From an uncultured Candidatus Saccharibacteria bacterium (GTDB lineage: Bacteria; Patescibacteriota; Minisyncoccia; UBA6257; 2-01-FULL-56-20): a stretch of 64,000 nucleotides of DNA. Shown here piece by piece: positions 1 through 64,000 of the stretch (its first letter is position 1; the number at the start of each line of letters is the position of its first letter). The DNA lies in contig OZ246418.1 in assembly GCA_965231155.1 (NCBI GenBank), positions 174,850 through 238,849 of the forward strand. Reading direction: 5' to 3'. The notes below the pieces were generated by a model. It did no database searches, was not told the DNA's origin, and was given only the letters and a program-made list of their open reading frames with translations. The position numbers and the translations under genes were made by a program.

Positions 1-754
1 CAATGAGAATAAACTTCCGACCTTCTTTATGCGCTGCAATACCACTCGTACCGCTTCCCCCAAAAGGATCAAGGACCAATCCACTTTCAGGAGAAAGAAG
101 TTTGATAAAAAACCTTGGTAATTCAATTGGGAAAACTGCTGGATGTCCCATATTTTTACCAACTAATGGTATAGAAATAACGTTTGCTGGAAGAACGCTG
201 GCTTTCTCTGTCCATCTAGAAATATTCCTACCAAAACCACTCCTATTTTCTGAATTGTGTCTGTTTGAGTCATTTTTACCCAACTTTGCTAGTCTAGATT
301 TTGACCAGTCTCCTATAGGTTGCTTTACTGCTTCAAAATTGATAAATGGTCTCTTGCTTCTAGAGAGATGGAAACAATATTCCCACCCATCCCTAAGTCG
401 AGTGGGCCAAAAACCGGGCATGGGATTCGGCTTGTGCCAAATATAATCTTCGATTGCGTACCAACCCAAATTACTCAACGCACTGATAGTATCCCACACA
501 TATCTATGCCGAGTGCCATTAACGACTTTGTCTTTGATATTAATTACCAGACTCCCCGAAGGTTTTAATGCTTTTAGAAACGGTTCGTGAAACTCAAGGA
601 ACCAATTTGCATACTGATCAGGATGGATACTATCATAGTGATTCTTTCTGGCATCAGCATAAGGTGGCGATGTCACGATAAGATCAACCTGTCCAGAAAA
701 GTTTTGCAAAACCCTTCGACTGTCTCCAAGAATTATCTGATTAGAAATTTTCAT
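1..754 (-). CDS. DNA methyltransferase, beta-class amino-MTase (N4-cytosine or N6-adenine), 5' part; runs off the left edge of the window
   Basis: Own minus-strand translation from the ATG at 754-752 reads MKISNQIILGDSRRVLQNFSGQVDLIVTSPPYADARKNHYDS..., with catalytic motif IV (TSPPY). Near the window edge it reads ...LDPFGGSGTSGIAAHKEGRKFILI, which is SAM-binding motif I (FxGxG) placed C-terminal as in beta-class MTases. The ATG overlaps the stop of the upstream ORF by 4 bp (ATGA). It was absent from the ORF track because it has no in-window stop. Confidence 0.8.
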   Translation of the reverse strand, partial: MKISNQIILGDSRRVLQNFSGQVDLIVTSPPYADARKNHYDSIHPDQYANWFLEFHEPFLKALKPSGSLVINIKDKVVNGTRHRYVWDTISALSNLGWYAIEDYIWHKPNPMPGFWPTRLRDGWEYCFHLSRSKRPFINFEAVKQPIGDWSKSRLAKLGKNDSNRHNSENRSGFGRNISRWTEKASVLPANVISIPLVGKNMGHPAVFPIELPRFFIKLLSPESGLVLDPFGGSGTSGIAAHKEGRKFILI

Positions 755-1692
755 GCTTCTTTGGAGTTACAGAATAGATCAATTAATTTCAGAGGATCAT
801 TGAAATTACCATCCTCATCTAGAAGTCCGTAATTCTTGCACTGTTCCCCAAATGCCCCTAAGAGTTCCTCTGGCATATAGACTGTTTCGACTAAATTTGT
901 TTTTCTACCTTCTTCCGTAAGAACTTCAAAAACTGCCTTGGCTATCTCCCTGTATGTATAGTTAGCGAAGAAAGGCCAGAAAAAATCTGATCCCCACACT
1001 TCTGTATTCACAGAGTACGCAGATTTTGTTTTTGCATTACCTCGTATGCTTCGTTGTCCTCTCTCTATTACAATACCAAATATACAAATATAAGGACCGG
1101 AACGATTTTTATCTGTACGTGCTACATCCTCCAAGGCAAAAATTGCTTTGGGCCAATCTTGACCACCCATTGTATTTGAACGGTTCTTTATAGAAACATA
1201 GATATTGAGAGTTTTATTTTCATCTAGAAGCTTCATTGTTGCATTGAAGTCTGCTTCAGCAGCTCCAATATCTGAAATTGTAGTGAACCTCTTCGAGCTC
1301 AGCGCGCAATCTTTGGCAATGAACTGATACCGCCACCCGGAATTCATTCGTTCTTTTTGTAAGGTCTGGTTACGAAACTGCTCTTTAGCAATTACACTGA
1401 AATGTCTTCCGAGGCAGTCGTAGGCGGAAGTAGCAGGATCTCCATAATATTTCCTGAAATAATCAAAGAGCTTCTTTCCTTTCAGCTTATATATTTTTAT
1501 TCTTTCTTCCCTAGGAGTCTCCTCCGGGATCTCTAAAATTGCACGACTAGATTTTTTACCGGCTCTCAATATAGCTTCTTTGATAATCGCTTTGAGCTTA
1601 GTGCTAGAAATTCTGTTTTTATGACTCGGTAGCTTCGAAACATCTAAGAAGCTCTTCTCGTCACGGGGATATGCCTGAGGTCCATTTGCCAT
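751..1692 (-). CDS. hypothetical protein; putative Type II restriction endonuclease partner of the downstream MTase
   Basis: 313-aa ORF immediately upstream of the MTase and translationally coupled to it (4-bp ATGA overlap). No recognisable housekeeping motif. The call is by genomic context only. Confidence 0.4.
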   Translation of the reverse strand: MANGPQAYPRDEKSFLDVSKLPSHKNRISSTKLKAIIKEAILRAGKKSSRAILEIPEETPREERIKIYKLKGKKLFDYFRKYYGDPATSAYDCLGRHFSVIAKEQFRNQTLQKERMNSGWRYQFIAKDCALSSKRFTTISDIGAAEADFNATMKLLDENKTLNIYVSIKNRSNTMGGQDWPKAIFALEDVARTDKNRSGPYICIFGIVIERGQRSIRGNAKTKSAYSVNTEVWGSDFFWPFFANYTYREIAKAVFEVLTEEGRKTNLVETVYMPEELLGAFGEQCKNYGLLDEDGNFNDPLKLIDLFCNSKEA

Positions 1693-1916
1693 ACCCTAAG
1701 GTTAGCAAATCTAGTGCATTTTACCATCGACAACAGTTGTTGTATTTTTTGCAACAACTAAACTTGGATATCAAAGGGAGAGGGAGGGCACTACGCTATT
1801 CGAACGCGCTCGCTCTACTCGCTTCTCAAAACCTTCGGTTTTGAGTAATTTCCGACACGGGAAACCAATCGTGGTTTCCCGACCCCTTCCGCTGTTCGAA
1901 TACCTCCGCTCACTAT

Positions 1917-1951
1917 AGCAAAAATGACACTCACAAGGAATGTCATTTTTA
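1917..1951 (-). terminator. hairpin plus T-run immediately 3' of tRNA-Ser
   Basis: aaaatgaca...tgtcatttt inverted repeat (9-bp stem) followed on the minus strand by TTTTT. Confidence 0.5.
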
Positions 1952-1955
1952 CTAC

Positions 1956-2044
1956 GGCGGAGAGGGAGGGATTCGAACCCTCGGTACCGGTGAAGGTACA
2001 CAGTCTTTCCAGGACTGCCAATTAAACCACTCTTGCACCTCTCC
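1956..2044 (-). tRNA. tRNA-Ser (anticodon GGA), type II tRNA with long variable arm
   Basis: Reverse complement folds as a cloverleaf: GGAGAGG acceptor stem pairs with CCTCTCC, D-stem 3 bp, anticodon stem CAGTC/GACTG with loop CTGGAAA (U33, GGA, A37), long variable arm, T-loop GGTTCGAATCC, discriminator G then CC. Confidence 0.85.
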
Positions 2045-2094
2045 TTTGGTGTACGCTAGATAGTATACCGACTTTCTTAGCTTGGCAAAACTTC

Positions 2095-2787
2095 CTAAGA
2101 GATAATCGTGCCCACAAACTCCTTGCCATCGATCAGCGCGGAGAAGTTCTTCAGATCACGACCGTCCATGATGATGGCTTTGATTCCTTCCTTCTCGCCC
2201 AAGCGAGCAGCCACGGGATCAACTGGCGAGTGAAAACCTGGGCTCCACTTTTTGGGGATGAGCGAACGGTACTTTTCCCAAGAGATCGTCTCAAACGGTT
2301 TGGCGTCTTTGTATTTCACAAAGTCTTTGTCGTAGACATGACTCGGCTTTCCAGCCACGATCACTTCGCTGGCGTCGAAATCAACGGCTAAGGCGACGGA
2401 GATGAAATCAGTGGACCAGCCTGGGCGCCAGCCGGAGGCGATGGTTACGGGATACTTCAACTTCTTGGTTTTATAGCGAGAGTCAATGACGACAGGATCG
2501 GCGATGTCTTCAAAGACGGTGCGGAGAAGATGGCCGTTCAAGCGGGTGGCGTGGATGCCAATCCAGTCTTTGTCCTCGTCGGTCACTTCGGCAATCTCGG
2601 CGGCGGCTTTTTGATATAAGCGACTGACTCGTCCCCCACCAACCACAATCACAAACTGTTTTCCTTTTTTAACGTACTTACGAATTATCTTCGTAAACTC
2701 CAGAATAAACTTCGTATCAATTTCTTCGGGGTAGAGAATAGATCCCCCGAGGGCGATGACAATAGTTTTACTGAAGCGGTGTTTCAT
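2095..2787 (-). CDS. pyrH: uridylate (UMP) kinase, archaeal-type amino-acid-kinase fold
   Basis: IVIALGGS, FVIVVGGG, IGIHATRLNGHLL and ASGWRPGWSTD motifs; length 230 aa. Confidence 0.7.
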   Translation of the reverse strand: MKHRFSKTIVIALGGSILYPEEIDTKFILEFTKIIRKYVKKGKQFVIVVGGGRVSRLYQKAAAEIAEVTDEDKDWIGIHATRLNGHLLRTVFEDIADPVVIDSRYKTKKLKYPVTIASGWRPGWSTDFISVALAVDFDASEVIVAGKPSHVYDKDFVKYKDAKPFETISWEKYRSLIPKKWSPGFHSPVDPVAARLGEKEGIKAIIMDGRDLKNFSALIDGKEFVGTIIS

Positions 2788-3622
2788 CTTTTTTGGAATC
2801 TACAACGATAGGAAAGTTCATCCAGATAGCGAGTAGGGTAAGGAGGGTCAAAATGATCTGGCTGAAGAAAATGGCAGGGAGAATTGGCAGAGCTACAAAA
2901 ACGAGATTAACCAGAATTCCCAGAGTCATGGCATGCAGTCCAATCTGATATGACTGCTTATAACTAAACTTTCGGCCACGCAGTCGACCAATCGCCATAA
3001 TAAACAGAGCTCCGAGAAGAAGTCCAAGGGCCAGCATGGCAGAAAACCACAGACTGACAAAGAAAATTCCGCCGACAATCAGGAACGGCACCCAGGCAAG
3101 CAAGGGGGTCGCCTCTCCAATCCAACTCACCACCTGCGCTCTATTAATCACCGCATCGGGGATATCTTTCAGAGATTCTGAATCTTCGATACCGCCCTTC
3201 TCGTTGGCCACATAGATCGTATCCTTGGTTGCATACAGCAATGTATTTGCTGTCTTGAAACGCGCTTCATCAAATGGATTCTTTGGGTCGATGACTAAAA
3301 AGTTCTGAGGGAGGCCTGGCGTTGAGCTCCCAAGTGTGAGAGGAATCACGGCCGGCTCTTCGGTGTTTGTGGAGATCTGTCCGGCTTTGATGGTTACTAC
3401 CAAATTCTCGGGAAACCGAGAAACAAGTTCCGGACCGAAGTTATCAAGCGCAGTTCTTACAATTGGCAGGAGGCGGAACGAGACCACGGTACTCACGAAA
3501 AGCGCCACCATTAAGGAGAGTGAGATGAAGTATACAAATGAACTGGAAAGTTTTTCCGTGAGCACTTTCTCGTAGTATGCAACGTTATAAATACTGTCCT
3601 GGATTTCTTTGAAGATAGACAT
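2768..3622 (-). CDS. DUF1189-like integral membrane protein
   Basis: N-terminal MSIFKEIQDSIYN... followed by an extracytoplasmic segment and C-terminal TM helices. Family assignment is tentative. Confidence 0.45.
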   Translation of the reverse strand: MSIFKEIQDSIYNVAYYEKVLTEKLSSSFVYFISLSLMVALFVSTVVSFRLLPIVRTALDNFGPELVSRFPENLVVTIKAGQISTNTEEPAVIPLTLGSSTPGLPQNFLVIDPKNPFDEARFKTANTLLYATKDTIYVANEKGGIEDSESLKDIPDAVINRAQVVSWIGEATPLLAWVPFLIVGGIFFVSLWFSAMLALGLLLGALFIMAIGRLRGRKFSYKQSYQIGLHAMTLGILVNLVFVALPILPAIFFSQIILTLLTLLAIWMNFPIVVDSKKDETPLQ

Positions 3623-3635
3623 GATTTTTATTCTA

Positions 3636-4532
3636 TTACTTTATTTCTATTCCTTTAAGGGCGGCGATACGTTCCTCGATCGGTGGATGGGTCATAAATA
3701 TCTTATGAAACCAGGAGGTCTTCTCCTCCCCTGCGAACGGATCATCAATCCAGAGGTGCGAGGTGGTGTTGTTGGCGATCGACATTGGCGTGACGTCGGC
3801 GGAGATTTTTCTAAGGGCGCTTGCCAAACCTTCAGGATATCGGGTGAGCAGTGCGCCAGAGGTGTCAGCCAGAAACTCTCGGCGACGGGAAACCGCTAAA
3901 CGCATCAGCGTGGCAGAGATTGGCGCGAGAATGGCGATCGCAATGGCCGCAATATAAAACACTGGTGGGACCTGGCGATCTCGATCACGATGCCCCCAGA
4001 ACATCGAACGCAAAAACATATCGCTAATCAAAGAAATGAAACCGACGAGGATGACGGCTGCGGTGCCAATCAACATATCGCGATTACCAATGTGCGACAT
4101 CTCATGCGCCAGGACGCCTTCGAGCTCGGCGCGATCGAGTTTATTGAGTAGTCCTTCGGTCACCGCGATCACGGCGTGTTCTGGATTGCGCCCAGTGGCA
4201 AAGGCATTGAGGGCTGACTCGTGGATAATGTAGAGCTTCGGCATTGGCAAGCCGGCAGTAATCGAGAGGTTCTCGACGATACGATACAGCTCGGGATTCG
4301 TCTTCATATCAACTGGCTCAGCGTGCGCCATCGAGAGCACGATCTTATCTGAGTACCAGTAACTGACAAAGCTAGTGAGAAAAGAAAATCCTACGGCAAA
4401 ATAGAGGATGCCCGGATCACCATAGACCTGCGAAAACACCCAGCCCACGCCGATGATAAAGATGAGAAAAACAGAGAACAAAAGGAAAGTCTTTCTGATA
4501 TTAGACTCTTTTTGCGTATAGAGAGAAACCAT
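3636..4532 (-). CDS. htpX: zinc metalloprotease HtpX (M48 family)
   Basis: HEMSHIGNRD zinc-binding HExxH motif flanked by TM helices. Adjacent to lemA, as is common. Confidence 0.9.
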   Translation of the reverse strand: MVSLYTQKESNIRKTFLLFSVFLIFIIGVGWVFSQVYGDPGILYFAVGFSFLTSFVSYWYSDKIVLSMAHAEPVDMKTNPELYRIVENLSITAGLPMPKLYIIHESALNAFATGRNPEHAVIAVTEGLLNKLDRAELEGVLAHEMSHIGNRDMLIGTAAVILVGFISLISDMFLRSMFWGHRDRDRQVPPVFYIAAIAIAILAPISATLMRLAVSRRREFLADTSGALLTRYPEGLASALRKISADVTPMSIANNTTSHLWIDDPFAGEEKTSWFHKIFMTHPPIEERIAALKGIEIK

Positions 4533-5083
4533 TAGAACTTAACCTGGACTGGAGCTTTTTCTTTTTCGTCCTCAACCTCGAAGAACTTTTCAGAGAAGAA
4601 TCCGAACGAACTGGCGATCATATTCGAAGGGAAGGTCTCGATCATAGTGTTCAGATCACGGACTGTGCCGTTATAGAACCGACGAGCGGCCTGGATCTTA
4701 TTCTCAGTGTCTGACAACTCGCGCTGTAACTCTAAGAAGTTTGTGTTGGCCTTAAGATCAGGATAGTTTTCAGCTACTGCAAACAACGTCTTCAAAGTGC
4801 CGGTTAACATATTCTCCGACTCAGCACGATCTAAGGCACTGCCCGAAGCACCACTCACCGCCGCCCGGGCTTTGGTGACATTTTCTAAAACACCCTGCTC
4901 GTGTGAAAGATACCCCTTCACTGTTTCCACTAAGTTTGGGATCAGATCAAAACGACGCTTCAGCTGTACATCAATATCCGAGATGGCCTCCTGTGCTCGA
5001 AAACGCAAAGTGACCAAACGGTTATAGGCATACACCAACCATAAGGCGAGCAAAACTGGGATTCCAATAATAATGAATGTCAT
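4532..5083 (-). CDS. lemA: LemA family protein
   Basis: N-terminal TM helix followed by YNRLVTLRFRAQEAISDIDVQLKRRFDLIPNLVETVKGY, a LemA signature. Confidence 0.85.
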   Translation of the reverse strand: MTFIIIGIPVLLALWLVYAYNRLVTLRFRAQEAISDIDVQLKRRFDLIPNLVETVKGYLSHEQGVLENVTKARAAVSGASGSALDRAESENMLTGTLKTLFAVAENYPDLKANTNFLELQRELSDTENKIQAARRFYNGTVRDLNTMIETFPSNMIASSFGFFSEKFFEVEDEKEKAPVQVKF

Positions 5084-5191
5084 AGTTCCTGGATTATATC
5101 ACATCATACTCAAAATCAAACAGGCCACTCCTTGACAACATTCACTTTCTTCATATATAGTAAGATCAGCACAACGAAAGGAGGTCTCATC

Positions 5192-5611
5192 ATGCAAATG
5201 AAGAGATCCATTGTAGCTCTATTGGGATTGGTTGTTGCAGTAATCGCCGCCAGCCCCAAGCGAACTAACGCGCAAGATTCTCTGTGTAACATCGAAAGTC
5301 CGACTATCCTAGTCGGTCAGGCCTCGTGGTATGGTCCCCGGTTTCACGGGAAAAAGACAGCCACAGGAAAGGTGTTCGACCAGAACGACCCTTCAATGGC
5401 CGCTTGCCTCGATGGGTTCAAGAATGCCTGTCTTCGAGTGACTAACCTGGAAAATCGCCGCTCACTCACGGTTGCTTGTAGAGACACGGGTAGCTTCTGT
5501 GAAAAATACGGAAGGATCATCGATCTCTCCGAAGCAGGAGCAATCCGCCTCGGGTATAAGACCCGAGGAGAAGCAGACGTCAGAGTCGAACCTGTGGCAT
5601 GTGAATCGTAA
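5192..5611 (+). CDS. RlpA-like double-psi beta-barrel (DPBB) lipoprotein
   Basis: Signal peptide then ASWYGPRFHGKKTATGKVFDQNDPSMAA...VTNLENRRSLTVACRDTGSF, an RlpA/DPBB pattern. Start moved to the ATG at 5192, which is preceded by an AAGGAGG RBS. Confidence 0.7.
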   Translation: MQMKRSIVALLGLVVAVIAASPKRTNAQDSLCNIESPTILVGQASWYGPRFHGKKTATGKVFDQNDPSMAACLDGFKNACLRVTNLENRRSLTVACRDTGSFCEKYGRIIDLSEAGAIRLGYKTRGEADVRVEPVACES

Positions 5612-5631
5612 CGCGTTAGTTCCCCCCCCAT

Positions 5632-5668
5632 GAAAAAGGCCCGTGCGCATCCAGCGTATCGGGCCTTT
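5632..5668 (-). terminator. intrinsic terminator downstream of groEL
   Basis: AGGCCCG...CGGGCCT inverted repeat followed on the minus strand by TTTTTC. Confidence 0.5.
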
Positions 5669-5750
5669 CCTACATTCAGTAAGCCTTTATGAGTATTTTG
5701 ATCCGAAAACCTATAAAGGAAGTCCTAGATTTTTGGATAAAAGATACGAA

Positions 5751-7400
5751 CTAGTAGCCCATGCCACCCATCCCCGGCATACCACCTCCCATACCAGCAT
5801 TCTTATCTTCCTTCTCTGGAATGTTTGTAAGCGCGGCGCCAATAGTCAGATAGGTTGAAGCCACTGAGACCGAGGAAACCAGAGCGGTCTTTGTCACCTT
5901 CAGCGGATCGATAATCCCCGCTTCTTTTAGATCGCCAATCTTATTGGTAATGCCATTAAAGCCAGTCCAACGATCACCCTTGGCTCGCTTCTTCAGTTCT
6001 CCCAACACTGCTTCGGCTGACTCACCGCTGTTGTGTAAGATGGCACGAATTGGTGCTTCTAAGGTTTTCATCAAGATCAGATGCGCAGCTTTCGCCACCT
6101 CATCTTTCTTTTCTACATCAGCCATATCCAAAGAAACATTATAGAGCGCGATTCCACCGCCAGGGACGATACCTTCTTCCATGGCAGCGCGTGTGGCAGC
6201 AACCGCATCTTCCACTCGTTGCTTCAGCTCCTTCTGAGCAGACTCGGTTGCGGCACCAACTTTAATAACGGCCACACCACCAGAAAGTTTGCCCAATCGC
6301 TCCTGCAACTTCTCCTTGTCGAAATCAGAATCGGTCTTCTGAATCTGAGCTTTAATCTGCGAAACTCGACTATCGATTTCTTTTTTATCGCCCTTACCAT
6401 CAACGATGGTAGTGGAGTCCTTTGTAGACACAACACGATGCGCGTGGCCGAGGTCTTCGAGCGTAACATTCTCTAACTTCTTGCCGAGATCTTCAGATAC
6501 GAACGAAGCGCCGGTGACGATCGCGATATCCTGCAACATCTCCTTCCGGCGATCACCAAAACCAGGAGCCTTCACCGCTAACACGTTGAAGATGCCACGG
6601 AGCTTGTTCAGAACAAGCGTCGCCAAAGCCTCACCCTCAACCTCTTCAGCAATAATTACCAACTCCTTCTTGCCACTCTGTACAATCTTTTCTAAGAGAG
6701 CCAGAATCTCCTGAATCGAAGAAATCTTCTTGTCAGTTACTAAGATATATGGATCTTCGAGAGCCGCTTCCATGCGCTCCTGATTAGAAATCATATACTG
6801 CGAAACATATCCGCGATCAAACTGCATACCCTCCACCAACTCATACGAGTTCGCCAAGGTATTCGAATCTTCAATAGTAACTACACCATCCTTACCAATC
6901 TTTCCCATTACTTCGGCGATTAATCCGCCAATCTCTGCGTCCTTCGCAGAAAGAGTGGCAACTTCTTTTACCTTTTTGTTGTCGTTAATAAGTTCTTTCT
7001 GGGTCTCCAAGGCCTTGATAATAGAAGTGCTTTCTTTCTTCAGCTCTTCGGCCAAGTGAATAACATTAAAACCTTTTTCGCGAATGGCTTTCTCACCCTC
7101 ATCGATCATGGCCTGAGCCAGCACGACAGAGGTCGTTGTGCCATCACCGACATTGTCGTTGGTTTTGTCAGCGGCCTGTTTAATAAACTCGGCGCCAAGA
7201 TTTTCGTACTTGTCTTCAAGTTCAACTTCCTTAGCGACGGTTACACCATCAAGTGTCACCTGCGGTGCGCCATAGCCTTTTTCAATCACTACCGCACGAC
7301 CACGAGGCCCAAGAGTCATCTTCACTGCTTCGGCCAACTTGTCGATACCCTTCTTCATCGCGGCTCGCGCCTCTTCGTTAAACAAAATTTGTTTTGCCAT
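5751..7400 (-). CDS. groL: chaperonin GroEL (60 kDa)
   Basis: [27 protein letters not shown]...; Gly/Met-rich C-terminal tail; 549 aa. Confidence 0.98.
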
Positions 7401-7438
7401 AGTGTTTCAGATTTATACGTTTTTAAAAAGACCTTTTA

Positions 7439-7732
7439 TTACTCCAGGATCGCGAGGATATCGTCCTCATCGCCAACCATATACTTCTTGCCGTCGAGCT
7501 CCACCTCGTCTGGACCATATTTCTTGAATAAGACGGTGTCGCCCACCTTCACCGACATTGGGATTCGGGCATCTCCATCCTCGTTCATCTTGCCTGGACC
7601 AATAGCGATAACCTTCCCTCTTACTGGGCGTTCTTTCTCGGCTGAATCTGGCAAAACAATCCCCGACTGCGTAACCTTTTCCGCCTCCAAAGGCTCAATA
7701 AAAAGGTGATTTGATAATGGCTTTACGTTCAT
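7439..7732 (-). CDS. groS: co-chaperonin GroES (10 kDa)
   Basis: 97 aa with the GroES mobile-loop and roof motifs; immediately upstream of groEL. Confidence 0.97.
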   Translation of the reverse strand: MNVKPLSNHLFIEPLEAEKVTQSGIVLPDSAEKERPVRGKVIAIGPGKMNEDGDARIPMSVKVGDTVLFKKYGPDEVELDGKKYMVGDEDDILAILE

Positions 7733-7975
7733 TTTTTTAAAATAAATTGGTTTACAATCGACCTAGTTATTAGTTAATAAGGTGGCTTAATCATAGGGAA
7801 AATTGACGCATAGTCAAGGTTCTCTCGGGTTTTCTTGGCTAGAACACGGATAGAATTCTCACTGAATTCTTCCTATACTCCCACCGCCGTGGTCCGTAAT
7901 GATCTAGCCAACAAAACCCTCGATCAAGGGGCAAAAGGAGACTTCCCTGTCGCTCCTTGGGTCACTGATTCGAAC

Positions 7976-8938
7976 CTAGGAGGTGGCGAAGTATCTTTTC
8001 CAAATCCAATGACTAAACCGCCAGCCGAGAATAATCGCAAGGAGCAAAGTGCCAAGCCACAAGATTAGAACTGGAAGATAGAAGAGGATACGGACGATAC
8101 TATCTATATAACCAGCCAGACCCGTAACCATATTTCTGAACGCCTGTTTGATAGTAAATAACGGCCGCCAGCGAAAACCGAACACTTCAACATCAGCTTC
8201 GGAAGTGAGGGAGATGGTGATGGTCGACATATCAATCTGGCGGGAGAGATAGGTAAGCTGTCCCTGAACCTGCTCGATCTGTCCGCGAACCGAATTAAGT
8301 TCTCTTTGAACTTTTAACGTCTCCTCAACTGTAACCGCGCGCTTCATAATCTCGAGAAACTGACTTTCACCAGCTTTCAGGTTTCGCAAGCGGGCTTCTA
8401 AATCAACAAACTGGTCAGTTACGTCGCTTGCGGAAAGATTCTCGCGTTCAACCTTGATAGCCAGTTTTTTAATCTCTGCCACGGCGGCGTCAAACTGATC
8501 AGCGGGCAGTCTTATGGTGACCGAACCGGTTTTCATGCCATCGGCCACTTCATAAATGTTGGCTGAGTTTATAAACCCTTTAAACTGTGTGGCAATACCT
8601 TTCAGTTTTTCCGCTGCTTCTTCGGCTTTCCCCACAATCAAACTCAAACTGCCATTCTTAATGACTTTGCGATCAATGGCACTGTTCTGAGAAGTCTGAT
8701 TACCACTATTTATTTCTCTATAACTTTCAGTAGAGCCCATCTCCTGAGAAAATTCCCCTGCCCCGCCGGAAGATGGTGCGGCATAATAGTCTGAATAACC
8801 GGGAGCAATCGATGCTGACTTAAAAGCTGATGGCCTTAGGGAGGTAGAGAAAAAAACTATTGCAAGAATCGCTAATACCCCGAAAAAGGCCAACAACACA
8901 ACTACTCCTTTTTTAATTTTCTGAAGCCAGTTCGTCAT
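7976..8938 (-). CDS. DUF4349 domain protein with C-terminal TM anchor
   Basis: Coiled-coil core ...DVTDQFVDLEARLRNLKAGESQFLEIMKRA..VEETLKVQRELNSVRGQIE... typical of DUF4349; terminal TM helix. Confidence 0.7.
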   Translation of the reverse strand: MTNWLQKIKKGVVVLLAFFGVLAILAIVFFSTSLRPSAFKSASIAPGYSDYYAAPSSGGAGEFSQEMGSTESYREINSGNQTSQNSAIDRKVIKNGSLSLIVGKAEEAAEKLKGIATQFKGFINSANIYEVADGMKTGSVTIRLPADQFDAAVAEIKKLAIKVERENLSASDVTDQFVDLEARLRNLKAGESQFLEIMKRAVTVEETLKVQRELNSVRGQIEQVQGQLTYLSRQIDMSTITISLTSEADVEVFGFRWRPLFTIKQAFRNMVTGLAGYIDSIVRILFYLPVLILWLGTLLLAIILGWRFSHWIWKRYFATS

Positions 8939-8967
8939 ATGCAGTTATTATACTATACTACTCCGAA

Positions 8968-9885
8968 CTACCCTTTCACTACCCTGTCGTAGATATTCAG
9001 AACTGCCTTCACCGCATCACCGGCTGAGATGTTGTTTTGCTTGTAGAGAACATCAGAAACATCCCCCACCGCCCAGATGCGCGGATGAGAAGTCTGCTGA
9101 GTGCGCGGATCGGCAACAACCTCGCCAACTTCGTTGAGCTTCACCAAGTCTTTCACAAAATCAGAGTTTGGCAGTGCGCCAATCTCGATGAACACTCCTT
9201 GGAGTTCTAGTTTTTTCTCTTCATTTGTTTTTGCATCCTGATAGATTAATCCTTCGACAGCATCAGTTCCCACAATGGCCTTTGTTTCAGCTTGCGTGAT
9301 GATTTCTACTTTTGGCTCACTCTTAATTTTTTCCTGAGTGACCGCATCTCCTTTCAGTCCAGTAGATCGCTCGAGGAGTGTAATTTTCGTAGCATAGGGA
9401 AGAAGATCTAGAACTGCTTCCAACCCGGCATTTCCTCCACCGACTACCGCCACGGTTTTGTCTTTAAAAATCGGTGCGTCACAAATGGAACAATATGCCA
9501 CACCTCGGCCGTCGAGTTCGTGTTCGCCAGGAACATTCAGTTTGCGTCGTCGACTTCCTGAGGCAAGCAGGAGATATTTCGTTTCTATTTTTTTGCCCGA
9601 TGTGGTTTCGAGAACTAAGTAATCTGCGTGATCAGAAACAGCAGATATACGATCGCCCTCAATAATTTCAATCCCCTCCTGAGCCCGAAGATGTTCTTCA
9701 AGAGATTTTCCCAGATCAAAACCGGAAATAGATTTCGTCCCAATCCAGTTCTGCACATCAGCCGAAACAACCGACTGACCGCCAAACTCCTCGGCAACCA
9801 GGGCCACTTTTATTTTTTTACGAGCAGCGTAGACTCCCGCGGCTACACCACCAGGGCCACCGCCAATAATAACAAGGTCGTACAT
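8968..9885 (-). CDS. trxB: thioredoxin-disulfide reductase
   Basis: N-terminal FAD site VIIGGGPGGVAAGVYAARK, redox-active CSICD, second Rossmann motif VAVVGGGNAGLE. Confidence 0.85.
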   Translation of the reverse strand: MYDLVIIGGGPGGVAAGVYAARKKIKVALVAEEFGGQSVVSADVQNWIGTKSISGFDLGKSLEEHLRAQEGIEIIEGDRISAVSDHADYLVLETTSGKKIETKYLLLASGSRRRKLNVPGEHELDGRGVAYCSICDAPIFKDKTVAVVGGGNAGLEAVLDLLPYATKITLLERSTGLKGDAVTQEKIKSEPKVEIITQAETKAIVGTDAVEGLIYQDAKTNEEKKLELQGVFIEIGALPNSDFVKDLVKLNEVGEVVADPRTQQTSHPRIWAVGDVSDVLYKQNNISAGDAVKAVLNIYDRVVKG

Positions 9886-9905
9886 TATAAAACTCTATTT
9901 AAAAC

Positions 9906-10148
9906 TTACGGCTGAAGATTCAACGCCTTGGCCACTGCCTGGCGGTTGAACCCCACAATAATAGTGTTATCGATATCAATGACTGGAACGCCAAACTGGC
10001 GAGATTTATTCACCATCTCTTCGCGAGCAGCGTCATCCTCGGCAACATTCACCTCTTGATACGCAACGTTATTTTTTTCGAAATACTCCTTCGCCATCTT
10101 GCAGTATACACAGGTTGGAGTGCTGTAGATTTTTACGGTATGAGCCAT
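9906..10148 (-). CDS. glutaredoxin/NrdH-like redoxin
   Basis: 80 aa with a CVYC active site in a thioredoxin-fold context; adjacent to trxB. Confidence 0.85.
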   Translation of the reverse strand: MAHTVKIYSTPTCVYCKMAKEYFEKNNVAYQEVNVAEDDAAREEMVNKSRQFGVPVIDIDNTIIVGFNRQAVAKALNLQP

Positions 10149-10301
10149 GTTTTTTATAAATATTTTTTAACCTTTAGCTCCATTGTAAGGGGACGAACCG
10201 GACCATGTCAAAAGAATATATCCGAGACCCGCCCAAACCACACAAAACAGGCCTACTCCTTTGATTTAGAGGGTTGAAAAAGTGTAGAATGAAGTTCTGT
10301 A

Positions 10302-10937
10302 ATGGATCTTTCTTCTTTCCAGGCCATCTTTAGCTCTATCGCTGATCACAGCTATTTTTTTATTTTTGGAGTAATGGTCATCGAAGGGCCGATTGTGACC
10401 GCGGCGGCAGCCTTTGCAGCCGCCCTAGGGCATCTCAATATACTGATTGTCTTTATCCTCTCTCTCCTCGGAGATATGACTGGCGACCTCATCTATTTTT
10501 CCATTGGCTACTGGGGGAGACTTAAATTCGTAGAAAAATACGGCCTACGATTTGGGCTTACTCCAGCCCGACTAGAACGTCTCTCTCACCTGGTCAAGAC
10601 TCATCCAATAAAAGTTCTTATTGCCTCCAAGTATATACCCTTTGTTTCCGCTTCGGGATTAGCGGCGGCGGGACTCTCCCATCTCTCTCCAAAGCGATTT
10701 ATTATCCTCGATTTTCTAGTGACACTTCCCAACACTATTCTCTTCACCACCACTGGATTCTATTTCGGACTGGCCTTTGAACGACTTTTCCAGTACTTTC
10801 AAAATGCTCAGTATGCCATACTCGTTATCGAGGGTGCGGCGCTAATTCTTTTCCTCCTCTATAAAAAACTCATCGGTATTATTTATAAAGATCTCAAAAA
10901 AGAAGTCGAGCTCGAAGATACTACCTCCTCACAATGA
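10302..10937 (+). CDS. DedA/SNARE-associated (VTT domain) membrane protein
   Basis: Multi-TM protein with a DedA-like core; stop overlaps the GT4 start by 4 bp. Confidence 0.7.
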   Translation: MDLSSFQAIFSSIADHSYFFIFGVMVIEGPIVTAAAAFAAALGHLNILIVFILSLLGDMTGDLIYFSIGYWGRLKFVEKYGLRFGLTPARLERLSHLVKTHPIKVLIASKYIPFVSASGLAAAGLSHLSPKRFIILDFLVTLPNTILFTTTGFYFGLAFERLFQYFQNAQYAILVIEGAALILFLLYKKLIGIIYKDLKKEVELEDTTSSQ

Positions 10938-12118
10938 AAATTGCTTTTTTCTCCGATAATTTTTATCCAGAACTTTCTGGGATTGCAGACTCAATTCTCA
11001 CGACTGCCGAAGAGCTCGCCAAACATGGACACCAGGTCCGCTTCTATGTCCCTCAGTACGCCTCAAGCGACTATGATTCTTCACAAGCGCCAGAACCATT
11101 CAGCAACCCCTCCCTCTCCGTGTATCGCATCAAATCTTTTCATGTGCCTACCGGAACTGGCCAAGGGAGATTTTGCTATTCATTCTCTGAACCACTCAAA
11201 GATATCGAGAAGTTCAACCCCGACATTCTTCATACACACCTGCCTTTTAATACGGGAATTCTTGCGCTTCTCGCTCAACGCAAGTTCAAGAAACCTCTGG
11301 TGGGAACCAACCACACCTTAGTTAAAGAGTTTCTGCCACGTCTTCCTCTCCTCGGTGATAGCCTGAAACACCTTGGCAGTCGCTATGCGGCCTGGTTTTA
11401 TAACCACTGCGCAATTATTAGTACTCCCTCCTCACTGATTCTCGAAGAGATGCGAGAGTTCGGATATAAAAAAGAAGGCCTGTCACTGTCAAATCCAATT
11501 TCTCCGGAAGTCTTCCACGCACTACCTGGAAAACCAGCGCTTAAGAAAAAACATAAACTCCCGGCCTTTACGATTCTCTTCGTAGGCAGACTATCGTCAG
11601 AGAAAAATCCAGAAGTTATTCTCCAAGGTTTCGCTCGAGTGAAAGATCAGATGCCAGATGCAGGTGTTGTGCTCGTCGGCAAAGGAAGTATGGAAGAAAA
11701 ATTGCGAAGACTGGCTAAAGACTTGAAGATTTCTGAGGCGATTACTTTCTTTGGGTTTATCAGGGACAAGGTGGCACTCAACGAGGTCTACAACGCCAGC
11801 GATATATTCGCGATTATGAGCACCTCGGAAACGCAGGGAATGGTAGCCCTACAGGCGATGATGGCTGGCACACCAGTCGTGGCTGCTCGATCCTGGGGAT
11901 TAGCAGAGTATGTTACTGAAGATCACGGATTCTCTATTGAGCCAGGAAACGCACAAGAGCTTGGTGCTGTTTTTCTCGATCTCTACAATAATCAGAAGAA
12001 AATGAAACTCATTGGAAACAAAGGGAAAGCTTATGCCGAACAGTTCACGCCAGAAGCTATCGCCAAAAAATGGCTGGGTATCTATGAACAAGTCCTCAAG
12101 GGAGATTATAATAAGTAG
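10934..12118 (+). CDS. glycosyltransferase family 4 (GT-B fold)
   Basis: MKIAFFSDNFYPELSGIADSI N-terminus and a C-terminal GT1/GT4 donor-binding region. Confidence 0.85.
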   Translation: MKIAFFSDNFYPELSGIADSILTTAEELAKHGHQVRFYVPQYASSDYDSSQAPEPFSNPSLSVYRIKSFHVPTGTGQGRFCYSFSEPLKDIEKFNPDILHTHLPFNTGILALLAQRKFKKPLVGTNHTLVKEFLPRLPLLGDSLKHLGSRYAAWFYNHCAIISTPSSLILEEMREFGYKKEGLSLSNPISPEVFHALPGKPALKKKHKLPAFTILFVGRLSSEKNPEVILQGFARVKDQMPDAGVVLVGKGSMEEKLRRLAKDLKISEAITFFGFIRDKVALNEVYNASDIFAIMSTSETQGMVALQAMMAGTPVVAARSWGLAEYVTEDHGFSIEPGNAQELGAVFLDLYNNQKKMKLIGNKGKAYAEQFTPEAIAKKWLGIYEQVLKGDYNK

Positions 12119-12125
12119 TAATCTG

Positions 12126-12878
12126 ATGAAACTGAGCTTCTCTATACCAGCCCACAACGAAGAAGAAAGGATCTGGCGGTGCCTTGAATCAGTCCTCCGA
12201 GAACTCAAGAGGGGGAAGTACCAAGCTGAAATAATTGTCGTAGATAATGCTTCAACGGACCGTACTGCCGAAGTGGCTCGCTCGTACGGTGGAGTTCAGG
12301 TTGTCTCTGAACCAACTAAAGGACTCCTCTTTGCTCGCCAACGTGGCTATCTCTCTTCTCATGGAGAACTCCTGGCGAATATCGATGCTGACACGATACT
12401 CACCGAGGGGTGGATCAAAACCGTTATCGAAGAGTTCGACAAAGATCCAAATCTAGTTGCCTTGAGTGGTCCTTATATCTACTACGACCTCCCCTGGACA
12501 GCCAGACAGGCAACTAAAGCATTCTATGCAGTGGGAATGTTCTTCCACTATCTCTCCATTCTTTTCACTGGTCGGGGAACCATGGTCCAGGGTGGCAACT
12601 TCGTATTGCGGCGAACTGCTCTTGATAAAATTGGTGGGTTCAATACAAATATCTCTTTCTACGGAGAGGATACCGATATTGCCCGACGCATCAGTCAGGT
12701 AGGGAAAATTAAGTTCACCTTCCGGCTTCCGATGCAGACTTCTGGCCGGCGACTGGCCGAAGAGGGGGTTTGTGTGACCGGACTGCGGTATGCTATAAAC
12801 CATTTCTGGGTACTCCTCTCAGGGAAGCCCTTCACGAAAAAATACGAAGACCTACGACCGCCACAAAAATTATCATGA
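12126..12878 (+). CDS. glycosyltransferase family 2
   Basis: SIPAHNEEE...VVDNASTDRT, a GT2 DxD-type motif. The track ORF start (12012) overlaps the upstream gene, so the start was moved to the ATG at 12126. Confidence 0.8.
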   Translation: MKLSFSIPAHNEEERIWRCLESVLRELKRGKYQAEIIVVDNASTDRTAEVARSYGGVQVVSEPTKGLLFARQRGYLSSHGELLANIDADTILTEGWIKTVIEEFDKDPNLVALSGPYIYYDLPWTARQATKAFYAVGMFFHYLSILFTGRGTMVQGGNFVLRRTALDKIGGFNTNISFYGEDTDIARRISQVGKIKFTFRLPMQTSGRRLAEEGVCVTGLRYAINHFWVLLSGKPFTKKYEDLRPPQKLS

Positions 12879-14209
12879 GCTCTCCTCTTTCTCAAAAGAT
12901 CTTCCTTCTTGTCTCGGGCGATGTTCTCGTGCTTTACGCCTCACTCCTTCTGACGCTTGTTATTCGTTACGATGCAACCTGGCAAGAAGCCTTATCAGTC
13001 CATCTTGGGCCGTTTTCTTTTGTCTTCGCAGTCTGGATTGTAGTCTTCTATATTGCTGGTTTATATGACTTCAGAAAGATTACTAACAATATCACCTTCC
13101 TCACGCTCTTCAGCATTTCTCTTGTCCTCAACACCCTCATCACCACCGCACTCTTCTATTTAATTCCCGCCTTCGGCATTGCGCCTCGTGCAAATCTTTC
13201 TCTTCTCCTTATTATTTTTGCGATATTACAGATCTGCTGGCGTCGAATCTTCTGGTACTACCTTAAACAAAATCAGAATCTTTTTAGCGTCGTAATGATT
13301 GGTAATGATCCGACAATCGACGAGCTCTCTCGGGCGCTCGCAGAAAACCCCCAGATTGGTTATCGAGTAGTAGACCACATCCAGAATCCTCACGACCTCC
13401 AAGTTACTGAAAATATTGCTCAGAAACTCCGGACTGACAAGGCTGATGTGGTAGTCATCCCGCGAGGAGTAAAGCAAAACACTGAACTCCAAAAGATCTT
13501 CTACGGCCTTCTTTCTTCCGGTATCGCCATCTATGATGTCCCCGCTTTTTACGAAGAAGTTTTCCGCAAAATTCCCTTAAAAAATATCGAGGAGTCCTGG
13601 TTTTTGGAGCATATTTCAATCCGAAAAAATGTCTATGACGATCTCAAACGATTAAGTGAAATTATCACCGCCACCCTAACTGGCCTCTTTCTCCTTCCTC
13701 TTATTATTCTGGTAGCTCTTTTCATCCGCCTCTCCTCCCGTGGACCGGTGATTTTTTCTCAGCGAAGAATTGGTGCCCAGAATAAGATATTCACTCTCTA
13801 TAAGTTCCGAACCATGGTGCACGACGCAGAAAAAGATGGGGCAAAGTGGGCAAGTAAAAATGACCCGCGAGTTACCCTCTTCGGAAAAGTTTTAAGATAC
13901 TCTCACCTCGATGAACTGCCTCAGATTTGGAACATCATCCGTGGTGATCTATCGTTCGTGGGACCACGACCAGAACGACCGGAGTTTGTAGAAATCTTAG
14001 AGAAAGAGATCCCCCACTATGACATTCGCCACCTCATCAAACCAGGAGTAACTGGCTGGGCACAGATAAACTATCGCTATGGTTCATCGATTGAGGACTC
14101 CTATCAAAAACTCCAGTATGATATCTACTACCTGAAAAATCGTTCGCTTATCCTTGATATTGCCATTATACTAAAGACATTACGAACTTTATTCGTAAAC
14201 GAGACATAA
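12875..14209 (+). CDS. polyprenyl-phosphate sugar phosphotransferase (bacterial sugar transferase, WbaP/EpsB-like initiating enzyme)
   Basis: N-terminal TM helices plus a C-terminal IFSQRRIGAQNKIFTLYKFRTM...PGVTGWAQI catalytic domain. ATGA overlap with the upstream GT2. Confidence 0.9.
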   Translation: MSSPLSQKIFLLVSGDVLVLYASLLLTLVIRYDATWQEALSVHLGPFSFVFAVWIVVFYIAGLYDFRKITNNITFLTLFSISLVLNTLITTALFYLIPAFGIAPRANLSLLLIIFAILQICWRRIFWYYLKQNQNLFSVVMIGNDPTIDELSRALAENPQIGYRVVDHIQNPHDLQVTENIAQKLRTDKADVVVIPRGVKQNTELQKIFYGLLSSGIAIYDVPAFYEEVFRKIPLKNIEESWFLEHISIRKNVYDDLKRLSEIITATLTGLFLLPLIILVALFIRLSSRGPVIFSQRRIGAQNKIFTLYKFRTMVHDAEKDGAKWASKNDPRVTLFGKVLRYSHLDELPQIWNIIRGDLSFVGPRPERPEFVEILEKEIPHYDIRHLIKPGVTGWAQINYRYGSSIEDSYQKLQYDIYYLKNRSLILDIAIILKTLRTLFVNET

Positions 14210-14314
14210 GGGTTCATCCTCTCGTAACCTTTTCCATATTCAAAAGACACTGTGTGAATAGCTAGAAAACATTATTTTCAAAAAACCAATTAACTCAACA
14301 TAAATAAAAAATCT

Positions 14315-15232
14315 ATGAAAATTATCGTAACTGGTGGGGCCGGTTTTATCGCCTCTCATGTAACAGATGCCTATATCAGCGCCGGACATAAAGTTGTCGT
14401 TATTGATAATCTGAATACAGGGTTTCGCAAAAACGTTAATCCTAAAGCAACCTTCTACAAGGCAGACATTCGAGATCTTCCCACAATGGAGAAGATTTTT
14501 AAAAAAGAAAAGCCAGAGATTCTTAATCACCACGCGGCTATCGCTGAAGTGGTGAAATCGGTCAGCAACCCAATTCCCACTTATGAAGTAAACGTAATCG
14601 GTACCGCCAATGTACTTCTGTGCTTTGGCAAGTTCGGCAAGGGAGCAAAGAAGGTTTTATTCTCCTCTACAGGCGGAGCGATCTATGGAGAGCCAAAGAA
14701 AATCCCCGCTCCAGAGACAACTCCAGCGAATCCCCTCTCTCCCTATGGCCTCTCTAAGCTACTTGGCGAGGAGCTGATAAATTTTTATGCGCGAACCTAC
14801 AAACTGAACTACCTCATTTTTCGTTATCCAAACGTGTATGGCCCCCGCCAGAATCCAAAAGGTGAAGCAGGGGTAGTGGCCATTTTTGGTGGAATGATGA
14901 AGCAAGGTATTCAACCTACAATTTTTGGTGATGGCACTAAGGCCCGCGATTATACCTATGTAGCCGATATCGTTCAGGCGAACCTGAAGGCCTTAACTAA
15001 GGGGAATCAGACAATCACCAACATCGGTTGGGGAAAATTAATCTCCGATACAATGATCTTCGAAACTATTGCCTCTTTATTAAAATTTGAAAAGCCAGCC
15101 AAGTATGCTCCCTATCGTCCTGGAGAAGTTTATCGAATATCTCTGAACGCAACAAAAGCAAAGAAGATCCTGGGCTGGAAGCCCACCGTCCCTCTGGCGA
15201 ATGGAGTAGCCAAAACCCTGGCCGCGCTCTAA
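14315..15232 (+). CDS. NAD-dependent epimerase/dehydratase (SDR, GalE-like)
   Basis: MKIIVTGGAGFIASHV Rossmann motif plus YxxxK. Confidence 0.85.
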   Translation: MKIIVTGGAGFIASHVTDAYISAGHKVVVIDNLNTGFRKNVNPKATFYKADIRDLPTMEKIFKKEKPEILNHHAAIAEVVKSVSNPIPTYEVNVIGTANVLLCFGKFGKGAKKVLFSSTGGAIYGEPKKIPAPETTPANPLSPYGLSKLLGEELINFYARTYKLNYLIFRYPNVYGPRQNPKGEAGVVAIFGGMMKQGIQPTIFGDGTKARDYTYVADIVQANLKALTKGNQTITNIGWGKLISDTMIFETIASLLKFEKPAKYAPYRPGEVYRISLNATKAKKILGWKPTVPLANGVAKTLAAL

Positions 15233-15705
15233 CGTTTCTTTCTGTCTTTTACTTTCTCCACATAGGCCGACAGCAACCAGGAGCTGGACTGTATTTTTCC
15301 GTCCGGTCCGATATTAAAAACCATCTTAGTACCAATCCTTTCGCATACTGGCACTTCGGGAATATTCTTCTTTGTTCGATCACCACCATTTGCAAAAATA
15401 TCTGGCTTTATCTCCTCAAGCTCCCGACAGACACTCATATCCTCTGGGTTTGGCCTGTGCCTTGTGAGAATAACCCGATCAACAACTCGCAACGCTTCAA
15501 TGACTGCTTTTCTCTCAACTTCTGGCATAAAAATATGATGCTTCTTCGCTCGTAACCAGTTGTCATTATTCAAGATAACAACTAGTTCATCACCAAGCTT
15601 TTTAGCTTCTTCAAATAACTGAATGTGGCCGATATGAATAGGATCGAACCCGCCACTCACGGCCACCACCTTTTTCTTTTTGTCCTGCTTCATAATGAAC
15701 TTCAT
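15229..15705 (-). CDS. cytidylyltransferase-like nucleotidyltransferase (HIGH family; TagD/RfaE domain II-like)
   Basis: VVAVSGGFDPIHIGHIQLFEEAKKLGDELVVIL. Start trimmed to an internal Met (15705; 15693 also possible) to avoid overlap with the divergent flippase gene. Confidence 0.7.
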   Translation of the reverse strand: MKFIMKQDKKKKVVAVSGGFDPIHIGHIQLFEEAKKLGDELVVILNNDNWLRAKKHHIFMPEVERKAVIEALRVVDRVILTRHRPNPEDMSVCRELEEIKPDIFANGGDRTKKNIPEVPVCERIGTKMVFNIGPDGKIQSSSWLLSAYVEKVKDRKKR

Positions 15706-15774
15706 TCTAACAAGGGAAATTACTAAAACACAACTCCATAGCAACGGTAAAAAAAATATGCTAACCTCGGGACA

Positions 15775-17238
15775 TTGCCCCATAACATGCTCCAAAAACT
15801 AACCGACTTCTTTCTTATAAATAACTCAACCCGCCAGAAGGTTCTCAAAAACACCTTCTGGCTCTTTTTCGGGCAGGTTGGTTCTCGCTTCGTGAAGCTA
15901 GGAATTATTATCTACGCCGCGCGCGTTCTGGGAGCTAGTGGCTGGGGGGCTTTTTCTTATGCGCTCGGCATCGCTGCTTTCTTTTCCATCTTCATTGATT
16001 TCGGAGTAAACGGAGTACTCACTCGCGAAGGTAGTCGAGATCTCAAGTCCCAGGAAAAATATTTCGCCACTGCCTTGGCTATTAAGATTTTCCTCTTCTT
16101 CCTATCATCGGCCGCTATCTTCCTCCTCTTTCCTTTATTTATGACCAGAAATGAAGTGGCTATCCTCATGCCCTTTGTAGTTTTGATTGTTGGTTTTGAT
16201 GGTCTACGAGATTTTGCGGGAGCGATGTCCCGAGCTTGGGAGCGAATGGAGATCGAAGCAGTGATGCAGATCTTGACTAGCGCGTTCATTCTCATCGCTG
16301 GCTTTATCGCTCTCTTTCTCTCGCCTACTCCGAAGGCGCTGGCCATCGGTTACGCGGTTGGCGTCGGACTGGGAATGCTAGCTTCCTTCTGGCCTTGTCG
16401 AGGATATTTTAAGAATCTTTATCAGGCATTCTCATTGTCACTTATTCGACCAATTGTTTCTGCCAGTTGGCCATTTGCACTCTCTGGACTAATGGGAGCA
16501 GTGCTCTTAAACACCGATACAGTTCTTATCGGATGGCTCCTCGATATTACAAATGTTGGCTACTACTCAGCAGCACAACGAATCGCCCTCCTCGCCTATG
16601 TTATTCCTGGACTAACCGCTACGGCTTTTTTTCCTTCAATGGCAAAATTCTTCGAAGATAAGGAGCGGCGAAAGATACTTCTTGAAAAACTTGCTACCCT
16701 TCAGATATTAATAGCCCTTCCTCTCACGATCGGAAGCTATCTCCTTGCAGAACCAATCATCACACTTTTTTATGGGCAGGAGTACACTCCAGCTATTCTT
16801 AGTTTTCAGATCATGAGCCTCACCTTCTTACCGGTTTTCCTCCAAACTATTTTCAGTAACACAATTTTTTCCATCAACGAAGAAAAGAAATTGTTCCTCT
16901 CTTCTATTGTTGGCATCATTGGCAATCTCACTCTCGATATTATTCTTATTCCACGCTGGGGTATCGCTGGCGCTGCTCTAGCAACTGTCCTCAACCAAAC
17001 CATTGTGGTTAGTTTTTTATGGTGGCTTCTCCGGAAAAAAATTGCCTTCTCACTACTCCCTCAGATCGGGAAGATTATTATTGCCAGCGTTGTTATGCTC
17101 GTCGTTTTAGTTTTCCTTCTTCAATTTACCATCAGCATCTATTTTGTAGTTCCCATTGGTATTCTGGTCTATGGTAGCGTTCTTCTTTTCCTTCGAGAAG
17201 AGATACTACGGGAAACTTTCAGGACGTTTATAAACTAA
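15775..17238 (+). CDS. MOP-superfamily polysaccharide flippase (Wzx-like)
   Basis: 487 aa, roughly 12-14 TM helices, polysaccharide-biosynthesis-protein architecture. A paralog lies at 23644..25143. Confidence 0.8.
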   Translation: MPHNMLQKLTDFFLINNSTRQKVLKNTFWLFFGQVGSRFVKLGIIIYAARVLGASGWGAFSYALGIAAFFSIFIDFGVNGVLTREGSRDLKSQEKYFATALAIKIFLFFLSSAAIFLLFPLFMTRNEVAILMPFVVLIVGFDGLRDFAGAMSRAWERMEIEAVMQILTSAFILIAGFIALFLSPTPKALAIGYAVGVGLGMLASFWPCRGYFKNLYQAFSLSLIRPIVSASWPFALSGLMGAVLLNTDTVLIGWLLDITNVGYYSAAQRIALLAYVIPGLTATAFFPSMAKFFEDKERRKILLEKLATLQILIALPLTIGSYLLAEPIITLFYGQEYTPAILSFQIMSLTFLPVFLQTIFSNTIFSINEEKKLFLSSIVGIIGNLTLDIILIPRWGIAGAALATVLNQTIVVSFLWWLLRKKIAFSLLPQIGKIIIASVVMLVVLVFLLQFTISIYFVVPIGILVYGSVLLFLREEILRETFRTFIN

Positions 17239-17293
17239 AAAGAACATAAAAAAACCCGATGATTAGATCATCGGGGGGGTTCGTCTTCTGTCC

Positions 17294-17821
17294 TTAGATA
17301 AGATTAAGGGAAAGAATCTCCTCAAGGCTCCTCACCACGTGGAGTGGTCTACACAAAGACAACTCTGATTCGTTGTACTCATTGAGAACGAAGATAGTCT
17401 TTAGTCCTGCCGCTTGTCCCGCAAGTACATCTCGGTCACTGTCGCCGATCATGAAAGATGTATTAGGATCGTCGACACCGAACTCCTTCAAGGCCTGGAG
17501 AAGCATACCCGGCTTCGGCTTGCGACAGTCGCAGTTGTCCTCGTTGATATGGGGACAGGCGTACACCTTGTCCAACATCCCTCCAAGTTGCTTCTCCATT
17601 GAAAAATGAATCTCCGCAAGAGTGACAGGTGAGAGCAAACCCTTACCAATCTGCGGTTGGTTGGTTGCTACCGCAAGTTTGTAATCAAGCTCCTTGGCTC
17701 TCTCTAGGAGTTGGACTGCGCCTGGAACTATCTCCAACTGGTCGAGGCGGAGCAGATGCTCCCCCCGAGGCATGGCTCGGACCAACGTTCCATCACGATC
17801 AAGAAGTAGAACCTTGTTCAT
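17294..17821 (-). CDS. gmhB: D-glycero-D-manno-heptose 1,7-bisphosphate phosphatase (HAD-IIIA)
   Basis: LLDRDGTL motif, Zn-binding CPH...C.CRKP and GDSDRD. Confidence 0.85.
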   Translation of the reverse strand: MNKVLLLDRDGTLVRAMPRGEHLLRLDQLEIVPGAVQLLERAKELDYKLAVATNQPQIGKGLLSPVTLAEIHFSMEKQLGGMLDKVYACPHINEDNCDCRKPKPGMLLQALKEFGVDDPNTSFMIGDSDRDVLAGQAAGLKTIFVLNEYNESELSLCRPLHVVRSLEEILSLNLI

Positions 17822-17875
17822 AGAATTCCTTTCTTAATTATTAGCTATGTCCGAGTGTAACACCATTTCTTTTCA

Positions 17876-17904
17876 TTGACAACATTCATATATTATTTTA
17901 TAAG
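17876..17904 (+). promoter_or_regulatory. sigma70-like promoter for the HIT gene
   Basis: TTGACA - 17 nt - TATAAG lying in the AT-rich leader immediately upstream of the GC-rich CDS. Confidence 0.45.
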
Positions 17905-17935
17905 ATCAATAGCTCTTAGAAAGGAGAAAGGAAGA

Positions 17936-18766
17936 ATGCCAGGTATCGTTACAAATCTGCCCGGCGGGCAGCAAAGAACTCTTTCCGGGGGAACTCGGAA
18001 TGAGGTGAAGCTGTCCCGGCCGTGGCAGGCATCGCTTTCCGCGATCATCGATCCGGAAAACTGCCCGTTCTGCAACAAGCCCCAGGAGGATCTCGTTCTG
18101 CCGAGTAATTCTCCGAAGGGTTGGCGATGGCTGCCGAATATCTTCACTCCCCACCCGGAACACACACTCCTCATCCCTGATCGCTGCTGGCTAGAAGAGG
18201 AACTCCAGGAATGGGGTGGAGAGAAGAAAATCTGCGAGGCGATTCAGATTGCCTCTCGGGTATTCCGACGCCACCGAAAAGAGATGATTGCATTGGCTCA
18301 CGTCGAGCATCAGTCCGGACAAAACTTGGGCCACGCTCACTTGCACTTCTTCGAGGTGCAAGTGACAAATCCTCTCTCCGCCAGGTCATTGGAGATGAAA
18401 GATCTGATGGTCCTTGGTCAAGACGGGATCACAGCCATAGCCGGAGGAGTGAAGGCGGGAGAATGCCTTCTCTTCTCCGAACACGAGGCACCTTTCAGTC
18501 TCCAGACGGCCGAAACTGTTGGCCAAGTACTTCACCGCCTCATTGCCGTGGGCAACAAGGCGTGGAAAAGCACCCAGGGCCTCGCACCGAGCTATAGCTT
18601 CGCGGTGCGAGTCTCGGCTGATGGACTCTTTCGGTATGGTTGCTACTCTCCCAATCTCTCAAATTGGGGGGTCTACAACCACACGGTGACAGCCTTGGAA
18701 GGCGAACCCTACGTCCTCCCGTGGCCTCATGAGACGACAGTGGACCATCTTCGCCGTTTCGTCTAA
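17936..18766 (+). CDS. HIT-family (histidine triad) nucleotide hydrolase/transferase with about 120-aa C-terminal extension
   Basis: NCPFCNK...PHPEHTLLIP and GHAHLHFF match the Hint CIFCK...P.APTHFLVIP and HVHLHVL motifs. GC is markedly higher than the flanks. Start moved to the ATG at 17936, after an AAGGAG RBS. Confidence 0.6.
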   Translation: MPGIVTNLPGGQQRTLSGGTRNEVKLSRPWQASLSAIIDPENCPFCNKPQEDLVLPSNSPKGWRWLPNIFTPHPEHTLLIPDRCWLEEELQEWGGEKKICEAIQIASRVFRRHRKEMIALAHVEHQSGQNLGHAHLHFFEVQVTNPLSARSLEMKDLMVLGQDGITAIAGGVKAGECLLFSEHEAPFSLQTAETVGQVLHRLIAVGNKAWKSTQGLAPSYSFAVRVSADGLFRYGCYSPNLSNWGVYNHTVTALEGEPYVLPWPHETTVDHLRRFV

Positions 18767-18775
18767 GTATTTTCT

Positions 18776-18806
18776 GCCTCGTTGCTTACGCAACGAGGCT
18801 TTTTTT
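18776..18806 (+). terminator. rho-independent terminator after the HIT gene
   Basis: Perfect 10-bp stem GCCTCGTTGC / GCAACGAGGC with a 4-nt loop, followed by TTTTTTT. Confidence 0.85.
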
Positions 18807-19548
18807 ATTCACTCTTTTTCTCTCGATACCAATCCTGAGCAAGTTTATATTTTTCAGGAGTGCCAATGTCCAAGATATTCTCTTCGGTAGGAAAACCATA
18901 AATATCGTCTCGCTCTTGTATTAATGAAGGTAGAATCTGACCATCTAGTTTTACTGGTTCAATAGTTGGAATAAAATCAAGAATTTTCTTTGAGAGCACA
19001 TAAAGGCCACTGTTTAAATGATACTTATCTCCATATTCTTCAATTCCATGAGGACGCTTGTGCCAGGCAGTAATTCTTCTGGTTATCGGATCAACCTCCG
19101 CGATCTCACCATTTGCAGGTATGTCAGAGTGCTTAAGAACTAAGGTGGCCAGCGCCTTCTGCTTCTCATGAAAATCGAGAATTTCTCCAAAATTATAAAA
19201 ATGAAGGTGGTCGCCATAAAGCATCAGAAAAGTATCCGATAAGAAAGGCTCCATTTTTTTTAACGCCCCACCAGTTTCTAGTAGATTCTCTGTTTCATCA
19301 GAGTAGACAATCTCCACTCCCCATTTTTCTCCATTGCCAAAATGACTAACGACTATTTCCGATAAATAGTGGAGATTAATTACAAATTTTTTAAAACCCT
19401 GATCGCGGAGCAAAAGAATGGTGTGTTCAAGAAGTGGCACCCCTTCAAACGGCACCATTACTTTTGGCATGGTGTCCGTAATCGGTCGAAGACGAGTACC
19501 TAACCCAGCCGACAAAAGAGCCACTGTAATTTTTGAGCGATCGAACAT
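18805..19548 (-). CDS. sugar-1-phosphate nucleotidyltransferase (heptose 1-phosphate guanylyltransferase HddC-like)
   Basis: LSAGLGTRLRPITDTMPKVMVP NTP-transferase motif. Sits within the gmhA-hddA-gmhB cluster. Confidence 0.75.
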   Translation of the reverse strand: MFDRSKITVALLSAGLGTRLRPITDTMPKVMVPFEGVPLLEHTILLLRDQGFKKFVINLHYLSEIVVSHFGNGEKWGVEIVYSDETENLLETGGALKKMEPFLSDTFLMLYGDHLHFYNFGEILDFHEKQKALATLVLKHSDIPANGEIAEVDPITRRITAWHKRPHGIEEYGDKYHLNSGLYVLSKKILDFIPTIEPVKLDGQILPSLIQERDDIYGFPTEENILDIGTPEKYKLAQDWYREKKSE

Positions 19549-19550
19549 GC

Positions 19551-20156
19551 CTATTGAGCACTACCCTTCTGGACCAGTTGGTCAAAATAATCTTTGAAGT
19601 ACTTCGTCATTAAGTGCATGATCGTGTGATGAACACTCTCCACAATCTCGTACTGCCCCTTCTCAGTCTTCACGAGGATCTTCGCATCAGATAACTGGTT
19701 CAGTTTTCCACCATCAAAGCCAGAGAGACCGATAACTGGCACGTGACGGCTCTTCGCGAGCTCTACTCCCTTGATAACATTTGTTGAATTCCCAGAACTC
19801 GAAATAGCAATAACCACATCGGCATCCTGAAGGTAGTTCTGCAAGGGGCCAGCAAAGACCATATCGAATCCCTCGTCGTTAGCCCAAGCAGTTAACTCAG
19901 ATTCGGTGGTTGGTACTCGGATAGCTTGAAAGCGACGATTATGCTTATCAAGGTGATGGCTAAAAACTGTCTTGTTGAAATCGCTGACCCAGTGGGTGGC
20001 AATGGCCAGCGAACCACCGTTCCCGAAAACATAGATTCGACCATCACGTTCATAGACGGCTTCTAAAATATTCAGAGCTTTTGCAATCTCTTCTGAGGGT
20101 AGCTGATAAAGAGAGTCCGCTACTCGTGAAGAAAAGTCTTCGATATATTTTTTCAT
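19551..20156 (-). CDS. gmhA: phosphoheptose (sedoheptulose-7-phosphate) isomerase, SIS domain
   Basis: VFGNGGSLAIATH and AISSSGNS SIS motifs. Confidence 0.85.
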   Translation of the reverse strand: MKKYIEDFSSRVADSLYQLPSEEIAKALNILEAVYERDGRIYVFGNGGSLAIATHWVSDFNKTVFSHHLDKHNRRFQAIRVPTTESELTAWANDEGFDMVFAGPLQNYLQDADVVIAISSSGNSTNVIKGVELAKSRHVPVIGLSGFDGGKLNQLSDAKILVKTEKGQYEIVESVHHTIMHLMTKYFKDYFDQLVQKGSAQ

Positions 20157-20159
20157 ATA

Positions 20160-21182
20160 TTAAGCAAAGGTTGGTCGCTCGGTATTACCATGATACAGGA
20201 TCTGGGCGCCCGACTGCACAAAGTGAACAGGCACTTCGCGAAAATCTGCTAAGTTATGCTTCTGGCCCATCTTTTGCATAGCCAGACGAATGGCAGGATG
20301 CTTCTCTGGTTTGGCCAGAAGGAGAATGCAACCACCGCCACCAGCACCAAGAATCTTCCCGCCCCAAGCGCCCTCACTTAACCCGGCTTCGTACAAACTA
20401 TCAATGGAAGCAGTCGACATATTCGAAGCCAGAGATTTCTTCCTAGACCAACCTTCGTGGAGCATCTTCCCCATACCCTCGATATCACCGGCCATCAAGC
20501 GACTTTCAAATTCAGGGACGGAATCTGACATCTGCTTCAGAGTTTCGAAACGATTCTGAATATTCGCCTTTTGCTCGGTGAGCACAGACGAGGCAGCACG
20601 AGTGATCCCGGTGTAAAAAAGAAGAATATGATCTTCTAAGGCCAAACGTTTTTTGTAGTCCAGAAGTACCGGCCTTACAGTCACTGTGCTATCTGGATTA
20701 AACTGAAAAATATTAAATCCACCGAAGGCTGAGGCGTACTGATCCTGAAGACCAACCGGTTCTTTTAGAAGTTCCAGTTCAAGACGGACAGCCTCACGAG
20801 CCGCTGACTCCTGGTCTAGTTTTTTCCCCAAATGCGCATGAAGTGCCTTCAAGAGTGCTACTGAAAAACTAGAGGATGAACCGAGGCCAGTCTTACTCGG
20901 AAGATCTGAAAATGAAGCGATTTCCAGGCCTTGGTGAATGCCTAGGTCTAGCAAGGCGGCCTTGAGACGGGTATGCTCAAGCTCGTTAGGATGATTTACT
21001 AATTCTGTCTGGGTATATTTAGCGGTAATTTTATCAACCAGAGGCGTGGGATTAACCAGAATATGGACGTACTTATCAATGGCCGTAGAAATAACTCGCC
21101 CTGGATACTGATGAAAAAAATCGGGTATATCTGTACCTCCACCGACGAAACTAACTCGGAGAGGAGCGCGCACAATAATCAT
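20160..21182 (-). CDS. hddA: D-glycero-D-manno-heptose 7-phosphate kinase (GHMP kinase)
   Basis: PLRVSFVGGGTDIPDF and PSKTGLGSSSSFSVALLKALH GHMP motifs. Start set to the internal Met MIIVRAP. Confidence 0.8.
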   Translation of the reverse strand: MIIVRAPLRVSFVGGGTDIPDFFHQYPGRVISTAIDKYVHILVNPTPLVDKITAKYTQTELVNHPNELEHTRLKAALLDLGIHQGLEIASFSDLPSKTGLGSSSSFSVALLKALHAHLGKKLDQESAAREAVRLELELLKEPVGLQDQYASAFGGFNIFQFNPDSTVTVRPVLLDYKKRLALEDHILLFYTGITRAASSVLTEQKANIQNRFETLKQMSDSVPEFESRLMAGDIEGMGKMLHEGWSRKKSLASNMSTASIDSLYEAGLSEGAWGGKILGAGGGGCILLLAKPEKHPAIRLAMQKMGQKHNLADFREVPVHFVQSGAQILYHGNTERPTFA

Positions 21183-21259
21183 GCCCCGAATATTACCCAA
21201 ATTTCCGAGAAACGTCAAAGACAAGGAATTCCGGAAGAATATCAGAACGCCCTATTTTT

Positions 21260-22090
21260 TTAAAACGATCGACGCTTCCAAAAAGAAAGAACGGTATGCA
21301 ATCTCTTCCTTATAAAAACTGGGAGAAAAGAATAAAGGTACTGGGAAAGATTCAAGCTAAAACCAAACCAGAACCGAGGGTAGTCGTGACGATGCGTCCA
21401 CAGAAAAGACAAGATAGTCCTTGCTTGAGCGTGTTGATGAACAAAAGACTTATTTTGGCCAGCGAGGAGATACGCGGTGAAATATTCCGGGATGTTGTAC
21501 ATCTTCCCCTTAGTACCAAGTTTCAACCACAACTCCCAATCTTCGGCGTACTGCCAGTGACCATAGCCACCAACAGCTAACACAGTTTCTCGACGAAACA
21601 TTACCGTGGTATGCGAAAAGGGATTCGCGAAAAGAGCACCTCGGCGAATATCTTCATCTTTCTCTTTCTTGAGATAGCGATAGAGCTCTTTATTATCCTT
21701 ATCAATCATGACCATTCCACTGCCAACCAAAACATAATCTAGATGAGCCTCTAGAAATTCAACCTGACGGACCAATTTTTCTGGATCTCGCCAGTAATCA
21801 TCATCATCCAATCGGGCAATGTACTCCCCCTTGGAAACTGCAATACCATCGTTCAAAATCTTCGAAATATCTGGATAACTATTTTTTTGATTATGAATAA
21901 CTTTGATCCGTGAATCTTTCTTCTGCCATTCTTCGAGGACAGCCCCAGTTTGATCAGTTGAAGCATCATTAATAATAATGAGTTCCCAATTTTTGTAAGT
22001 CTGATCGACAACGCTCTGAATAGCCCTATCGAGCAACATCGCTCGATTATAGGTTGGCATTACAATAGAAACCAACGGTTCAGGAGTCAT
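21260..22090 (-). CDS. glycosyltransferase family 2
   Basis: VSIVMPTYNRA...IIINDASTD. Confidence 0.85.
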   Translation of the reverse strand: MTPEPLVSIVMPTYNRAMLLDRAIQSVVDQTYKNWELIIINDASTDQTGAVLEEWQKKDSRIKVIHNQKNSYPDISKILNDGIAVSKGEYIARLDDDDYWRDPEKLVRQVEFLEAHLDYVLVGSGMVMIDKDNKELYRYLKKEKDEDIRRGALFANPFSHTTVMFRRETVLAVGGYGHWQYAEDWELWLKLGTKGKMYNIPEYFTAYLLAGQNKSFVHQHAQARTILSFLWTHRHDYPRFWFGFSLNLSQYLYSFLPVFIRKRLHTVLSFWKRRSF

Positions 22091-22094
22091 TGTT

Positions 22095-22784
22095 TTAAAT
22101 TACTTTAGGCTGTCGTGCCTCCCAAAAAAGACAGTAGTCGGAAGCAACCTCTACTTTGACTTGATCAAAAAACTCTTTAAGAACAGCTTCGAGATCCTTC
22201 CGACTGTACTCCCGAAGATGAAAGCGAGAACCAGAAAAAGTTTTATATGGAGTAGGATTATGAGGCGTAGAGCCGATATAAAGACCATCCGGCTTTAAGG
22301 CCATAACAATTCGTGAAAGAAGTCGACGGTACTCCTCCTCCGTAATATGTTCGATAAACTCACTCGAAACAACAACATCAAATCCAGAAGGCAAAGTCTG
22401 ATCTTTTGCTAAATCCTGACTCTGATAGTGAATCTTCTCATTTGTAGAACGGAAGTCGTTAATTTTATCTAAGCCAATAATCTCAGTGACTTTTTCATTC
22501 CCTGCGAGACGACGAGTAAGGTATCCATGGCCACAACCGATATCCAGGACTCGACCGTAGACCTTCTGAGTCAGAACGGTAGCGTAGGATTCGAAATAAG
22601 AATCTCCATCACCAGCTTCGTGTTCGTCAGGACGTTCAGCGCCAAGCCTAGAGAAATAACGCTTATCGAAAGCCATTGAAATCTCACGAACCAAAGGGAT
22701 CTTTTTGGCTTGCCACCGCAGTCGCCGAACGAACAACCGAACCCTTGGAAAACGGTCGAGGAATTTTCTTAGAAATTTCATCAT
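22095..22784 (-). CDS. class I SAM-dependent methyltransferase
   Basis: VLDIGCGHGYLTRRL motif I. Confidence 0.8.
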   Translation of the reverse strand: MMKFLRKFLDRFPRVRLFVRRLRWQAKKIPLVREISMAFDKRYFSRLGAERPDEHEAGDGDSYFESYATVLTQKVYGRVLDIGCGHGYLTRRLAGNEKVTEIIGLDKINDFRSTNEKIHYQSQDLAKDQTLPSGFDVVVSSEFIEHITEEEYRRLLSRIVMALKPDGLYIGSTPHNPTPYKTFSGSRFHLREYSRKDLEAVLKEFFDQVKVEVASDYCLFWEARQPKVI

Positions 22785-22842
22785 AATGCCTCAATAGTAC
22801 TTGAACCGAAGGCCTCTATCAACTACCCAAATAGGGAGAAGC

Positions 22843-23544
22843 CTACCACTCTTTAATAGCTCGCTCCCAGCGTTCCAGTGTTCCACAATCGAAACATCGG
22901 GCATAGTGGTCACGAAAACCATAGAGTCTTCCTTGGCGGGCAAGATCCGGAAGAAGGTCCTGTTCAATCATTATTAAATCCTTACTGAAATCAATATCAT
23001 TAAAAATTTCTGGCTCCATAACATACAATCCACCGCTCACGAAATCTGATGATGGTTCTACTGGTTTCTCCAAAAATGAAACAATCTGATCACCACTCAT
23101 CGTGGGAACTCCGAAGTTGTGTGGATCTGGAACTCTCATCAGTGCCAAAGTTACTTTAGCCTTGGAGCTCTTGTGAGCTGTCAATAAAGCTGTGAGATCA
23201 AAATCTTTCAGATCGTCGCCATTTGAAACAACGAATGTCTCCTGGCCTAACCAATCCCGTAGTAGCTCAAATCCTCCCAGTGTTCCTCGTGGGTGTGGTT
23301 CATGAAAAATTCTTATCGGAACAGCAGGTAGCTCATCAGCCCAAGCTTTGTGCCAACGACGAAAATCATCGGCGTGCTCCTGAGCGGCAAGAAGTCCGAT
23401 CTCGGTCACACTATGACGCGCCAAAAACTCAATGGTGTGATTAACAATCGGTTTTTTCTGAACCGGAATAAGTGGCTTAGGAAGCTCGTAGGTGACTGGC
23501 CTTAGACGGGTACCACGACCCCCAACAAGAATAACGGCTTTCAT
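22843..23544 (-). CDS. sugar-1-phosphate nucleotidyltransferase
   Basis: MKAVILVGGRGTRLRPVTYELPKPLIPV. Start set to the internal Met. Confidence 0.8.
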   Translation of the reverse strand: MKAVILVGGRGTRLRPVTYELPKPLIPVQKKPIVNHTIEFLARHSVTEIGLLAAQEHADDFRRWHKAWADELPAVPIRIFHEPHPRGTLGGFELLRDWLGQETFVVSNGDDLKDFDLTALLTAHKSSKAKVTLALMRVPDPHNFGVPTMSGDQIVSFLEKPVEPSSDFVSGGLYVMEPEIFNDIDFSKDLIMIEQDLLPDLARQGRLYGFRDHYARCFDCGTLERWERAIKEW

Positions 23545-23643
23545 AGTTTGGAAATGATTATAAGGAGATGGAGTACGCAGATCTGGGAGTCCTTGGTCTT
23601 CCCTAAATGAATATGCTAACCTTTCCCTACAAGAATACATATC

Positions 23644-25143
23644 ATGTCAGAGGAACAAAATCAAAGAATGAGTAAGGGGCATCGACTCAAAGTCTTCCTC
23701 CTTAAGAACTCCACTCTTCAACAAACGGTAGCAAAAAATACCTTCTGGCTCGCCGCGAGCAATATGGGAGGCCGCCTGCTCCGGGCTGTCATCATCATCT
23801 ACGCTGCCCGGGTACTGGGCGTGACTGAGTGGGGAGTGTTCTCTTATGCCATCACCCTTTCGGCACTAATGACTGTCTTCATCGACTTTGGTATTAACCA
23901 CATTGTAGTGAGGGAGGTGGGAAAGATTCTAGATAGCCAACGAAAATCTCAGTTAATTTCTACAGCCTTCTTTATTAAAATCGGACTACTCTTTATTGGT
24001 ATATTAGTTATTCTTTTTGCTGCACCACATTTTTCCACGATTCCTGCGGCAAAAGCCATCCTCCCTCTTATCGCCCTCCTCCTCGCCTTCGACTCTCTCC
24101 GAGAATTCGGATTCTCTCTGGCTAGGGCTTCAGAGAAGATGGAGTGGGAGGCGGGACTCTCTTTCGTAACCAACTCGGTCATTGTGATCTTTGGATTTCT
24201 ATTCTTATGGTTGGCACCTTCAGTCCAGTCGTTTACCCTGGCCTACGTAATCGGATCAGCAACTGGCACAATCATAACCTTCTTCACGCTACGTCACTAT
24301 TTCTTCAATCTTATTTCAAATTTCTCTCTACCCGACGTTAGATTTATTCTGACAACCGCTTGGCCATTCGCCGTCTCTACCTTGTTGGGAGGATTAATGA
24401 TCAACACGGATATTTTCATCATTAGTTGGCTGAGATCAGCAAGCGATGTTGGTCTTTACTCAGCTGGTCAGCGTATTATTCAGATCCTTTATATTGTTCC
24501 CTCTATCCTCGCAACAAGTGCCTTACCGATTTTTGGACGTTTGGCCATAAAAGACGACCAAAGAATGCGCCAGGCAACGGAAAGAATTCTAGGGCTAATT
24601 CTTCTCTTGGCTATTCCCCTGGCCCTAGGTGGCTTTCTCCTCGGACCACAAATAATCTCTCTGGCTTTTGGCGAGGCCTATGCGGGATCAGTTAGCTCAT
24701 TTCAAATCCTCGCGCTCACCATACTTGCTGACTTCCCCGCTGTGATTTTAGCGAACGCTATCTTTGCCTACAACAAACAACGAGGACTAATCATCTACTC
24801 AGCTATCGGCGGATTCTTAAATGTCATTCTTGATCTTCTCTTCATCCCCTACTGGGGAATTGCTGGATGCGCCCTGTCTACTCTCATTGCTCAAATTGTC
24901 AGTAATATTTACCTTTGGAGTTCACTTAAAAAAATCAATCCCTTCAGCGTAGGTCAACGACTCTATAAAATTATGGTAGCTACTATAGCCATGGGAGCAA
25001 CCATCGTCTTCCTCGTGTCACTCTCCCTGCATATTCTCATTATCATTCCACTCGCTAGCCTTCTTTATATCGCTAGTCTCGTCGCTCTCAAAGACCCTCT
25101 TCTCGAGGAAGGTCGAGCTCTATGGATAGCCTCAGAGCGTTAG
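23644..25143 (+). CDS. MOP-superfamily polysaccharide flippase (Wzx-like), second copy
   Basis: 499-aa multi-TM protein, paralogous to 15775..17238. Confidence 0.8.
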   Translation: MSEEQNQRMSKGHRLKVFLLKNSTLQQTVAKNTFWLAASNMGGRLLRAVIIIYAARVLGVTEWGVFSYAITLSALMTVFIDFGINHIVVREVGKILDSQRKSQLISTAFFIKIGLLFIGILVILFAAPHFSTIPAAKAILPLIALLLAFDSLREFGFSLARASEKMEWEAGLSFVTNSVIVIFGFLFLWLAPSVQSFTLAYVIGSATGTIITFFTLRHYFFNLISNFSLPDVRFILTTAWPFAVSTLLGGLMINTDIFIISWLRSASDVGLYSAGQRIIQILYIVPSILATSALPIFGRLAIKDDQRMRQATERILGLILLLAIPLALGGFLLGPQIISLAFGEAYAGSVSSFQILALTILADFPAVILANAIFAYNKQRGLIIYSAIGGFLNVILDLLFIPYWGIAGCALSTLIAQIVSNIYLWSSLKKINPFSVGQRLYKIMVATIAMGATIVFLVSLSLHILIIIPLASLLYIASLVALKDPLLEEGRALWIASER

Positions 25144-26214
25144 TCCAATTTTTTCAAAAACACTAGCCAGGCGCTTTTGGGCGGTGTGATCTCGCAAAGT
25201 CCGCTCATAGCCAGCCCGCGCGATTCTCTCTCGTTCAGTATCGTGCTCTAAATAATATTTTATTTTTTTGATCAGATCAGCGACGCCATTGTACATAACT
25301 ATCTCCTCACCATCGACATAATAATCAGACAACGCATCAGCATCATCCGTAATTTCTAGAGAACCACACGCCGGAATTTCAAAATTGCGCCCCTTAATCA
25401 TGAGTGTTCGTTTCTGCAACCACTCTCGTAAATTACTAAAAAAATGATGAAGGTCTAATTTGATGGGTAAACCACCCTCACCCAGCTCTCTCCGCCTTAA
25501 GAAAAGTCGAACGAGAGGTTTTATACCTATATAGAAAGCGGAGATGTTCATAGCTAGCCCAATCTTGCTTCGAGACATAATCTCCACCATTTCTGTCTGC
25601 GAAACTGGTCCCTCTGGCCACCCATTTCCTCTTACACATACGCTAATTCCTGCGCTCCGAAGAGCCTCGATAACTCTTTGACGAGGTTTAGTCCACGTCC
25701 CCACAAACGCAACATCGATATCTTTCACTGAGGCGGTGGGGTGATAAATCTCGGTCTGTACTGGTGCTGAGGAATAAATTACTCGACAACCAAGGCGTTC
25801 GTATTTCGGAATTGCCTTCGAGTAGGTGGTAACCACATAGGAGTAGTAAGGGCCAAAATGTTTCGATAAGCTATCGAAACGAAAGTTATCATCTCCACAC
25901 CAGTACACAGTGGTCACACCACGGGCGGTTATCTTCTGAATAGTAGTCTTCTGTATAGCGTGATCTCCAATGTAAAAAAAGCAAATATCAGGCTTCTCTC
26001 GCTCGACAGTCATAAGTAAATCCTTGTTCATAGCCACTCGATCACCCTTGAGGGCGATTACTTCGTCAACCCAGTAAGGTATGAGTGTGTGCTGTGGCGT
26101 CCCATACCGCAGGAAAGTCAGGTACCACGCATAGTAGTCATGGCTATGCTCTCGACCGGTTCGCTGCCACTTCACATCATAGTCACGATTTAAACCAATA
26201 AAGAATATCTTCAT
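25132..26214 (-). CDS. CgeB-family / DUF3880-like glycosyltransferase
   Basis: C-terminal KGRNFEIPACG...YYLEHDTERERIARAGYERTLRDHT. Paralog of 38049..39095. Confidence 0.65.
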   Translation of the reverse strand: MKIFFIGLNRDYDVKWQRTGREHSHDYYAWYLTFLRYGTPQHTLIPYWVDEVIALKGDRVAMNKDLLMTVEREKPDICFFYIGDHAIQKTTIQKITARGVTTVYWCGDDNFRFDSLSKHFGPYYSYVVTTYSKAIPKYERLGCRVIYSSAPVQTEIYHPTASVKDIDVAFVGTWTKPRQRVIEALRSAGISVCVRGNGWPEGPVSQTEMVEIMSRSKIGLAMNISAFYIGIKPLVRLFLRRRELGEGGLPIKLDLHHFFSNLREWLQKRTLMIKGRNFEIPACGSLEITDDADALSDYYVDGEEIVMYNGVADLIKKIKYYLEHDTERERIARAGYERTLRDHTAQKRLASVFEKIGLTL

Positions 26215-26215
26215 C

Positions 26216-27184
26216 CTATACTTTGATTAATCGTTTCAATGAACGGACTAGTCGAACCGCCCATGGCCAACGCACTGTTTTCTGAACAATCGGTCGTAGT
26301 CGGTATTTTAATTCACTCACGATAAGTCGTGACGAAAAGACCTGCTCTCGGATAAATCTATTTCGCGAAAAAGTCCCCGGAATAATTTCCCCGTTCGCTG
26401 AACGGTAACGATGTTCAATCTGGCCAGACAAAAGTTTTTTACGATACTCCTTGCCTAGTCTGATATAGCTATCATAGACAGTATTGCCAGTACCAGCAGT
26501 GGCCCACTGCTGCCCCTGTTGATCACCATGGATCCTCCCAAAATTAGCTGCTCGACGGATAAAATGTGGCAGGTAGCCACGCTTATGGAAATGATAATTA
26601 AACTCCATCCAGGGATCGAACTGAACTACTCCGTTCACTCGAAACTCGGTTTCGTTGTATGACCGAAAACACTGCTCAAAAACTTCTCGTCGAACACAGA
26701 AGTTTCCCTCTGGAAACCAGAAGAATGTGGCAAGCCAGTAGTACAAGAAATCCCTCCCCTGAGGAGGCTCTTTCTGGGCAAACTGCGGATAAGAGAGCTC
26801 CCCAAGACGACCATCCTCTGACATGTACTGAGGAAGGCCCCAGACGAGAGAAATATCTGAATTTTTTTCCATTACCTCCACGCACTGTCTAATCCAATCC
26901 TGATCTAGATATCCATCAGTTACCGCACACTGCATAATATACTTCCCCTGGCTACGCTTCAAACCCTTGTCAAAAGCCTCATATGATCCATGATCTTTTT
27001 CTGATAACCACTGAACATTTGGATACTGCCGGAGAATAGAGACTGAATCATCAGTCGAACCACCATCGATTACTAGATGCTCAATATTTTTATATGACTG
27101 TCTTAGAACAGAGTCGAGAGTATCCCGCAAAAAACGACCGTGATTGAAATTCGTAGAAATAACAGATACAAGAGGCTCGGTCAT
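26216..27184 (-). CDS. glycosyltransferase family 2
   Basis: VSVISTNFNHGRFL...HLVIDGGSTDDS. Confidence 0.85.
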   Translation of the reverse strand: MTEPLVSVISTNFNHGRFLRDTLDSVLRQSYKNIEHLVIDGGSTDDSVSILRQYPNVQWLSEKDHGSYEAFDKGLKRSQGKYIMQCAVTDGYLDQDWIRQCVEVMEKNSDISLVWGLPQYMSEDGRLGELSYPQFAQKEPPQGRDFLYYWLATFFWFPEGNFCVRREVFEQCFRSYNETEFRVNGVVQFDPWMEFNYHFHKRGYLPHFIRRAANFGRIHGDQQGQQWATAGTGNTVYDSYIRLGKEYRKKLLSGQIEHRYRSANGEIIPGTFSRNRFIREQVFSSRLIVSELKYRLRPIVQKTVRWPWAVRLVRSLKRLIKV

Positions 27185-27203
27185 TGAGCTTGTTCTTACT
27201 ATA

Positions 27204-28208
27204 CTACTTTATATGCTTCTCTGTCGGTGCGTAGTAGATGATCTGACTGCCTAAATTCTCAAAAGCAAAGGGAACATAGAGAAGATCTGAGAGTACCGCT
27301 CTTATCTTCGGCTGATCTTCCGGACGAACAAAAAATAACATAAATCCACCACCGCCAGCGCCAAGTAGCTTCCCACCTAGCGCACCAGCCTTCCGGCCTC
27401 GCTCATAAATCTCGTCGATACTGTCATTAGAGATTCTCTTGGTCAGCTGACGCTTAATCTGCCAGGCTTCGTCAAGTAAACGCCCGAAATCGTCCAGGCC
27501 ACCCTGACTATTTAAAATATCGATTGCCTGATCAACTGTCTCTCTCATTCGTTGTAACTCGCTTGTCTTCAAAGGGGTGCTCTTTATCTGCTCTTCGGCA
27601 ATTTCAGAAGCCATTCTTGTAAATCCAGTGAAGAAAAGCATAAGGTGATCCTGAAACGACTGTAGACGAGGAGCCGACAAAATAATTGGAGAAACCGTAA
27701 TTTTCTGAGGACCTCCGAACACAATTTTATTCAGACCACCAAAAGCCGCGACTACCTGATCCTGAGATCCCACATGTTCTTTTATTCGTTCTTGTTCAAC
27801 CTGTATAGCATCTAGGGCGAGTTGCCTCTTTGTAACCATTCTTCCCTGCAAGGCGTGAAGGGCGTGGAGTAATCCGACAGTGAAGGATGAGCTGGAACCC
27901 AATCCGGAACGGGCGGGGAGATCAGCATTGTGATGTATTTCTAAATCTTCAACCTGATTCAGAAATTTCATCGCCTCCCGAACTGCGGGATGTTCAACAT
28001 CATGAACCGACTTGGCCATCTGAATCTTCGACCAAACAATTCTGATATTGCTATCAAAAAATGGTGGAAGGTGACGACAGCTAATATAACAGTATTTGTT
28101 AATAGAAGTAGACAAAACTGCTCCATCTCCATTGTTCTCATACCAGACAGGATAGTCTGTACCGCCACCGAAGAATGAGATTCGAAAAGGGGTTCTGCTA
28201 ATAATCAT
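27204..28208 (-). CDS. GHMP-family sugar kinase (second HddA-like heptose-7-P kinase)
   Basis: PFRISFFGGGTDYP and PARSGLGSSSSFTVGLLHALH motifs. Confidence 0.75.
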   Translation of the reverse strand: MIISRTPFRISFFGGGTDYPVWYENNGDGAVLSTSINKYCYISCRHLPPFFDSNIRIVWSKIQMAKSVHDVEHPAVREAMKFLNQVEDLEIHHNADLPARSGLGSSSSFTVGLLHALHALQGRMVTKRQLALDAIQVEQERIKEHVGSQDQVVAAFGGLNKIVFGGPQKITVSPIILSAPRLQSFQDHLMLFFTGFTRMASEIAEEQIKSTPLKTSELQRMRETVDQAIDILNSQGGLDDFGRLLDEAWQIKRQLTKRISNDSIDEIYERGRKAGALGGKLLGAGGGGFMLFFVRPEDQPKIRAVLSDLLYVPFAFENLGSQIIYYAPTEKHIK

Positions 28209-28213
28209 AGTAA

Positions 28214-28882
28214 TTAATGACCAATCAAGACATCCTGGACCAAGGGCACGTTCTTAAGGTCTGCAAAAGTCCCTATCACCTGATCGGCTTCTTTCAGCTT
28301 ATCTTCGCCTAGGGTTGAAGAAATTGCAATGCAATACGCACCGGCGGCCTTAGCCGACTGGATACCTAACGGAGCGTTTTCTACTACAATACATTCATTA
28401 ATTGGAATATTAAGCTCAAACGCAGCACGCTCATAAGGATCGGGAAATGGTTTATTTCTCTCTGTTTTTTCTCCAGTAATAACGGCCTGAAATTGTTCAA
28501 GAAAACCCGTAGGAACAGACTGAGATAATCGAGAGTAAAGGCCAGCACTGACAATGGCTATTGGCACTTTCTTTTCGGCTAGCTCCCCGATAAACGTCTG
28601 GACACCCTGGTAAAAACGGAAAGAATGTCTGGCTATATAAGAAGCTTCTTTCTTTTTTACAATGTCAGCGTAGTCTACACCACGCACGCCATACCTCTCG
28701 CAAAGCAATCGAGCCACCTCGGCCAACTTCATTCCTTCGAGTAGAAAGTATTCTTCTTTCTCTATATCGGCACCGACCTCATGAAGAACTTGCTTCCAGG
28801 CTAAAAAATTATCTTCCATGGTGTCGGCTAAGACTCCATCAAAGTCAAAAAGGATGGCTCGGTAACGACCGAGAGTAGTCAT
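28214..28882 (-). CDS. HAD-superfamily hydrolase (beta-phosphoglucomutase-like)
   Basis: LFDFDGVLADT motif I and a C-terminal HAD motif. Confidence 0.8.
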   Translation of the reverse strand: MTTLGRYRAILFDFDGVLADTMEDNFLAWKQVLHEVGADIEKEEYFLLEGMKLAEVARLLCERYGVRGVDYADIVKKKEASYIARHSFRFYQGVQTFIGELAEKKVPIAIVSAGLYSRLSQSVPTGFLEQFQAVITGEKTERNKPFPDPYERAAFELNIPINECIVVENAPLGIQSAKAAGAYCIAISSTLGEDKLKEADQVIGTFADLKNVPLVQDVLIGH

Positions 28883-28891
28883 ATTGTAATT

Positions 28892-29401
28892 TTACTTGGT
28901 AGCCAACTCAAGAACCGCTTTCATCCAAGGCCCCATATAACGGTAGTGGGGTGAAGTGACAATGTTTTTATCTACAACTGCAGGCGCGTCCACAAACTCG
29001 GCACCGGCATTATTAATATCATCCTTCAGGCTGTAGTAACCACTGATTTTTCTTCCTTTAACTACTTTGGCCGAAATCAGAAGCTGAGCGCCATGACAGA
29101 TGCAGGCAATCACCTTACCTTTGGAGTCCCAGAGGTTGATAAAATCAATAACTTTTTGATTCTGTCGGATGTACTCCATCGCGCGAGCGCCTCCCGGAAT
29201 AACCAGAATATCATATTCATCAGGGTTAAGATTCTCGGTGGTAATATGCACCGGTATCTTAAGGCCAGCCACACCAAACGTTTCTTTGCCATCCTCAGTT
29301 GCCACCACCACTTCGTAGCCGTCTTCCTGTAAACGGTAGTAAGGATAAATGAATTCTGGGTCCTGCACGAACTTTCCGGTAATAATAAGGGCTTTTTTCA
29401 T
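28892..29401 (-). CDS. DJ-1/PfpI family protein
   Basis: ILVIPGG and a CHGAQLL nucleophile-elbow cysteine. Confidence 0.85.
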   Translation of the reverse strand: MKKALIITGKFVQDPEFIYPYYRLQEDGYEVVVATEDGKETFGVAGLKIPVHITTENLNPDEYDILVIPGGARAMEYIRQNQKVIDFINLWDSKGKVIACICHGAQLLISAKVVKGRKISGYYSLKDDINNAGAEFVDAPAVVDKNIVTSPHYRYMGPWMKAVLELATK

Positions 29402-29409
29402 AATTAGAT

Positions 29410-30174
29410 TTAGTATTTACGAATGAAAAGAATCTTCAAACCGTTGGTTAGCGTAACATTATCCGAAACTCCAAGCAACTCTTCACCATGGAAAACATCA
29501 GCATGACCGAAAAGAACATTGCCCGACTGATCTCTAATCTCTCCTTCTAAAAGCACTACGGCGCTATCAGCTACGCGGGGTGATAAGTTTTTAAAATGAT
29601 CAATATCCCTAACTTCAACTACCGCCAATTCGCATTCAGCAAAAACTCTCTTTTCTTCTGCCGTGGAAGCTTCATAAAAAGAAGGCATGACCGAAGGATT
29701 TCGTGGTTGGACGTGTTTGCCACTTTCATAACGACGCCCAGCGCGACCATAGATATCATCAAATCGAACCAAGTTTTTCTTGTTGACTGGCGTCTCAGTT
29801 TCTAAGAGAAAAATCCCACGTGGAGAAATTGCTTCGGTGGAATGGAAAACTCCCTTCTCGATAACTGCACCATCTCCCGGCTTGAGAGAAATTTTTTCAT
29901 CTAGAGTAGAGACAGCTCCCTCTCCGCCGAGTAGAACCATCGAAGTTTTCTTGGCTGGATGACAGTGCATTGAAGTCCGATGTCCTGGTTTGATAAAAAG
30001 AAGCCAAGAATCTACTCTGTCATTTTTGAAGATCGAATACTCGTGACCCCAAGGCTTCTCAATAACTACTGCCGAGTAGTCAAAGGGATCTTCAATAATG
30101 TCGATGGAAGGATCGGTTGGGAGGGAGGACAGCACTGTTTCATCCTTCTGAGAAAGATTAACTCTCTTGATCAT
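29410..30174 (-). CDS. cupin-domain protein, type II phosphomannose-isomerase-like
   Basis: PWGHE...GHRTSMHCHP...EKGVFH cupin metal-binding pattern. Confidence 0.55.
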   Translation of the reverse strand: MIKRVNLSQKDETVLSSLPTDPSIDIIEDPFDYSAVVIEKPWGHEYSIFKNDRVDSWLLFIKPGHRTSMHCHPAKKTSMVLLGGEGAVSTLDEKISLKPGDGAVIEKGVFHSTEAISPRGIFLLETETPVNKKNLVRFDDIYGRAGRRYESGKHVQPRNPSVMPSFYEASTAEEKRVFAECELAVVEVRDIDHFKNLSPRVADSAVVLLEGEIRDQSGNVLFGHADVFHGEELLGVSDNVTLTNGLKILFIRKY

Positions 30175-30184
30175 GGCCTTGGAT

Positions 30185-31093
30185 TTATTTCCCCTCAGCT
30201 ACAATATTTCTGACTTTTTGACAGATCTTTTCTATGCTCGGAGGAAGATTGTCGAGATGAGGAGCAAAACCAGCTGATCGCTCCTCAAGCGCCAGAACCT
30301 GAACAGGCTGGCGAGTAGCTTCTTCAATGTCAAACGCAATACATTTAACCACACCGTTCTCAAAATCTCCGTCCATAACCAACCCGCCATGTTTCGAAGT
30401 TGCCAACGCCGACTTCATTCGTTCCTCAACCACGAAAGGCTTTAACCAAAGAAGATGCACTATGTTACAAGTAATGCCTTCAGCCGCCAGTATCTTTGCG
30501 GCTTCAACGGCATTTAATCTTGTAGAAGAGATTGGGAATAAGGTGATGTCAGCATTTGGGTGAATAATGTCAGGCAACTCATAATCAATCGGAAAAGCTC
30601 GACGATGTTCGCTGACATACATTGGATCATCGTGGGTCATAAAGTGATCCCAAGCAATCTGGTACTCGTTCGGCGTGATCGGAGCGATAACTGGAATGCC
30701 AGGCATGCGCGTAAAAATACTGTGGTGACTATTTGAAGCCACTGGACCGATTGCTCCCTCCATAGCGATGGAACGAACAAAAACTGGACATGGCACACCC
30801 CAAACCTCCTTGGATTTAGCTGCATAGTTAATAACGGTAGCTGCGTTGTACCACTGGAAACCCTGATAACGAACAATATAAATTGGGCGACGACCGGCCA
30901 AAGCTAAGCCAACAGCTACTCCACCATTAGCGACATCAGACATCGGAAGTTCGATCAATCCTTCCTCCTGGGTAAGCTCTGGAACCGTACCACCAACCCA
31001 ACCAACAGCTGTGAGACACTGTCCCAAAGCCACCCCATTCTGGTTTTTCAAATGCTGTCGTGTGATCTCTCTTATTTTTTCAGCAGAAGTCAT
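30185..31093 (-). CDS. TPP-dependent dehydrogenase E1 component beta subunit-like (transketolase-like pyrimidine-binding + C-terminal domain)
   Basis: E1-beta/transketolase-C-like architecture. Start set to the internal Met MTSAEK, which overlaps the alpha-subunit stop (ATGA). Confidence 0.7.
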   Translation of the reverse strand: MTSAEKIREITRQHLKNQNGVALGQCLTAVGWVGGTVPELTQEEGLIELPMSDVANGGVAVGLALAGRRPIYIVRYQGFQWYNAATVINYAAKSKEVWGVPCPVFVRSIAMEGAIGPVASNSHHSIFTRMPGIPVIAPITPNEYQIAWDHFMTHDDPMYVSEHRRAFPIDYELPDIIHPNADITLFPISSTRLNAVEAAKILAAEGITCNIVHLLWLKPFVVEERMKSALATSKHGGLVMDGDFENGVVKCIAFDIEEATRQPVQVLALEERSAGFAPHLDNLPPSIEKICQKVRNIVAEGK

Positions 31094-31998
31094 GATGTTT
31101 TTTGTGCGGTTTCTGGTAAGGCAGCCGTCCACCAACTATCGACTGTTTGTTGTGCCTCTTTTTCAATCTCGATCATTTCTTTCTCATAACCCAGTCGGAC
31201 TAGTTCTTTCTTTACCAAATCGAATCGATTCCACTCTGGCTCAGAGTCCTTACCCGTACCTGCATGCCAGAGATGTCGTACCGTCTGAATATTTATAAAA
31301 GCAGGGAGTTGGTTTTGCAACTTACGGACGTGATGCATGATAAGCCAAGGATCATCAGTAATGTCAACGGCTGGCAAGCCGAAAGAAGAAGCGACATCCA
31401 CCATCTTCCAATTACGACGTACTTCGATTTTTGTAAGTACTGAGAGCTGATTATCCTCGCAAACGAATAATATTGGCAATTTTTTCTGCACAGCGTAACC
31501 AAGGGAAGCCAAAGCATAATCCTCTTCAGCGGCAGCGTCACCCATAATACAGAGAGTCTTCTTTCCTGAACCTTGGGCGAACCCAGTAGCGATAGGCACC
31601 TGATCGCCAAGAAGTCCACTGTGTCCGAACATACTAATTTCAGGAGAATGAATAGAAGCTGAACCACCCATACCACCAGCACAACCAGTTGGTTTATGGA
31701 GCAACTCATCAACAAGACCGGCTGGTTTACCACCGAATGCTAAATAGACATCATGTCCGCGATGCTGAGCGAAAATAGCTGGCTTCGGGAAGGCCACCGC
31801 TAAAGCCGAAGAGATTGATTCCTGTCCGACCGAAAGATAAATCGGCATCTTGATATGTTTCTCGTCGTAAGCCTTCTTGACCCAAAACTCAAACGCCCGT
31901 GAAACACACATCTTTTTGAACACCTCCAAAGACTCTTCTTTGGTAAACTCTTTAGAAACCTCAGGGACTATATTCAGTTCGCTTGATCGTTCATGCAT
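31090..31998 (-). CDS. TPP-dependent dehydrogenase E1 component alpha subunit-like
   Basis: IMGDAAAEEDYALASLGYAVQKKLPILFVCEDNQ, an E1-alpha TPP-binding motif. Confidence 0.7.
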   Translation of the reverse strand: MHERSSELNIVPEVSKEFTKEESLEVFKKMCVSRAFEFWVKKAYDEKHIKMPIYLSVGQESISSALAVAFPKPAIFAQHRGHDVYLAFGGKPAGLVDELLHKPTGCAGGMGGSASIHSPEISMFGHSGLLGDQVPIATGFAQGSGKKTLCIMGDAAAEEDYALASLGYAVQKKLPILFVCEDNQLSVLTKIEVRRNWKMVDVASSFGLPAVDITDDPWLIMHHVRKLQNQLPAFINIQTVRHLWHAGTGKDSEPEWNRFDLVKKELVRLGYEKEMIEIEKEAQQTVDSWWTAALPETAQKTS

Positions 31999-32003
31999 AT
32001 TTT

Positions 32004-32594
32004 TTAAAACTGTTTTGGTAAGTGCGACTTCATTATATCAAATGCATTTATTCCTAAATGAGGTAAGGCTCTGAGCAAAAGCAAAACTGCATCCCATTCA
32101 TCGGTCTCTGCTTTTAATGTTTCCTCAACCCACTCGGCAAAAGGCTTCTCGAACTGTTCAACTTGTTCAGAATCATCCAAACTACCACCGCCCTTATACT
32201 CGCATCCCTTAGCTAAAAAACAATAGAATTTAGCGTGGGAACTCCGAGAGTCGTAATGACCTGAACCAAGAGCAATAATCTCTTCGGCCTCATATCCAGT
32301 TTCTTCTTTGAGTTCTCTTTTCGCTACCGCCTCTGGCGACTCGCTGGAGAAATCGAGCACGCCCGCAGGCAACTCTTCCATAATCTCCTCCGATCCCTGT
32401 TTGAACTGACGAACCATCACGACATTCCCCTCTTTAGTGATTGGAAGGATAACTGACCAAAAAGGGCGTTCGAGGAAATAGAAGTCTGTTTCTTTACCAG
32501 TGTGATCGAGAAACTTTTGAACCGCCAGCTTCTTGCCATAGCCTTCAGCTAGGATGGTAGGCTCCCCTATTTTTTTCCATTTGGTGATGGCCAT
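32004..32594 (-). CDS. NUDIX hydrolase
   Basis: Canonical Nudix box ...SESPEAVAKRELKEETGY. Confidence 0.85.
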   Translation of the reverse strand: MAITKWKKIGEPTILAEGYGKKLAVQKFLDHTGKETDFYFLERPFWSVILPITKEGNVVMVRQFKQGSEEIMEELPAGVLDFSSESPEAVAKRELKEETGYEAEEIIALGSGHYDSRSSHAKFYCFLAKGCEYKGGGSLDDSEQVEQFEKPFAEWVEETLKAETDEWDAVLLLLRALPHLGINAFDIMKSHLPKQF

Positions 32595-32675
32595 ATTGAA
32601 TAAGTGAGTAAAATCCTTATGATGGAGATTATGGGAAAACTTAAGTACTGTTAATATAGTGGAGTCCCCCTACAA

Positions 32676-33179
32676 ATGCAAGTAAATTTTAATCAAATTG
32701 AAGATATCCGAAAACGTCATCCGGGACAGAAACTGGTCTTCTGTGCCGGAGGTTTCGACCTCACGCATGGTGGTCATGTCATATTCTTTGAAGACTGCAA
32801 AAAACTCGGCGACATCCTAGTCGTCGGCATTGCCTCAGACGCTACCCGAAGACAGGAGAGAGGCCCGGCCCGGCCCGTTCTTAATGAACACTTACGTATT
32901 AGAACGGTTGATGCCCTAAAACCAGTGGACTACTCTTTTATCATCTCGCGACTCGCTGAATCACATGAGGATAAGATGACTCCCATTGACTCAATCCTCG
33001 AACGACTCCAACCCGATGTTTGGGTGGTAAATGAAGATGCCTATGACATTCCCCGACGGGAACAGTTGGCAAAAAAAATGGGGTTCGAACTTGTTGTTCT
33101 GAAACGTTGGTGTCCTCCTGAATTTGAAAATATTTCCACCACTGCGATTATCGAAAAAATAAAAAGATTGCCAGATTAA
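32676..33179 (+). CDS. cytidylyltransferase-like nucleotidyltransferase (HIGH family)
   Basis: LVFCAGGFDLTHGGHVIFFEDCKKLGDILVV; paralogous in fold to 15229..15705. Confidence 0.75.
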   Translation: MQVNFNQIEDIRKRHPGQKLVFCAGGFDLTHGGHVIFFEDCKKLGDILVVGIASDATRRQERGPARPVLNEHLRIRTVDALKPVDYSFIISRLAESHEDKMTPIDSILERLQPDVWVVNEDAYDIPRREQLAKKMGFELVVLKRWCPPEFENISTTAIIEKIKRLPD

Positions 33180-33212
33180 AAAAAGGGAGGCTACGTGTGT
33201 AGACCTCCCATA
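33178..33212 (-). terminator. intrinsic terminator of the radical SAM gene
   Basis: GGGAGG...CCTCCC hairpin followed on the minus strand by TTTTTTT. Confidence 0.7.
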
Positions 33213-33217
33213 GTGAT

Positions 33218-34768
33218 TCAACTCTTCTCCTCGAGGAGCTTCCGCTTCAGATCGCGAACTCCATCGACCCAACGATCGATCGAAGTCAGGGCAACCTGCC
33301 CAAACTTCGGGTCAGCCAGAATGCTGCTCCGGAACTCCGCACGCTCGAAGTAACTCACGTGAGCCCAATCTCGGAAGGCCAGGATCTCAGCGGGCGTGAG
33401 CGCATCACCCGCATAGTACGGCTCAGACTCGTAGGCGTACTGGGAGTGTCCGATCCACCCAGGACCACCGGGACGAGCCGGCAAAGGATAGCCTGAAGCC
33501 ACTCCCTGACGGTAGAGCTCCGACCCCGGAAGAGCCTGCGTGCAGTACATATTCACGAACCGCGTGTTCAACTGACACGCCAGTTCATATGTCTCCTGCA
33601 GGCTCTCTCGAGTATCTCCGGGCAACCCGAAGATGTAGTTGGCACCGACATAGGCACCCGCGGCGTGAATCTGATCGACCACGCGTTGGATGTCGCCCTC
33701 ACCGAACTTCTTGTCCTGTCCGGAGCGGACTTTCGAGTTGGCGGCTTCGATACCCAACCCGAACCAGTAGATGCCTGCTCGACGAGCCGCCTCCAGAAAG
33801 CGCGGCTTGCAGGTGTCGACTCGAGCGTAACACCAGAAGTCCAACGAATCCCCGAAACGTTCGGCGATACCATTGGCGATGGTGATGACATGCTCGGCGT
33901 TCAGCGCGAACATCTCGTCGGGAATCTTGAAGTACTTGATTCCGTAGGTCTCGACGAGATGCGTCACCTCCTCCACAAAAAACTCGGGACGGAGGAAACG
34001 GTAGCTGTTACGCCTGACATTGCCCCGATCCATGAGACTCTCTCCAGCCCGAAAGGGGGCCTGGATATTGCAGAAGTCACAGTGGAAGGGACAGCCCTCG
34101 ACCGAATAGGGATTGGCATACCCCGCCCGTTCCGCGTAGGGACGGTAAAAGGTGTGCCAGCCGTCGGCATGATACACCCGCGGATCCATGAGAGCCCAGG
34201 CCTCCGGAGAGACCCTTTCCTCATTCAGATCGAGCAGCGGCGCCGGTGGGTTGTGAATCGTCTGGCCATCCTTGCGGTGCCAGAGACTACGAACTTTGTC
34301 CAGCTCGCCACCACCCTTGAACGCCTGGACCAACTCATAGGCGGTGATTGGTCCTTCGCCGTCGCAGACGAAATCGATCGGCTCCTCCGCGAGCGTTCTC
34401 GCCGGAAGCGCTGCCGGATGAGTTCCCGAGAAAACAATGGGAATCTCCGGACACAGATCCTTGATCGCCTGAGCGTAGGCCCGGGCAGCCGGCATGGTGT
34501 GAGTGCTGGACGACGGATTGAACCCGTAGACCGGCAACCAAACCAATCGCGGCTTTGCATCTTTGACCACCCGAGCCATCAACTCGGATGTGTACCCGAG
34601 AATCGTAGCATCGAGCAATCCCACGCCGAGACCTCGACGCAGAAGGTAGCTGGCCATAAACCGTGCCTTGGCAGGCGGCTCGGTATGGTGTTCGCGCGCA
34701 AAGCCTTGATAGACCTGCACGAGATTGCTAGGAATGACGAAAAGAACGTCGAGCTTCCTGCTTTCCAT
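33218..34768 (-). CDS. B12-binding radical SAM protein (class B, cobalamin-dependent radical SAM; putative sugar C-methyltransferase/epimerase)
   Basis: N-terminal Rossmann-like B12-binding region (DVLFVIPS...) and CPFHCDFC (Cx3Cx2C) radical-SAM cluster motif; 516 aa. GC is about 58-60%, against about 46% in the flanks. GGAG RBS 7 nt upstream of the start. Confidence 0.75.
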   Translation of the reverse strand: MESRKLDVLFVIPSNLVQVYQGFAREHHTEPPAKARFMASYLLRRGLGVGLLDATILGYTSELMARVVKDAKPRLVWLPVYGFNPSSSTHTMPAARAYAQAIKDLCPEIPIVFSGTHPAALPARTLAEEPIDFVCDGEGPITAYELVQAFKGGGELDKVRSLWHRKDGQTIHNPPAPLLDLNEERVSPEAWALMDPRVYHADGWHTFYRPYAERAGYANPYSVEGCPFHCDFCNIQAPFRAGESLMDRGNVRRNSYRFLRPEFFVEEVTHLVETYGIKYFKIPDEMFALNAEHVITIANGIAERFGDSLDFWCYARVDTCKPRFLEAARRAGIYWFGLGIEAANSKVRSGQDKKFGEGDIQRVVDQIHAAGAYVGANYIFGLPGDTRESLQETYELACQLNTRFVNMYCTQALPGSELYRQGVASGYPLPARPGGPGWIGHSQYAYESEPYYAGDALTPAEILAFRDWAHVSYFERAEFRSSILADPKFGQVALTSIDRWVDGVRDLKRKLLEEKS

Positions 34769-34883
34769 GAGTATTCTCCTCTCTTAGATAGTACGAACTT
34801 TTCATACTTTGCATCAAAGAAGAATAGTTGTCAATTTAGAGAAGACAACCTTCTAGATAGGAAAGGAACGTCAAAAAATATTC

Positions 34884-35819
34884 CTAAATATTCGAGAACT
34901 GGTTTCGCTTGATGATCTGATAGCCCTTAATCAACTCAGCGATACCATCAGGAAGAGAGTGCTCCGTTTTATAACCGGTTTTTTCAATCTTCTCATTGCT
35001 AATAATATAGTTCCGCTTATCAGGATCTTCGCCAATCGATGATTCAATAAACACAAATTTAGGAAGTTGTTTTTTAATCTCTTCACATAGCTCGGCCTTG
35101 CTCAAATTGGCCTCGCTCAAGCCAACGTTATAAACATTATTTTTCATGGTTTCAAAATTCTGCATCCCATGCATAAAAGCACGTACTACATCGCGGACAT
35201 GCACATAATTCCGTTTGAAGTGTGGCTCAAAAAGGATCACCGCTCGATCGTAAACTGCTCGATAGACAAAGTCATTTACTAGAAGATCAAGACGCATTCG
35301 CGGACTCGTTCCAAAAACAGTAGCCAGACGAAAAATAATGACTTCGCCAGCCGCCAACAACTTCTTCTCAGTTTCCACCTTCAACTGACCATACAACGAA
35401 ACCGGTTCGAGCGGTGAATTCTCATCACAAAACGCTACGCCTTCGGCCATTCGACCGTAGCCACTATTGGTATTAGGGAAAAGAATCTTCTGCCCAGAAA
35501 CACGTAGTTTGATAATTAGTTCGATCGCTTCAAGATTAATAGTACGCGCAGCAATTGGGTCTTTGTCACAGAGAGGAGCTCCCACGAGACACGCTAAAGG
35601 AATAATAAAATCCTTATCTTTCATTAGTTTGCTCATAAGCACCTCATCACGTACATCACCCCGAATAACCGAAAGCGTCTTCCAGTTGCAAACATCAAGT
35701 AGTGAAGCCTGATTGTACAAAAAATTATCGACAACAGTGACCTCGTGTCCAGCTCGTAAAAGTTCTGGAACCAAGACCGAACCAATATATCCGGCACCGC
35801 CGGTGACAAGTATTTTCAT
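34884..35819 (-). CDS. NAD-dependent epimerase/dehydratase (SDR)
   Basis: MKILVTGGAGYIGS and YGQLK (YxxxK). Confidence 0.8.
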   Translation of the reverse strand: MKILVTGGAGYIGSVLVPELLRAGHEVTVVDNFLYNQASLLDVCNWKTLSVIRGDVRDEVLMSKLMKDKDFIIPLACLVGAPLCDKDPIAARTINLEAIELIIKLRVSGQKILFPNTNSGYGRMAEGVAFCDENSPLEPVSLYGQLKVETEKKLLAAGEVIIFRLATVFGTSPRMRLDLLVNDFVYRAVYDRAVILFEPHFKRNYVHVRDVVRAFMHGMQNFETMKNNVYNVGLSEANLSKAELCEEIKKQLPKFVFIESSIGEDPDKRNYIISNEKIEKTGYKTEHSLPDGIAELIKGYQIIKRNQFSNI

Positions 35820-35822
35820 AAA

Positions 35823-36338
35823 TTAATTTACATATTTCCCGGCCTCATCTCGCTGGGAGAGAATCGGTTGTTTTATTGGCCACCAAATCTTAAATCGTGG
35901 GTCATCATAGCGAATACTAAACTGTCCCTGAGGATCATAATAAGCCGACTGCTTATAGTGAAAGATGATCTCATCAGAAAGAGCCAGGTGACCATTCGCA
36001 AACTTAGGAGGCACTAAAACCTGCCAACGGTTTGTTTCGGAAAGGGTAAATGATTGCCACTGTCCATACTGAGGCGACGACTCGTCAGCATTCAAAACCA
36101 CGAAATAAAATCGGCCTCGCATACAGCTAATCAACTTCCAAGTTCCGGAATCTCCATGTAATCCACGAAGGACATGTTTACTTGAAGTTGAGTAATCATC
36201 CTGAAGAAAATCAACTGTAATGCCGTTTTCGGCAAAAAGTTTTTTACTGTAGGTTTCAGTATAAGTTCCTCGAAAATCCTCAAAGATTTCTGGCTTCACA
36301 AGAATCACTCCATCTAGTTTTGTTTTTTCAAACTGCAT
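35823..36338 (-). CDS. dTDP-4-dehydrorhamnose 3,5-epimerase-like (RmlC cupin)
   Basis: KLDGVILVKPEIFEDFRGTYTETY...LRGLHGD RmlC pattern. Start set to MQFEK to avoid overlap with the upstream gene. Confidence 0.75.
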   Translation of the reverse strand: MQFEKTKLDGVILVKPEIFEDFRGTYTETYSKKLFAENGITVDFLQDDYSTSSKHVLRGLHGDSGTWKLISCMRGRFYFVVLNADESSPQYGQWQSFTLSETNRWQVLVPPKFANGHLALSDEIIFHYKQSAYYDPQGQFSIRYDDPRFKIWWPIKQPILSQRDEAGKYVN

Positions 36339-36369
36339 AGGGGTAAATGAATGGTTTTTTATTATGCTA

Positions 36370-37302
36370 CTATCGTGGGCGCCAAACAACAAGGGTGTAG
36401 CCTTCGAAATAATTCCCCACATAAGTCCGACTCGTCTTCTCGATAGTTAACTTACCAGCTGCTTCCAGCTCTTTTAATTTAGTCAAAAATCCAGAAAGGT
36501 AGTTCCTCTGCTCGTAGTAGATTTTCGACCAATGATCTAAGGGGTTTGTTTCGCTTAAAACCTCTGGGAGAGGCTCAATATGACAACATATCTCTGGTTT
36601 CTTTGCGAGGAGATATTCAATAAACTTGTCGTGCTTCTTACCTACCTGTTCCAGCGCCGCCAGAGTATAGACCATGCTATGAGGCTCTATCTCTACGTTA
36701 TAATCTGGTTCAAAGAAATTGAAATTTCTACCTACCACTCCCGGCAGAATACCCTTCTGATTCATCTCTAGCAAGATCCCCTGAGAAGCGGTAGCCCAGT
36801 CGAGCCCATAAAGATGGGCCTTAGGATTTATCTTTCTGGCCTGGAGCAAGTGATGACCTGTACCACACCCAAATTCGTAGATAGCCGACATCTCTTTCCC
36901 ATACTGCTTAAGAAGCCATTGCACATTTAACCCAAGAAGATTGTAAGAAAAATTCGGACTAAGGGTTTTGACAATTTTCCCCTGCCAGGCCGCATACACC
37001 TGTTGTTTTTCAAAATAACCGGGAACCAAAGGGTTTTCCTTGTCAGTCTTCAGGGCCTCTAGATTACTTCCCCAACCATTTTCCCATATTGGCAGTCGAC
37101 CCTCATGAGAGGGGTCAGTTTTGGGATCTTTGAGCATGCTCTGAATCCAAACTTCCTGTTCTTGCCACTCAGACTCACTCAGATCACGATACTGCAGCTG
37201 AAGTTTATTGACCTGATCCTCGAGTTCTTGATCAAGACTTACTTTGAATAAATTTTCAAAATCAGTTGTGGTAATAGTTTTTGGACCAGGAAGTTCGTTC
37301 AT
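36370..37302 (-). CDS. class I SAM-dependent methyltransferase with about 140-aa N-terminal extension
   Basis: YEFGCGTGHHLL motif I. Confidence 0.7.
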   Translation of the reverse strand: MNELPGPKTITTTDFENLFKVSLDQELEDQVNKLQLQYRDLSESEWQEQEVWIQSMLKDPKTDPSHEGRLPIWENGWGSNLEALKTDKENPLVPGYFEKQQVYAAWQGKIVKTLSPNFSYNLLGLNVQWLLKQYGKEMSAIYEFGCGTGHHLLQARKINPKAHLYGLDWATASQGILLEMNQKGILPGVVGRNFNFFEPDYNVEIEPHSMVYTLAALEQVGKKHDKFIEYLLAKKPEICCHIEPLPEVLSETNPLDHWSKIYYEQRNYLSGFLTKLKELEAAGKLTIEKTSRTYVGNYFEGYTLVVWRPR

Positions 37303-37381
37303 AGTCTGGTTATACTACATTAGGATAAAACTGAAATCAACGATCCGACATACTAAAGACGCCAGCGTTTTATAAAACCTA

Positions 37382-37975
37382 TTAGATCAACCCAGCAACC
37401 TTCATCTCGCTATCCACAATCTCACACCACGTGTGATAAACCAACTCATGAACTTCTTGAATACGAGCAGTTTCTTCAGAAGGAACAACGATCGCTACGT
37501 CAACAGAACTTTCCAAGCTAGCACCCTTCTGACCAGTGAGCGCGATGACTTTAATCCCTTTAGCTTTTGCTACTGCTATCGTCTTGAGGACATTCTTGGA
37601 CTGACCACTAGTCGTAAAAGCAACAAGCACATCACCTGTTGAGCCAAGCGCCTCTAGCTGGCGACTAAACACACTTTCAAAGTCGTAGTCATTCCCAATA
37701 GCAGTGAGCGTAGAACTATCGACAGTCAGGGACATTCCGGGCAATGGCCGACGATCACCTTTGAACCGGCATAGCCACTCGCCAGAAAAATGCTGGCTAT
37801 CGGCCGCCGAACCACCATTTCCACACGCAAAAAGCCGATGGTTGTCTTTCAATGCTTCGAACAAGACTTCTGCCCCTTTTTCAATTTGTGGTTTTATCTG
37901 AAGAAGGCTGTCCTCGATTGCCTTCTGGTGTCGAGCGAAGGTAGCGTTGATTATCTCTGAGGCATTGTTCAGCAT
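37382..37975 (-). CDS. phosphoheptose isomerase (SIS), second copy
   Basis: LFACGNGGSAADSQHF and AFTTSGQSKN. Start set to the internal Met MLNNASE, giving the canonical ~197-aa GmhA length. Confidence 0.75.
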   Translation of the reverse strand: MLNNASEIINATFARHQKAIEDSLLQIKPQIEKGAEVLFEALKDNHRLFACGNGGSAADSQHFSGEWLCRFKGDRRPLPGMSLTVDSSTLTAIGNDYDFESVFSRQLEALGSTGDVLVAFTTSGQSKNVLKTIAVAKAKGIKVIALTGQKGASLESSVDVAIVVPSEETARIQEVHELVYHTWCEIVDSEMKVAGLI

Positions 37976-38048
37976 AAAAAGGTTGAAGTGATTTTTTCCA
38001 ATTGTATACGAAAGTGATTCATAAGGAAAATAAGCCTCTTCCCTAACC

Positions 38049-39095
38049 CTAAGAAAGTCCCAATTGGCGAAAGATCTCTCTGAAACGCGCCTCGTAGGTG
38101 TGTTCCCGAATCGTTCTTTCATATCCAGCCTTGGCAATCGCCTCCCGTTCGTCGTCATGAGCGAGATAGTATTTTATCTTTTCTATATAGTCATCGATGT
38201 TACTGAAAAGAACCATCTCTTTGTCAGGCACGTAAAAATTTCCTAGATCATCAGCTGGGCCAGTAAGGAGAAACCCACCACAAGCCGGAATTTCGAAATG
38301 TCTCCCTTTCACTTGTGGAATACCCCGCTCAAGCCATGAGCGAAAATTATAGTACAAATTGAAATTAGGTCTAATCTTTTCTCGGGAACGACTATAGAAA
38401 ATCCGTCCTAAAGAATTTTTATTGAAGAATCCTGGCGGAGGATTCAGCGCCAAGCTGATTTTGCTTACCCCGAAAAGATGGATCATCTCCTCATCACTGG
38501 CCCGACGTGCTTCTGGCCAACCGCCGCCAAAAACCTCCACTGGAATTCCTGCCTTCTTCAATGCATCAACAATCTGGCCACGACCCTTACTCCAACCTCC
38601 CACAAATGTGACCTCTGGTCTCCGCTCTCCCGACTGAAGTTCACTTGGTTTATACACCAAGGTATTAGCTCCCCACTGTGAACGAATGACATTCGACTGA
38701 CCATATTTTTTGTACCGCTCAGCCATCCAAGAATAGGTGGTGATGACCGCTGAGAAGTGTGGCGCCCAGATCCGAGAGTAGTTCCAGAACCGCCAGCTAT
38801 CATCAGAAAACCAAGCGACACTTTTTGTTTTTTCTTTTATCTTATCCAAAATCCTCGGTTCAAACTCGTCGGTATACATAAAGGCAAAAAACAAATCGGG
38901 CTTAAACTCCTCAATCGTTACTAGAAGCTCCTCATTAAATTTTTCTTTGCCTACTTCTAAAATCCGATCAAAAGGAAAAAACCGCACCTCGTGAGGCATG
39001 GCTTTAAGTTGTAAGTAGAAATTATTATATTCAAAACTTTTTCCCCTCTTTGGATTGTACTGGTCATGTTCCAAACCAGCGAAAAGAATCTTCAT
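38049..39095 (-). CDS. CgeB-family / DUF3880-like glycosyltransferase (paralog of 25132..26214)
   Basis: KGRHFEIPACGGFLL...YYLAHDDEREAIAKAGYERTIREHT. Confidence 0.65.
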   Translation of the reverse strand: MKILFAGLEHDQYNPKRGKSFEYNNFYLQLKAMPHEVRFFPFDRILEVGKEKFNEELLVTIEEFKPDLFFAFMYTDEFEPRILDKIKEKTKSVAWFSDDSWRFWNYSRIWAPHFSAVITTYSWMAERYKKYGQSNVIRSQWGANTLVYKPSELQSGERRPEVTFVGGWSKGRGQIVDALKKAGIPVEVFGGGWPEARRASDEEMIHLFGVSKISLALNPPPGFFNKNSLGRIFYSRSREKIRPNFNLYYNFRSWLERGIPQVKGRHFEIPACGGFLLTGPADDLGNFYVPDKEMVLFSNIDDYIEKIKYYLAHDDEREAIAKAGYERTIREHTYEARFREIFRQLGLS

Positions 39096-39108
39096 AAGAA
39101 CGTTACAT

Positions 39109-40086
<978 letters not shown>

Positions 40087-40164
40087 TCAAATATATCTAA
40101 AGAGAAGATGACACCCCATCCTAAAATTGACTACTAGTATATTTTATTTTATAAAAATACACAG

Positions 40165-40227
40165 TACCAACTCCCAAAGAGTTGGATTGATTAACCCTTA
40201 GCCCTCCCCCAAAGGGAGAAAGGAGTG
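40165..40227 (+). repeat. 63-nt conserved leader, copy 1, upstream of the ORF at 40231
   Basis: GTACCAACTCCCAAAGAGTTGGATTGATTAACCCTTAGCCCTCCCCCAAAGGGAGAAAGGAGT. Hairpin 1 is CCAACTC-CCAAA-GAGTTGG; hairpin 2 is CTCCC-CCAAA-GGGAG, overlapping the SD GGGAGAAAGGAG. Identical to 40923..40985. Confidence 0.9.
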
Positions 40228-40230
40228 ACA

Positions 40231-40818
40231 ATGGAACAGGGAATCCCCGTGAGATTCTCGCCGTGGATGCGACTCAGTGCGGTAGAAGCTGCCACCAAGG
40301 CTGGCAGCAGAAACCAAATGACTGAAACCTCTCTCTGGGTCTACTGGGTTCTGACCCGAGGAGGAAAAACACGGCTGGATCTCTTCGACGTTGGGAGAGA
40401 TCTCTTCTACAGTAATCCGTGGAGAGGTGCTCCTCCACAACCAAAGAAGAATCCCGTACTTAGTCGAGTGCTGGTCGTCGGCACAAACGCCGAAGTCAGT
40501 ACTATCCTCCAAGGAAACCCGCTGGCTCGAAAGTCTCCTAGCTATCAGGCATACAAGAAGGCTTTCGATCAGGGCATAAGACGTCTCAAAGTCGACAGTG
40601 TCGGAACCCTGGAAGGCTTCTGGCCTGTCTTCATGGGCGTTGATGATTTTCTTGGAAGGCCGGACGACCGGAGTTTGCCTTCTCTGGTAGTCACAACTGG
40701 ATTCATGAGAAACTACCCTCGCATAGGGGGTGAGACTCTTGAAGTTGCGGATCGACTCAAAGACATCTGCAAACTCTGCAACGTTCCAATTGAATTTATC
40801 CCTTCTTTTTGTTCGTAA
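40231..40818 (+). CDS. hypothetical protein (GC-rich, no family recognised)
   Basis: 196-aa ORF (track uses a GTG start at 40225; the ATG at 40231 has better SD spacing). High GC, own terminator. Confidence 0.5.
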   Translation: MEQGIPVRFSPWMRLSAVEAATKAGSRNQMTETSLWVYWVLTRGGKTRLDLFDVGRDLFYSNPWRGAPPQPKKNPVLSRVLVVGTNAEVSTILQGNPLARKSPSYQAYKKAFDQGIRRLKVDSVGTLEGFWPVFMGVDDFLGRPDDRSLPSLVVTTGFMRNYPRIGGETLEVADRLKDICKLCNVPIEFIPSFCS

Positions 40819-40850
40819 GCCGAAGATTTAATCTATCTCGGCTTTTTTTA
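40818..40850 (+). terminator. intrinsic terminator after the hypothetical ORF
   Basis: AGCCGA...TCGGCT stem followed by TTTTTTT. Confidence 0.6.
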
Positions 40851-40922
40851 TTAATCACGAAAAGCAGTTGCTCCATTTTCATAATTTGACACTTTATATA
40901 TATTATGTTATTAACCTATCGG

Positions 40923-40985
40923 TACCAACTCCCAAAGAGTTGGATTGATTAACCCTTAGCCCTCCCCCAAAGGGAGAAAGGAGTC
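40923..40985 (+). repeat. 63-nt conserved leader, copy 2, upstream of the NUDIX ORF
   Basis: 63/63 identity with 40165..40227; ends 4 nt before the ATG at 40990. Confidence 0.9.
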
Positions 40986-40989
40986 CGAG

Positions 40990-41634
40990 ATGACAAGCTC
41001 ACAAGAACGGTTCCTGGCTCTGGCCAAGGAGCCAAGGTTCAAGGGCTGGCGCATGGTCGGCGAACCGGAACTGGGAGCAAAGATTCCCTTTTTCGGCCAG
41101 GAACTGAGGTACAAGCTCGAAACCGGAAACGGAACCGAGGAGTACGTTTCCCTCCTCAGGCATTTTGGCTGGGTCGTGGTCTTCGGCGTCAACACTGAAG
41201 GCATGGTGGTGACACTGTGCCAGTGGAAGCCTGGCGTGAACTGCGCCTCTTGGGAGCTCCCTCCGGGAGGAATCGGTCGCGTCAAAACCGATCTCTCTTC
41301 GGATGAGCTTCTCAGGAAAACCCAGGAAGCGTATACTCGCGAAACCGGATACGCTGGCGGCACTTGGAACTACCTCGGTCACGTCATGATCGAGAGCGGC
41401 AAGTATCGCGGCGCAACGGTCGACGACCACGGACTGAAGGCTCACATGTACCTCGCAACTGGTCTGGAGAAGGGAGCGGAAGCTCGCAATCCCAACCCGA
41501 ACGAGATCATGGAAACGATTCTCGTCCCCTTGGACGAGTTCCGCGAGATCGTGTTGAGCCCGAATCGACTCTTCAAGGAAGCCTCGGCTCTGCCTTGCGC
41601 TCTTCTTGCTTTGTCGAAACTCGGCAGGTTGTAG
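40990..41634 (+). CDS. NUDIX hydrolase, ADP-ribose pyrophosphatase (NudF)-like with degenerate Nudix box
   Basis: WELPPGGIGRVKTDLSSDELLRKTQEAYTRETGY (Nudix-box-like, RETGY in place of EExGU), and NudF-like N- and C-terminal layout. GC-rich. Confidence 0.55.
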   Translation: MTSSQERFLALAKEPRFKGWRMVGEPELGAKIPFFGQELRYKLETGNGTEEYVSLLRHFGWVVVFGVNTEGMVVTLCQWKPGVNCASWELPPGGIGRVKTDLSSDELLRKTQEAYTRETGYAGGTWNYLGHVMIESGKYRGATVDDHGLKAHMYLATGLEKGAEARNPNPNEIMETILVPLDEFREIVLSPNRLFKEASALPCALLALSKLGRL

Positions 41635-41652
41635 CAAATCTGCCTTTATGCA

Positions 41653-41689
41653 AAGCCTTAGGAGAAATTTTCTCCTAAGGCTTTTTTAT
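41653..41689 (+). terminator. rho-independent terminator after the NUDIX gene (palindromic, possibly bidirectional with gmd)
   Basis: Perfect 16-bp palindrome AAGCCTTAGGAGAAAA/TTTTCTCCTAAGGCTT followed by TTTTTAT. Confidence 0.8.
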
Positions 41690-41712
41690 ATATTTCTCAC
41701 AGAAAGACTCTC

Positions 41713-42714
41713 CTAACTCTTCGTCGCGCCCCACTTCTCCAGATCAGCGTCCATCATAATCTTTACCAAGTCATCAAATTTAGTCTTTGGTTCCCAATCA
41801 AATTTGTTCTTTGCTTTCGACGCATCGGCAATTAAGTCTTCTACCTCGGTAGGACGATAGTAGCGAGGATCGATCTCTACATACTGCTCCCAGTCATTGA
41901 TCCCGGCGTGTTTGAAAGCCGCTATCAGAAAATCTTTTACTGAATGACTCTCGCCAGTGCCAATCACATAGTCATCAGGTTCTGACTGTTGCAACATCAT
42001 CCACGCTGCTTCCATATATTCTGGTGCATATCCCCAGTCGCGCCGTGCCTCCAAATTCCCAAGATATAATTTCTTATCCAATCCAGCAACGATTCGCGCA
42101 ATCCCCCGAGTAATCTTTTTAGTGACAAATGTTTCTCCCCGACGAGGACTTTCGTGATTAAAAAGAATGCCATTGACTGCAAAGATATTGTAGGCCTCCC
42201 GATAGTTCTTAGCCGTATGATACGCAAACACCTTGGCACAGCCATATGGACTTCGCGGATAAAACTGAGTCAGTTCATTTTGGGGAGGTGGGGTAGCACC
42301 AAACATCTCTGAAGAAGAAGCTTGGTAAAATTTTATTTTCTTTCCCGTGTTTTCCTCAAAATCTTTAATAGCCTCGAGTACACGCAGTGCCCCGACACCA
42401 ACAATCTCTGCGGTATATTCAGGAATATCAAAGCTCACCCGGACGTGAGACTGCGCACCGAGATTATATATTTCGTCTGGTTCAATCTTATAAATCAGCC
42501 TGCGGATTGTGTTGGAATCAGAAAGATCGCCAAAGTGGAGCTTGAATGTCGCTCCAGAAAGATGCGGATCTTGATAAATATGATCAAGTCTGGCCGTATT
42601 GAACGTTGAAGCCCGACGCATGATGCCATGCACCTCGTACCCCTTCTGGAGGAGAAGTTCTAATAAGTAAGAACCATCCTGACCAGTGATACCCGTGATG
42701 AGGGCTTTTTTCAT
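41713..42714 (-). CDS. gmd: GDP-mannose 4,6-dehydratase
   Basis: [31 protein letters not shown] and a conserved GMD core; 333 aa. Confidence 0.9.
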
Positions 42715-42717
42715 AAA

Positions 42718-43380
42718 CTATTTTGCCTTAACAGCACCTGTGTTTAGCTGCCTCTTCTTTAAGAACTCATCAAGTAATTGTTGTGTTTTCGTATCAGTTG
42801 GCCACAAGGTCGTGATCTGATTAGCAATAGCAGTAGTCTTATCGACATCTCCCTGAAGACGATAGAGATCAAAAAGCCCATATAAGAACTGCGGTCGATT
42901 CGGAGCCATTTCATGTCCCAAAGAATAATATTTCTCTGAGGTAGCTAAATATTTTGGATTTCTAGTCTGGACGTAGGCGACCTCATTCATTGAACCCAGT
43001 ACGAATAGATTCTGACCAAAACTCATACCTCGCCCATCCTGCATCATTGGCGCATACAAACTTTCCACATAGCGAAGTAGTTCTTCAGTTGCAGGCGCCT
43101 GGGCAGCGCTAAATCGCTGAACCGTAGAAAGAATGACGCTGGAGAAATGACGGATGGCTTCTCCTTGTCCGATAGGCGAGGGAATAGCAAACACTTCGTT
43201 AAACGCCATCTTCACATCGTCAATGGAACGCATATTGTCCATAGACTGCAATGTAATAATAAATGTTTCTGATTTTTTGAGTGGGAGATACGAGCCAAAA
43301 TAAATTAACCAAAGCAGGAACAAGCTCCCCACAATCGCAACCACCTGTTTGATGCCCGTATCGTTTCTTGGTGTGTTCAT
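42718..43380 (-). CDS. hypothetical membrane-anchored protein
   Basis: N-terminal TM helix; no recognisable motif. Confidence 0.4.
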   Translation of the reverse strand: MNTPRNDTGIKQVVAIVGSLFLLWLIYFGSYLPLKKSETFIITLQSMDNMRSIDDVKMAFNEVFAIPSPIGQGEAIRHFSSVILSTVQRFSAAQAPATEELLRYVESLYAPMMQDGRGMSFGQNLFVLGSMNEVAYVQTRNPKYLATSEKYYSLGHEMAPNRPQFLYGLFDLYRLQGDVDKTTAIANQITTLWPTDTKTQQLLDEFLKKRQLNTGAVKAK

Positions 43381-43396
43381 AGGAATGTTGAATGTA

Positions 43397-44863
43397 TTAT
43401 TTTCTTATTGGAGCTGAATCTGTCTTAAAAATAAAGCTCGCCAATGCCAAAAAGAAAAAGAGGTTTATATAGATTGGCAAAACATCAAAGAGGATGAGGC
43501 CCTGCACAAAATATCCAACCGGCACGACACCAATCAATCCCCAGGCCCAAGGAGAAAGGTAAAACTTCTCTCTTGGTGTCTGCGGTAGATCATCTTTGAA
43601 ACCTCGAATTTTCACTCCAAAGAACTGGAGATAGAAGACAATAAATATACTCAAGAAACTCAACACTCCAAGCAATCCTGTTTCCGCGAGGTAATCAAAG
43701 AAAACACTGTGCGCCCGATCAAACCAAGTCTCACTATTCTGACCAGGAACAAAATGCCTCTGATCGAAATGGCGATCAAAAACAGTACTGAAATTTTCTG
43801 GACCCCAGCCTAAAAGAGGGCGCTCCTTAAATCCTTGCCAGGCACTATTCCAAGTCCAGAAACGGGTCTGAGCAGTTTGCTCACTGAAACCAACATTGAA
43901 AAGCCTTCCGATTGGCAACTTCTGAATAGCGGGGGTGCGACCCAAAGAGAAAAGCGTTCCCACGCCTAAAACTGCAAAGAGAAGGATTCCTCCTGTCCAC
44001 TTTCGACTTGGCTTATGGGTAATAGCCATATAGACCAGGAATGCAAATACCGCGGCTAGAAGTCCCAAGAATGCTCCGCGTGTCTGACTAACTAAAAAGA
44101 AGAAAAAGAAAATGAAAACAGTAGCAATATAAAGTAACGCCTCCAAAGACCGATTCTTGAATCGTCGTTCAGACCACAAGAAAAAAGCATACGCCATACT
44201 AAACATTAAATATGGCGCGACATAGGCCGGATTTCCTAGAGATCCCTGGAAGCGTGTTCCGGTAAACAATGCTGATAGCGTCTTAGGCAGTTGGTCTTTT
44301 GGAGTCCCCTGGTATGGGGTAATGAAACGACTAATGAAATTATTACAGGCAGTTATATTGCCTTTGAAATCATACGTGCAAAACCAGCTCTGATTATGAA
44401 GGAAAAGGAATCCAAAGACACCATAAAGAATCATGAGACAGGCGGCCAAAAGGAACATCTTCAAGGCCCAAATCCAGTCTGTTTTGGTGCGCAAGGTGAG
44501 TACGGCAAGCACAAAAAAGGCGTAGTAATGAAGCATCTGGAACGCACCCTCACCTCGTTCAAAGTTTGACCAGAAAGCACCATTCACGTCGTACGCAAAA
44601 AGAGCGGCGAGAAGGAAAGACAACACAAAAGCAGAAACTGCCAAAAATAGTGGTCTTGATAACAAGTCTTTGATCGCTTCTCCTGATTCTTTGGCGCTGG
44701 CCTCAAAAGCCCACCACAGCAACCAGGCGATCGCCGAAAGTGATATCATCGTCCGAAAGAAGTAATATTTTCCCCCAATAAAAGGGAAGAATGTGGCGGT
44801 GAGTACGATGACGACTGAGAAAATTGAAGCGTACAGAAACCACCGAGAAATCTTAAGGAGCAT
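43397..44863 (-). CDS. O-antigen ligase / Wzy_C family membrane protein
   Basis: 488-aa multi-TM protein with a periplasmic loop containing LVSQTRGAFLGLLAAV (Wzy_C-like). Confidence 0.55.
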   Translation of the reverse strand: MLLKISRWFLYASIFSVVIVLTATFFPFIGGKYYFFRTMISLSAIAWLLWWAFEASAKESGEAIKDLLSRPLFLAVSAFVLSFLLAALFAYDVNGAFWSNFERGEGAFQMLHYYAFFVLAVLTLRTKTDWIWALKMFLLAACLMILYGVFGFLFLHNQSWFCTYDFKGNITACNNFISRFITPYQGTPKDQLPKTLSALFTGTRFQGSLGNPAYVAPYLMFSMAYAFFLWSERRFKNRSLEALLYIATVFIFFFFFLVSQTRGAFLGLLAAVFAFLVYMAITHKPSRKWTGGILLFAVLGVGTLFSLGRTPAIQKLPIGRLFNVGFSEQTAQTRFWTWNSAWQGFKERPLLGWGPENFSTVFDRHFDQRHFVPGQNSETWFDRAHSVFFDYLAETGLLGVLSFLSIFIVFYLQFFGVKIRGFKDDLPQTPREKFYLSPWAWGLIGVVPVGYFVQGLILFDVLPIYINLFFFLALASFIFKTDSAPIRK

Positions 44864-44879
44864 ATGATTTAATAAAAAA

Positions 44880-46400
44880 TTATTTAGCGTATTCGACAGC
44901 TCGCGTTTCGCGGATCACGTTCACTTTGATTTCGCCAGGATATCGTAACTCGGACTGTATGCGATTGGCAATCTGACGGGCCATCTCCAAAGCACCAAAA
45001 TCATCAATCTTTTCCGGGACGACAAACACTCGCAGTTCACGCCCTGCCGAAATAGCATACGAGCTCTTCACTCCTGGAAACTCGCCAGCAATTTTTTCGA
45101 GATCAGCCAAGCGCTTTACATAATTTTCTAAAGTACCTCGACGAGCGCCAGGGCGGGCCGCCGAGAGCACATCGGCTGCCGTCACCAAGAAAGCTTCGGG
45201 AATAGCATATGGGTACTCGTCATGGTGCGACTGCATAGCTTCAATCACTTTCTCATCGACACCATACTTCTTCAGAATTTTTCGGCCAATTTCCACATGA
45301 GTTCCCTCAACTTCATGGTCAATTGCCTTTCCAATATCGTGGAGCAAGGCACCTTTCTTGGCCACCGTGACATTTAATCCCAGCTCGGACGCAAGATACG
45401 AAGCAATATGCACCATCTCGAGTGAGTGATTCAAGACGTTCTGACCAAAGCTGGTACGGAAGTGCAATCGTCCCACCAGTTCCAAAATCTCCTTTGGTAG
45501 ATCATAGATACCAACTTCCATGGCCGCCGCTTCTCCGATTTCACCAATTCGCTTCTGCAACTCCTGCTTCGCTTCCTCAACCTTCTCCTCAATTTTTGCT
45601 GGCTGAATGCGCCCATCTTTAATTAGCTTCTCTAAGGCCAGCAATGCCACCTCTCGACGGAATGGATCGAAGGATGAAATAACAATCGTGTCTGGTGTCT
45701 CATCGATAATAAACTCCGCACCGGTTTCTCTTTCCAGGGTACGAATGTTTCTTCCCTCGCGACCGATGATCTTACCCTTAATCTCTTCGTTGTTCAGATG
45801 AAACACAGAGGTAGTCATCTCAGCCACATGAGAACGTGCATACGTCTGAAGCGAAGTAGTAATAACTTCGGACATCTTCCGATCAATTTCTGCCTGACGC
45901 TCCTGAACCAACTTCTTCGAGAGTACTAAAATATCCTGACGATACGACTCCTCGATCTGACGGAACATCTCCTCCTTGGCTTTTTCCGGAGAAAGACCGC
46001 TTACTTCATGTAATCGCTTCTCAATCTGTTTTCGCTTCTCATCTAAATCTTTCTGATCCTCGGCGATCTTATCAATCTTCACTCGATATGCCGCCTCCTC
46101 TCGGTGCAGTTCACTTAGGCGCTTGTCCAAGCCCTCTTCTCGTTCAAGGACTCGCTTTTCTAAACTGATAATCTCGGCTTTTCTTTCGCGGTCTTCTTTC
46201 TGTAACTCCGCCAAAACATCGGCCGCCTTCTTCTGCGCCTCGACAATAATTGCTGCTGCCTTCTGTTCTGAGGCCTCTAAATTCGCCTTAGACTTCTCCT
46301 CGAGCGAACTCGCCTGTCTGGTTCCCCAGACGTGCCGCACTCCGTATCCCCCTGCAATCCCTGCCACAAAGATCCCCAAGAGTATTGGTAGATTTTCCAT
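44880..46400 (-). CDS. rny: ribonuclease Y
   Basis: N-terminal TM helix and coiled coil, KH domain (GKIIGREGRNIRTLE), HD domain (LHDIGKA...H). Confidence 0.95.
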   Translation of the reverse strand: MENLPILLGIFVAGIAGGYGVRHVWGTRQASSLEEKSKANLEASEQKAAAIIVEAQKKAADVLAELQKEDRERKAEIISLEKRVLEREEGLDKRLSELHREEAAYRVKIDKIAEDQKDLDEKRKQIEKRLHEVSGLSPEKAKEEMFRQIEESYRQDILVLSKKLVQERQAEIDRKMSEVITTSLQTYARSHVAEMTTSVFHLNNEEIKGKIIGREGRNIRTLERETGAEFIIDETPDTIVISSFDPFRREVALLALEKLIKDGRIQPAKIEEKVEEAKQELQKRIGEIGEAAAMEVGIYDLPKEILELVGRLHFRTSFGQNVLNHSLEMVHIASYLASELGLNVTVAKKGALLHDIGKAIDHEVEGTHVEIGRKILKKYGVDEKVIEAMQSHHDEYPYAIPEAFLVTAADVLSAARPGARRGTLENYVKRLADLEKIAGEFPGVKSSYAISAGRELRVFVVPEKIDDFGALEMARQIANRIQSELRYPGEIKVNVIRETRAVEYAK

Positions 46401-46590
46401 AAAAATAATAGATTCCCAAATGCAGTTTTAAGTTTTTGAGCATTCTTGATTCGGGAAAAAGAGACTTTTTTAACCTAAATTGGTTGTACCCATTATAGAT
46501 TAATGTAGGTACTAAGTCAAAGGATCGCTCCTCTCTAAAGTACGTGCACATTTTGGTCAATGGTTCTTTTTCCTCTACAATAGATAGTAC

Positions 46591-48120
46591 ATGAAACCTG
46601 TCACTGTTCTTATCGTGCTTGATGGTTGGGGAATCGGTCACAACGATGACTCAAACCCGATGCGCAAAGCCAAACTACCCACCTTCGACTGGCTCTACGA
46701 GCACTTTCCGGTCACCAGTCTTCAGGCTTCGGGGATTAGCGTTGGTCTACCGTGGGGCGAAACTTCAAATAGCGAGGTTGGTCACTTAACTATTGGTTCG
46801 GGGAAGATCGTCTACCAGTACTACCCTCGAATTACATTGGCTATCCGCGACAATAGTTTTTTTGAAAACCAAGCTTTCCTCCAAGCCTGTGAACACGCTC
46901 GAAAAAATAACTCGGCGGTCAATATTATGGGACTTCTTAGCAAAGGAAATGTCCATGCCTCCGTTGAACATATGCGCGCGATGATTAAATTAGTTGAGGA
47001 CCAGAAGGTTCCCTACAAACTTCACATCTGGGCTGATGGCAAAGACACTCCACCAAAAAGTTTTGAAGATTTAATAAAAAATGTGCCTCGCGAAAAAATC
47101 GCCACCATTATTGGTCGCTATTATGCCATGGACCATGGTCGCAACTGGCGCTCAACTGAACGAGCCTACCAGGGACTTACCACTGAAAGTGGTGAGGTGG
47201 TGAACGATTGGAAACCAACGCTCGACAACTTATACGATCAAAAATTATCAGAAGAGTTTCTCCCGCCCCTCCGCCTCCAACCCGGTGTGCCAATTCAAGA
47301 TAACGAAGCAATTATCTTCTGCAATTTTCGCGAAGATGGCGTCCGACAAATTGCCGAGGCGTTTCTCCTGCCAAACTTTGATAAATTTCCGGTCAAAAAA
47401 TTCCAGAATCTTTTTGCGGTGACGATGACTCGTTATGAGAATACTATTACTGCACCCGTGGCTTTTCCACCAGATGATGTAAAAAATCCATTGGGCAAAG
47501 TGCTTTCGGATAACAATCTTTCTCAACTACGTCTGGCCGAGACTTATAAATACGCGCACGTCACCTACTTCTTTAATGGTTACGAAGAGAAACCTTATCC
47601 AAATGAATATCGCATCCTTGTCCCCTCACTCACTACCCCTAAGATCGACGAGCATCCAGAGATGATGGCCACTGCCATCACCGATCGTGCCTTGGCGGCG
47701 ATCCAGGACCACTCTTTTGATTTTATTCTTATCAACTACGCCAATGGCGATATGGTCGCCCACACCGGAAACTATGATGCCGGAATCAAAGCGGCAGAAG
47801 TGATCGATCAAGAAATTGCCCGTATTCTCAAAGTGGCTCTTTCTGCCCCAGCCAATATCCTCATTACCTCAGATCATGGCAATCTTGAAGAAATGTTCAA
47901 TCCCCTGACTGGACGATACGAAACTCAACACGATCCCAGTCCAGTTCCTTGTTATCTTATTGGTCCAGGTCTAGAAGGAAAAAAATTTATTAACCAAGAT
48001 ACCTATGCGCAAGAAACATTAGGGATTCTTTCTGATGTGGCACCGACAGTTCTCCATATTCTTGGAGTTACGCCACCACCAGATATGACTGGACACAATC
48101 TTCTCGAAAAACTAGTATAA
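46591..48120 (+). CDS. gpmI: 2,3-bisphosphoglycerate-independent phosphoglycerate mutase
   Basis: VLIVLDGWG, SEVGHLTIGSG and a C-terminal metal-binding region; 509 aa. Confidence 0.9.
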   Translation: MKPVTVLIVLDGWGIGHNDDSNPMRKAKLPTFDWLYEHFPVTSLQASGISVGLPWGETSNSEVGHLTIGSGKIVYQYYPRITLAIRDNSFFENQAFLQACEHARKNNSAVNIMGLLSKGNVHASVEHMRAMIKLVEDQKVPYKLHIWADGKDTPPKSFEDLIKNVPREKIATIIGRYYAMDHGRNWRSTERAYQGLTTESGEVVNDWKPTLDNLYDQKLSEEFLPPLRLQPGVPIQDNEAIIFCNFREDGVRQIAEAFLLPNFDKFPVKKFQNLFAVTMTRYENTITAPVAFPPDDVKNPLGKVLSDNNLSQLRLAETYKYAHVTYFFNGYEEKPYPNEYRILVPSLTTPKIDEHPEMMATAITDRALAAIQDHSFDFILINYANGDMVAHTGNYDAGIKAAEVIDQEIARILKVALSAPANILITSDHGNLEEMFNPLTGRYETQHDPSPVPCYLIGPGLEGKKFINQDTYAQETLGILSDVAPTVLHILGVTPPPDMTGHNLLEKLV

Positions 48121-48126
48121 GAATAC

Positions 48127-48480
48127 ATGATTCGTGTTCTCGCGGCCCTTATTGGAAATACTTTTGCCCTCCTCTTGTCCCAGGCGATTGTTCCCGGCCT
48201 TCAACTTTCGCCCAATTTCTTTGACACTCTGATCCTCGCTCTGGTTCTTACCGGGTTAAACTTTTTCCTTAAACCAATCCTCCATCTCATTTTCGGTCCA
48301 ATTATCATCCTCACCCTAGGAATTGGAGCCTTCGCAGTGAATATGGTGATAATTTATATTCTTGACATTCTCTCTAAAGCGATTACGATTCAAGGGAATC
48401 TGATGATAACGTTGCTTTTCACCTCGTTCATCGTCAGCCTGGTCAACACTATCATCCATTCGACTCATAAAAAATCATGA
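48127..48480 (+). CDS. DUF360 / phage-holin-4_2-like small membrane protein
   Basis: 117 aa, 4 TM helices, YvlD-like. Confidence 0.6.
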   Translation: MIRVLAALIGNTFALLLSQAIVPGLQLSPNFFDTLILALVLTGLNFFLKPILHLIFGPIIILTLGIGAFAVNMVIIYILDILSKAITIQGNLMITLLFTSFIVSLVNTIIHSTHKKS

Positions 48481-48695
48481 TCTTTAGCCTCCTTCAACTC
48501 ATTACCGCAATTGCAATCATTACCCTTATTCTCCTTCAGGAGCGTTCCAGTGGTGCCTCTGGTCTTTTGGGTGGCGGAGATTCTACTCACAGTTTTTATC
48601 AGGCACGTCGTGGCGTGGAACGCATGATCTTCCGATCAACAATCGTTCTCGTTGTCGCCTTTGCTGTTCTCTCGGTTTTCCAGTTGTCGGCGTAA
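48477..48695 (+). CDS. secG: preprotein translocase subunit SecG
   Basis: 72 aa, two TM helices, LLQERSSGASGLLGGGDS motif. Confidence 0.8.
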   Translation: MIFSLLQLITAIAIITLILLQERSSGASGLLGGGDSTHSFYQARRGVERMIFRSTIVLVVAFAVLSVFQLSA

Positions 48696-48805
48696 AAAAA
48701 TCTCATCCCCACTTCGCGGTGGGTTTACTATTTCCCCTTCTCTCGTCATACTTTATAGAGAAAGTTTTTAGTGTCTCTTGTATCACCTAATTTCTTGCTA
48801 CTTCT

Positions 48806-50434
48806 TTGATCTATCGTTTTAAAAAAATCTGGCTCGCCTTAAATAACCAAGAACGCCAGTACGCCGTCTTTTTTTCTATCATCGGTGGTATTGCGCTCTG
48901 TGTTGTTCTCTGGCTCCTCTTTACCGCAATCACTACTCCCGCCCCCGCAACTGGAGGATCTTTCAAGGAAGGTGTTGTCGGCCAACCAGCTAGTCTCAAT
49001 CCACTCCTCTCAAAAAATGAAGCAGAAGCGGATCTTTCCCGTCTTCTTTTTTCTCCCCTCTCGCAGCTAACCGAAAGCATTACCCTCTCTAAAGACGGAA
49101 CTTTCTGGACAGTCCGCCTCAAGGAAAACCTTTCCTGGCACGACAAAGAACCAATCACCAGCGATGATATTATTTTTACCATCCAACAGATTCAGGACCC
49201 TAGTGCCAATGCCCCACTCTTCAGTACTTTTCAGGGCGTGAAGACTGAACGCCTTAGCGAACGAGAGGCGAAGGTAATTCCTGCGTCACGCACCTCACCG
49301 TTTCTTTTTGAAACACGCATCGCTGATTTACAAATTATTCCCCGACATATCTTTTCCTCAATTCCTCCCCACAACTGGCTTCTTTCTGAGTACAACTTGA
49401 AACCGATTGGCAGTGGTCCCTACAAATTCGAGAAACTTATCCTCCAAAACGATGGTTTCCTTGAAAGCTATACACTCTCTTCGTTCCAACAAGGGAATCT
49501 CTCTCATACTCCCTATATCTCAACCTTTATTGTCCGTTTCTTTAAAAATAAACAGGAGGCTGAATCGGCTTTTCGCTATGGTCGCATCGACGGCATTGGA
49601 GGTGTCGATCCATACGAAGCAAAATCTATCAGTCGTCCAGCCCAAACACTTCTCTACCAAACCAATGGATACTACGCGGTTTTTATGAATCAAAGCCGAA
49701 ACGAACTCCTACGAGAACTATCTATCCGCAGAGCATTAAATAATAGTGTTTCCCGAAAAGAATTGGCCACTAAAGTTCTTAATGACTACGGCCAACCCAC
49801 ATTCGGCCTTATACCCACCACCGAAACCACCACGCTTTCGGACAGCCAGGTGATACTGACCGCTCTCGGTCTCACCAGAAACGACAGTGACAAACTCGTA
49901 GAAGCTAATGGTCAGGGCATTAAACCGATCGAACTTATCGTCCCGGAACTGCCCTTCCTCGAACACACCGCAGAGATTCTTAAAACTTCTTGGGAAAAAC
50001 TTGGATTTACCATAACCATAAAAACACTGCCAATCGAAACAGTAGTCAATGAAACAATCCCGCGTCGTGATTACGAGATGCTTTTGTTTGGAAATATTCC
50101 AAAACCTGCTGAAGATCTCTACCCATTCTGGCACTCTTCTCAGATCTTCCATCCCGGACTAAATCTTAGTCTCTATAAAAATAGCCAATTAGATAGCTTA
50201 TTAACTGAAACAAGAGCAACCCCAAGCAGTACTGAAAGAATGACGACCCTGAAAAAAGCTGATCAGATCATACAAAACAATCTACCGGCAATCTTCCTCT
50301 ACTCTCCTGCTTATGTCTATCTGACCGTCAAACAAGTTGGTGGCGTTACTCCAACAAGTTCTTTCTCTTCTCCGGCTGATCGATTTTATGATGTCGCCGA
50401 GTGGCACCTAAGAACAAAACGGATACTTAAGTAA
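48806..50434 (+). CDS. ABC transporter substrate-binding protein (family 5, peptide/nickel-type)
   Basis: N-terminal anchor plus an SBP_bac_5-like fold; 542 aa. Confidence 0.65.
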   Translation: MIYRFKKIWLALNNQERQYAVFFSIIGGIALCVVLWLLFTAITTPAPATGGSFKEGVVGQPASLNPLLSKNEAEADLSRLLFSPLSQLTESITLSKDGTFWTVRLKENLSWHDKEPITSDDIIFTIQQIQDPSANAPLFSTFQGVKTERLSEREAKVIPASRTSPFLFETRIADLQIIPRHIFSSIPPHNWLLSEYNLKPIGSGPYKFEKLILQNDGFLESYTLSSFQQGNLSHTPYISTFIVRFFKNKQEAESAFRYGRIDGIGGVDPYEAKSISRPAQTLLYQTNGYYAVFMNQSRNELLRELSIRRALNNSVSRKELATKVLNDYGQPTFGLIPTTETTTLSDSQVILTALGLTRNDSDKLVEANGQGIKPIELIVPELPFLEHTAEILKTSWEKLGFTITIKTLPIETVVNETIPRRDYEMLLFGNIPKPAEDLYPFWHSSQIFHPGLNLSLYKNSQLDSLLTETRATPSSTERMTTLKKADQIIQNNLPAIFLYSPAYVYLTVKQVGGVTPTSSFSSPADRFYDVAEWHLRTKRILK

Positions 50435-50640
50435 TAAGGTTGACGGATCCCTTTGCTGGTTGTAGTATTATCGTAACGTTTGAAACTCTCCTTTATGTCT
50501 TTTGTTTCTTTTTCGTCCACGAAGGAACTCGCCGCTTAGGCAGTTTTTAGGGCGTTATTAGAAATTCGAGAGAAAGATTTCAGAGGGGATCGCTTGCTGA
50601 GGTGGCCCCGCCTAGGCGGGACAAGAGTTTAAAAAGTTAG

Positions 50641-50723
<83 letters not shown>

Positions 50724-50810
50724 CTAGAATTAGGAAGATAGTAGTAAAATAATGGTCGATAATCATATCTTTCCTATTCGTTATTAAGTTACATTATTAA
50801 ATAATTATAT

Positions 50811-52694
50811 ATGTCAGAAACAACACAACCACACAATACTCAACCGCCAGCACGGCCGGTTCGGTCAGTGCGACGGAGTGGACCTGGTACATCATCGACT
50901 CCTTCCCATTCCGGGAGAGACTCTCGACACGGTGGCCAGTCTCACCCACCTCGCAGGCAGACAGATCATGGACGACGAAACTTTTCCGCACGTCCTGCAA
51001 TAGCCACTACAAAACCAAAAGAAATTGAGGACGAAAACGCGGTAAAATTCACACCTCTCGGTGGTCTCGAAGAAATTGGACGCAACTGCTCCTTCTTCGA
51101 GTATAAAAACCAGATTGTCGTCGTCGACGTCGGTATTCAGTTCCCCGAGGAAAATACTCCTGGAGTTGACTACATCATTCCAAACGTTGCCTATCTCGAA
51201 CAAAGGAAAGCAGATGTCCAGGCGATTATCCTTACTCATGGCCACTACGATCACATGGCTGCGATTCACTATGTCATCGAAAAACTTGGCAATCCAATTA
51301 TCTACACCTCGAAATTCACACGTGCCTTAGTTGAAAAACGCCATGAGGAGTTCACTAATGCACCAAAACTTCGCTTCATCAATGTCGAAGTTGGACAACG
51401 GGTAAAACTCTCTGAAGACTTCACCGCTGAATTCTTTGAAGTCGAGCACACCATCCCTGAATCTCTTGGTTTTATCCTCGAAACTCCCGTTGGCAATATG
51501 GCCAGCTTCGGAGACTTCCGTTTAGATTTTGACCGCAACGGTAAAGTTCGCAACATGGAGGTCTTTGATATGCTCAAAAAACGAGGTATTCATACTGCCT
51601 TTATGGATAGCACGAATGCTGATATTGCTGGCAAGGCTGCTTCCGAAGAAACTGTCGAGGAAAACCTCGAGATGCTCATCAAAGGTGCGAAGGGTCGCGT
51701 CATCATTGCTGCCTTCGCCTCTCTTGTTGATCGTATTTTAGAGATCATCAAAATTGCTGAAAAACTTGGGCGCAAAGTGACTATGAATGGTCGCTCCATG
51801 AAAACTAACATGGAGATCGCGAAGCAACTCGGCTACCTCAAGGAAAGAAAGGATCTCCTCTTCCCGCTTGAGGACATAAATAAATACAAAGACGAAAAGG
51901 TTCTCCTCCTTACCACTGGCACCCAGGGAGAAGCGAACGCTGGACTGATGCGCATCGTAAATGGTGAACACCGTGTAGTAGCCTTGAAACCAACTGACAC
52001 TGTTATCTTTTCCTCCTCTGTTGTTCCAGGAAATGAGCGAAGCGTGCAGTTCCTCACCGACAATGTGGCTCGTCAGGTTGATCAGGTCTACAACTCAAAA
52101 CTCCTCGACATTCACGTCAGTGGCCACGTCCACACTGAGGATGCCAAGATGGTTATCGAACGAATGCAACCAAAGTTCATCGTGCCAATCCACGGCTACT
52201 ACTTCAAACGAAAGAGCTACCAAAAGATTGCTGAGATGGCTGGCCTTAAAAAAGAACAGGTCACCCTTATGGACAACGGACAAGTTCTCTCGATGACTAA
52301 AGATGCAGTTAAAGTCCTCGATCGTACCATTCCCTCTTTCTACATTATGGTTGATGGTCTAGGAGTCGGTGACGTCGAAGAAGTGGTCTTGCGTGATCGC
52401 CGCGCCCTCTCGCAAGAAGGCATGGTAGTGGTAGTGATTACTATCGATCGACGTAACGGAAAACTTCTGAAAAGTCCCGATATTATCTCTCGCGGATTCA
52501 TCTACCTCAAAGAGAACCAACCTCTTCTCGAAGAAATGCGCAAGAAAGTCCGCAATTTAATCGCGCGCATCCCAGCGAATCAACCGATTGATAGCGAGTA
52601 TGTGAAAGGTATTGTGCGTGATCAAATGGGTCAGTTCATCTATCAGAAGACTCATCGTCGCCCGATGATCCTACCGGTCGTGATCGAGATCTAG
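50811..52694 (+). CDS. rnj: ribonuclease J (metallo-beta-lactamase/beta-CASP) with about 75-aa basic low-complexity N-terminal extension
   Basis: ILTHGHYDHMAAI motif and beta-CASP motifs; 627 aa. Confidence 0.9.
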   Translation: MSETTQPHNTQPPARPVRSVRRSGPGTSSTPSHSGRDSRHGGQSHPPRRQTDHGRRNFSARPAIATTKPKEIEDENAVKFTPLGGLEEIGRNCSFFEYKNQIVVVDVGIQFPEENTPGVDYIIPNVAYLEQRKADVQAIILTHGHYDHMAAIHYVIEKLGNPIIYTSKFTRALVEKRHEEFTNAPKLRFINVEVGQRVKLSEDFTAEFFEVEHTIPESLGFILETPVGNMASFGDFRLDFDRNGKVRNMEVFDMLKKRGIHTAFMDSTNADIAGKAASEETVEENLEMLIKGAKGRVIIAAFASLVDRILEIIKIAEKLGRKVTMNGRSMKTNMEIAKQLGYLKERKDLLFPLEDINKYKDEKVLLLTTGTQGEANAGLMRIVNGEHRVVALKPTDTVIFSSSVVPGNERSVQFLTDNVARQVDQVYNSKLLDIHVSGHVHTEDAKMVIERMQPKFIVPIHGYYFKRKSYQKIAEMAGLKKEQVTLMDNGQVLSMTKDAVKVLDRTIPSFYIMVDGLGVGDVEEVVLRDRRALSQEGMVVVVITIDRRNGKLLKSPDIISRGFIYLKENQPLLEEMRKKVRNLIARIPANQPIDSEYVKGIVRDQMGQFIYQKTHRRPMILPVVIEI

Positions 52695-52728
52695 CGTGAA
52701 ATAAAAAGTCCCCGCTACTGGGGATTTT

Positions 52729-53160
52729 TTATTTCATCTGAACACGAAAGAAGTGACCATATCGTTTCTGGTCGATATAGTGAATTTCAGTTGGTACAAC
52801 TCTATATAATCGGTGATCCTCTCTAAAGTCATCTGCCCAGGGAAATCGTTTTCTATAAATGACGTAGTGTTTTTTAAAATCCTTATCGGGGACGAGCTTA
52901 GCCCTGCCCACAATCTGCATTCCTTTGACCTGTCCCGCCGTGCCATGATCCTGATTAATCACAATAGAAACTAAACTATTTTTAATAATGTGCTTAGCGT
53001 GCTTGGTATCCGGTCTGGAGTAGAAAAATATATTAAGACTACTATCATACGCAAAAAAGACCGTGGCACCCCAAGGTTTACCGTTAGAAACTGTGCCTAA
53101 GGTCATGAGTCTGTTGCCCTTGAGATACTCGAGCACAATTTTTTTATCAGTGGCTTTCAT
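52729..53160 (-). CDS. pyridoxamine 5'-phosphate oxidase-like FMN-binding split-barrel protein
   Basis: 143 aa with a PNPOx-like pattern. Confidence 0.65.
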   Translation of the reverse strand: MKATDKKIVLEYLKGNRLMTLGTVSNGKPWGATVFFAYDSSLNIFFYSRPDTKHAKHIIKNSLVSIVINQDHGTAGQVKGMQIVGRAKLVPDKDFKKHYVIYRKRFPWADDFREDHRLYRVVPTEIHYIDQKRYGHFFRVQMK

Positions 53161-53237
53161 TGCCTCTCCATTCTATCCCTCGCCAGAAATAAGAAAAGCC
53201 CAAGAAGGGCTTTTCTGCGATCACCATATAAAGAAGG

Positions 53238-53477
53238 TTACTCTCCTTCTGAAGAATTTTTCTCTACTGGCTCCTCAGTACTTTTCTCGAAGGCCCCATC
53301 ATGCTGCATATCTGTACAGCTACATTCGACGAGCGGTTGCCCGAACTTGGCACAACTCTCAGCCCCACAGACAGTAGGCTTCTCAGCCACACCCTTGCAT
53401 CCGCCATCACAAATATAATGTTCTCCCATAGTAAGATATAAATTGATTAGACCTTTATGCCGTTCATCATACCACAA
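53238..53477 (-). CDS. small cysteine-rich protein (hypothetical)
   Basis: YICDGGCKGVAEKPTVCGAESCAKFGQPLVECSCTD; sits 4 nt downstream of ileS. Confidence 0.35.
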   Translation of the reverse strand: MWYDERHKGLINLYLTMGEHYICDGGCKGVAEKPTVCGAESCAKFGQPLVECSCTDMQHDGAFEKSTEEPVEKNSSEGE

Positions 53478-53481
53478 CCAC

Positions 53482-56400
53482 CTATGCCCGACGCAGAGAA
53501 ATATGAGTTATCCCCTGGATCTCCCCAGGCACCTCAATGATGGAACTTTTCATTTTCTCGTAAAAAATATTTTTAGCCTTCACTTCTCGAGCAACTAACT
53601 TTTCTTCCTGCCTAATGAGACTCTCTATCTCTTCAGAACCCTCAACGGCGAGCACAATAGAATCTTGTGGTTTCAAATTCGCTTTCTGTCGAAGATCCTG
53701 AATCTGACGAACTAGTTCGCGTATGATTCCTTCATTCTTTAGCTCTTCAGTTATTGTCGTATCAAGCCAAATTTCTTCTTTGAGTTTTCTATCATACACA
53801 ATTTCTTTTATATTCACCTCGTCCTTCAAGATTTCTAATAACTCTTTCCTTATTTTTATTGCACTGGTTTTAATCTTCAGAGTGGACAGGGGCTGACGCA
53901 CTTTCAATCCTAACTCGGCACGCTTAGCCAGCACCAACGTTGCCAGTCTTCGCACCTCGGCCATCTCCTTAATCAGTTTTTTATCAATTAACTTTTTGTT
54001 GAGTGTTGGCCAGTTCAAAAAATGAACAGAGTCTTTTTTCTTCTTTGGCTCGAGTTGGTGATACAAGAACTCAGCGAAAAATGGAGTGAACGGAGCAGTG
54101 AGGGAGGTGAGGGAGTAGAGAATCTGCCCGAGAGTTTCCGAACCTTCTGCGTAGTCAGTTTTTGAAAGTGGCTTCTGTAACCGACGGCGGGAGCGACGAA
54201 TATACCAACGAGAAAAATCATCTAGGAAAACTTCGAGTGTCAGCGCCGCCTCACGAATATCATAAGCATTTAGCTTCTTGGTTGTTATCTCAATCACCTC
54301 CTCAAGACGAGCGATAATCCACTGATCGAGCAATGATTTCTTCTTTTTAATTGGCTTGGCTGGATTTCTCTTTTTTGGACCATAGGTATCGTAGAAAACA
54401 AACGAGTTCCAAAGCATTAAGTGATACCGTCGAGCCGCCTTTACCACCTCCTGTTCATCAAAATTCTTCGGTTCGCCCGCAGCGGTCGCTGTGTAAAAAT
54501 ACCAACGGACTGCATCAACACCATGTGCGTCGATAACCGAACGAGGCTCCACAATATTGCCTTTCGACTTCGACATCTTCTGGCCAAACTTGTCATTGAT
54601 GAGTCCAAGGGAGATCACGTTTCTATATGGAGCGGGGTACCCAAGAGCCGTAGCGGTAGCAAGCAGTGTATAGAACCATCCTCGCGTCTGATCCATACCT
54701 TCGGCGATATAATCAGCGGGATACGCCTTCCGGCCATCGATCTCTTTCTTGTTCTCATATGGATAGTGAAGCTGAGCAAACGGCATCGCTCCCGAATCAA
54801 ACCAGACATCTGCTACTTCCGTGATGCGTTTCATCGAGCCGGCACACTTCTCACATCGCAATCGAACTTCGTCCACAAACGGACGATGAAGATCGAGACG
54901 ACCAGTATTATCAATAGAGGCCACGGAAGTTTTGATAGGATAGATTTTTCCTTGTTGCGGGAAAAGAAGATTCGGAAGCTTGCTGTCAGGAACACCTTCC
55001 AAAAACCTCTTAGTCAGCCACAAAGTATCTCCATGAGAAACAATCACGATTCTCTCTCCCGGATACTTCGCGACCAACTCCTTCCAAAGCTTGGCCACCC
55101 GCGCCGTCACTTGATTACGACTCTCTCCTTCAGGAAGTGACTTGTCGAGGCTGGTTACTATGTTTCCCAGATAAGAATGGAAGTCTTTCTCTGGATGACC
55201 AGCGAGGGTTCCTGGATTAATGTCCAACAACTCATTCCTTGTCTCAACAGACACACCAGTCACATCACTAATAATAGCTGCCGTCTCTCTGGCACGAGCT
55301 AGTGGTGAAGAAATAATTCGATCAATTCTCTTCTTTGCTAGGAGTTCGGCTGTTTTCCGTACCTCTTTTTTTCCTGCCTCGGTAAGATGAGAAGTGTTGT
55401 TTGGTAAGTCTATGGCTGGACCAGTCAGTTTCTGGACATTGTGTTGCGCCTGGCCATGACGCACAAAAATCAATTCTGGCATCAACGAGGCTTCGTTCAG
55501 TTCTTTAATACTACCGATCACTTTTGTTTCTTTGCACTCCTCACACTGCCAAACCGGCAATGGCACACCCCAGAAACGATCTCGGGAAAGATTCCAGTCC
55601 TTAACCTCACGAAGCCATTCGCCAAACCGACCTTCTTTAATATGCGCCGGTTGCCAGTTTATTTTTGCATTCTGAGCCAGTAGTTCTTTTTTCAACTTAC
55701 TCATCCCAATAAACCAGGAGGTTCGTGCGTAGTAGATGACGGCCGTACCACAACGCCAGCAGTGAGGATACTCGTGGATATACTCTGCAATTTTCAGAAG
55801 ATTACCGTTCCGCTCGAGAATTTCAAAAATCTTTTTCTCTGTTTCTTTGCCTGAGCTTTCGTGATCCTTCGCCATCATCCCGCCCAACTCATGAACTTCG
55901 TTAATGAACCGACCATCCTCCTGCACGGTATGAGACTGGGGAAGTTTCTCTTTGAGACCAAGCTGGTAGTCATCCTCTCCGTACATCGGCGCAATATGTA
56001 CTACGCCGGTACCATCGGTGGTTGTCACGAAGTTCGCGCCATAAATTTTATGGGAGTTCTCGTTTTGCAAACTTGGTATCTCAAAAAGTGGTTCATATGA
56101 AAGCCCAACTAAGCTATGACCAGAAATATTTTTCTGGAAAATAGTTGTTTCTTGTCCGCCAAAAACAGTTTCCAATAAATCTTTGGCTACAATATGTGTT
56201 TCTTGCTTGTCTCGAATTGCAACATACTGAATCTTTTCTCCCACCGCCAACGCCACATTGCCTGGCAGGGTCCACGGCGTAGTCGTCCAGGCCAAAATAT
56301 ACGTTTTCTCGTCAGTCGTAGAATCGCCAATCTTCTGTCCTGATTTCAGCTGAAACTTCACATACGCCGACTTATCTTTCACATCCTTGTATCCCTGCGC

Positions 56401-56982
56401 TAACTCGTGCGAGGACAAGGCAGTCCCACAGCGAGTACACCACGGCACCACTTTGTGTCCCTGAAACAAAAGTTTTTTATCAGATAATCGCTTCAGAATC
56501 CACCACAAACTTTCGATATATTCGTTTTTATACGTAATGTACGCATTCTCCAGATCAAGCCAGTAGCCAATGCGGTTGGTGAGATTCTCCCACTCATCCT
56601 TAAAAAGCCAAACGGCCTTCTTCGCCTCTTCATTAAACTTTGCGATACCAAACTGCTCGATATCTTTTTTTGATTTCAGGCCAAGTGCTTTTTCAGCGGC
56701 AATCTCCACCGGCAAGCCATGTGTGTCCCACCCACCACGTCGAGGTACGTAGTAGCCGTTCATGGAACGGAACCGGAGAATAATATCCTTATAGGTTCGG
56801 GCGAGGACGTGATGAATGCCTGGTCGGCCGTTAGCATAGGGCGGTCCCTCGTAAAACACAAAGGGCTTCTTCCCCTTCCTCTTCGCCAAACTCTTCCTGA
56901 AAATATCCTCTTTCTTCCAGAATTTCAGGACCTCCTCCTCCACCTCGGCCAGCTTGAATGGTTTGTCTTTTTCGAGAAACAT
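53482..56982 (-). CDS. ileS: isoleucine--tRNA ligase (type 2) with an internal histidine-phosphatase (PGM-like) domain insertion
   Basis: HIGH-type PPYANGRPGIHH, editing-domain TTTPWTLPGN, KMSKSKGN, and two Zn knuckles. Between WQCEECKE and RLRCEKCAG lies a region of about 200 aa carrying FVRHGQAQHN and VIVSHGDTLW (RHG...SHG). Start set to MFLEK. Confidence 0.9.
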   Translation of the reverse strand: MFLEKDKPFKLAEVEEEVLKFWKKEDIFRKSLAKRKGKKPFVFYEGPPYANGRPGIHHVLARTYKDIILRFRSMNGYYVPRRGGWDTHGLPVEIAAEKALGLKSKKDIEQFGIAKFNEEAKKAVWLFKDEWENLTNRIGYWLDLENAYITYKNEYIESLWWILKRLSDKKLLFQGHKVVPWCTRCGTALSSHELAQGYKDVKDKSAYVKFQLKSGQKIGDSTTDEKTYILAWTTTPWTLPGNVALAVGEKIQYVAIRDKQETHIVAKDLLETVFGGQETTIFQKNISGHSLVGLSYEPLFEIPSLQNENSHKIYGANFVTTTDGTGVVHIAPMYGEDDYQLGLKEKLPQSHTVQEDGRFINEVHELGGMMAKDHESSGKETEKKIFEILERNGNLLKIAEYIHEYPHCWRCGTAVIYYARTSWFIGMSKLKKELLAQNAKINWQPAHIKEGRFGEWLREVKDWNLSRDRFWGVPLPVWQCEECKETKVIGSIKELNEASLMPELIFVRHGQAQHNVQKLTGPAIDLPNNTSHLTEAGKKEVRKTAELLAKKRIDRIISSPLARARETAAIISDVTGVSVETRNELLDINPGTLAGHPEKDFHSYLGNIVTSLDKSLPEGESRNQVTARVAKLWKELVAKYPGERIVIVSHGDTLWLTKRFLEGVPDSKLPNLLFPQQGKIYPIKTSVASIDNTGRLDLHRPFVDEVRLRCEKCAGSMKRITEVADVWFDSGAMPFAQLHYPYENKKEIDGRKAYPADYIAEGMDQTRGWFYTLLATATALGYPAPYRNVISLGLINDKFGQKMSKSKGNIVEPRSVIDAHGVDAVRWYFYTATAAGEPKNFDEQEVVKAARRYHLMLWNSFVFYDTYGPKKRNPAKPIKKKKSLLDQWIIARLEEVIEITTKKLNAYDIREAALTLEVFLDDFSRWYIRRSRRRLQKPLSKTDYAEGSETLGQILYSLTSLTAPFTPFFAEFLYHQLEPKKKKDSVHFLNWPTLNKKLIDKKLIKEMAEVRRLATLVLAKRAELGLKVRQPLSTLKIKTSAIKIRKELLEILKDEVNIKEIVYDRKLKEEIWLDTTITEELKNEGIIRELVRQIQDLRQKANLKPQDSIVLAVEGSEEIESLIRQEEKLVAREVKAKNIFYEKMKSSIIEVPGEIQGITHISLRRA

Positions 56983-57084
56983 AGTTCTTTGATGATAAAC
57001 CGAAAAGCCCTGCCTTTTCAATGAAATGCCTAGACAAGCTCCAGTTCTAGACTTTCCGTTTTATAAATGATTTAGTTGTTATAT

Positions 57085-57522
57085 ATGAAGGCGTATTCAG
57101 AAAATCGAAAAGCCAGATTCGACTATGCCATCCTTGAGACCTTCGAGGCCGGCATTGTACTCTCTGGTCAGGAGGTAAAAAGTGTTCGTCAGGGGCAGAT
57201 GGACCTCTCGGCCAGCCACGCCATCTTCCAGAAAAACGAACTCTGGCTTTTCAACGCCACGATTCCTCCTTATCAGCCAACGAATCTGCCAACCGGCTAC
57301 ACTCCCAATCAAAAACGAAAACTTCTTCTTCACAAAGAAGAGCTTCGTAAACTTACTACAGCGCTTAAGGAAAAAGGACGCATGCTCATTCCGCTCAAGG
57401 TCTACGACCACAAAGGGTTAATTAAACTCGAAGTTGGCCTAGCGAAGAAAAAGAGTAAGGGAGACGAACGAGAAGCTCTCAAGAAACGCGCCGTCATGCG
57501 CGAGATGCGCACCGAGAAGTAG
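57085..57522 (+). CDS. smpB: SsrA-binding protein
   Basis: MKAYSENRKARFDYAILETFEAGIVLSGQEVKS... and a basic C-terminal tail. Confidence 0.9.
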   Translation: MKAYSENRKARFDYAILETFEAGIVLSGQEVKSVRQGQMDLSASHAIFQKNELWLFNATIPPYQPTNLPTGYTPNQKRKLLLHKEELRKLTTALKEKGRMLIPLKVYDHKGLIKLEVGLAKKKSKGDEREALKKRAVMREMRTEK

Positions 57523-57528
57523 ATCAAG

Positions 57529-58338
57529 CTACTGCACGAGTAGTGTAGCCTTCATCCCAGAGTATTGGTCGGAATAGAATTCGTAAGAACCTGCAGAGAG
57601 CGAGGCGGTTGAGAAAGTATACAACTGCCCAGCCATAACCGTTATCGGAATCGATCCACTAATCAAAATTTTAATAGGTGTCGGATCGTTGTTCCTAATA
57701 TAAATAACGTCTCCTCGTTTTACTGTCAGCTTTGCCGGACTCATTACATAATTCTGTATGAAGAAGATCTGACTACTCACTGTTTTCTGATTTGGATAGA
57801 TAACTGAAAACTTACCAGTCTCAATCACTCCCTTCCTACCCACCTCAAATGTTACCCTGATGATATACTCTCCCGGCTCAATATTCTTTTTCTGACCACC
57901 AGTACGAGAAACTAAAACATCTTGAGTATTCCAAGTGTGCGTCTTCTGATGCAAGGTAAGACTTGGACTAATCACTCCAACAACCGCACCCGTTTTTGCA
58001 TCAACCAGAGAAATGAAACCGTTACCAAGCGCCTCCTCATTCCATTGAATAGAGTGATTTTCCTTGATAACCCACTGATCTCCAGAAAGAGGCGCAATGA
58101 ATTTATTTGAACTTACGACCGGCTTCACCCCCGTAAGCTTTATGGAAGGAGGAGAACTCTTTGTAGGCGATGTACTACTCTGCGCGAGAGAGCTACTCGC
58201 CCCGGTAGCAGTTGTTGAAGACGCTGAGGAGTTTACCTCGTCTCCTGGGGCAGTAGCTGGCGGAGCGGGAATAAGAAATAAGGCAATGACACCCGCCACA
58301 ATCACGACAGCTCCCAGTATTACAGCTTTTTTAATCAT
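57529..58338 (-). CDS. membrane-anchored secreted protein with Ser/Thr-rich linker and cupredoxin-like C-terminal domain (no metal ligands)
   Basis: Signal anchor, S/T-rich low-complexity linker, and a beta-sandwich-like C-terminus. Confidence 0.4.
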   Translation of the reverse strand: MIKKAVILGAVVIVAGVIALFLIPAPPATAPGDEVNSSASSTTATGASSSLAQSSTSPTKSSPPSIKLTGVKPVVSSNKFIAPLSGDQWVIKENHSIQWNEEALGNGFISLVDAKTGAVVGVISPSLTLHQKTHTWNTQDVLVSRTGGQKKNIEPGEYIIRVTFEVGRKGVIETGKFSVIYPNQKTVSSQIFFIQNYVMSPAKLTVKRGDVIYIRNNDPTPIKILISGSIPITVMAGQLYTFSTASLSAGSYEFYSDQYSGMKATLLVQ

Positions 58339-58400
58339 GTAGACAGTATACCAAATCACTACTCTCTGAATAAAAAGTCGCGAACCGAAGTTCACGACTA

Positions 58401-58898
58401 TTAACGAAACCTTTGGGCAGGGTGAAGCCTCAGTCGACGCGCGGTCGAAGTAATCTTATCAGCAACGACCCGAGCGCGTTGCTCGAAGACTTCCTCTGAC
58501 TCCCGTACCATCTCCTGAAGCGGAGTTGTAGGTTTAGGATGGTAGAGGTAGGAACCGATTCCCAAACCATTGTCAGTCCACACCAAGATTGGCATAACCA
58601 CTTTTGGATCAGCGATACAACCAATCGGATCAACGTCCAGAATATTGCCCTGTTTTGTTCGAAGCCAGCTGTGCCAGACCTTTCCACACGAGCCGTCCTC
58701 GACCTTCAACCCATAGCCATAGAGGCCAGCGAATCCCCTGGTCCACATATGACACGATGGCAAAATCGGTTCCGGGTCATCGTGATGCTCCCCGCGACTA
58801 CCAAAATTGAATGGGGGAATTTTCTCCAGAATTCTTCGAACCACCGCGAGGAGAGCCAGCTCCTCCCGAGAAAACATTCGAACATATGGACTTTTCAT
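58401..58898 (-). CDS. hypothetical protein
   Basis: 165-aa ORF, no family recognised; GC slightly elevated. Confidence 0.35.
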   Translation of the reverse strand: MKSPYVRMFSREELALLAVVRRILEKIPPFNFGSRGEHHDDPEPILPSCHMWTRGFAGLYGYGLKVEDGSCGKVWHSWLRTKQGNILDVDPIGCIADPKVVMPILVWTDNGLGIGSYLYHPKPTTPLQEMVRESEEVFEQRARVVADKITSTARRLRLHPAQRFR

Positions 58899-59016
58899 TC
58901 GCTTCCCCTGTGTGGATTACTGTTCCTACTTTTAGAATAAATATGGACAAACGTCAAACCAACCAAGGGATCAAGCCTCTTAGAAGAGATAAAAAAAAGC
59001 CACCTCGCACAGGTAG

Positions 59017-59631
59017 CTAGAAAGAAAACCACAGCTCGGTACGCAAGAAATCTTCTTCTGGTCCGAACTGATATGTTGCACGCAACGATGATCCGGAAAG
59101 GAACGGGATGGGAATGATGAGCTTCGGTCCAACGGACCACGTCCAATCACCACTCCGCCTAATCTCAACCTCCCCGCCAAAACGAAAGTGCCAGGGCGTC
59201 TCATACGTCACCTCCGGCTCGAGCTCTATTTCTTTCGAGTCAACGAGATAGGTCGCGATGAGGCATCCCTCCCAACGACCAACTTCGTGAGTCGCTCGAA
59301 GATCCAGAACTGGCTCGCCACGATGACTATTCGTGAGAACCCCACCAAGAACTTCCACATCGGAGTGATCTTTCTTGTAGATCAGCCCGGCAAGAAAAAA
59401 TCCTGAAGGACTCTCGCGAACAGTCACTAGATCGGGAACGATTCCCCACCCAGCAATCCCTAAGCCTTCCTCTCCAGAAAAAAACTTTTGTCCATGAAGA
59501 GAAAGACGGAATCTATACTTCCCTTTCTCCTCTTCTTCGTGTGTCTCTTCGACAACCTCCACCTCTTCCGAGGCAGAAACTCCAAATGGACAAAAAACGA
59601 GTATCAGGACAACCGCTAGCCCAAGTAACAT
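59017..59631 (-). CDS. secreted hypothetical protein (paralog A)
   Basis: AGGAGG RBS then MLLGLAVVLILVF signal peptide; core FRLSLHGQKFFSGEEGLGIAGWGIVPD shared with the downstream paralog. Confidence 0.5.
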   Translation of the reverse strand: MLLGLAVVLILVFCPFGVSASEEVEVVEETHEEEEKGKYRFRLSLHGQKFFSGEEGLGIAGWGIVPDLVTVRESPSGFFLAGLIYKKDHSDVEVLGGVLTNSHRGEPVLDLRATHEVGRWEGCLIATYLVDSKEIELEPEVTYETPWHFRFGGEVEIRRSGDWTWSVGPKLIIPIPFLSGSSLRATYQFGPEEDFLRTELWFSF

Positions 59632-59770
59632 AAACCCTCCTCCTAACAAGAACTGGCTCAAAAGTATCCTATTTCTATGTGGAGGTCAATCTGTTTTTTC
59701 CTAAAAATCCTGAAAATAAAAGACCGCCTAGAATTTCTAGACGGCAATAGTCCTCTCCGCTTCATAGATA

Positions 59771-60367
59771 TCAGAAGTTCCAAACAATGTAGGTCCTAAA
59801 AACGTCTGGACCTACATCTTTGAACTGATAGCCTATGGCCACGGATAACCCCCGGACCGGAAGAGAGAATGCCACCCGAGGGCCGACGCCCCGGGAAACT
59901 TTACCTTTGATTAACACGATGTCTGCTTCCCCGCCAATCTTTATCGGAGAATCGAACAGATGAATCGGCAGTGGCATAACCACGTTTGGAAGTACGGCCA
60001 TCTTTTCCAGTTCTGGAGAGTAACTGACCTCCAGAAATCCTTCAAAGGGTTCGACCACCCGTTTCTCAAGATAGCGGAGATCAAAAAAAGGCTCCTCTCC
60101 CTGCCTGTCAATGAAGACGCCGCCCATTATTTCAACCCAGCGGTCTTCGTTCTTGTAGAGTCCGCCTCCTAAAATGAATCCTCGAGGCTTAGGAGCGGTC
60201 GTGTCGGGGATGATTCCCCAACCTGCTAACCCCCAGTTTCCAGAAACTGTCTTCTGTCCATGTAACAGAATTCGAAACTGGTTATCGAACTCTTCGGCGA
60301 ACACACTCGCCGAACTAATCAGCACGAGAAGCGTACTGATTGTTGTTCTAACCAAGATCTTTCTCAT
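59771..60367 (-). CDS. secreted hypothetical protein (paralog B)
   Basis: Signal peptide, FRILLHGQKTVSGNWGLAGWGIIPD core, AGGAGG RBS. Confidence 0.5.
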   Translation of the reverse strand: MRKILVRTTISTLLVLISSASVFAEEFDNQFRILLHGQKTVSGNWGLAGWGIIPDTTAPKPRGFILGGGLYKNEDRWVEIMGGVFIDRQGEEPFFDLRYLEKRVVEPFEGFLEVSYSPELEKMAVLPNVVMPLPIHLFDSPIKIGGEADIVLIKGKVSRGVGPRVAFSLPVRGLSVAIGYQFKDVGPDVFRTYIVWNF

Positions 60368-60467
60368 AGCTACCTCCTTCTCTAAGATTTGACGAACTGG
60401 TCATATCCTCATATATTATTGATGAGTGGCCAATACCACCATATGGTGATTATTGCCCCCACATAAT

Positions 60468-61223
60468 ATGAAAATAGAGATTTATGAAAGCTTAGGGCTC
60501 TCCCCTAACGAAGCCAAGATTTATGAAACACTCGTAGAACGGGGCGAATCAACGATCAGTCAAATTGCCATTTCCGCTCAGATCCACCGGCGAAACGCCT
60601 ACGATGCCATCCAGAGGCTAATCAGCAAAGGCCTCTGCTTTCAAATCTTTTCCACAACAGAGAACAAATATAACGCCGTTGATCCAGATAAACTTCGAGA
60701 ACTCTTGGCTGAACAAGAAAGCAAACTTGAACAGATATTACCAGATCTAAAAAAGAAGTTTTCTGAACGATTCGCCCCTCAGGAGGCTTATATTTACAGG
60801 GGCCTTGAGGGACAGAAAAATATCTTTCGAGACATTCTGCGCGTGGCCGAAGATAGTTATTTTATTGGGGCCAAAGGAGGCTGGTATGACCCTCGTCTCG
60901 AAACCAGTCGAACAGCGTTTTTCAAAGAAGCTAACCGAAAGAAAATAAAATTCATTCAGTTGTTTGATCAAGAAGCAATAAGTGAAATACCAAATTTTCC
61001 AAAACGTTTCGAGGGTGCATTAGACTACCGAGTACTTCCTAAAAAATATTCCACCAACTCGGCAATCAATATATTTGGAGACTATGTAATCACCTATACT
61101 GGACTCCCCATTGGGAAGTTAAGTGATGATATTGTTTTCTTTGTTATTCGTAGTAAAGATCTTGCGGAGAGTTACCGCACTTGGTTCTGGTATATGTGGG
61201 AACAGTCGTCGAAGAAAGATTGA
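60468..61223 (+). CDS. TrmB-family transcriptional regulator
   Basis: N-terminal wHTH YESLGLSPNEAKIYETLVERGESTISQIA plus a C-terminal TrmB-like domain. Confidence 0.65.
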   Translation: MKIEIYESLGLSPNEAKIYETLVERGESTISQIAISAQIHRRNAYDAIQRLISKGLCFQIFSTTENKYNAVDPDKLRELLAEQESKLEQILPDLKKKFSERFAPQEAYIYRGLEGQKNIFRDILRVAEDSYFIGAKGGWYDPRLETSRTAFFKEANRKKIKFIQLFDQEAISEIPNFPKRFEGALDYRVLPKKYSTNSAINIFGDYVITYTGLPIGKLSDDIVFFVIRSKDLAESYRTWFWYMWEQSSKKD

Positions 61224-61373
61224 CGACCTGAGTTCCTCCTTGTAAACTAATTTTAATAAGATCGGATCACAATGATATTCCTTAGTAAAACCATCACTAA
61301 GTCAAAGAAGCCTCTTCTCGAGAAGGCGGTTTATCTTTCGTGGTGATACAAAAGAAATTATCACTTGAAATCA

Positions 61374-61407
61374 GAAAAACCACCTTCTCCCGAGGGTGGT
61401 TTTTTGG
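61374..61407 (+). terminator. intrinsic terminator
   Basis: AAAAACCACC...GGTGGTTTTTT. Confidence 0.55.
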
Positions 61408-61513
61408 AATCTGACCTCTGTCCATAACGATAGAAGTGAGCTTCCAAAATAGGTTTGGAAAGCTCGGCTCACTGAAAACTTAATAATGGAAATAACTAAG
61501 GAAAGGAAAAAAA

Positions 61514-62755
61514 ATGAGCAAGGTGTTTGACGATAAGAAACGTAGGCTCTGGTGTCATGGCCCAAAACCAGAATTCGCCACCGACACCGACTGGGCTGAT
61601 CAATGGTACATAGGAGCTCGGACGATTGCATTGATTCGTCCGCAGGTTGACTCCATCATTCTTCCCGGAGGAAACGAGGAGACCGTTGAGTTCTGGAAGT
61701 TCTGTCGAAAAGTGCTTGGATTCGAAGAGGGTCAGGTGATCTGGACTTCTGGAACAAACTATCTGCTCGATGACGATATAAGGATCGAGCTTCTAGACTA
61801 CCTCCGAAATAAGTTAAGGAGGAAAGCCGACTGGGAACTTGTCCCCTACTCGGTCACTCAACCGTTCACCGCTTGGGCAAGTCAACTGAACATCTCTATA
61901 TGCGGTGACGAAATGGCTTGGGTGGAAAGATGGAGTAATAAAGGAATCCTCCATCCTCACCCACTCTTCAACGAACGTCCAGGAGATCCACCACTGCTCG
62001 ACAAACTCGTCCCGTATATATCTGTACCTCGAGGATACTTCTGCACTTCACCTCAAGAGCTAGAGATGGCTTATGGTTTATTGGGGAAGAAGGTCATCCT
62101 GAAGCCGGTAAGTGGGGCAACCGGTGAAGGGATTGAGATTATCACCGACGGAACAATACTCTCTTCATACGCCTTCCCTATGGGTCCGGTCATCTTAGAA
62201 GAACTCCTCGAGATTGACCGGGATCCGAACGGTCAACTGATTGCTCCGAGTGTGCAGTACTTCGGCGATCAGCTGTGCGGAAATGTGACTGATCAGATAA
62301 TCAATGGAGGTGTGGCTCACGAAGGGAATGTCACTCCATCGATAACTACTCCTCAGTTTCAGGAGACACTTGTTCGAGCGGTCAAAAGTATTCTTCAGGC
62401 TATCCAGCCGAGAGGTCCCGGTGGATTCGACTTCCTCTCTGTCAAAGGAGAACCAGTTCTTATCGATCCGAACTGTGGACGCTTCACTGGCGCCCATCCA
62501 GCCTGGATCTTTAGAAATCATCACGCCCCACAAGCATTCTTTCAGTCCTGGAAGATAAAACCGAAAAACTCTGTTTGGGAGTTTTGGGACTTTCTCGGTT
62601 ACAAGGGACTCTCCTTAAATCGAATGGATGAGTATCCCAAGGGAATCTTCCCTCTCTGCTATCTACCAGGTATGTGGGGAATGCTCATCGCGATCGGTGA
62701 AACGCGAGAAGAAACTGATCGTTTTCGCGAGCAAGCCGACTCCTACTTCCTTTGA
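61514..62755 (+). CDS. ATP-grasp-like domain protein (hypothetical ligase)
   Basis: KVILKPVSGATGEGIEIITDG resembles an ATP-grasp nucleotide-binding segment. Weak call. Confidence 0.4.
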   Translation: MSKVFDDKKRRLWCHGPKPEFATDTDWADQWYIGARTIALIRPQVDSIILPGGNEETVEFWKFCRKVLGFEEGQVIWTSGTNYLLDDDIRIELLDYLRNKLRRKADWELVPYSVTQPFTAWASQLNISICGDEMAWVERWSNKGILHPHPLFNERPGDPPLLDKLVPYISVPRGYFCTSPQELEMAYGLLGKKVILKPVSGATGEGIEIITDGTILSSYAFPMGPVILEELLEIDRDPNGQLIAPSVQYFGDQLCGNVTDQIINGGVAHEGNVTPSITTPQFQETLVRAVKSILQAIQPRGPGGFDFLSVKGEPVLIDPNCGRFTGAHPAWIFRNHHAPQAFFQSWKIKPKNSVWEFWDFLGYKGLSLNRMDEYPKGIFPLCYLPGMWGMLIAIGETREETDRFREQADSYFL

Positions 62756-62794
62756 AACTCAAGGGGAGGAACACTCGTATGTGTCCTCCTCTTT

Positions 62795-63916
62795 TTATTT
62801 TGTCTCTCGGCCAACTGCTTCACTAATATTTTTATAGCCATCTTTCTTGAGTAACCCTACTAAGCCAACGTTTATCTCGCTGATAAGTTGTGGCCCCCGA
62901 TAGATCATTCCGGTAATCAACTGTACGAGAGAAGCACCATATTTTATCTTCTTATACGTGTCTTCAGCCGAAAAAACTCCACCGCAGCCAACGATCACAT
63001 ACTTTCCATTTGTTTTCGTGAAAACATACCGAATAAGATCGTTCGAAAGGTCTTCAACAATTTTTCCGCTGAGGCCGCCTTTTTCTGGCACGGCATCGTG
63101 AATCGTAGATAAATCTTTTTGCTTTGTGAGGTTAGAACAAATAAACCCATGCACTCGATGGCGCTCAACAACTGCAATGATCTGATCGATCTGGTCTCGC
63201 GAAAGATCTGGTGAGATTTTTATAAAAATCGGCTGTTTGGTAGGAATCCGATCAAGACTATCGAACAACCGATCAAGTTTCTCCGGGCTCGTAAAGGGCT
63301 CACCTCCAAAAGCATTTGGACAACTAATATTAATCGTGAGGTAGTTTCCAATACTCGTAAAATGACTGAAGGCTTTTACATAATCACGGACGCCAGCTTC
63401 GGTTTCAACTGTTTCCGGAGAGTTTGTTTTTGCCACACTAATTCCTGTGGGAATAGTGAATTTTTCACCATCGAGACGTCGAGAGATCGCCTCACACCCA
63501 TCGTTTTTCAAACCATAATAGACGCCAAGTGACTGTGAGTTTTTGAGTCGCCACAGTCTTGGCTTCGCGTTCCCCAGACACGGTTCGCCAGTAATAGAAC
63601 CGAGCTCGGCAAATCCAAAACCAACTTCCGGCAGAATTTCATATAACTCAGCATTTTTATCAAACCCTGCCGCCAGACCAATAGGGTTAGGAAAAGTAAC
63701 CCCTAAGATTTCCTGTTCAAGGAAATTCCTATTCGAATAACGGAACAACCACCCAGTGATTCGACGTGTTAGCGTGGTATACCCCAGGACTGACCCGAAA
63801 AAGACCATACGATCATGAACAGACTCTGGATCAAAACGAAACAACACGGGCTTTAAAACACGGCGATAAAGAAATCCGCTAATGACATTTCGTAATGTGA
63901 CGAAAATCTCTTTCAT
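62795..63916 (-). CDS. pyrD: dihydroorotate dehydrogenase (quinone), class 2
   Basis: GLAAGFDKN, a class-2 core with an N-terminal membrane-associating extension, and C-terminal GGLSGK...GCGG. Start possibly at 63976. Confidence 0.85.
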   Translation of the reverse strand: MKEIFVTLRNVISGFLYRRVLKPVLFRFDPESVHDRMVFFGSVLGYTTLTRRITGWLFRYSNRNFLEQEILGVTFPNPIGLAAGFDKNAELYEILPEVGFGFAELGSITGEPCLGNAKPRLWRLKNSQSLGVYYGLKNDGCEAISRRLDGEKFTIPTGISVAKTNSPETVETEAGVRDYVKAFSHFTSIGNYLTINISCPNAFGGEPFTSPEKLDRLFDSLDRIPTKQPIFIKISPDLSRDQIDQIIAVVERHRVHGFICSNLTKQKDLSTIHDAVPEKGGLSGKIVEDLSNDLIRYVFTKTNGKYVIVGCGGVFSAEDTYKKIKYGASLVQLITGMIYRGPQLISEINVGLVGLLKKDGYKNISEAVGRETK

Positions 63917-64000
63917 TGTCTCTTTTATAGTATACCCTCCCCAGCCTTCAAGACATAAAAGGAGAAGCCTAGACAATTTTGAGCTTCTCCTTTTGTTTTC

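Follow-up and report, generated by a model that had tools for sequence, protein, structure and literature searches.

[quoted passage not shown] The gene keeps turning up beside heptose clusters and is not a random insertion; it is best read as accompanying clusters for heptose and GDP-sugars, in Patescibacteria as well as in DPANN archaea, without being a core step of the pathway. Its product is probably an accessory enzyme that has been exchanged horizontally, a nucleotidyltransferase or phosphorylase that would act at the node of GDP-heptose and heptose-1-phosphate by way of a nucleoside monophosphate (NMP) carried by His135.

The surrounding locus is laid out as the sequence-only reading had placed it, with gmhB, hddC, gmhA and hddA on the minus strand and the 276-residue HIT-like frame on the plus strand between gmhB and hddC. 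The gmhB-like gene (17294..17821, 175 aa, GC 0.506) encodes a HAD-IIIA phosphatase of the heptose 1,7-bisphosphate 7-phosphatase type (TIGR01656, 6e-37; GmhB model NF006506, 2e-36), and a terminator scan assigns to it a terminator at 17275-17255. On the other side lie the hddC-like sugar-1-phosphate nucleotidylyltransferase of the NTP_transferase family (18805..19548, 247 aa, GC 0.399), whose top matches are sugar-1-phosphate guanylyl- and uridylyltransferases (HddC model NF049965, 2e-19), the gmhA-like sedoheptulose-7-phosphate isomerase of SIS type (19551..20156, 201 aa; TIGR00441, 7e-28) and the hddA-like GHMP heptose-7-phosphate kinase (20160..21182; NF049969, 5e-46). The last is 340 aa long from the ATG at 21182, as in the gene call on the identical contig L001, and its frame stays open to an upstream TTG at 21224. 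Since all four genes score under the curated NCBIfam equivalog cut-offs, the full heptose route that had been claimed is complete at the level of protein families, and its specificity for GDP is one that we infer. The same glycan locus contains, also on the minus strand, a second NTP_transferase-family sugar-1-phosphate nucleotidylyltransferase (22843..23544, 233 aa) and a nucleotidyltransferase of cytidylyltransferase fold resembling RfaE domain II (15229..15705; TIGR02199, 1.6e-22, below cut-off). The latter is possibly a second activating enzyme of the locus; several other loci with the HIT-like gene have it too (L004, L015/L029, L026, L028, L030 and L037), as does L043.

The HIT-like frame is open from 17876, and its start is placed at the ATG at 17936 because this codon lies 9 nt after an AGGAG ribosome-binding site (17922-17926) and because homologues begin at the same position. 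The divergent intergenic region towards gmhB (17822..17935) is AT-rich (GC 0.289) and holds, on the minus strand, a promoter-like site reading towards gmhB (TTGTCA-N17-TACACT, 17882 to 17854) that was returned by a promoter scan. The plus-strand elements TTGACA (17876-17881) and TATAAG (17899-17904), spaced by 17 nt, are present as first described, but to call them canonical was an overstatement, since TATAAG is without the conserved final T, the pair was not listed by the promoter scan of the region, and promoter-like sites there are not enriched (5 against 4.7 in shuffles). The terminator (18776..18806, plus strand) is as perfect as had been supposed, with a 10-bp stem and 4-nt loop (18776-18799) followed by seven T residues and a folding energy of -19.2 kcal/mol (z -6.9); its run of T residues shares bases with the stop codon of hddC, which is convergent.

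With a GC content of 0.561 and a GC3 of 0.632, the HIT-like coding sequence stands about 2.8 sd above the mean of the window's 60 long ORFs (0.460, sd 0.036), and in most loci the gene exceeds its flanks in GC, by up to +0.18. The description of the gene as compositionally foreign thus survives as that of a GC outlier, not as that of a unique one, for a radical-SAM gene (0.586) and an ORF without assigned function (0.561) equal or exceed it in this window, and gmhB is also raised. Compositional deviation of this kind, in a GC-rich sequence that bears long alternative-frame ORFs as well, could in principle signify a stretch that is open by chance or the decaying remnant of an inserted gene. This explanation, to which we attach almost no probability, is effectively refuted by the confident predicted fold and by the 136 family representatives reached at E < 1e-30, in which the catalytic residues are invariant; moreover, the ribosome-binding site and terminator are in place, an identical protein is present in three independent assemblies, and no overlapping ORF is consistent across loci. 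Members of the family were detected in Patescibacteria/CPR and DPANN assemblies only.

Membership of the HIT superfamily, proposed from the motifs, is borne out by the family as a whole, although a search with the window protein by itself gives no match in NCBIfam and, even at E 10, none in Pfam. PF01230 is matched by 76 of 125 family members at E < 0.1, and family profiles find Hint-type proteins first (3e-11 to 1e-8 over residues about 40-140; PDB 5UVM, 3OJ7, 4EGU) and also reach the Arabidopsis protein At5g18200 (4e-5), the GalT entry 6k5z (1.5e-4), yeast Apa2 (5e-3) and DUF4931 (5e-3); no Pfam GalT model is matched by any of the 125 members, and DUF4931_N is touched by two. The AlphaFold model (pLDDT 91.6, pTM 0.91) has as its top whole-chain matches in the PDB the ADP-glucose phosphorylase At5g18200 (1Z84, 1ZWJ, 2H39; E 1e-10, TMq 0.69, range 0.63-0.70) and then class I GalT of the same fold (E. 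coli 1HXP/1HXQ and human 5IN3; 4e-9 to 4e-8), in agreement with the earlier suggestion of a GalT- or phosphorylase-like nucleotidyltransferase. The two-repeat HIT-like proteins BCE0241 (a DUF4931 protein, 4QVU; 8e-7) and Apa2, the Ap4A phosphorylase (4I5T; 1e-5), also match over the full chain, with lower TM-scores of 0.41-0.51; Apa2 acts on dinucleoside polyphosphates, and DUF4931 is a family without assigned function. Because the match to ADP-glucose phosphorylase and GalT extends over the whole length, the 139 residues that follow the histidine triad are better taken as the second half-barrel of a GalT-type fold than as the Hint-like domain's extra extension of about 120 residues that had been envisaged. 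Hint proteins are single-domain homodimers of about 115-150 aa; in the HIT-like protein, by contrast, a second repeat is joined covalently to the first, and there is at the N-terminus a GGTR/RPWQ hairpin of the sort usual in GalT-type enzymes. This second repeat (residues about 145-276, 18368..18763), delimited by secondary structure, pLDDT, conservation and the full-length matches to two-repeat structures, is without catalytic histidines and carries the conserved motifs GGxRAG(E/Q)C, NxKFxS, YxPxLxxWG and LPWPHExT.

The three motifs on which the sequence-only reading relied can be read directly as CPFC (residues 43-46, 18062..18073), HTLLIP (76-81) and HAHLHFF (133-139, 18332..18352), to which is added the near-invariant R28-P-W-Q31 (18017..18028). 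In a weak profile alignment of the family with E. coli GalT (hhalign, E 4e-4), which is not a structural superposition and which ends at GalT residue 272, leaving the iron-site region of GalT outside, RPWQ corresponds to R31-P-W-Q, C43 and C46 to the zinc ligands C52 and C55, N68 (of the NxF motif) to N77, and H133, H135 and H137 to H164, H166 and Q168. Across the 125 family sequences, each of the aligned active-site residues is either invariant or conserved to at least 90%. GalT residue roles, including those of the zinc ligands, have been described (PMC5081055), and GalT-type enzymes proceed through a covalent His-NMP intermediate (10.64898/2026.09.13.751320; PMC5081055). On this alignment H135 is the predicted nucleophile forming such an intermediate, and C43 and C46 would bind zinc together with C84 (18185-18187) or H76 (18161-18163), and H133. 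The first half-barrel carries a full histidine triad together with the putative Cys-rich zinc site. To our knowledge the characterised transferases and phosphorylases of the GalT branch have HxHxQ in place of HxHxH, which leaves some probability for hydrolysis.

How such an enzyme is linked to heptose metabolism is indicated by its neighbourhood in 27 non-redundant loci, all of them retrieved with the HIT-like protein alone and judged on the fetched flanks: heptose-pathway genes occur in 21 of them, HddA in 18, and a heptose gene lies within 300 nt in 10. The conserved neighbourhood strongly supports the tie to NDP-heptose that had been suggested. The immediate neighbour may be HddA, HddC, GmhA or GmhB, in both strand arrangements and in varying gene order, and a Pacearchaeota contig has a rearranged homologue that is likewise in a heptose cluster. 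The occurrence of the gene is patchy, as the comparison of related heptose operons called for at the outset reveals: it is missing from L042, L045, L046 and L047, and in pairwise comparisons the identity of the HIT-like protein is a poor guide to that of HddA (r = 0.31). To this extent the view of an interrupted pathway stands, but since relatives such as L031 have hddA-gmhA-hddC-gmhB followed by a convergent HIT-like gene at the operon end, the interruption in the window looks like a local rearrangement involving a regular companion. The presence of HddC in most loci implies that the HIT-like enzyme is not needed for GDP-heptose synthesis. The literature yielded no paper that connects a HIT or GalT-like gene with such clusters.

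The discordant phylogeny and the foreign composition would also suit a different enzyme, either a 'safety valve' hydrolase cleaving NDP-heptose to NMP and heptose-1-phosphate, or a general housekeeping HIT enzyme acting on unrelated nucleotide conjugates such as Ap4A and adenylylated or guanylylated compounds, the glycan-locus position of which merely reflects hot spots of gene insertion. The full HxHxH triad is that of the Hint and Fhit hydrolases, Hint proteins are the best profile matches, and a NUDIX GDP-mannose mannosyl hydrolase in the colanic acid cluster is a precedent for an NDP-sugar hydrolase in a glycan cluster. Furthermore, about one fifth of the loci lack a heptose gene nearby (L005, L017, L019, L029, L033 and L035), and because three of these six are clearly non-glycan contexts, the substrate range may be broader. 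We nonetheless consider a hydrolase or housekeeping enzyme improbable, as four different heptose neighbours in varied orders across deep divergence, the rearranged archaeal form among them, are hard to obtain by chance insertion, and the two-repeat architecture with its conserved second-repeat motifs suggests a bipartite NDP-sugar site and not a simple nucleotide site.

For the preferred nucleotidyltransferase or phosphorylase, the hddA, gmhA, gmhB and hddC products would create the GDP-heptose / heptose-1-phosphate node on which it could draw. His135 would attack the alpha-phosphate of the nucleotide-sugar, releasing heptose-1-phosphate and leaving a covalent enzyme-NMP, probably GMP, which would then be handed to an acceptor; this is the ping-pong chemistry of GalT. 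The pathway type and the neighbours suggest GDP as the nucleotide, and the position of the gene in L033, between two genes of the GDP-mannose 4,6-dehydratase family, points to GDP-sugars. Among acceptors we rank phosphate before another sugar-1-phosphate, and both before water.

A second sugar-1-phosphate resolving the enzyme-GMP would amount to a Leloir-type exchange, for example GDP-mannose + heptose-1-P <-> GDP-heptose + mannose-1-P, by which the guanylyl group would be moved between sugars without NTP. In fold and in aligned active-site residues, class I GalT is almost as good a match as the phosphorylase, and the C-terminal YxPxLxxWGxxE (a consensus read by eye, in a segment outside the alignments) resembles GalT FYPPLL...KFMVGYE, which we take to bind the hexose-phosphate. 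In operons like L032 and L034 the HIT-like gene is found with hddA, gmhA, gmhB and transaldolase and no adjacent NTP_transferase, and the GDP-mannose dehydratase setting of L033 points the same way. We regard the exchange as unlikely, given that the closest structural match is a phosphorylase, that about 70 residues of GalT loops are missing, that no donor pathway is consistently co-located, and that in L020 and L032 an NTP_transferase is still 2-9 kb away, so that a replacement of HddC is at most possible. The HIT-like protein differs from GalT, too, in its much smaller size, in the His at the third triad position and in its non-Leloir context.

Phosphate as acceptor, a tentative choice though the first in our ranking, would make the enzyme a phosphorylase (GDP-heptose + Pi <-> GDP + heptose-1-P). 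At5g18200 likewise has two HIT-like repeats, presumably with a CxxC element ahead of the catalytic half, and uses NDP-sugar via a histidine nucleophile of the kind predicted here; it shares about 12% identity and is about 75 residues longer (351 against 276 aa), whereas the HIT-like protein comes from prokaryotes (CPR/DPANN) and is tied to heptose clusters. The reaction proposed for GDP-heptose is that of the GalT-branch enzymes VTC2 and GDPGP1, the GDP-L-galactose and GDP-D-glucose phosphorylases, which convert GDP-sugar to GDP and sugar-1-phosphate; these are eukaryotic, larger and of HxHxQ type, and neither the window protein nor the 125 family members gave a sequence or Pfam match to them. 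If it is a phosphorylase, the HIT-like enzyme could drain or recycle the GDP-heptose pool or, in reverse, make GDP-heptose from GDP.

Pathways making NDP-heptoses for bacterial surface glycans are thought to be complete with four textbook steps. In the window the four corresponding enzyme families are all present and adjacent on the minus strand, as a gmhB-like HAD-IIIA phosphatase (17294-17821), an hddC-like NTP_transferase (18805-19548), a gmhA-like SIS isomerase (19551-20156) and an hddA-like GHMP kinase (20160-21182), each recognised by Pfam and NCBIfam. A plus-strand HIT-like gene lies between the first two (open frame 17876-18766, with the ATG at 17936 chosen from the spacing of the ribosome-binding site and the starts of homologues), so that all five genes are where the sequence-only reading had placed them. 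Heptose enzymes are the top NCBIfam names for three of the four flanking proteins, and none of the four reaches its curated equivalog cut-off, all falling far short (scores of 158 against 600 for HddA, 97.5 against 209 for GmhA, 125 against 178 for GmhB and 70 against 300 for HddC). With such scores the GDP-D-glycero-alpha-D-manno-heptose pathway can be called complete at the level of families, the flanking proteins being, as judged from their sequences, divergent; the alpha-anomer and the GDP specificity would follow from the HddA/HddC-type enzyme set.

The heptose genes are enclosed in a larger surface-glycan locus (12770-25143), which also contains a Bac_transf initiating transferase, a GalE-like epimerase, two Polysacc_synt flippases, a GT2 glycosyltransferase, a methyltransferase and a second NTP_transferase, and the upstream part of which shares synteny with a contig of Liptonbacteria (L015/L029 among the loci fetched from relatives, denoted L001-L047); this points to a source organism of Parcubacteria type. 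Two kilobases off in the same locus, a gene of cytidylyltransferase fold (15229-15705, minus strand) has RfaE domain II, a heptose-1-phosphate adenylyltransferase, as its top NCBIfam match (1.6e-22, under the cut-off). Genes of this kind recur in at least seven other loci with the HIT-like gene, and the one in the window may serve as an additional activating enzyme, acting on a heptose or glycerol phosphate.

Taken alone, the HIT-like protein returns nothing significant from Pfam, NCBIfam, PADLOC or the PDB sequences; in Pfam it has no match even at E 10, save a spurious one to DUF7130, and does not itself pass the gathering score of PF01230. Its HIT membership consequently rests on family-level and structural evidence. 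By word-indexed search 30 relatives were recovered, all without a name or called only 'hypothetical protein'; an exhaustive search with profiles gave 360 representatives at E < 1e-3, of which 136 lie at E < 1e-30, the full-length ones being nearly all of 265-305 aa. Alignments of 30 and of 125 sequences keep the motifs GGTR, RPWQ, CxFC, W63, NxxTP, H76, P81 and C84, and further on GQNxxHxHxH, GGxRAG(E/Q)C, NxKFxS, YxPxLxxWG and LPWPHExT. The triad H133-A-H135-L-H137-F-F can be read directly in the window protein, and each of its three histidines is at least 90% conserved among the 125 sequences. When these members are searched by HMM, 76 of the 125 match PF01230 at E < 0.1 (best 9e-8), in agreement with the HIT assignment made earlier, and family profiles match Hint-type HIT proteins of the PDB at 1e-6 and then 3e-11 over residues 40-140 or so, with weaker matches to the Arabidopsis ADP-glucose phosphorylase At5g18200, the GalT entry 6k5z, Apa2 and DUF4931. 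The protein thus belongs to a real family, one without a Pfam or NCBIfam model and covered by no curated family. Its titled genome matches are Patescibacteria/CPR assemblies, bins labelled otherwise, which are probably mis-binned, and two DPANN archaea. A defence or phage origin was considered and rejected: PADLOC gave no match, PHROG one meaningless match (E 0.16), and two family patterns found no relative in IMG/VR.

The fold places this family more precisely. The AlphaFold model (pLDDT 91.6, pTM 0.91) finds in Foldseek, over its full length, first At5g18200 (E 1e-10, TMq up to 0.70), next human and E. coli GalT (4e-9 to 4e-8) and then DUF4931 and yeast Apa2, the single-domain Hint and Fhit proteins ranking far lower; the whole model aligns with 1ZWJ, 2H39, 5IN3 and 1HXQ at TMq 0.62-0.70. 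Its secondary structure repeats, residues 1-140 being followed by a second unit at 158-276, so that two HIT-like half-barrels in one chain, a feature of the GalT branch, are present. The C-terminal part, described from sequence as an extension of about 120 aa on a Hint-like protein, is on account of these full-length matches no extension, but the second, non-catalytic half-barrel of a compact GalT-type protein.

At the level of sequence the relation to GalT is more distant. The Pfam GalT models PF01087 and PF02744 match neither the window protein nor any of the 125 members (E < 0.1), and an hhalign comparison of the 30-sequence alignment with E. coli GalT was not significant (probability 1.3%); a profile alignment of the 125-sequence set, using a GalT sequence verified against 1HXQ, reached E 4e-4. 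This alignment pairs RPWQ with RPWQ, N68 with N77, the zinc ligands C52 and C55 of GalT with C43 and C46 of the HIT-like protein, and H164, H166 and Q168 with H133, H135 and H137. In GalT, UMP is carried by H166 and zinc is bound by C52, C55, H115 and H164 (PMC5081055), and the ping-pong chemistry has been summarised in a 2026 preprint on class II GalT. On this alignment the family appears to keep the nucleophile and most of a putative zinc site, for which the fourth ligand would probably be C84 or H76, each at least 90% conserved. The His-x-His-x-Gln motif of the GalT branch is however absent, since the family has HxHxH, with a conserved H137 opposite Q168. In its predicted chemistry the protein resembles the GalT branch of the HIT superfamily, although it has neither this motif nor a match to the Pfam GalT models; with a compact fold of GalT type and all three histidines of the triad retained, it fills a gap between the Hint-like and the GalT-like HIT enzymes.

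The link to heptose metabolism comes from the relatives. In the closest one (72% identity) the genes are arranged exactly as in the window, while in distant ones (31-45%) the HIT-like gene is found in or beside heptose clusters whose gene order is shuffled, in both strand arrangements. For a census, the four heptose enzymes of the window were searched against all ORFs of the fetched loci, and counts were made over the 27 non-redundant loci that had been found through the HIT-like protein alone, with their flanks as fetched. At least one heptose gene lies in the flank in 21/27 loci, HddA in 18/27, and a heptose gene within 300 nt of the HIT-like gene in 10/27; the nearest neighbour varies between HddA, HddC, GmhA and GmhB. 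In the loci whose flanks hold no heptose gene, the HIT-like gene adjoins a gene of the inositol-monophosphatase family (L005), lies between EamA and CorA transporters (L017), beside a HAD hydrolase and an AdoHcy hydrolase (L019), in a glycan locus (L029, its contig having also been fetched as L015) or between two genes of the GDP-mannose 4,6-dehydratase family (L033), or is on a contig of only 3.3 kb, nearly without flanks (L035). The idea that the gene replaces HddC was not borne out: a custom NTP_transferase HMM still detects a gene of this kind in L020 and L032, at a distance of 2-9 kb; the loci L023, L034 and L036 are too short for this check or begin at the gene.

Several of these operons also carry a transaldolase, a source of sedoheptulose-7-phosphate; where it lies next to gmhA and gmhB (L013:9792-10577, L032:13135-13869, L034:4902-5651), the operon is self-contained, leading all the way to heptose from central sugar phosphates. 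Loci of the Niyogibacteria type have an HddC-GmhB fusion of 444 aa with NTP_transferase and HAD domains (L010/L011/L012:12064-13398, L018:4998-6374). In a close relative whose HddC is 75% identical (L040:2183-3102, minus strand) the HIT-like gene is split between two frames, which may be a frameshift or an assembly error, the contig having about twofold coverage. A rearranged form of the family, of about 265-280 aa, is exemplified by L038:3854-4690 (plus strand) from a Pacearchaeota genome, where it sits in a heptose cluster, and by the proteins P0144, P0158, P0161, P0163 and P0164; from its order of segments (profile positions 195-281, 160-190, 15-141) the catalytic half is C-terminal, an arrangement that is not a simple circular permutation.

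As to its own signals, the HIT-like gene starts at ATG 17936, 9 nt past AGGAG, where the homologues also start, giving 276 aa. The promoter that had been called canonical is indeed present as TTGACA-N17-TATAAG at 17876-17904, but its -10 box does not end in the conserved T, and promoter-like sites in the region are not enriched over shuffled sequences. The proposed terminator is convincing (18776-18806; a perfect 10-bp stem followed by T7; -19.2 kcal/mol, z -6.9), and its T-run overlaps the stop codon of the convergent hddC. The AT-rich spacer of 114 nt holds a second promoter-like site pointing at gmhB, which has a terminator of its own.

Whether the gene is foreign, as had been proposed from its composition, has a divided answer. 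With GC 0.561 and GC3 0.632, set against a mean GC of 0.460 (sd 0.036) for the 60 long ORFs of the window and a range of 0.399 (hddC) to 0.506 (gmhB) for the heptose genes, it is an outlier, but not the sole one, an unknown ORF having 0.561 and a B12-binding radical-SAM gene 0.586. The latter (33218-34768, minus strand; GC3 0.69), the strongest outlier of the window, resembles a gene in the heptose/glycan locus of L032 (14839-16437, plus strand) and may be a sugar C-methylase. Two further stretches, 40198-40827 and 40990-41637, have GC 0.52 and 0.56 and long ORFs on both strands, with no Pfam match in either orientation. Besides composition, a foreign origin is supported by related operons without the gene (hddA-gmhA-gmhB-hddC is contiguous in L042 and L045, and L046 and L047 also lack it) and by discordance with HddA: across the same loci pairwise identities of the two proteins correlate poorly (r = 0.31), three loci sharing HIT-like proteins at 67-71% and HddA at only 39-47%, while the window shares with each of five others HddA at 62-65% and HIT-like proteins at only 34-39%. 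Against it stands the recurrence of the gene in heptose clusters, which is not what a chance intruder would show. Nor is interruption the rule, for the gene is inside the cluster here but follows gmhB at the operon end in relatives such as L031, so that the window arrangement looks like a local swap of the two. The simplest reading is a single accessory gene, repeatedly exchanged horizontally and kept on landing in a heptose or GDP-sugar locus.

In most loci the gene exceeds its flanks in GC, by 0.18 in L008 and by 0.13 to 0.15 in L010, L015 (with L029), L017, L033 and L035, with L016 also in this set, in contrast to L020-L023 and L032 and to GC-richer hosts such as L005 and L028, where it is compositionally ordinary. 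The excess (up to +0.18, GC3 0.55-0.83) persists even where two copies share no more than about 70% identity, a divergence at which one would expect amelioration. The pattern may reflect either repeated transfer or selection for high GC. A conserved overlapping or antisense ORF as the cause was rejected, since the longest alternative-frame ORFs, compared with synonymous shuffles in 23 loci, favoured no consistent frame. Stop-free stretches in the +2 frame were longer than in the shuffles in 8/23 loci (L001, L004, L006, L008, L017, L020, L028 and L031; p <= 0.09 each), a weak, uncontrolled tendency that may be ordinary codon-context bias, the null model not including codon-junction dinucleotides.

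The GalT-type fold, the conserved nucleophile histidine, the CxxC/His cluster, the conserved motifs of the second repeat and the tight heptose linkage together point to a mechanism. The substrate would be the NDP-heptose made by the neighbouring genes, probably GDP-linked, since the pathway is of HddA/HddC type and GDP-mannose dehydratase genes occur as neighbours; His135 would take up the NMP covalently, releasing heptose-1-phosphate, and the NMP would then be handed on, with phosphate, another sugar-1-phosphate or water as its acceptor. Phosphate is somewhat favoured as acceptor, because the best structural relative is a phosphorylase, because HddC is usually present and a second synthetic enzyme would be superfluous, and because a reversible phosphorylase would fit an accessory role in controlling the pool. 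Transfer to water, that is hydrolysis, is kept in view by the HxHxH motif, and exchange with another sugar-1-phosphate, or operation in the synthetic direction, by the operons without an adjacent NTP_transferase.

We regard it as improbable, though worth stating, that the family is an NTP-independent enzyme for activating heptose or swapping sugars, forming GDP-heptose either from GDP by reverse phosphorolysis or from another GDP-sugar and heptose-1-phosphate, and passed on horizontally, as a cassette of one gene, between ultra-small Patescibacteria/DPANN symbionts dependent on scavenged nucleotides; if true, NDP-heptose metabolism would have a new enzymatic entry, and bacteria and archaea would share an adaptation to nucleotide economy. 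Among the searchable papers we found none that connects a HIT or GalT-like gene with heptose clusters. What we describe is not a new principle, but an unannotated, CPR/DPANN-restricted family of compact GalT-type HIT proteins tied to NDP-heptose metabolism. It predicts a fifth enzyme at a pathway node already well studied, a prediction open to direct test with a small, soluble protein and substrates obtainable from the neighbouring enzymes, and it shows a pattern of mobility and composition that is unexplained. This fifth enzyme recurs in heptose clusters of two groups of microbes, both ultra-small and dependent on hosts, which suggests that an undescribed step, whether of control, recycling or alternative activation, acts at the GDP-heptose node.

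Follow-up and report, generated by a model that had tools for sequence, protein, structure and literature searches.

Gene content of the locus

The stretch of DNA analysed here, 64,000 nucleotides long and referred to as the window, contains a Wzx/Wzy glycan cluster of a Patescibacteria (Parcubacteria/Paceibacterota) genome, which appears to be built around heptose activation. The cluster includes a gene encoding a radical SAM protein, designated rSAM; the gene, its signals and its neighbours are as follows.

33218-34768, minus strand: rSAM, ORF of 516 aa with an ATG start, B12-binding and radical SAM domains
33220-33218, minus strand: TGA stop codon of rSAM
34776-34779, minus strand: Shine-Dalgarno motif GGAG, 7 nt 5' of the ATG at 34768
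33178-33209, minus strand: intrinsic-terminator-like hairpin (GGGAGG..CCUCCC, 33209-33185) followed by T7 (33184-33178)
34884-35819, minus strand: Cj1427-like SDR, 311 aa, candidate NDP-heptose C4-dehydrogenase matching PDB 6VO6/6VO8; directly upstream of rSAM in the same operon
35823-36422, minus strand: RmlC-like cupin 3,5-epimerase (TIGR01221, 151 bits against a cut-off of 155.75)
32676-33179, plus strand: RfaE-domain-II-like (CTP_transf_like) nucleotidyltransferase (PF01467; TIGR02199, 84 bits, below the cut-off of 181.5)
32004-32594, minus strand: NUDIX hydrolase, NudE/NudK-like (PF00293), first gene of the next operon
30185-31998, minus strand: TPP-dependent E1 alpha (31090-31998) and E1 beta (30185-31135) (PF00676, PF02779)
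27204-28208, minus strand: GHMP kinase, heptose-kinase-like (PDB heptose kinases 3K85, 4USK/4USM, 4N3O)
28214-28882, minus strand: HAD phosphatase beside the GHMP kinase
37382-38158, minus strand: SIS-domain protein, candidate GmhA-like sedoheptulose-7-P isomerase of a second heptose set (PF13580, 89.6 bits; PF01380, 36.2 bits)

The hairpin at 33178-33209 closes an operon of methyltransferase-like, RmlC-like, Cj1427-like and rSAM genes, and the RfaE-II-like gene is convergent with rSAM. RNA folding gave -17.7 kcal/mol for this hairpin (z = -3.25; 0 of 200 shuffles equalled it), which a simple terminator scanner missed because of a bulge, and the Shine-Dalgarno motif lies in an AT-rich intergenic spacer of 115 nt (34769-34883, GC 0.37). 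An earlier sequence-only reading had assigned to the gene its own GGAG motif and a strong terminator of the form GGGAGG...CCTCCC + T7; both signals were recovered. A 415-codon ORF at 33665-34912, in the codon-aligned reverse frame of rSAM, was considered as a hidden antisense gene and rejected: it is open because rSAM has no TTA or CTA codon and a single TCA, and the same stop-free antisense run appeared in 57% of synonymous shuffles preserving codon usage.

The neighbourhood named in that reading (a nucleotidyltransferase, SDRs, an RmlC-like epimerase and an E1 alpha/beta pair) was found as described. The Cj1427-like SDR is 54% identical to PDB 6VO6/6VO8 over 309 of its 311 residues (365 bits, E 3e-108); we take 6VO6 to be Cj1427, a GDP-heptose C4-dehydrogenase (reported by Huddleston et al. 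2020). The C4-dehydrogenase function of Cj1427 is described in PMC10680097. The RmlC-like protein matches both dTDP RmlC (131 bits) and the GDP-4-keto-heptose 3,5-epimerases 8DB5/8DCO (about 111 bits), and the PDB entries that score highest with the GHMP kinase are heptose kinases (113-121 bits). The NUDIX protein scores 42.9 bits against NudE and 26.5 bits against NudK, both below cut-off, and PDH E1 models match the E1 alpha/beta pair only below cut-off, the pair being a candidate enzyme for a two-carbon branch or chain extension. Further genes of the locus encode Gmd and Fcl-like SDRs. As for the two class-I methyltransferases counted in the sequence-only reading, the one at 22095-22784 exceeds Pfam cut-offs, while the match at 36370-37302 is sub-threshold (21.9 bits against 27).

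GmhA-like, HddA-like, GmhB-like and nucleotidyltransferase domain types are each present twice, and the kinases have heptose kinases as their best PDB hits; the curated HddA, HddC and RfaE models matched far below cut-off, so that heptose is a likely rather than a proven substrate. The window contains no ColD-like gene, though most loci of the rSAM family carry one, and its pathway therefore differs from the typical cassette. A phosphonate cluster of the Fom3 type was rejected, since no PEP mutase occurs among the annotated neighbours of rSAM and the TPP enzyme belongs to the E1 alpha/beta type rather than to the phosphonopyruvate decarboxylases.

Domain architecture, fold and family of the radical SAM protein

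Class B radical SAM enzymes catalyse alkylations and rearrangements that are chemically demanding. Judged by its sequence, rSAM is an enzyme of class B architecture belonging to an uncharacterised family. The 516-aa protein with a B12-binding N-domain and a CPFHCDFC motif, proposed earlier, is encoded by an ORF with two Pfam domains above cut-off: B12-binding PF02310 at residues 31-146 (38.7 bits, cut-off 32.1) and Radical_SAM PF04055 at residues 224-397 (42.5 bits, cut-off 29.5), the N-terminal Rossmann domain being fused to the radical SAM core as in class B. The motif occupies residues 226-233 (C226-x3-C230-x2-C233), and the alignment of 39 rSAM homologues indicated that its three cysteines are invariant. 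The AlphaFold2 model (pLDDT 94.1) matched radical SAM structures in a Foldseek search with a probability of 1.00, and the nearest folds were those of TsrM, AprD4, MgmA, OxsB, TokK and CysS, all of which, other than AprD4, are cobalamin-dependent radical SAM enzymes. The family profile aligns through the N-terminal domain with TsrM (31-405), OxsB (36-377), TokK and CysS; its alignment with AprD4 is restricted to the radical SAM core (positions 212-425). The use of cobalamin by rSAM is likely.

An NCBIfam scan found no family whose curated cut-off rSAM attains. Membership was rejected for BchE (TIGR02026, 103.4 bits against 481.35), HpnJ (TIGR03471, 101.5 bits against 577.6), the ladderane-lipid "ladder" family (67 bits against 360) and AprD4 (NF033070, 31.7 bits against 500, residues 224-426 only). 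The class B methyltransferase models compared were six, namely PhpK (TIGR04479), Sden_1168 (NF038361), KedN5 (NF033712), HpnR (TIGR04367), Trp 2-C-MT (TIGR04428) and MCR Gln MT (TIGR04014), with GenK and Fom3 having no model in the set; scores ranged from 27 to 68 bits against cut-offs of 360-700. The sequence-only reading had suggested a B12-binding radical SAM enzyme of sugar modification, and it withstood this search: both domains were found and none of the curated non-sugar families (BchE, HpnJ, lipid) was reached. Literature searches linking radical SAM or cobalamin to heptose, O-antigen, HddA or Patescibacteria revealed no relevant characterised homologue. The family comprises 307 clusters at 50% identity and at least 541 species, and the closest homologue of rSAM (P0002) is 75% identical to it. 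In JGI, several homologues carry the labels "anaerobic Mg-protoporphyrin IX monomethyl ester cyclase" or "YgiQ".

BchE and HpnJ, which share the two-domain architecture of rSAM and are the best-scoring curated families, are both non-methylating class B enzymes, and HpnJ acts on a sugar moiety (PMC12931638). With OxsB among the structural neighbours, they would suit a cobalamin-dependent, non-methylating rearrangement or cyclisation of the HpnJ, OxsB or BchE type, in which a ring would be contracted or a carbocycle made from a heptose-derived sugar, leading, with the TPP enzyme, to a carbocyclic or higher-carbon sugar. This seems quite improbable, given that the scores of both lie 4-6 fold under the equivalog cut-offs and that methyltransfer is the commonest class B outcome (PMC12931638); the host does not photosynthesise, and hopanoid genes were not found.

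Neighbourhood, composition and distribution of the gene

Linkage was counted in the 35 family loci with complete 10-kb flanks. A homologue of the GHMP kinase, typically adjoining rSAM (median identity 57%), was found in 32 of them, as was a TPP enzyme of any type (E1ab, split transketolase or ALS/YerE-like); a Cj1427-like SDR occurs in 30, a ColD/RfbH-like 3-dehydratase in 28, an HddC-like nucleotidyltransferase in 26 and an Fcl-like SDR in 25. The TPP enzyme is ALS/YerE-like in 20 of 80 loci and E1ab or split transketolase elsewhere, and the PLP enzyme of most family loci is of the C3-dehydratase type, with His replacing the catalytic Lys. Azospirillum plasmids carry the arrangement rSAM-kinase-NUDIX or rSAM-SDR-kinase with a transketolase. 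The sugar-nucleotide context claimed in the sequence-only reading is well founded in this family-wide linkage of kinase, Cj1427-like, ColD-like and TPP genes, in the match to 6VO6 immediately upstream and in the two putative heptose-activation sets. Because the neighbourhood is so consistent (kinase, Cj1427-like SDR, ColD-like enzyme, ThDP carboligase), only a few NDP-heptose intermediates come into question as the substrate; the enzymatic synthesis of such intermediates is already possible (PMC10680097), so the function of rSAM is directly testable.

Linkage of this kind weighs against the suggestion that rSAM has nothing to do with the glycan and lies in the locus by chance, for example as a BchE-type cyclase or a lipid-modifying enzyme. 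The JGI cyclase and "YgiQ" names of homologues and the first place of BchE among the sub-threshold NCBIfam matches would suit such a placement; against them stand the BchE score itself (103 bits against 481), the same sugar-nucleotide genes around rSAM in at least 30 of the 35 fully flanked loci from many phyla, the operon shared with the Cj1427-like SDR and the absence of tetrapyrrole and hopanoid genes from about 44 scanned window ORFs and from the neighbours in related loci, and we consider a chance placement scarcely credible.

The neighbourhood also bears on a chemistry resembling that of AprD4, which is a sugar 1,2-diol dehydratase without cobalamin binding (PMC12931638), so that a similar fold can lack cobalamin. 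AprD4 of apramycin biosynthesis (6FD2) is the best PDB match of the family both by sequence profile (71.8 bits) and by TM-score (0.70/0.78), it acts on a sugar, and it has a reductase partner, AprD3, to which the SDR would correspond. By this analogy, the N-terminal Rossmann domain would be a relic of a B12 domain, and rSAM would be a cobalamin-independent dehydratase removing a hydroxyl of a heptose (for instance one of the C6/C7 glycol or of a diol in the ring); the resulting carbonyl would be reduced by the adjacent SDR, as by AprD3 for AprD4, or attacked by the TPP enzyme for chain extension. Tight linkage to SDR and TPP carboligase genes is in agreement with such a reaction, and in the window, which has no ColD-like 3-dehydratase, a second deoxygenation route would fill a gap. 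However, the AprD4 match is confined to the core, whereas the N-domain aligns with genuine cobalamin binders such as TsrM and OxsB and exceeds the Pfam B12 cut-off; the NF033070 score is far below its threshold, and rSAM and the ColD-like dehydratase are present together in 28 of the 35 loci. An AprD4-like reaction is therefore unlikely.

The composition of rSAM differs sharply from that of its surroundings. Its GC content is 0.587 and its GC3 0.691, compared with a GC content of 0.448 in the 8-kb flanks and 0.457 in the whole window; the 59 other window ORFs have a mean GC3 of 0.464 (sd 0.069; z = 3.3 for rSAM) and 24 genes of the cluster a GC3 of 0.425 (z = 7.4). The shift begins and ends at the boundaries of the ORF, and TTA and CTA account for none of its 43 Leu codons, compared with 56 of 219 in nine neighbouring genes. 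In members outside Patescibacteria, the gene mostly matches the GC content of the host (median GC3 difference +0.016), which indicates that the protein itself does not force a high GC.

The gene is variably present as well. The five Patescibacteria loci with the most similar Cj1427-like gene (L112, L114, L116, L117 and L118; 78-81% identity) have no rSAM within 10 kb, despite the same locus architecture, and this absence from syntenic loci marks rSAM as accessory and xenologous. Other relatives carry it (the P0002 contig, L084, L003, L083 and L085-L093), and the carriers use the same slot beside the RfaE-II-like gene, to which rSAM is adjacent in the P0002 contig, L083, L084, L003, L085-L088, L091 and L092; the NUDIX hydrolase usually accompanies it. 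The expectations of a composition shift (GC3 0.69 against 0.43) and of variable presence across relatives, both raised in the sequence-only reading, are thus confirmed by these data; its description of an "isolated GC-rich insert" is right as to composition, but the gene is not isolated, as in relatives it always occurs with the RfaE-II-like gene and usually with the NUDIX gene. Comparison with L084 revealed unequal identities, of 52-63% for rSAM, the RfaE-II-like protein, NUDIX and GHMP and of 72-81% for Wzy, Gmd, SDRs and a glycosyltransferase, which shows that the locus is a mosaic. The flanks of rSAM contain no meaningful direct or inverted repeats, the cluster contains no mobility genes (transposase/integrase), and the tRNAs closest to the gene lie at 1956 and 50641; insertion by a mobile element was rejected, there being no flanking repeats, target-site duplications or transposase/integrase nearby.

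A recent insertion is not the sole reading of the GC excess, since the offset recurs in relatives of about 60-68% identity (GC3 +0.264 in L091, +0.166 in L084, +0.130 in L085 and +0.074 in L003). The excess could be a stable property of a long-resident gene, resulting from its amino acids and a retained codon bias, with loss of the gene in some lineages. In keeping with this, every one of the eight members of the clade of at least 50% identity has a raised GC at codon positions 1+2 (+0.03 to +0.08), divergence between L091 and the window is similar for flanking genes (59-73%) and rSAM (68%), flanking repeats and mobility genes were not found, and the slot beside the RfaE-II-like gene is identical in all carriers. 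However, in GC-poor hosts outside the clade (L023, L024, L028) the gene is fully adapted (GC 0.35-0.41), so that the protein does not by itself require a high GC; the lack of rSAM in five syntenic loci and the mosaic identities with L084 are also at odds with long residence, which we regard as rather improbable.

A possible role in the tailoring of nucleotide-activated heptoses

On balance, we favour the reading in which rSAM is a class B tailoring enzyme, an optional add-on to the NDP-heptose pathway of a Wzx/Wzy locus, acquired via horizontal transfer or allelic exchange. Its substrate is probably an NDP-heptose intermediate. In the proposed pathway, sedoheptulose-7-P would be isomerised by the SIS-domain protein, phosphorylated at C1 by the GHMP kinase, dephosphorylated at C7 by the HAD phosphatase and nucleotidylated by the RfaE-II-like or an HddC-like enzyme; the Cj1427-like SDR encoded directly upstream of rSAM would oxidise C4, and the 4-keto sugar may then be reworked by epimerase, reductase and TPP enzymes, with the addition of a branch or extension of the chain. 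The [4Fe-4S] cluster of rSAM with SAM would generate a 5'-deoxyadenosyl radical that abstracts hydrogen from an unactivated sugar carbon, the nucleotide serving as a binding handle. With methylcobalamin as the donor, C-methylation would follow the logic of GenK and Fom3, for example from HO-CH2 to HO-CH(CH3) at C7. Methylation is the likeliest single outcome, its chances being somewhat short of even; methyltransferases make up most of the B12 radical SAM enzymes characterised, few class B enzymes are characterised, and none is known for heptoses of the cell surface or glycans (PMC12931638). The gene itself probably came into the mosaic glycan locus of this lineage through horizontal transfer or allelic exchange.

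Comparison with characterised systems places rSAM among several partial analogues. GenK, GenD1 and Fom3 share with rSAM the N-terminal B12-binding Rossmann domain and the CxxxCxxC radical SAM core, and their target, like the one expected for rSAM, is an unactivated sp3 carbon in a sugar-like molecule. They are cobalamin-dependent C-methyltransferases of aminoglycoside sugars or of cytidylylated 2-hydroxyethylphosphonate. As with Fom3, the expected substrate of rSAM has a nucleotide handle; the nucleotidyltransferase is encoded next door, and the NUDIX enzyme could remove the handle. No orthology to the three is detectable, however (the models of the related P-methyltransferase and of KedN5 give 43-68 bits, with cut-offs of 575-700), and they belong to antibiotic clusters, unlike rSAM, which lies in a heptose locus of primary surface-glycan (Wzx/Wzy) biosynthesis.

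The GDP-heptose toolbox of Campylobacter jejuni (GmhA, HddA, GmhB, HddC, Cj1427, C3/C5 epimerases, a ColD-like C3-dehydratase and C4-reductases) has its likeness in the SIS, GHMP, HAD, nucleotidyltransferase, Cj1427-like, RmlC-like, Gmd and Fcl-like genes of the window, but the 20 C. jejuni enzymes described include no radical SAM or TPP enzyme (PMC10680097, PMC10440746), both of which are core to the rSAM cassette. ThDP enzymes of the YerE/ErwE and E1 alpha/beta types, which transfer acyl branches onto 3-deoxy-4-keto nucleotide sugars (yersiniose, erwiniose, caryophyllose), occur, as in the rSAM cassettes, with a C4-keto-forming SDR and a 3-dehydratase (PMC9306805). Their pathways start from CDP-glucose and have neither a radical SAM enzyme nor a heptose-type kinase, whereas the precursor here appears to be a heptose. 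An erwiniose skeleton made by C7-methylation of a 3,6-dideoxy-heptose by rSAM was considered and rejected: erwiniose is formed with a longer ThDP donor on a CDP-hexose and without radical SAM (PMC9306805).

Tentatively, rSAM, the Cj1427-like SDR, the GHMP kinase and the ThDP carboligase may together make an undescribed C-methylated, C-branched or chain-extended heptose-derived sugar, such as an 8-deoxy-octose or a branched nonose, which would be displayed on the surface, with the nucleotidyltransferase and NUDIX hydrolase attaching and removing a handle as in the case of Fom3. If so, such a sugar would be found on the surfaces of Patescibacteria, Nitrospira, Omnitrophota, Simkania, Azospirillum and others, and its formation would involve a cobalamin-dependent radical reaction without precedent for nucleotide-activated heptoses in primary glycan biosynthesis. 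The rSAM gene offers one way into a family that numbers about 300 clusters (50% identity) in at least 541 species. Patescibacteria depend on contact with their hosts, and to our knowledge their surface chemistry is essentially unknown; the presence of rSAM would imply a need for scavenged cobalamin in these bacteria, and a sugar-tailoring gene that is accessory and exchangeable suggests that their surface glycans vary between strains.

Domain architecture and relatives of the radical SAM protein

The gene under study ends a short operon, and its reading frame is as follows:

33218-34768, - strand, radical SAM enzyme gene (ATG start, 516 aa)

Pfam searches of the protein found a B12-binding domain at residues 31-146 (38.7 bits, threshold 32.1) and a Radical_SAM domain at residues 224-397 (42.5 bits, threshold 29.5), with the CPFHCDFC motif at residues 226-233; the B12-binding radical SAM protein of 516 aa proposed in the sequence-only reading is borne out. 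The same applies to its own ribosome-binding site and terminator: GGAG lies 7 nt upstream of the ATG, and the TGA stop is followed by a GGGAGG..CCUCCC hairpin and T7 (fold -17.7 kcal/mol, z -3.25). The predicted domains place the protein in the radical SAM superfamily and, on domain criteria, in class B. The AlphaFold2 model (pLDDT 94.1, pTM 0.93) has its closest solved folds in TsrM, AprD4, MgmA, OxsB, TokK and CysS, and the fold and architecture are those of a class B radical SAM enzyme.

The protein belongs to no curated functional family and reaches the cut-off of no NCBIfam model; the methyltransferase-family models scored 27-68 bits against cut-offs of 360-700, and AprD4 32 against 500. 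The best sub-threshold matches are BchE (103 bits against 481) and HpnJ (101 against 578), which would fit a non-methylating cobalamin-dependent rearrangement, an unlikely outcome in our estimation. A dehydration of a diol in the manner of AprD4 also seems unlikely; in its favour are AprD4's position as the closest neighbour in structure and in core sequence, and the absence of ColD from the window. The family profile aligns with AprD4 over the radical SAM core only, and with TsrM, OxsB, TokK and CysS through the N-terminal domain; AprD4 binds no cobalamin (PMC12931638). The enzyme quite probably uses cobalamin, and the outcome put forward tentatively, on the model of GenK and Fom3, is C-methylation at an unactivated carbon.

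In a HMMER search covering all 1.84 billion representatives, the clusters at 50% identity numbered 307 at E<=1e-30 and 9867 at E<=1e-10, and relatives are encoded in at least 541 species representatives. Among them are relatives from Parcubacteria (64% identity), followed by many at 39-45% from Nitrospira, Alpha-, Beta- and Gammaproteobacteria, Omnitrophota, Nitrospina, Simkania, Marinibaculum pumilum and Herbaspirillum lusitanum; others are located on Azospirillum plasmids. Family members of 650-900 aa (P0133, P0137 and others) contain two matched stretches, the best of them (query about 228-514) being C-terminal. In Nitrospira loci an ALS/YerE-like ThDP enzyme is encoded between two paralogous B12 radical SAM genes, and a 2120-aa ORF comes after them (in locus L034, genes at 9974-11506, 13389-15014 and 15018-21380); two successive radical steps may take place there.

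The glycan locus and its putative heptose genes

The GroEL encoded in the window is 89% identical to a protein of a 'Patescibacteria group bacterium' and 77-81% identical to proteins of Paceibacterota, Liptonbacteria, Ryanbacteria, Wolfebacteria and Parcubacteria. A Wzx/Wzy glycan locus (about 17.3 to 44.9 kb of the window, bounded by RNase Y at 44880-46400) surrounds the radical SAM gene and encodes Wzy, two flippases, several glycosyltransferases, an Fcl-like SDR and a Gmd that exceeds its model's cut-off (TIGR01472, 513 bits). Of the two class-I methyltransferases named in the sequence-only reading, one scores above the Pfam thresholds and the other below, the sole particular of that observation not confirmed. 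The locus contains two putative heptose-activation gene sets, each composed of a SIS isomerase, GHMP kinase, HAD phosphatase and nucleotidyltransferase:

15775-17238 and 23644-25143, Wzx flippases
17294-21224, first heptose-activation set
27204-28882, 32676-33179 and 37382-38158, second heptose-activation set

The two GHMP kinases are diverged paralogues, and the best solved relatives of the one at 27204-28208 are the heptose kinases 3K85, 4USK and 4N3O. One locus with two heptose sets and two Wzx flippases points either to two glycans or to two distinct activated heptoses. Going by gene content only, the second set (SIS, GHMP, HAD and RfaE-II-like) and the dedicated, highly conserved kinase hint, speculatively, at a separate activation route for the modified heptose.

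The operon order is methyltransferase-like, RmlC-like, Cj1427-like SDR (311 aa) and radical SAM, so the radical SAM enzyme is operon-linked to a Cj1427-like dehydrogenase. The SDR (34884-35819) matches PDB 6VO6/6VO8 over its full length (365 bits, 54% identity); we take 6VO6 to be Cj1427. The function of Cj1427 has been described (PMC10680097). The RmlC-like protein is similar both to dTDP RmlC and to GDP-4-keto-heptose epimerases.

The stretch at 28892-30174 (-), with the E1 beta gene on one side and the HAD/GHMP pair on the other, encodes a 254-aa cupin and a member of the DJ-1/PfpI family that exceeds its cut-off (TIGR01382, 164 bits); both are kept in the contig of the closest homologue (P0002). 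Such proteins are unusual in an operon for sugar nucleotides, and they might conceivably act on reactive keto-sugars as a deglycase or glyoxalase. Elsewhere in the window (53482-57021, -), the catalytic domain of a class I aminoacyl-tRNA synthetase of the Ile/Val/Leu type (1179 aa) is interrupted midway by a histidine-phosphatase domain (His_Phos_1, residues 517-686, 120 bits).

Composition and variable presence of the gene

The GC-rich character assigned to the gene from sequence is confirmed: GC is 0.587 in the gene and 0.448 in its 8-kb flanks, with an abrupt shift at both ends of the ORF. Its GC3 reaches 0.691, the 59 other window ORFs averaging 0.464 (sd 0.069), with z = 7.4 against 24 cluster genes (GC3 0.425); TTA/CTA codons, which specify a quarter of leucines in the neighbouring genes, number zero, and the gene is the most deviant of the window in composition. 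The protein does not impose this high GC, because in most hosts the homologous genes match the local GC (median GC3 difference +0.016, gene GC range 0.35 to 0.71). The GC3 excess is also found in relatives with enzymes only 62-68% identical (loci L091 +0.26, L084 +0.17, L085 +0.13), and at codon positions 1 and 2 GC is raised by 0.03 to 0.08 in 8/8 members of the clade of at least 50% identity. The persistent gene-specific offset is explained by neither simple recent transfer nor amino-acid composition. Locus L003 shows an excess over its neighbours as well, the range across the radical SAM genes of these four Patescibacteria loci being 0.07-0.26.

Two other GC-rich ORFs were observed, both without a Pfam match. 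The first (40990-41634, +; GC 0.574, GC3 0.70) lies on the strand opposite to the cluster, in the interval 40063-41712 that separates the genes for the Fcl-like SDR and Gmd, and resembles the NUDIX gene at the same position in L084 (3454-4002, -; 30% identity, E 4e-15); the latter is likewise GC-rich (0.568 against about 0.44), and therefore the same gene-specific excess occurs in two lineages. The second (17876-18766, +; 296 aa, GC 0.541, GC3 0.60), within the first heptose set, contains CPFC and HAHLHFF motifs, found by eye and reminiscent of GalT/HIT-type nucleotidyltransferases or phosphorylases, and has a 36% identical homologue near the radical SAM gene in L089 (5777-6613).

The comparison of neighbourhoods showed variable presence. 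Among the loci with the closest homologues of the 311-aa SDR (78-81% identity), the five examined (L112, L114, L116, L117 and L118) represent the same locus with a Cj1427-like, ThDP, GHMP and nucleotidyltransferase core, L117 also sharing the iPGM, RNase Y, Wzy and Gmd gene order, and the radical SAM gene is absent within 10 kb of the SDR homologue in all five. It is present in L084, L003, L083, L085-L093 and the P0002 contig, where the protein is 75% identical and the order RNase Y-Wzy-...-E1ab-PfpI-HAD-GHMP-GT2-GT1 also occurs. SDR homologues of at least 74% identity far outnumber radical SAM homologues of at least 50%. Between the window and L084, identity is higher for Wzy (72%), Gmd (81%), Fcl-like SDR (80%), glycosyltransferase (78%) and the 311-aa SDR (79%), and lower for the radical SAM enzyme (62%), GHMP kinase (63%), RfaE-II-like nucleotidyltransferase (54%) and NUDIX hydrolase (52%); judged by these values, the glycan locus is a mosaic.

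The insert postulated in the sequence-only reading thus holds as regards variable presence, mosaic surroundings and foreign composition, but the gene is not a simple recent insertion, since the GC3 excess recurs in relatives, the offset at codon positions 1 and 2 is clade-wide and neither flanking repeats nor mobility genes were found for it. We conclude that it is a xenologous accessory module that glycan loci of Patescibacteria exchange, and that it originated ultimately in a GC-richer lineage. L116, which lacks the gene, encodes an 804-aa fusion of GHMP kinase, nucleotidyltransferase and methyltransferase (11035-13449) adjoining the Cj1427-like gene.

Conserved neighbourhood and the proposed reaction

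All ORFs of 80 genome loci were clustered, and genes near the radical SAM gene were counted for the 35 loci whose 10-kb flanks were complete.

Genes near the radical SAM gene (loci of 35)
GHMP kinase, 32/35, median 57% identity to that of the window, usually abutting the radical SAM gene
Any ThDP enzyme (E1 alpha/beta, split transketolase or ALS/YerE-like), 32/35
Cj1427-like SDR, 30/35
ColD/RfbH-type PLP enzyme, 28/35, catalytic Lys replaced by His, no Fe-S cysteines
HddC-like nucleotidyltransferase, 26/35
Fcl-like SDR, 25/35

Across the family, the radical SAM gene is linked to ThDP enzymes and to enzymes of heptose-type activation and deoxygenation. Within the Patescibacteria clade the RfaE-II-like nucleotidyltransferase gene always adjoins the radical SAM gene, and the NUDIX hydrolase gene usually does; the cassettes of Gram-negative hosts mostly do without SIS and HAD genes, consistent with these being borrowed from LPS-core heptose synthesis. 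On the Azospirillum lipoferum 4B plasmid AZO_p6 (L110, 2595-9757 and 12687-17379), a unit of GDP-fucose-synthase-like, radical SAM, kinase and NUDIX genes adjoins genes resembling the C. jejuni O-methyl-phosphoramidate set (cytidylyltransferase, gamma-glutamyl hydrolase, PEP-utilising kinase, methyltransferase and APS kinase).

In C. jejuni, Cj1427 and the C3-dehydratase yield GDP-3-deoxy-4-keto-heptose (PMC10680097), and a 3-deoxy-4-keto nucleotide sugar is the acceptor type of YerE-type ThDP enzymes (PMC9306805). Accordingly, the cassette reads as activation of a heptose, oxidation at C4, frequent deoxygenation at C3, attachment or extension of carbon by the ThDP enzyme, and a radical SAM step. 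The substrate of the radical SAM enzyme would rather likely be an NDP-heptose-derived intermediate. None of the B12 radical SAM enzymes in a 2026 review acts on heptoses or glycan nucleotide sugars (PMC12931638). The surroundings of the gene correspond to the C. jejuni GDP-heptose toolbox, but with a radical SAM enzyme and a ThDP carboligase, which have never been reported there; rather than a new kind of system, the radical SAM enzyme is a testable lead for enzyme discovery.

Follow-up and report, generated by a model that had tools for sequence, protein, structure and literature searches.

Within the window, by which we mean the whole 64-kb stretch of DNA analysed, two plus-strand single-gene units lie between the minus-strand genes fcl and gmd. 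Each unit is headed by a copy of the same 63-nt leader. The features of the locus are, in order:

39109..40062, minus strand: fcl, GDP-L-fucose synthase (Pfam Epimerase and NCBIfam GDPFucSynFcl, E = 1e-86), divergent from the ORF1 unit
40127..40155, plus strand: predicted promoter P1 of the ORF1 unit (TTGACT-17 nt-TATAAA, sigma-70-like, read by eye), with the +1 at about 40163-40164
40164..40226, plus strand: leader copy 1, with hairpin 1 at 40167-40185, hairpin 2 at 40204-40218 and the Shine-Dalgarno sequence (SD) AAAGGAG at 40219-40225 (exact repeat, fold and descriptor match)
40231..40818, plus strand: ORF1, 195 aa, which belongs to an uncharacterised family of alpha/beta proteins
40817..40851, plus strand: intrinsic terminator of ORF1, with a U-run after the stem at 40817-40844 (fold -11.2 kcal/mol, z = -3.1)
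40886..40914, plus strand: predicted promoter P2 of ORF2 (TTGACA-17 nt-TATTAA, sigma-70-like, read by eye)
40922..40984, plus strand: leader copy 2, with hairpin 1 at 40925-40943, hairpin 2 at 40962-40976 and the SD at 40977-40983 (exact repeat and fold)
40990..41634, plus strand: ORF2, 214 aa, a divergent NUDIX-fold protein of NudF/ADP-ribose-pyrophosphatase-like type whose Nudix box is degenerate
41652..41684: bidirectional terminator common to the convergent ORF2 and gmd, a perfect 16-bp palindrome between A/T runs (fold -22.9 kcal/mol, z = -5.7)
41713..42714, minus strand: gmd, GDP-mannose 4,6-dehydratase (TIGR01472, E = 4.5e-154), convergent with ORF2

The segments 40164-40226 and 40922-40984 form an exact direct repeat (63/63 identical), whose edges are fixed by the bases that differ between the copies on either side (40163/40921 and 40227/40985). 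The first-pass annotation of this DNA had reported the repeat; its identity stands, but the coordinates given for it were shifted by +1. Only these two copies occur in the window, which covers 64 kb of the 808-kb source contig, even when 3 mismatches are allowed, and shuffles gave an expectation of 0. As originally described, the copies precede non-homologous genes, each with a predicted promoter and terminator. Comparisons between the two units by blastn, tblastn and blastp matched the leader alone, ruling out the longer duplication including coding sequence that had been raised as a possible source of the repeat.

Each copy spans approximately the predicted +1 to just past the SD, and both P1 and P2 put the predicted +1 at or near the base with which the repeat begins. 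A consensus promoter scan reported neither site. The same scan returned two weaker plus-strand sites 5' of copy 2, starting at 40876 and 40878, 8-10 nt further upstream. The distance from SD to ATG is 5-6 nt in ORF1 and ORF2 alike.

RNA folding of the leader returned the two hairpins with CCAAA loops that had been read from the letters, CCAACTC-CCAAA-GAGTTGG and CTCCC-CCAAA-GGGAG. The minimum free energy is -19.1 kcal/mol (z = -2.9), and the fold is unchanged in both downstream contexts. Rfam gave no match on the leader, either at the gathering threshold or at E <= 10, which rules out a known RNA family.

An assembly artefact was also considered. The ORF1 segment might have been joined at the 63-nt repeat without truly lying between fcl and ORF2, or it might do so in part of the population only, for example next to an excised or alternative form. 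In Logan, the short-read de Bruijn assemblies of three samples are interrupted precisely at the repeat, 31 nt (one k-mer) ahead of the first base that is unique downstream of it, and exact look-ups gave no record of a Logan contig with ORF1. Formally, the graph would also allow an ancestral P1-leader-ORF2 form together with a circle of 758 bp. However, such breaks are the signature expected of a genuine repeat in the reads, and the branch at the repeat end shows two different downstream sequences in the reads. Furthermore, the 3' flank of ORF1 is continuous into P2 and P1 is continuous into fcl, and therefore no linear path other than the order in the window accommodates every segment. Ordinary reads are also longer than the repeat, which lies wholly inside the 808-kb contig at NCBI. 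We thus regard an artefact as highly improbable.

ORF2 belongs to a large and highly conserved family, with more than 200 homologues at 57-68% identity. Its first assignment as NudF-like was borne out by both profile and fold. A profile of the family, searched against the PDB with hmmsearch, matched the Act/ADPRase of B. methanolicus (E = 4e-7, residues 29-207) and the NudF of Bdellovibrio (E = 0.01). In the AF2 model (pLDDT 85), ORF2 has the NUDIX alpha/beta/alpha fold, and Foldseek against the PDB placed ADPRases and NDP-sugar hydrolases on top (E 1e-10 to 1e-7, TM-score 0.5-0.65), with YffH at ranks 29-32 only. ORF2 thus shares the NudF-type fold, the N-terminal beta domain and profile similarity with NudF/ADPRase enzymes and NDP-sugar hydrolases, such as that of Bdellovibrio (5c7q) and the GDP-mannose hydrolase of E. 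coli (YffH/NudK, 3o69). Unlike these enzymes, it has no match to the NUDIX models of Pfam (PF00293) or NCBIfam, which recognised 0/35 family members even at E <= 10, and its Nudix box is degenerate. The canonical GX5EX7REUXEEXGU is replaced in the family alignment by PPGGIGK-(insertion)-YL(K/R)ETGY. In ORF2 itself, …EAYTRETGY stands for REUXEEXGU, together with a 6-residue insertion, and the family retains only one Glu of the REUXEE block (E118).

The two units had been seen as foreign cassettes that split the gmd-fcl pair. Our survey of related loci does not favour this view. An ORF2 homologue lies between fcl and gmd on the opposite strand, in the order fcl(-)/ORF2 homologue(+)/gmd(-), at at least 12 distinct loci in Patescibacteria. 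Therefore, this is the normal local arrangement for ORF2, not a foreign insertion. In addition, gmd or fcl lies within 2.5 kb of the ORF2 homologue at about 30 of 55 distinct loci. The conserved fcl-NUDIX-gmd order strengthens the analogy drawn earlier with GDP-sugar NUDIX enzymes encoded beside gmd. Like Gmm/WcaH of colanic-acid clusters, ORF2 adjoins gmd and fcl; unlike Gmm/WcaH, it is on the opposite strand and has its own predicted promoter and leader.

The compositional difference that the first-pass annotation pointed out is real, with a GC content of 51.5% in ORF1 and 57.5% in ORF2 (GC3 0.70) against a backbone of about 45% (GC3 of fcl and gmd 0.36-0.45). Its reading of ORF2 as compositionally foreign did not hold. 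The ORF2-family gene is GC-richer than its flanks in 24/29 loci compared, and the excess is therefore a family trait, not evidence of recent import here.

The history of ORF1 appears to be different. In the syntenic relative L004, the order is fcl-ORF2 homologue-gmd-214aa-Wzy-RNaseY and ORF1 is absent, so the ORF1 unit is lineage-specific. Judged from this comparison of sequences, only the ORF1 unit, of the two, is an addition between fcl and gmd, and leader copy 2 is orthologous to the L004 leader. The core of P2 is also nearer than that of P1 to the promoter of the L004 orthologue, and P2 is likely the ancestral promoter. ORF1 had been described as unknown, which is right insofar as its family is uncharacterised but not in the strict sense of an orphan. 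A word-indexed search with ORF1 recovered the query alone, and an exhaustive phmmer search found 76 remote homologues besides ORF1 itself. These relatives and a confident AF2 fold rule out that ORF1 is a non-gene or a true orphan.

The structured, cis-acting nature proposed for the leader was corroborated in other Patescibacteria, where the same design of two hairpins with CCWAA loops and covarying stems recurs 5' of ORF2 homologues. Eight distinct variants were found, all upstream of ORF2-clade genes (the window, L004, L007, L012, L014, L046, L047 and L049). Each has two stem-loops, usually C-G closed, with a CCWAA pentaloop (CCAAA or CCTAA; 16/16 loops in the eight variants), of which 4/5 positions are invariant in both loops while the stems covary. 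The linker of 6-18 nt between the hairpins has no conserved sequence, and the 3' arm of hairpin 2 is, or directly precedes, the SD (GGAG). For example, the L004 leader keeps the design with the loops CCTAA and CCAAA, and an additional, compensating A...T pair extends its hairpin 2.

When whole leaders were aligned with MAFFT (A2, A3), the loops did not line up, and therefore loop-anchored segments of equal length (A5) were used. In this alignment 84% of cells pair, compared with 30-47% in slid controls, and 12/14 stem pairs change on both sides, a result reached by 0/500 shuffles; as the alignment was anchored on the loops and the instances were recognised partly by their stems, the result is partly circular for the inner four pairs. 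The motif draws its support from only eight distinct sequences, several with stems of 4-5 bp only. Independent minimum free energy folds recovered both hairpins in the window, L004, L049, L007 and L047, and in the first three of these an extra short helix covers part of the SD. For two of the leaders the fold was not better than that of shuffled sequences (L007, z = -1.3; L047, z = -1.0). Taken together, sequence comparison indicates that the leader is a real structured RNA. A palindromic operator, bound at the DNA level by a transcription factor, is unlikely, because the loop is kept and the stems vary, the opposite of a DNA-binding site.

A degenerate DNA pattern for the motif would give about 1e5 chance matches in public collections, so the genome and metagenome scans were made with the protein family. 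A descriptor search of both strands of 1.07 Mb of related DNA returned 17 matches (0 in 20 shuffles), all in leaders of the ORF2 family with the sole exception of the ORF1 copy. A covariance model (R1, built from A5 without the linker) split the instances with long linkers and found nothing new at E < 1. In the protein tree, the twin-hairpin (type-A) leaders fall in one clade, alongside some members with other leaders. Most ORF2-family genes carry other leaders, and therefore the gene can do without the motif. Our literature search found no description of the twin-hairpin motif or of the ORF2 NUDIX family.

The identical leader before two non-homologous genes, both self-contained with their own promoter and terminator, had also led to the idea of a modular mobile promoter/leader cassette or repeat element that spreads before unrelated genes. 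Against such spread, the window has no copies beyond the two, even at 3 mismatches, and in the 1.07 Mb of related loci the motif was found at no other genes than those of the ORF2 family. The promoters of the two copies differ as well. No inverted terminal repeats or short target duplications were found flanking the two units, exact leader probes had no match in viral contigs, and none of the inspected leaders of ORF1 homologues had the twin-hairpin motif. In its two copies, its lack of flanking inverted repeats and its absence from other genes, the leader is unlike MITEs, integron cassettes or promoter cassettes, for which multiple dispersed copies, terminal repeats or attC-like ends, and target-site duplications would be expected, and we consider mobility very improbable.

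Our preferred explanation is that the conserved leader RNA of ORF2 was duplicated onto ORF1 and controls translation. The leader is an instance of a conserved, hitherto undescribed tandem-hairpin motif that travels with one NUDIX clade in Patescibacteria, and to the whole, motif and explanation jointly, we give a probability of roughly 0.6. The 63-nt repeat would represent the complete 5' UTR of ORF2, from the predicted +1 to the SD. A second unit, consisting of P1, a leader copy, ORF1 and its terminator, would have come to lie as an addition between fcl and the ancestral unit of P2, leader and ORF2, and the perfect identity of the copies may result from recent duplication or gene conversion. 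With identical 5' UTRs, the mRNAs of ORF1 and ORF2 would be expected to respond to the same post-transcriptional signal. The most likely function is a translational control common to both genes. The leader would control translation initiation through access to the SD, and the 5'-proximal hairpin may also affect mRNA stability. A single bivalent effector could recognise both of the identical loops; this might be an RNA-binding protein that acts as a dimer, or a small ligand that forms a bridge between them.

The small ligand would make the leader a metabolite riboswitch of the tandem-hairpin type, which is a special case of the preferred explanation. A GDP-sugar, GDP/GMP or another substrate or product of the NUDIX enzyme would bridge the CCWAA loops and alter access to the SD. 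Such a switch would account for loops that hold 4/5 positions while their stems covary, for an SD within or beside hairpin 2, and for the tie to one enzyme family embedded among GDP-sugar genes. A close parallel is the guanidine-II riboswitch, in which guanidine acts on two ACGR loops and the associated genes encode guanidine carboxylase and SugE. [quoted passage not shown] Our leader resembles it (RF01068) in its tandem hairpins with an identical loop type, the linker of 6-18 nt, the location in the 5' UTR and the SD at hairpin 2. It differs in having CCWAA pentaloops instead of ACGR tetraloops, in lacking an Rfam match, and in its gene, a NUDIX hydrolase in GDP-sugar clusters. Moreover, the CCWAA loops have no self-complementarity of the kind that CG gives to ACGR, and it is not evident how a comparable kissing dimer would form. 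Very little conserved sequence is available to form a selective pocket, and most members of the ORF2 family do without the motif. A riboswitch is for these leaders an unlikely solution. Still more doubtful is the specific proposal of a new minimal riboswitch class, parallel to guanidine-II in its architecture, that would sense a nucleotide-sugar-related metabolite, control the NUDIX gene and have been co-opted by duplication for ORF1.

The other special case of the preferred explanation is an operator at which a dimeric RNA-binding protein represses translation, possibly the ORF2 product itself in an autoregulatory manner. NudF-type enzymes are homodimers, and the leader has a pair of equivalent hairpin loops, variably spaced, of which the second lies at the SD. 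The leader also co-evolves with its gene, in that leader types follow the clades of the protein tree, as expected if the product recognises its own leader. In the thrS operator of E. coli, the dimeric ThrRS binds two anticodon-like hairpins and represses translation. Our leader likewise has two similar hairpin loops, one of them beside the SD, and a homodimer could occupy both and keep the ribosome out; unlike the thrS operator, it shows no tRNA mimicry, the gene product is a NUDIX-fold protein, and protein binding is here conjectural. However, we know of no RNA-binding domain or activity in NudF-like proteins. In other clades this highly conserved protein is preceded by entirely different leaders, and it would have to be explained why ORF1 came under the same control. 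We therefore hold an operator of this kind to be tentative and rather improbable. A further translational system, the CsrA/RsmA-type leaders, which present GGA motifs in hairpin loops, one overlapping the SD, differs from ours, in which GGA occurs in the 3' arms of stems or in the SD only, never in the CCWAA loops.

The leader may also act with no specific effector, as a passive structural element or an RNA thermometer. The hairpins would then stabilise the 5' end of the mRNA and tune access to the SD, perhaps in response to temperature, and the loop would represent a duplicated extended SD-like sequence. Hairpin 1 begins 3 nt from the predicted +1, which is typical of a stabiliser, and the shortness and marginal stability of the stems recall thermometers. 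In hairpin 2, CUCC is paired with the GGAG of the SD. The sequence UAAGGAGG is the ideal SD, and part of the loop conservation, the WAA before GGAG, could reflect an extended SD of this sequence, not a recognition element. The pairing of an anti-SD-like CUCC with the SD in a short leader hairpin is shared with SD-sequestering thermometers such as ROSE and fourU. Unlike these, the leader lacks their sequence signature and any Rfam match to ROSE or other thermometer families, and it has a second, non-SD hairpin with the same loop, which is needless for a thermometer. A passive role leaves unexplained that this hairpin 1 keeps CCWAA in 8/8 lineages despite its freely changing stem, and we doubt such a role.

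To our knowledge, gene regulation in Patescibacteria (CPR) is almost unknown, and few regulators are recognisable. The leader adds a compact 5'-UTR motif, backed by covariation and absent from Rfam, which is tied to one highly conserved and unannotated NUDIX family. This family is linked to genes of the GDP-fucose pathway in many lineages, and GDP-sugar turnover may serve as a functional lead for it. With 63 nt and two loops to mutate, the leader is a testable regulatory element. The exact copying of a 5' UTR in front of an unrelated gene illustrates how a regulon grows in nature. Should the leader bind a ligand, the riboswitch design with tandem identical hairpins would gain a second example.

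For fcl, the consensus scan reported a promoter-like site on the minus strand (40090->40061), which suggests that fcl has its own promoter.

An undescribed tandem-hairpin leader, located next to the Shine-Dalgarno sequence (SD) and of a known general kind, is documented here from eight sequences. It accompanies a NUDIX family that lacks annotation and is conserved in GDP-fucose gene clusters of Patescibacteria. In the window, the leader of this family has been duplicated onto a second gene. Both genes, ORF1 and the NUDIX gene ORF2, lie between fcl and gmd, in the following layout.

39109-40062, minus strand: fcl (Pfam and NCBIfam)
40063-41712: interval between fcl and gmd, with two plus-strand ORFs inside
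40090->40061, minus strand: promoter-like site near fcl (promoter scan)
40127-40155, plus strand: predicted ORF1 promoter P1, sigma-70-like TTGACT-17-TATAAA (own reading of the sequence)
40231-40818, plus strand: ORF1, 195 aa
40886-40914, plus strand: predicted ORF2 promoter P2, sigma-70-like TTGACA-17-TATTAA (own reading of the sequence)
40990-41634, plus strand: ORF2, 214 aa
41652-41684: perfect 16-bp palindrome (one central base) bordered by an A-run and a T-run, between the convergent ORF2 and gmd
41713-42714, minus strand: gmd (Pfam and NCBIfam)

The leader is a direct repeat of 63 nt, 100% identical between its two copies (40164-40226 and 40922-40984). This confirms the exact repeat reported in the first-pass annotation, the coordinates of which were one base too far to the right. 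No further copies were found in the 64 kb with up to three mismatches allowed, and none in shuffles. Between the two units, blastn, tblastn and blastp found only the repeat in common, and thus it is not part of a longer duplication with coding sequence, a possibility raised with the original observation. Because the +1 predicted from both P1 and P2 is the first base of each copy, and the repeat ends one base past the SD AAAGGAG, 5-6 nt ahead of each ATG, the repeat likely represents the entire 5' UTR. P1 and P2 were not among the sites of a consensus promoter scan, which upstream gave only two weaker plus-strand sites, starting at 40876 and 40878. Both ORFs have terminators downstream. The palindrome at 41652-41684 (-22.9 kcal/mol, z = -5.7) is probably a bidirectional intrinsic terminator, able to serve ORF2 and gmd, and the minus-strand site at 40090->40061 suggests that fcl is transcribed independently.

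The two predicted mRNAs, of ORF1 and ORF2, have identical structured 5' UTRs. The leader RNA forms the hairpins CCAACUC-CCAAA-GAGUUGG and CUCCC-CCAAA-GGGAG, and a 4-bp outer helix (CCUU/AAGG) covers part of the SD. The minimum free energy (MFE) is -19.1 kcal/mol (z = -2.9), with the same fold in both downstream contexts.

Upstream regions of 55 distinct ORF2 homologues were inspected, and the twin-hairpin design was present in eight distinct sequences: the window and loci L004/41, L007/45, L012, L014, L046, L047/48 and L049/72 from other assemblies. Each has a first hairpin (stem of 4-8 bp, CCAAA or CCTAA loop), a linker of 6-18 nt without sequence conservation, and a second hairpin capped by the same loop. 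The 3' arm of hairpin 2 is the SD GGAG itself in L007, L012, L014, L046 and L047, and the SD follows directly 3' of hairpin 2 in the window, L004 and L049. The MFE folds of the latter three, each independent, place a short outer helix of different sequence over part of the SD. In an alignment anchored on the loops (A5), 84% of the cells pair, and 12 of the 14 pairs have changes on both sides, as far as eight loop-anchored sequences with some short stems allow, and with the inner four pairs partly circular, since the stems helped to identify the instances. None of 500 shuffles equalled the alignment on any of five measures, and pairing fell to 30-47% when the partner was shifted by 1-3 columns. 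The leader had no match in Rfam, and a full-text literature search found no description of the twin-hairpin motif.

A descriptor of two hairpins (each of 4 bp or more, including two or more G-C pairs, and with a CCWAA loop; linker up to 40 nt) was run over both strands of 1.07 Mb of related DNA. All 17 matches were leaders of the ORF2 family, their duplicate contigs and the ORF1 copy, with none elsewhere in the 1.07 Mb or in 20 block shuffles; single CCWAA hairpins outside pairs were at chance level. This restriction, together with only two copies in 64 kb and no matches in viral contigs, makes it unlikely that the leader is a mobile cassette, as was also proposed in the first-pass annotation. 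In the protein tree the leader carriers fall within one clade, indicating that the leader co-evolves with the gene. Some members of this clade have other leaders, and two other clades bear different conserved leaders. One of these (L013/L050, L019/L061/L080, L052, L058, L060, L065, L067) has a hairpin around CGGCAnnGUGUCG, then AGAACUUGCACAU, then the SD; in the other (L016, L033, L054, L066, L069) the leaders are short and include GTTCTTAAAC. A weak match to a linker-less covariance model (R1; 14.8 bits, E = 0.14) at window 44746-44791 (plus strand), inside an opposite-strand Wzy-like gene, is probably due to chance.

A tandem hairpin that is conserved and covaries, and whose loops are invariant, is thus located at the ribosome-binding site. 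The covariation in eight sequences and the identical 5' UTRs of ORF1 and ORF2 support the earlier proposal of a shared cis-regulatory RNA. From the sequences, we infer a post-transcriptional control, chiefly of translation initiation, common to both genes. As both hairpins keep the same loop while the stems drift, a bivalent reader would be involved, and not mere folding. One candidate, by analogy, is a small ligand bridging both loops. The leader has the architecture described for guanidine-II (PMC5558903), but its loops differ and are not self-complementary. Another candidate is a dimeric RNA-binding protein, similar to the thrS operator system; the NUDIX product, itself dimeric, might play this part. 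The leader may also act passively, as a stabiliser or thermometer, since WAA with GGAG(G) constitutes an extended SD and hairpin 1 may have arisen long ago as a copy of hairpin 2. That reading, however, accounts poorly for why the loop of hairpin 1 is conserved. The motif is small but cleanly testable.

ORF2 itself had no match in Pfam or NCBIfam. Its family is large and highly conserved (more than 200 proteins, 57-68% identity), annotated only as "hypothetical", and found in Sungbacteria, Falkowbacteria, Kerfeldbacteria and other Patescibacteria. The earlier NudF-like assignment holds at the fold and superfamily level. A 35-member profile aligns almost end to end with NudF/ADP-ribose pyrophosphatases of solved structure (E = 4e-7), and the AF2 model (pLDDT 85) matches ADPRases, a Bdellovibrio NDP-sugar hydrolase and the E. 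coli GDP-mannose hydrolase YffH. The Nudix box is degenerate (PPGGIG-(insertion)-YL[KR]ETGY), with only one Glu of REUXEE remaining.

Searching all fetched loci by tblastn with fcl and gmd revealed the order fcl(-)/NUDIX(+)/gmd(-) at no fewer than 12 different Patescibacteria loci (window 39109-42714, L004, L011, L016, L033, L035, L049, L053, L054, L063, L066, L074). About 30 of 55 distinct loci have gmd or fcl no more than 2.5 kb away from the NUDIX gene. The three genes form a conserved functional neighbourhood, which strengthens the analogy with Gmm and offers a functional lead, GDP-sugar turnover, for this unannotated family. The same recurrence contradicts the idea of foreign cassettes splitting a gmd-fcl operon. 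In GC content, ORF1 (51.5%) and ORF2 (57.5%, GC3 0.70) exceed the backbone of about 45%, but of 29 loci compared (L004-L039), 24 have an ORF2-family gene that is GC-richer than its flanks or the rest of the locus, often by 6-17 points and with raised GC3, in hosts that range from 33% to 57% GC. The composition is thus a family property and does not signal recent import here; it may stem from frequent transfer, from codon selection or from another cause. A second compositionally deviant gene of the glycosylation cluster, for a B12-binding radical SAM protein (33218-34768, minus strand, 516 aa; 58.7% GC, GC3 0.69, backbone 45% GC), is preceded by an AT-rich promoter region of its own and lacks the twin-hairpin leader. 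Several Patescibacteria-type loci carry the label "uncultured Gammaproteobacteria" (GTDB records L013, L015, L023, L025, L033), and the protein record P0003, from one such locus, is named "Anaplasmataceae bacterium" at NCBI; what genes they carry suggests that these MAGs are mislabelled or mis-binned.

The closest syntenic relative, a 378-kb JGI contig (L004/L041; fcl 81% and gmd 77% identical to the window), has the order fcl(-), ORF2 homologue(+), gmd(-), a 214-aa protein, Wzy and RNase Y. ORF1 is absent, indicating that the ORF1 unit is a lineage-specific addition. The twin-hairpin motif is also absent from the leaders of ORF1 homologues (L082-L088), and therefore ORF1 gained an ORF2-type leader in the lineage of the window. 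The L004 promoter resembles the core of P2 (…TTGACA…ATATTATGTTA…) more closely than it does P1, which suggests that P2-leader-ORF2 is ancestral and that P1-leader-ORF1-terminator was added between this unit and fcl. The perfect identity and the abrupt ends at both sides, coinciding with the functional UTR limits, argue for a recent event, whether a duplication, a recombination or a gene conversion. As a formal possibility, one crossover with a small circle that bore a single leader copy would leave direct repeats of just this kind on either side. The copy may have been kept because it supplied ORF1 with a working 5' UTR.

An assembly artefact is an unlikely explanation for this arrangement. 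Logan contigs from three samples (L001-L003) carry ORF2-gmd-… and start at window 40955, exactly 31 nt (one k-mer) ahead of the first base that is unique past the repeat. Such a break in the assembly graph shows that a repeat with two different continuations was present in the raw data. No ORF1-bearing Logan contig is on record for the same three sequencing runs, and cells with and without the ORF1 unit may coexist in the population.

ORF1 was an apparent orphan in a word-indexed search; exhaustive phmmer retrieved, apart from the query, 76 remote relatives, of which 20 had E <= 1e-10. The family shares the blocks FW…FF, TTG.MRNY..GGET and IP.E.I, and no relatives were found in Pfam, PHROG or PDB. 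The structural model is confident (pLDDT 91), with only generic flavodoxin-like similarity. The closest relative (P0122, 45% identity; L088 725-1204) is likewise an opposite-strand single gene, with an SDR epimerase/dehydratase on one side and a UDP-glucose/GDP-mannose dehydrogenase on the other, which hints that ORF1-type genes are also linked to nucleotide-sugar clusters. A more distant homologue (L086 1475-2041) is located upstream of iPGM-holin-SecG-SBP-RNase J, the neighbourhood also present in window 46591-52694.
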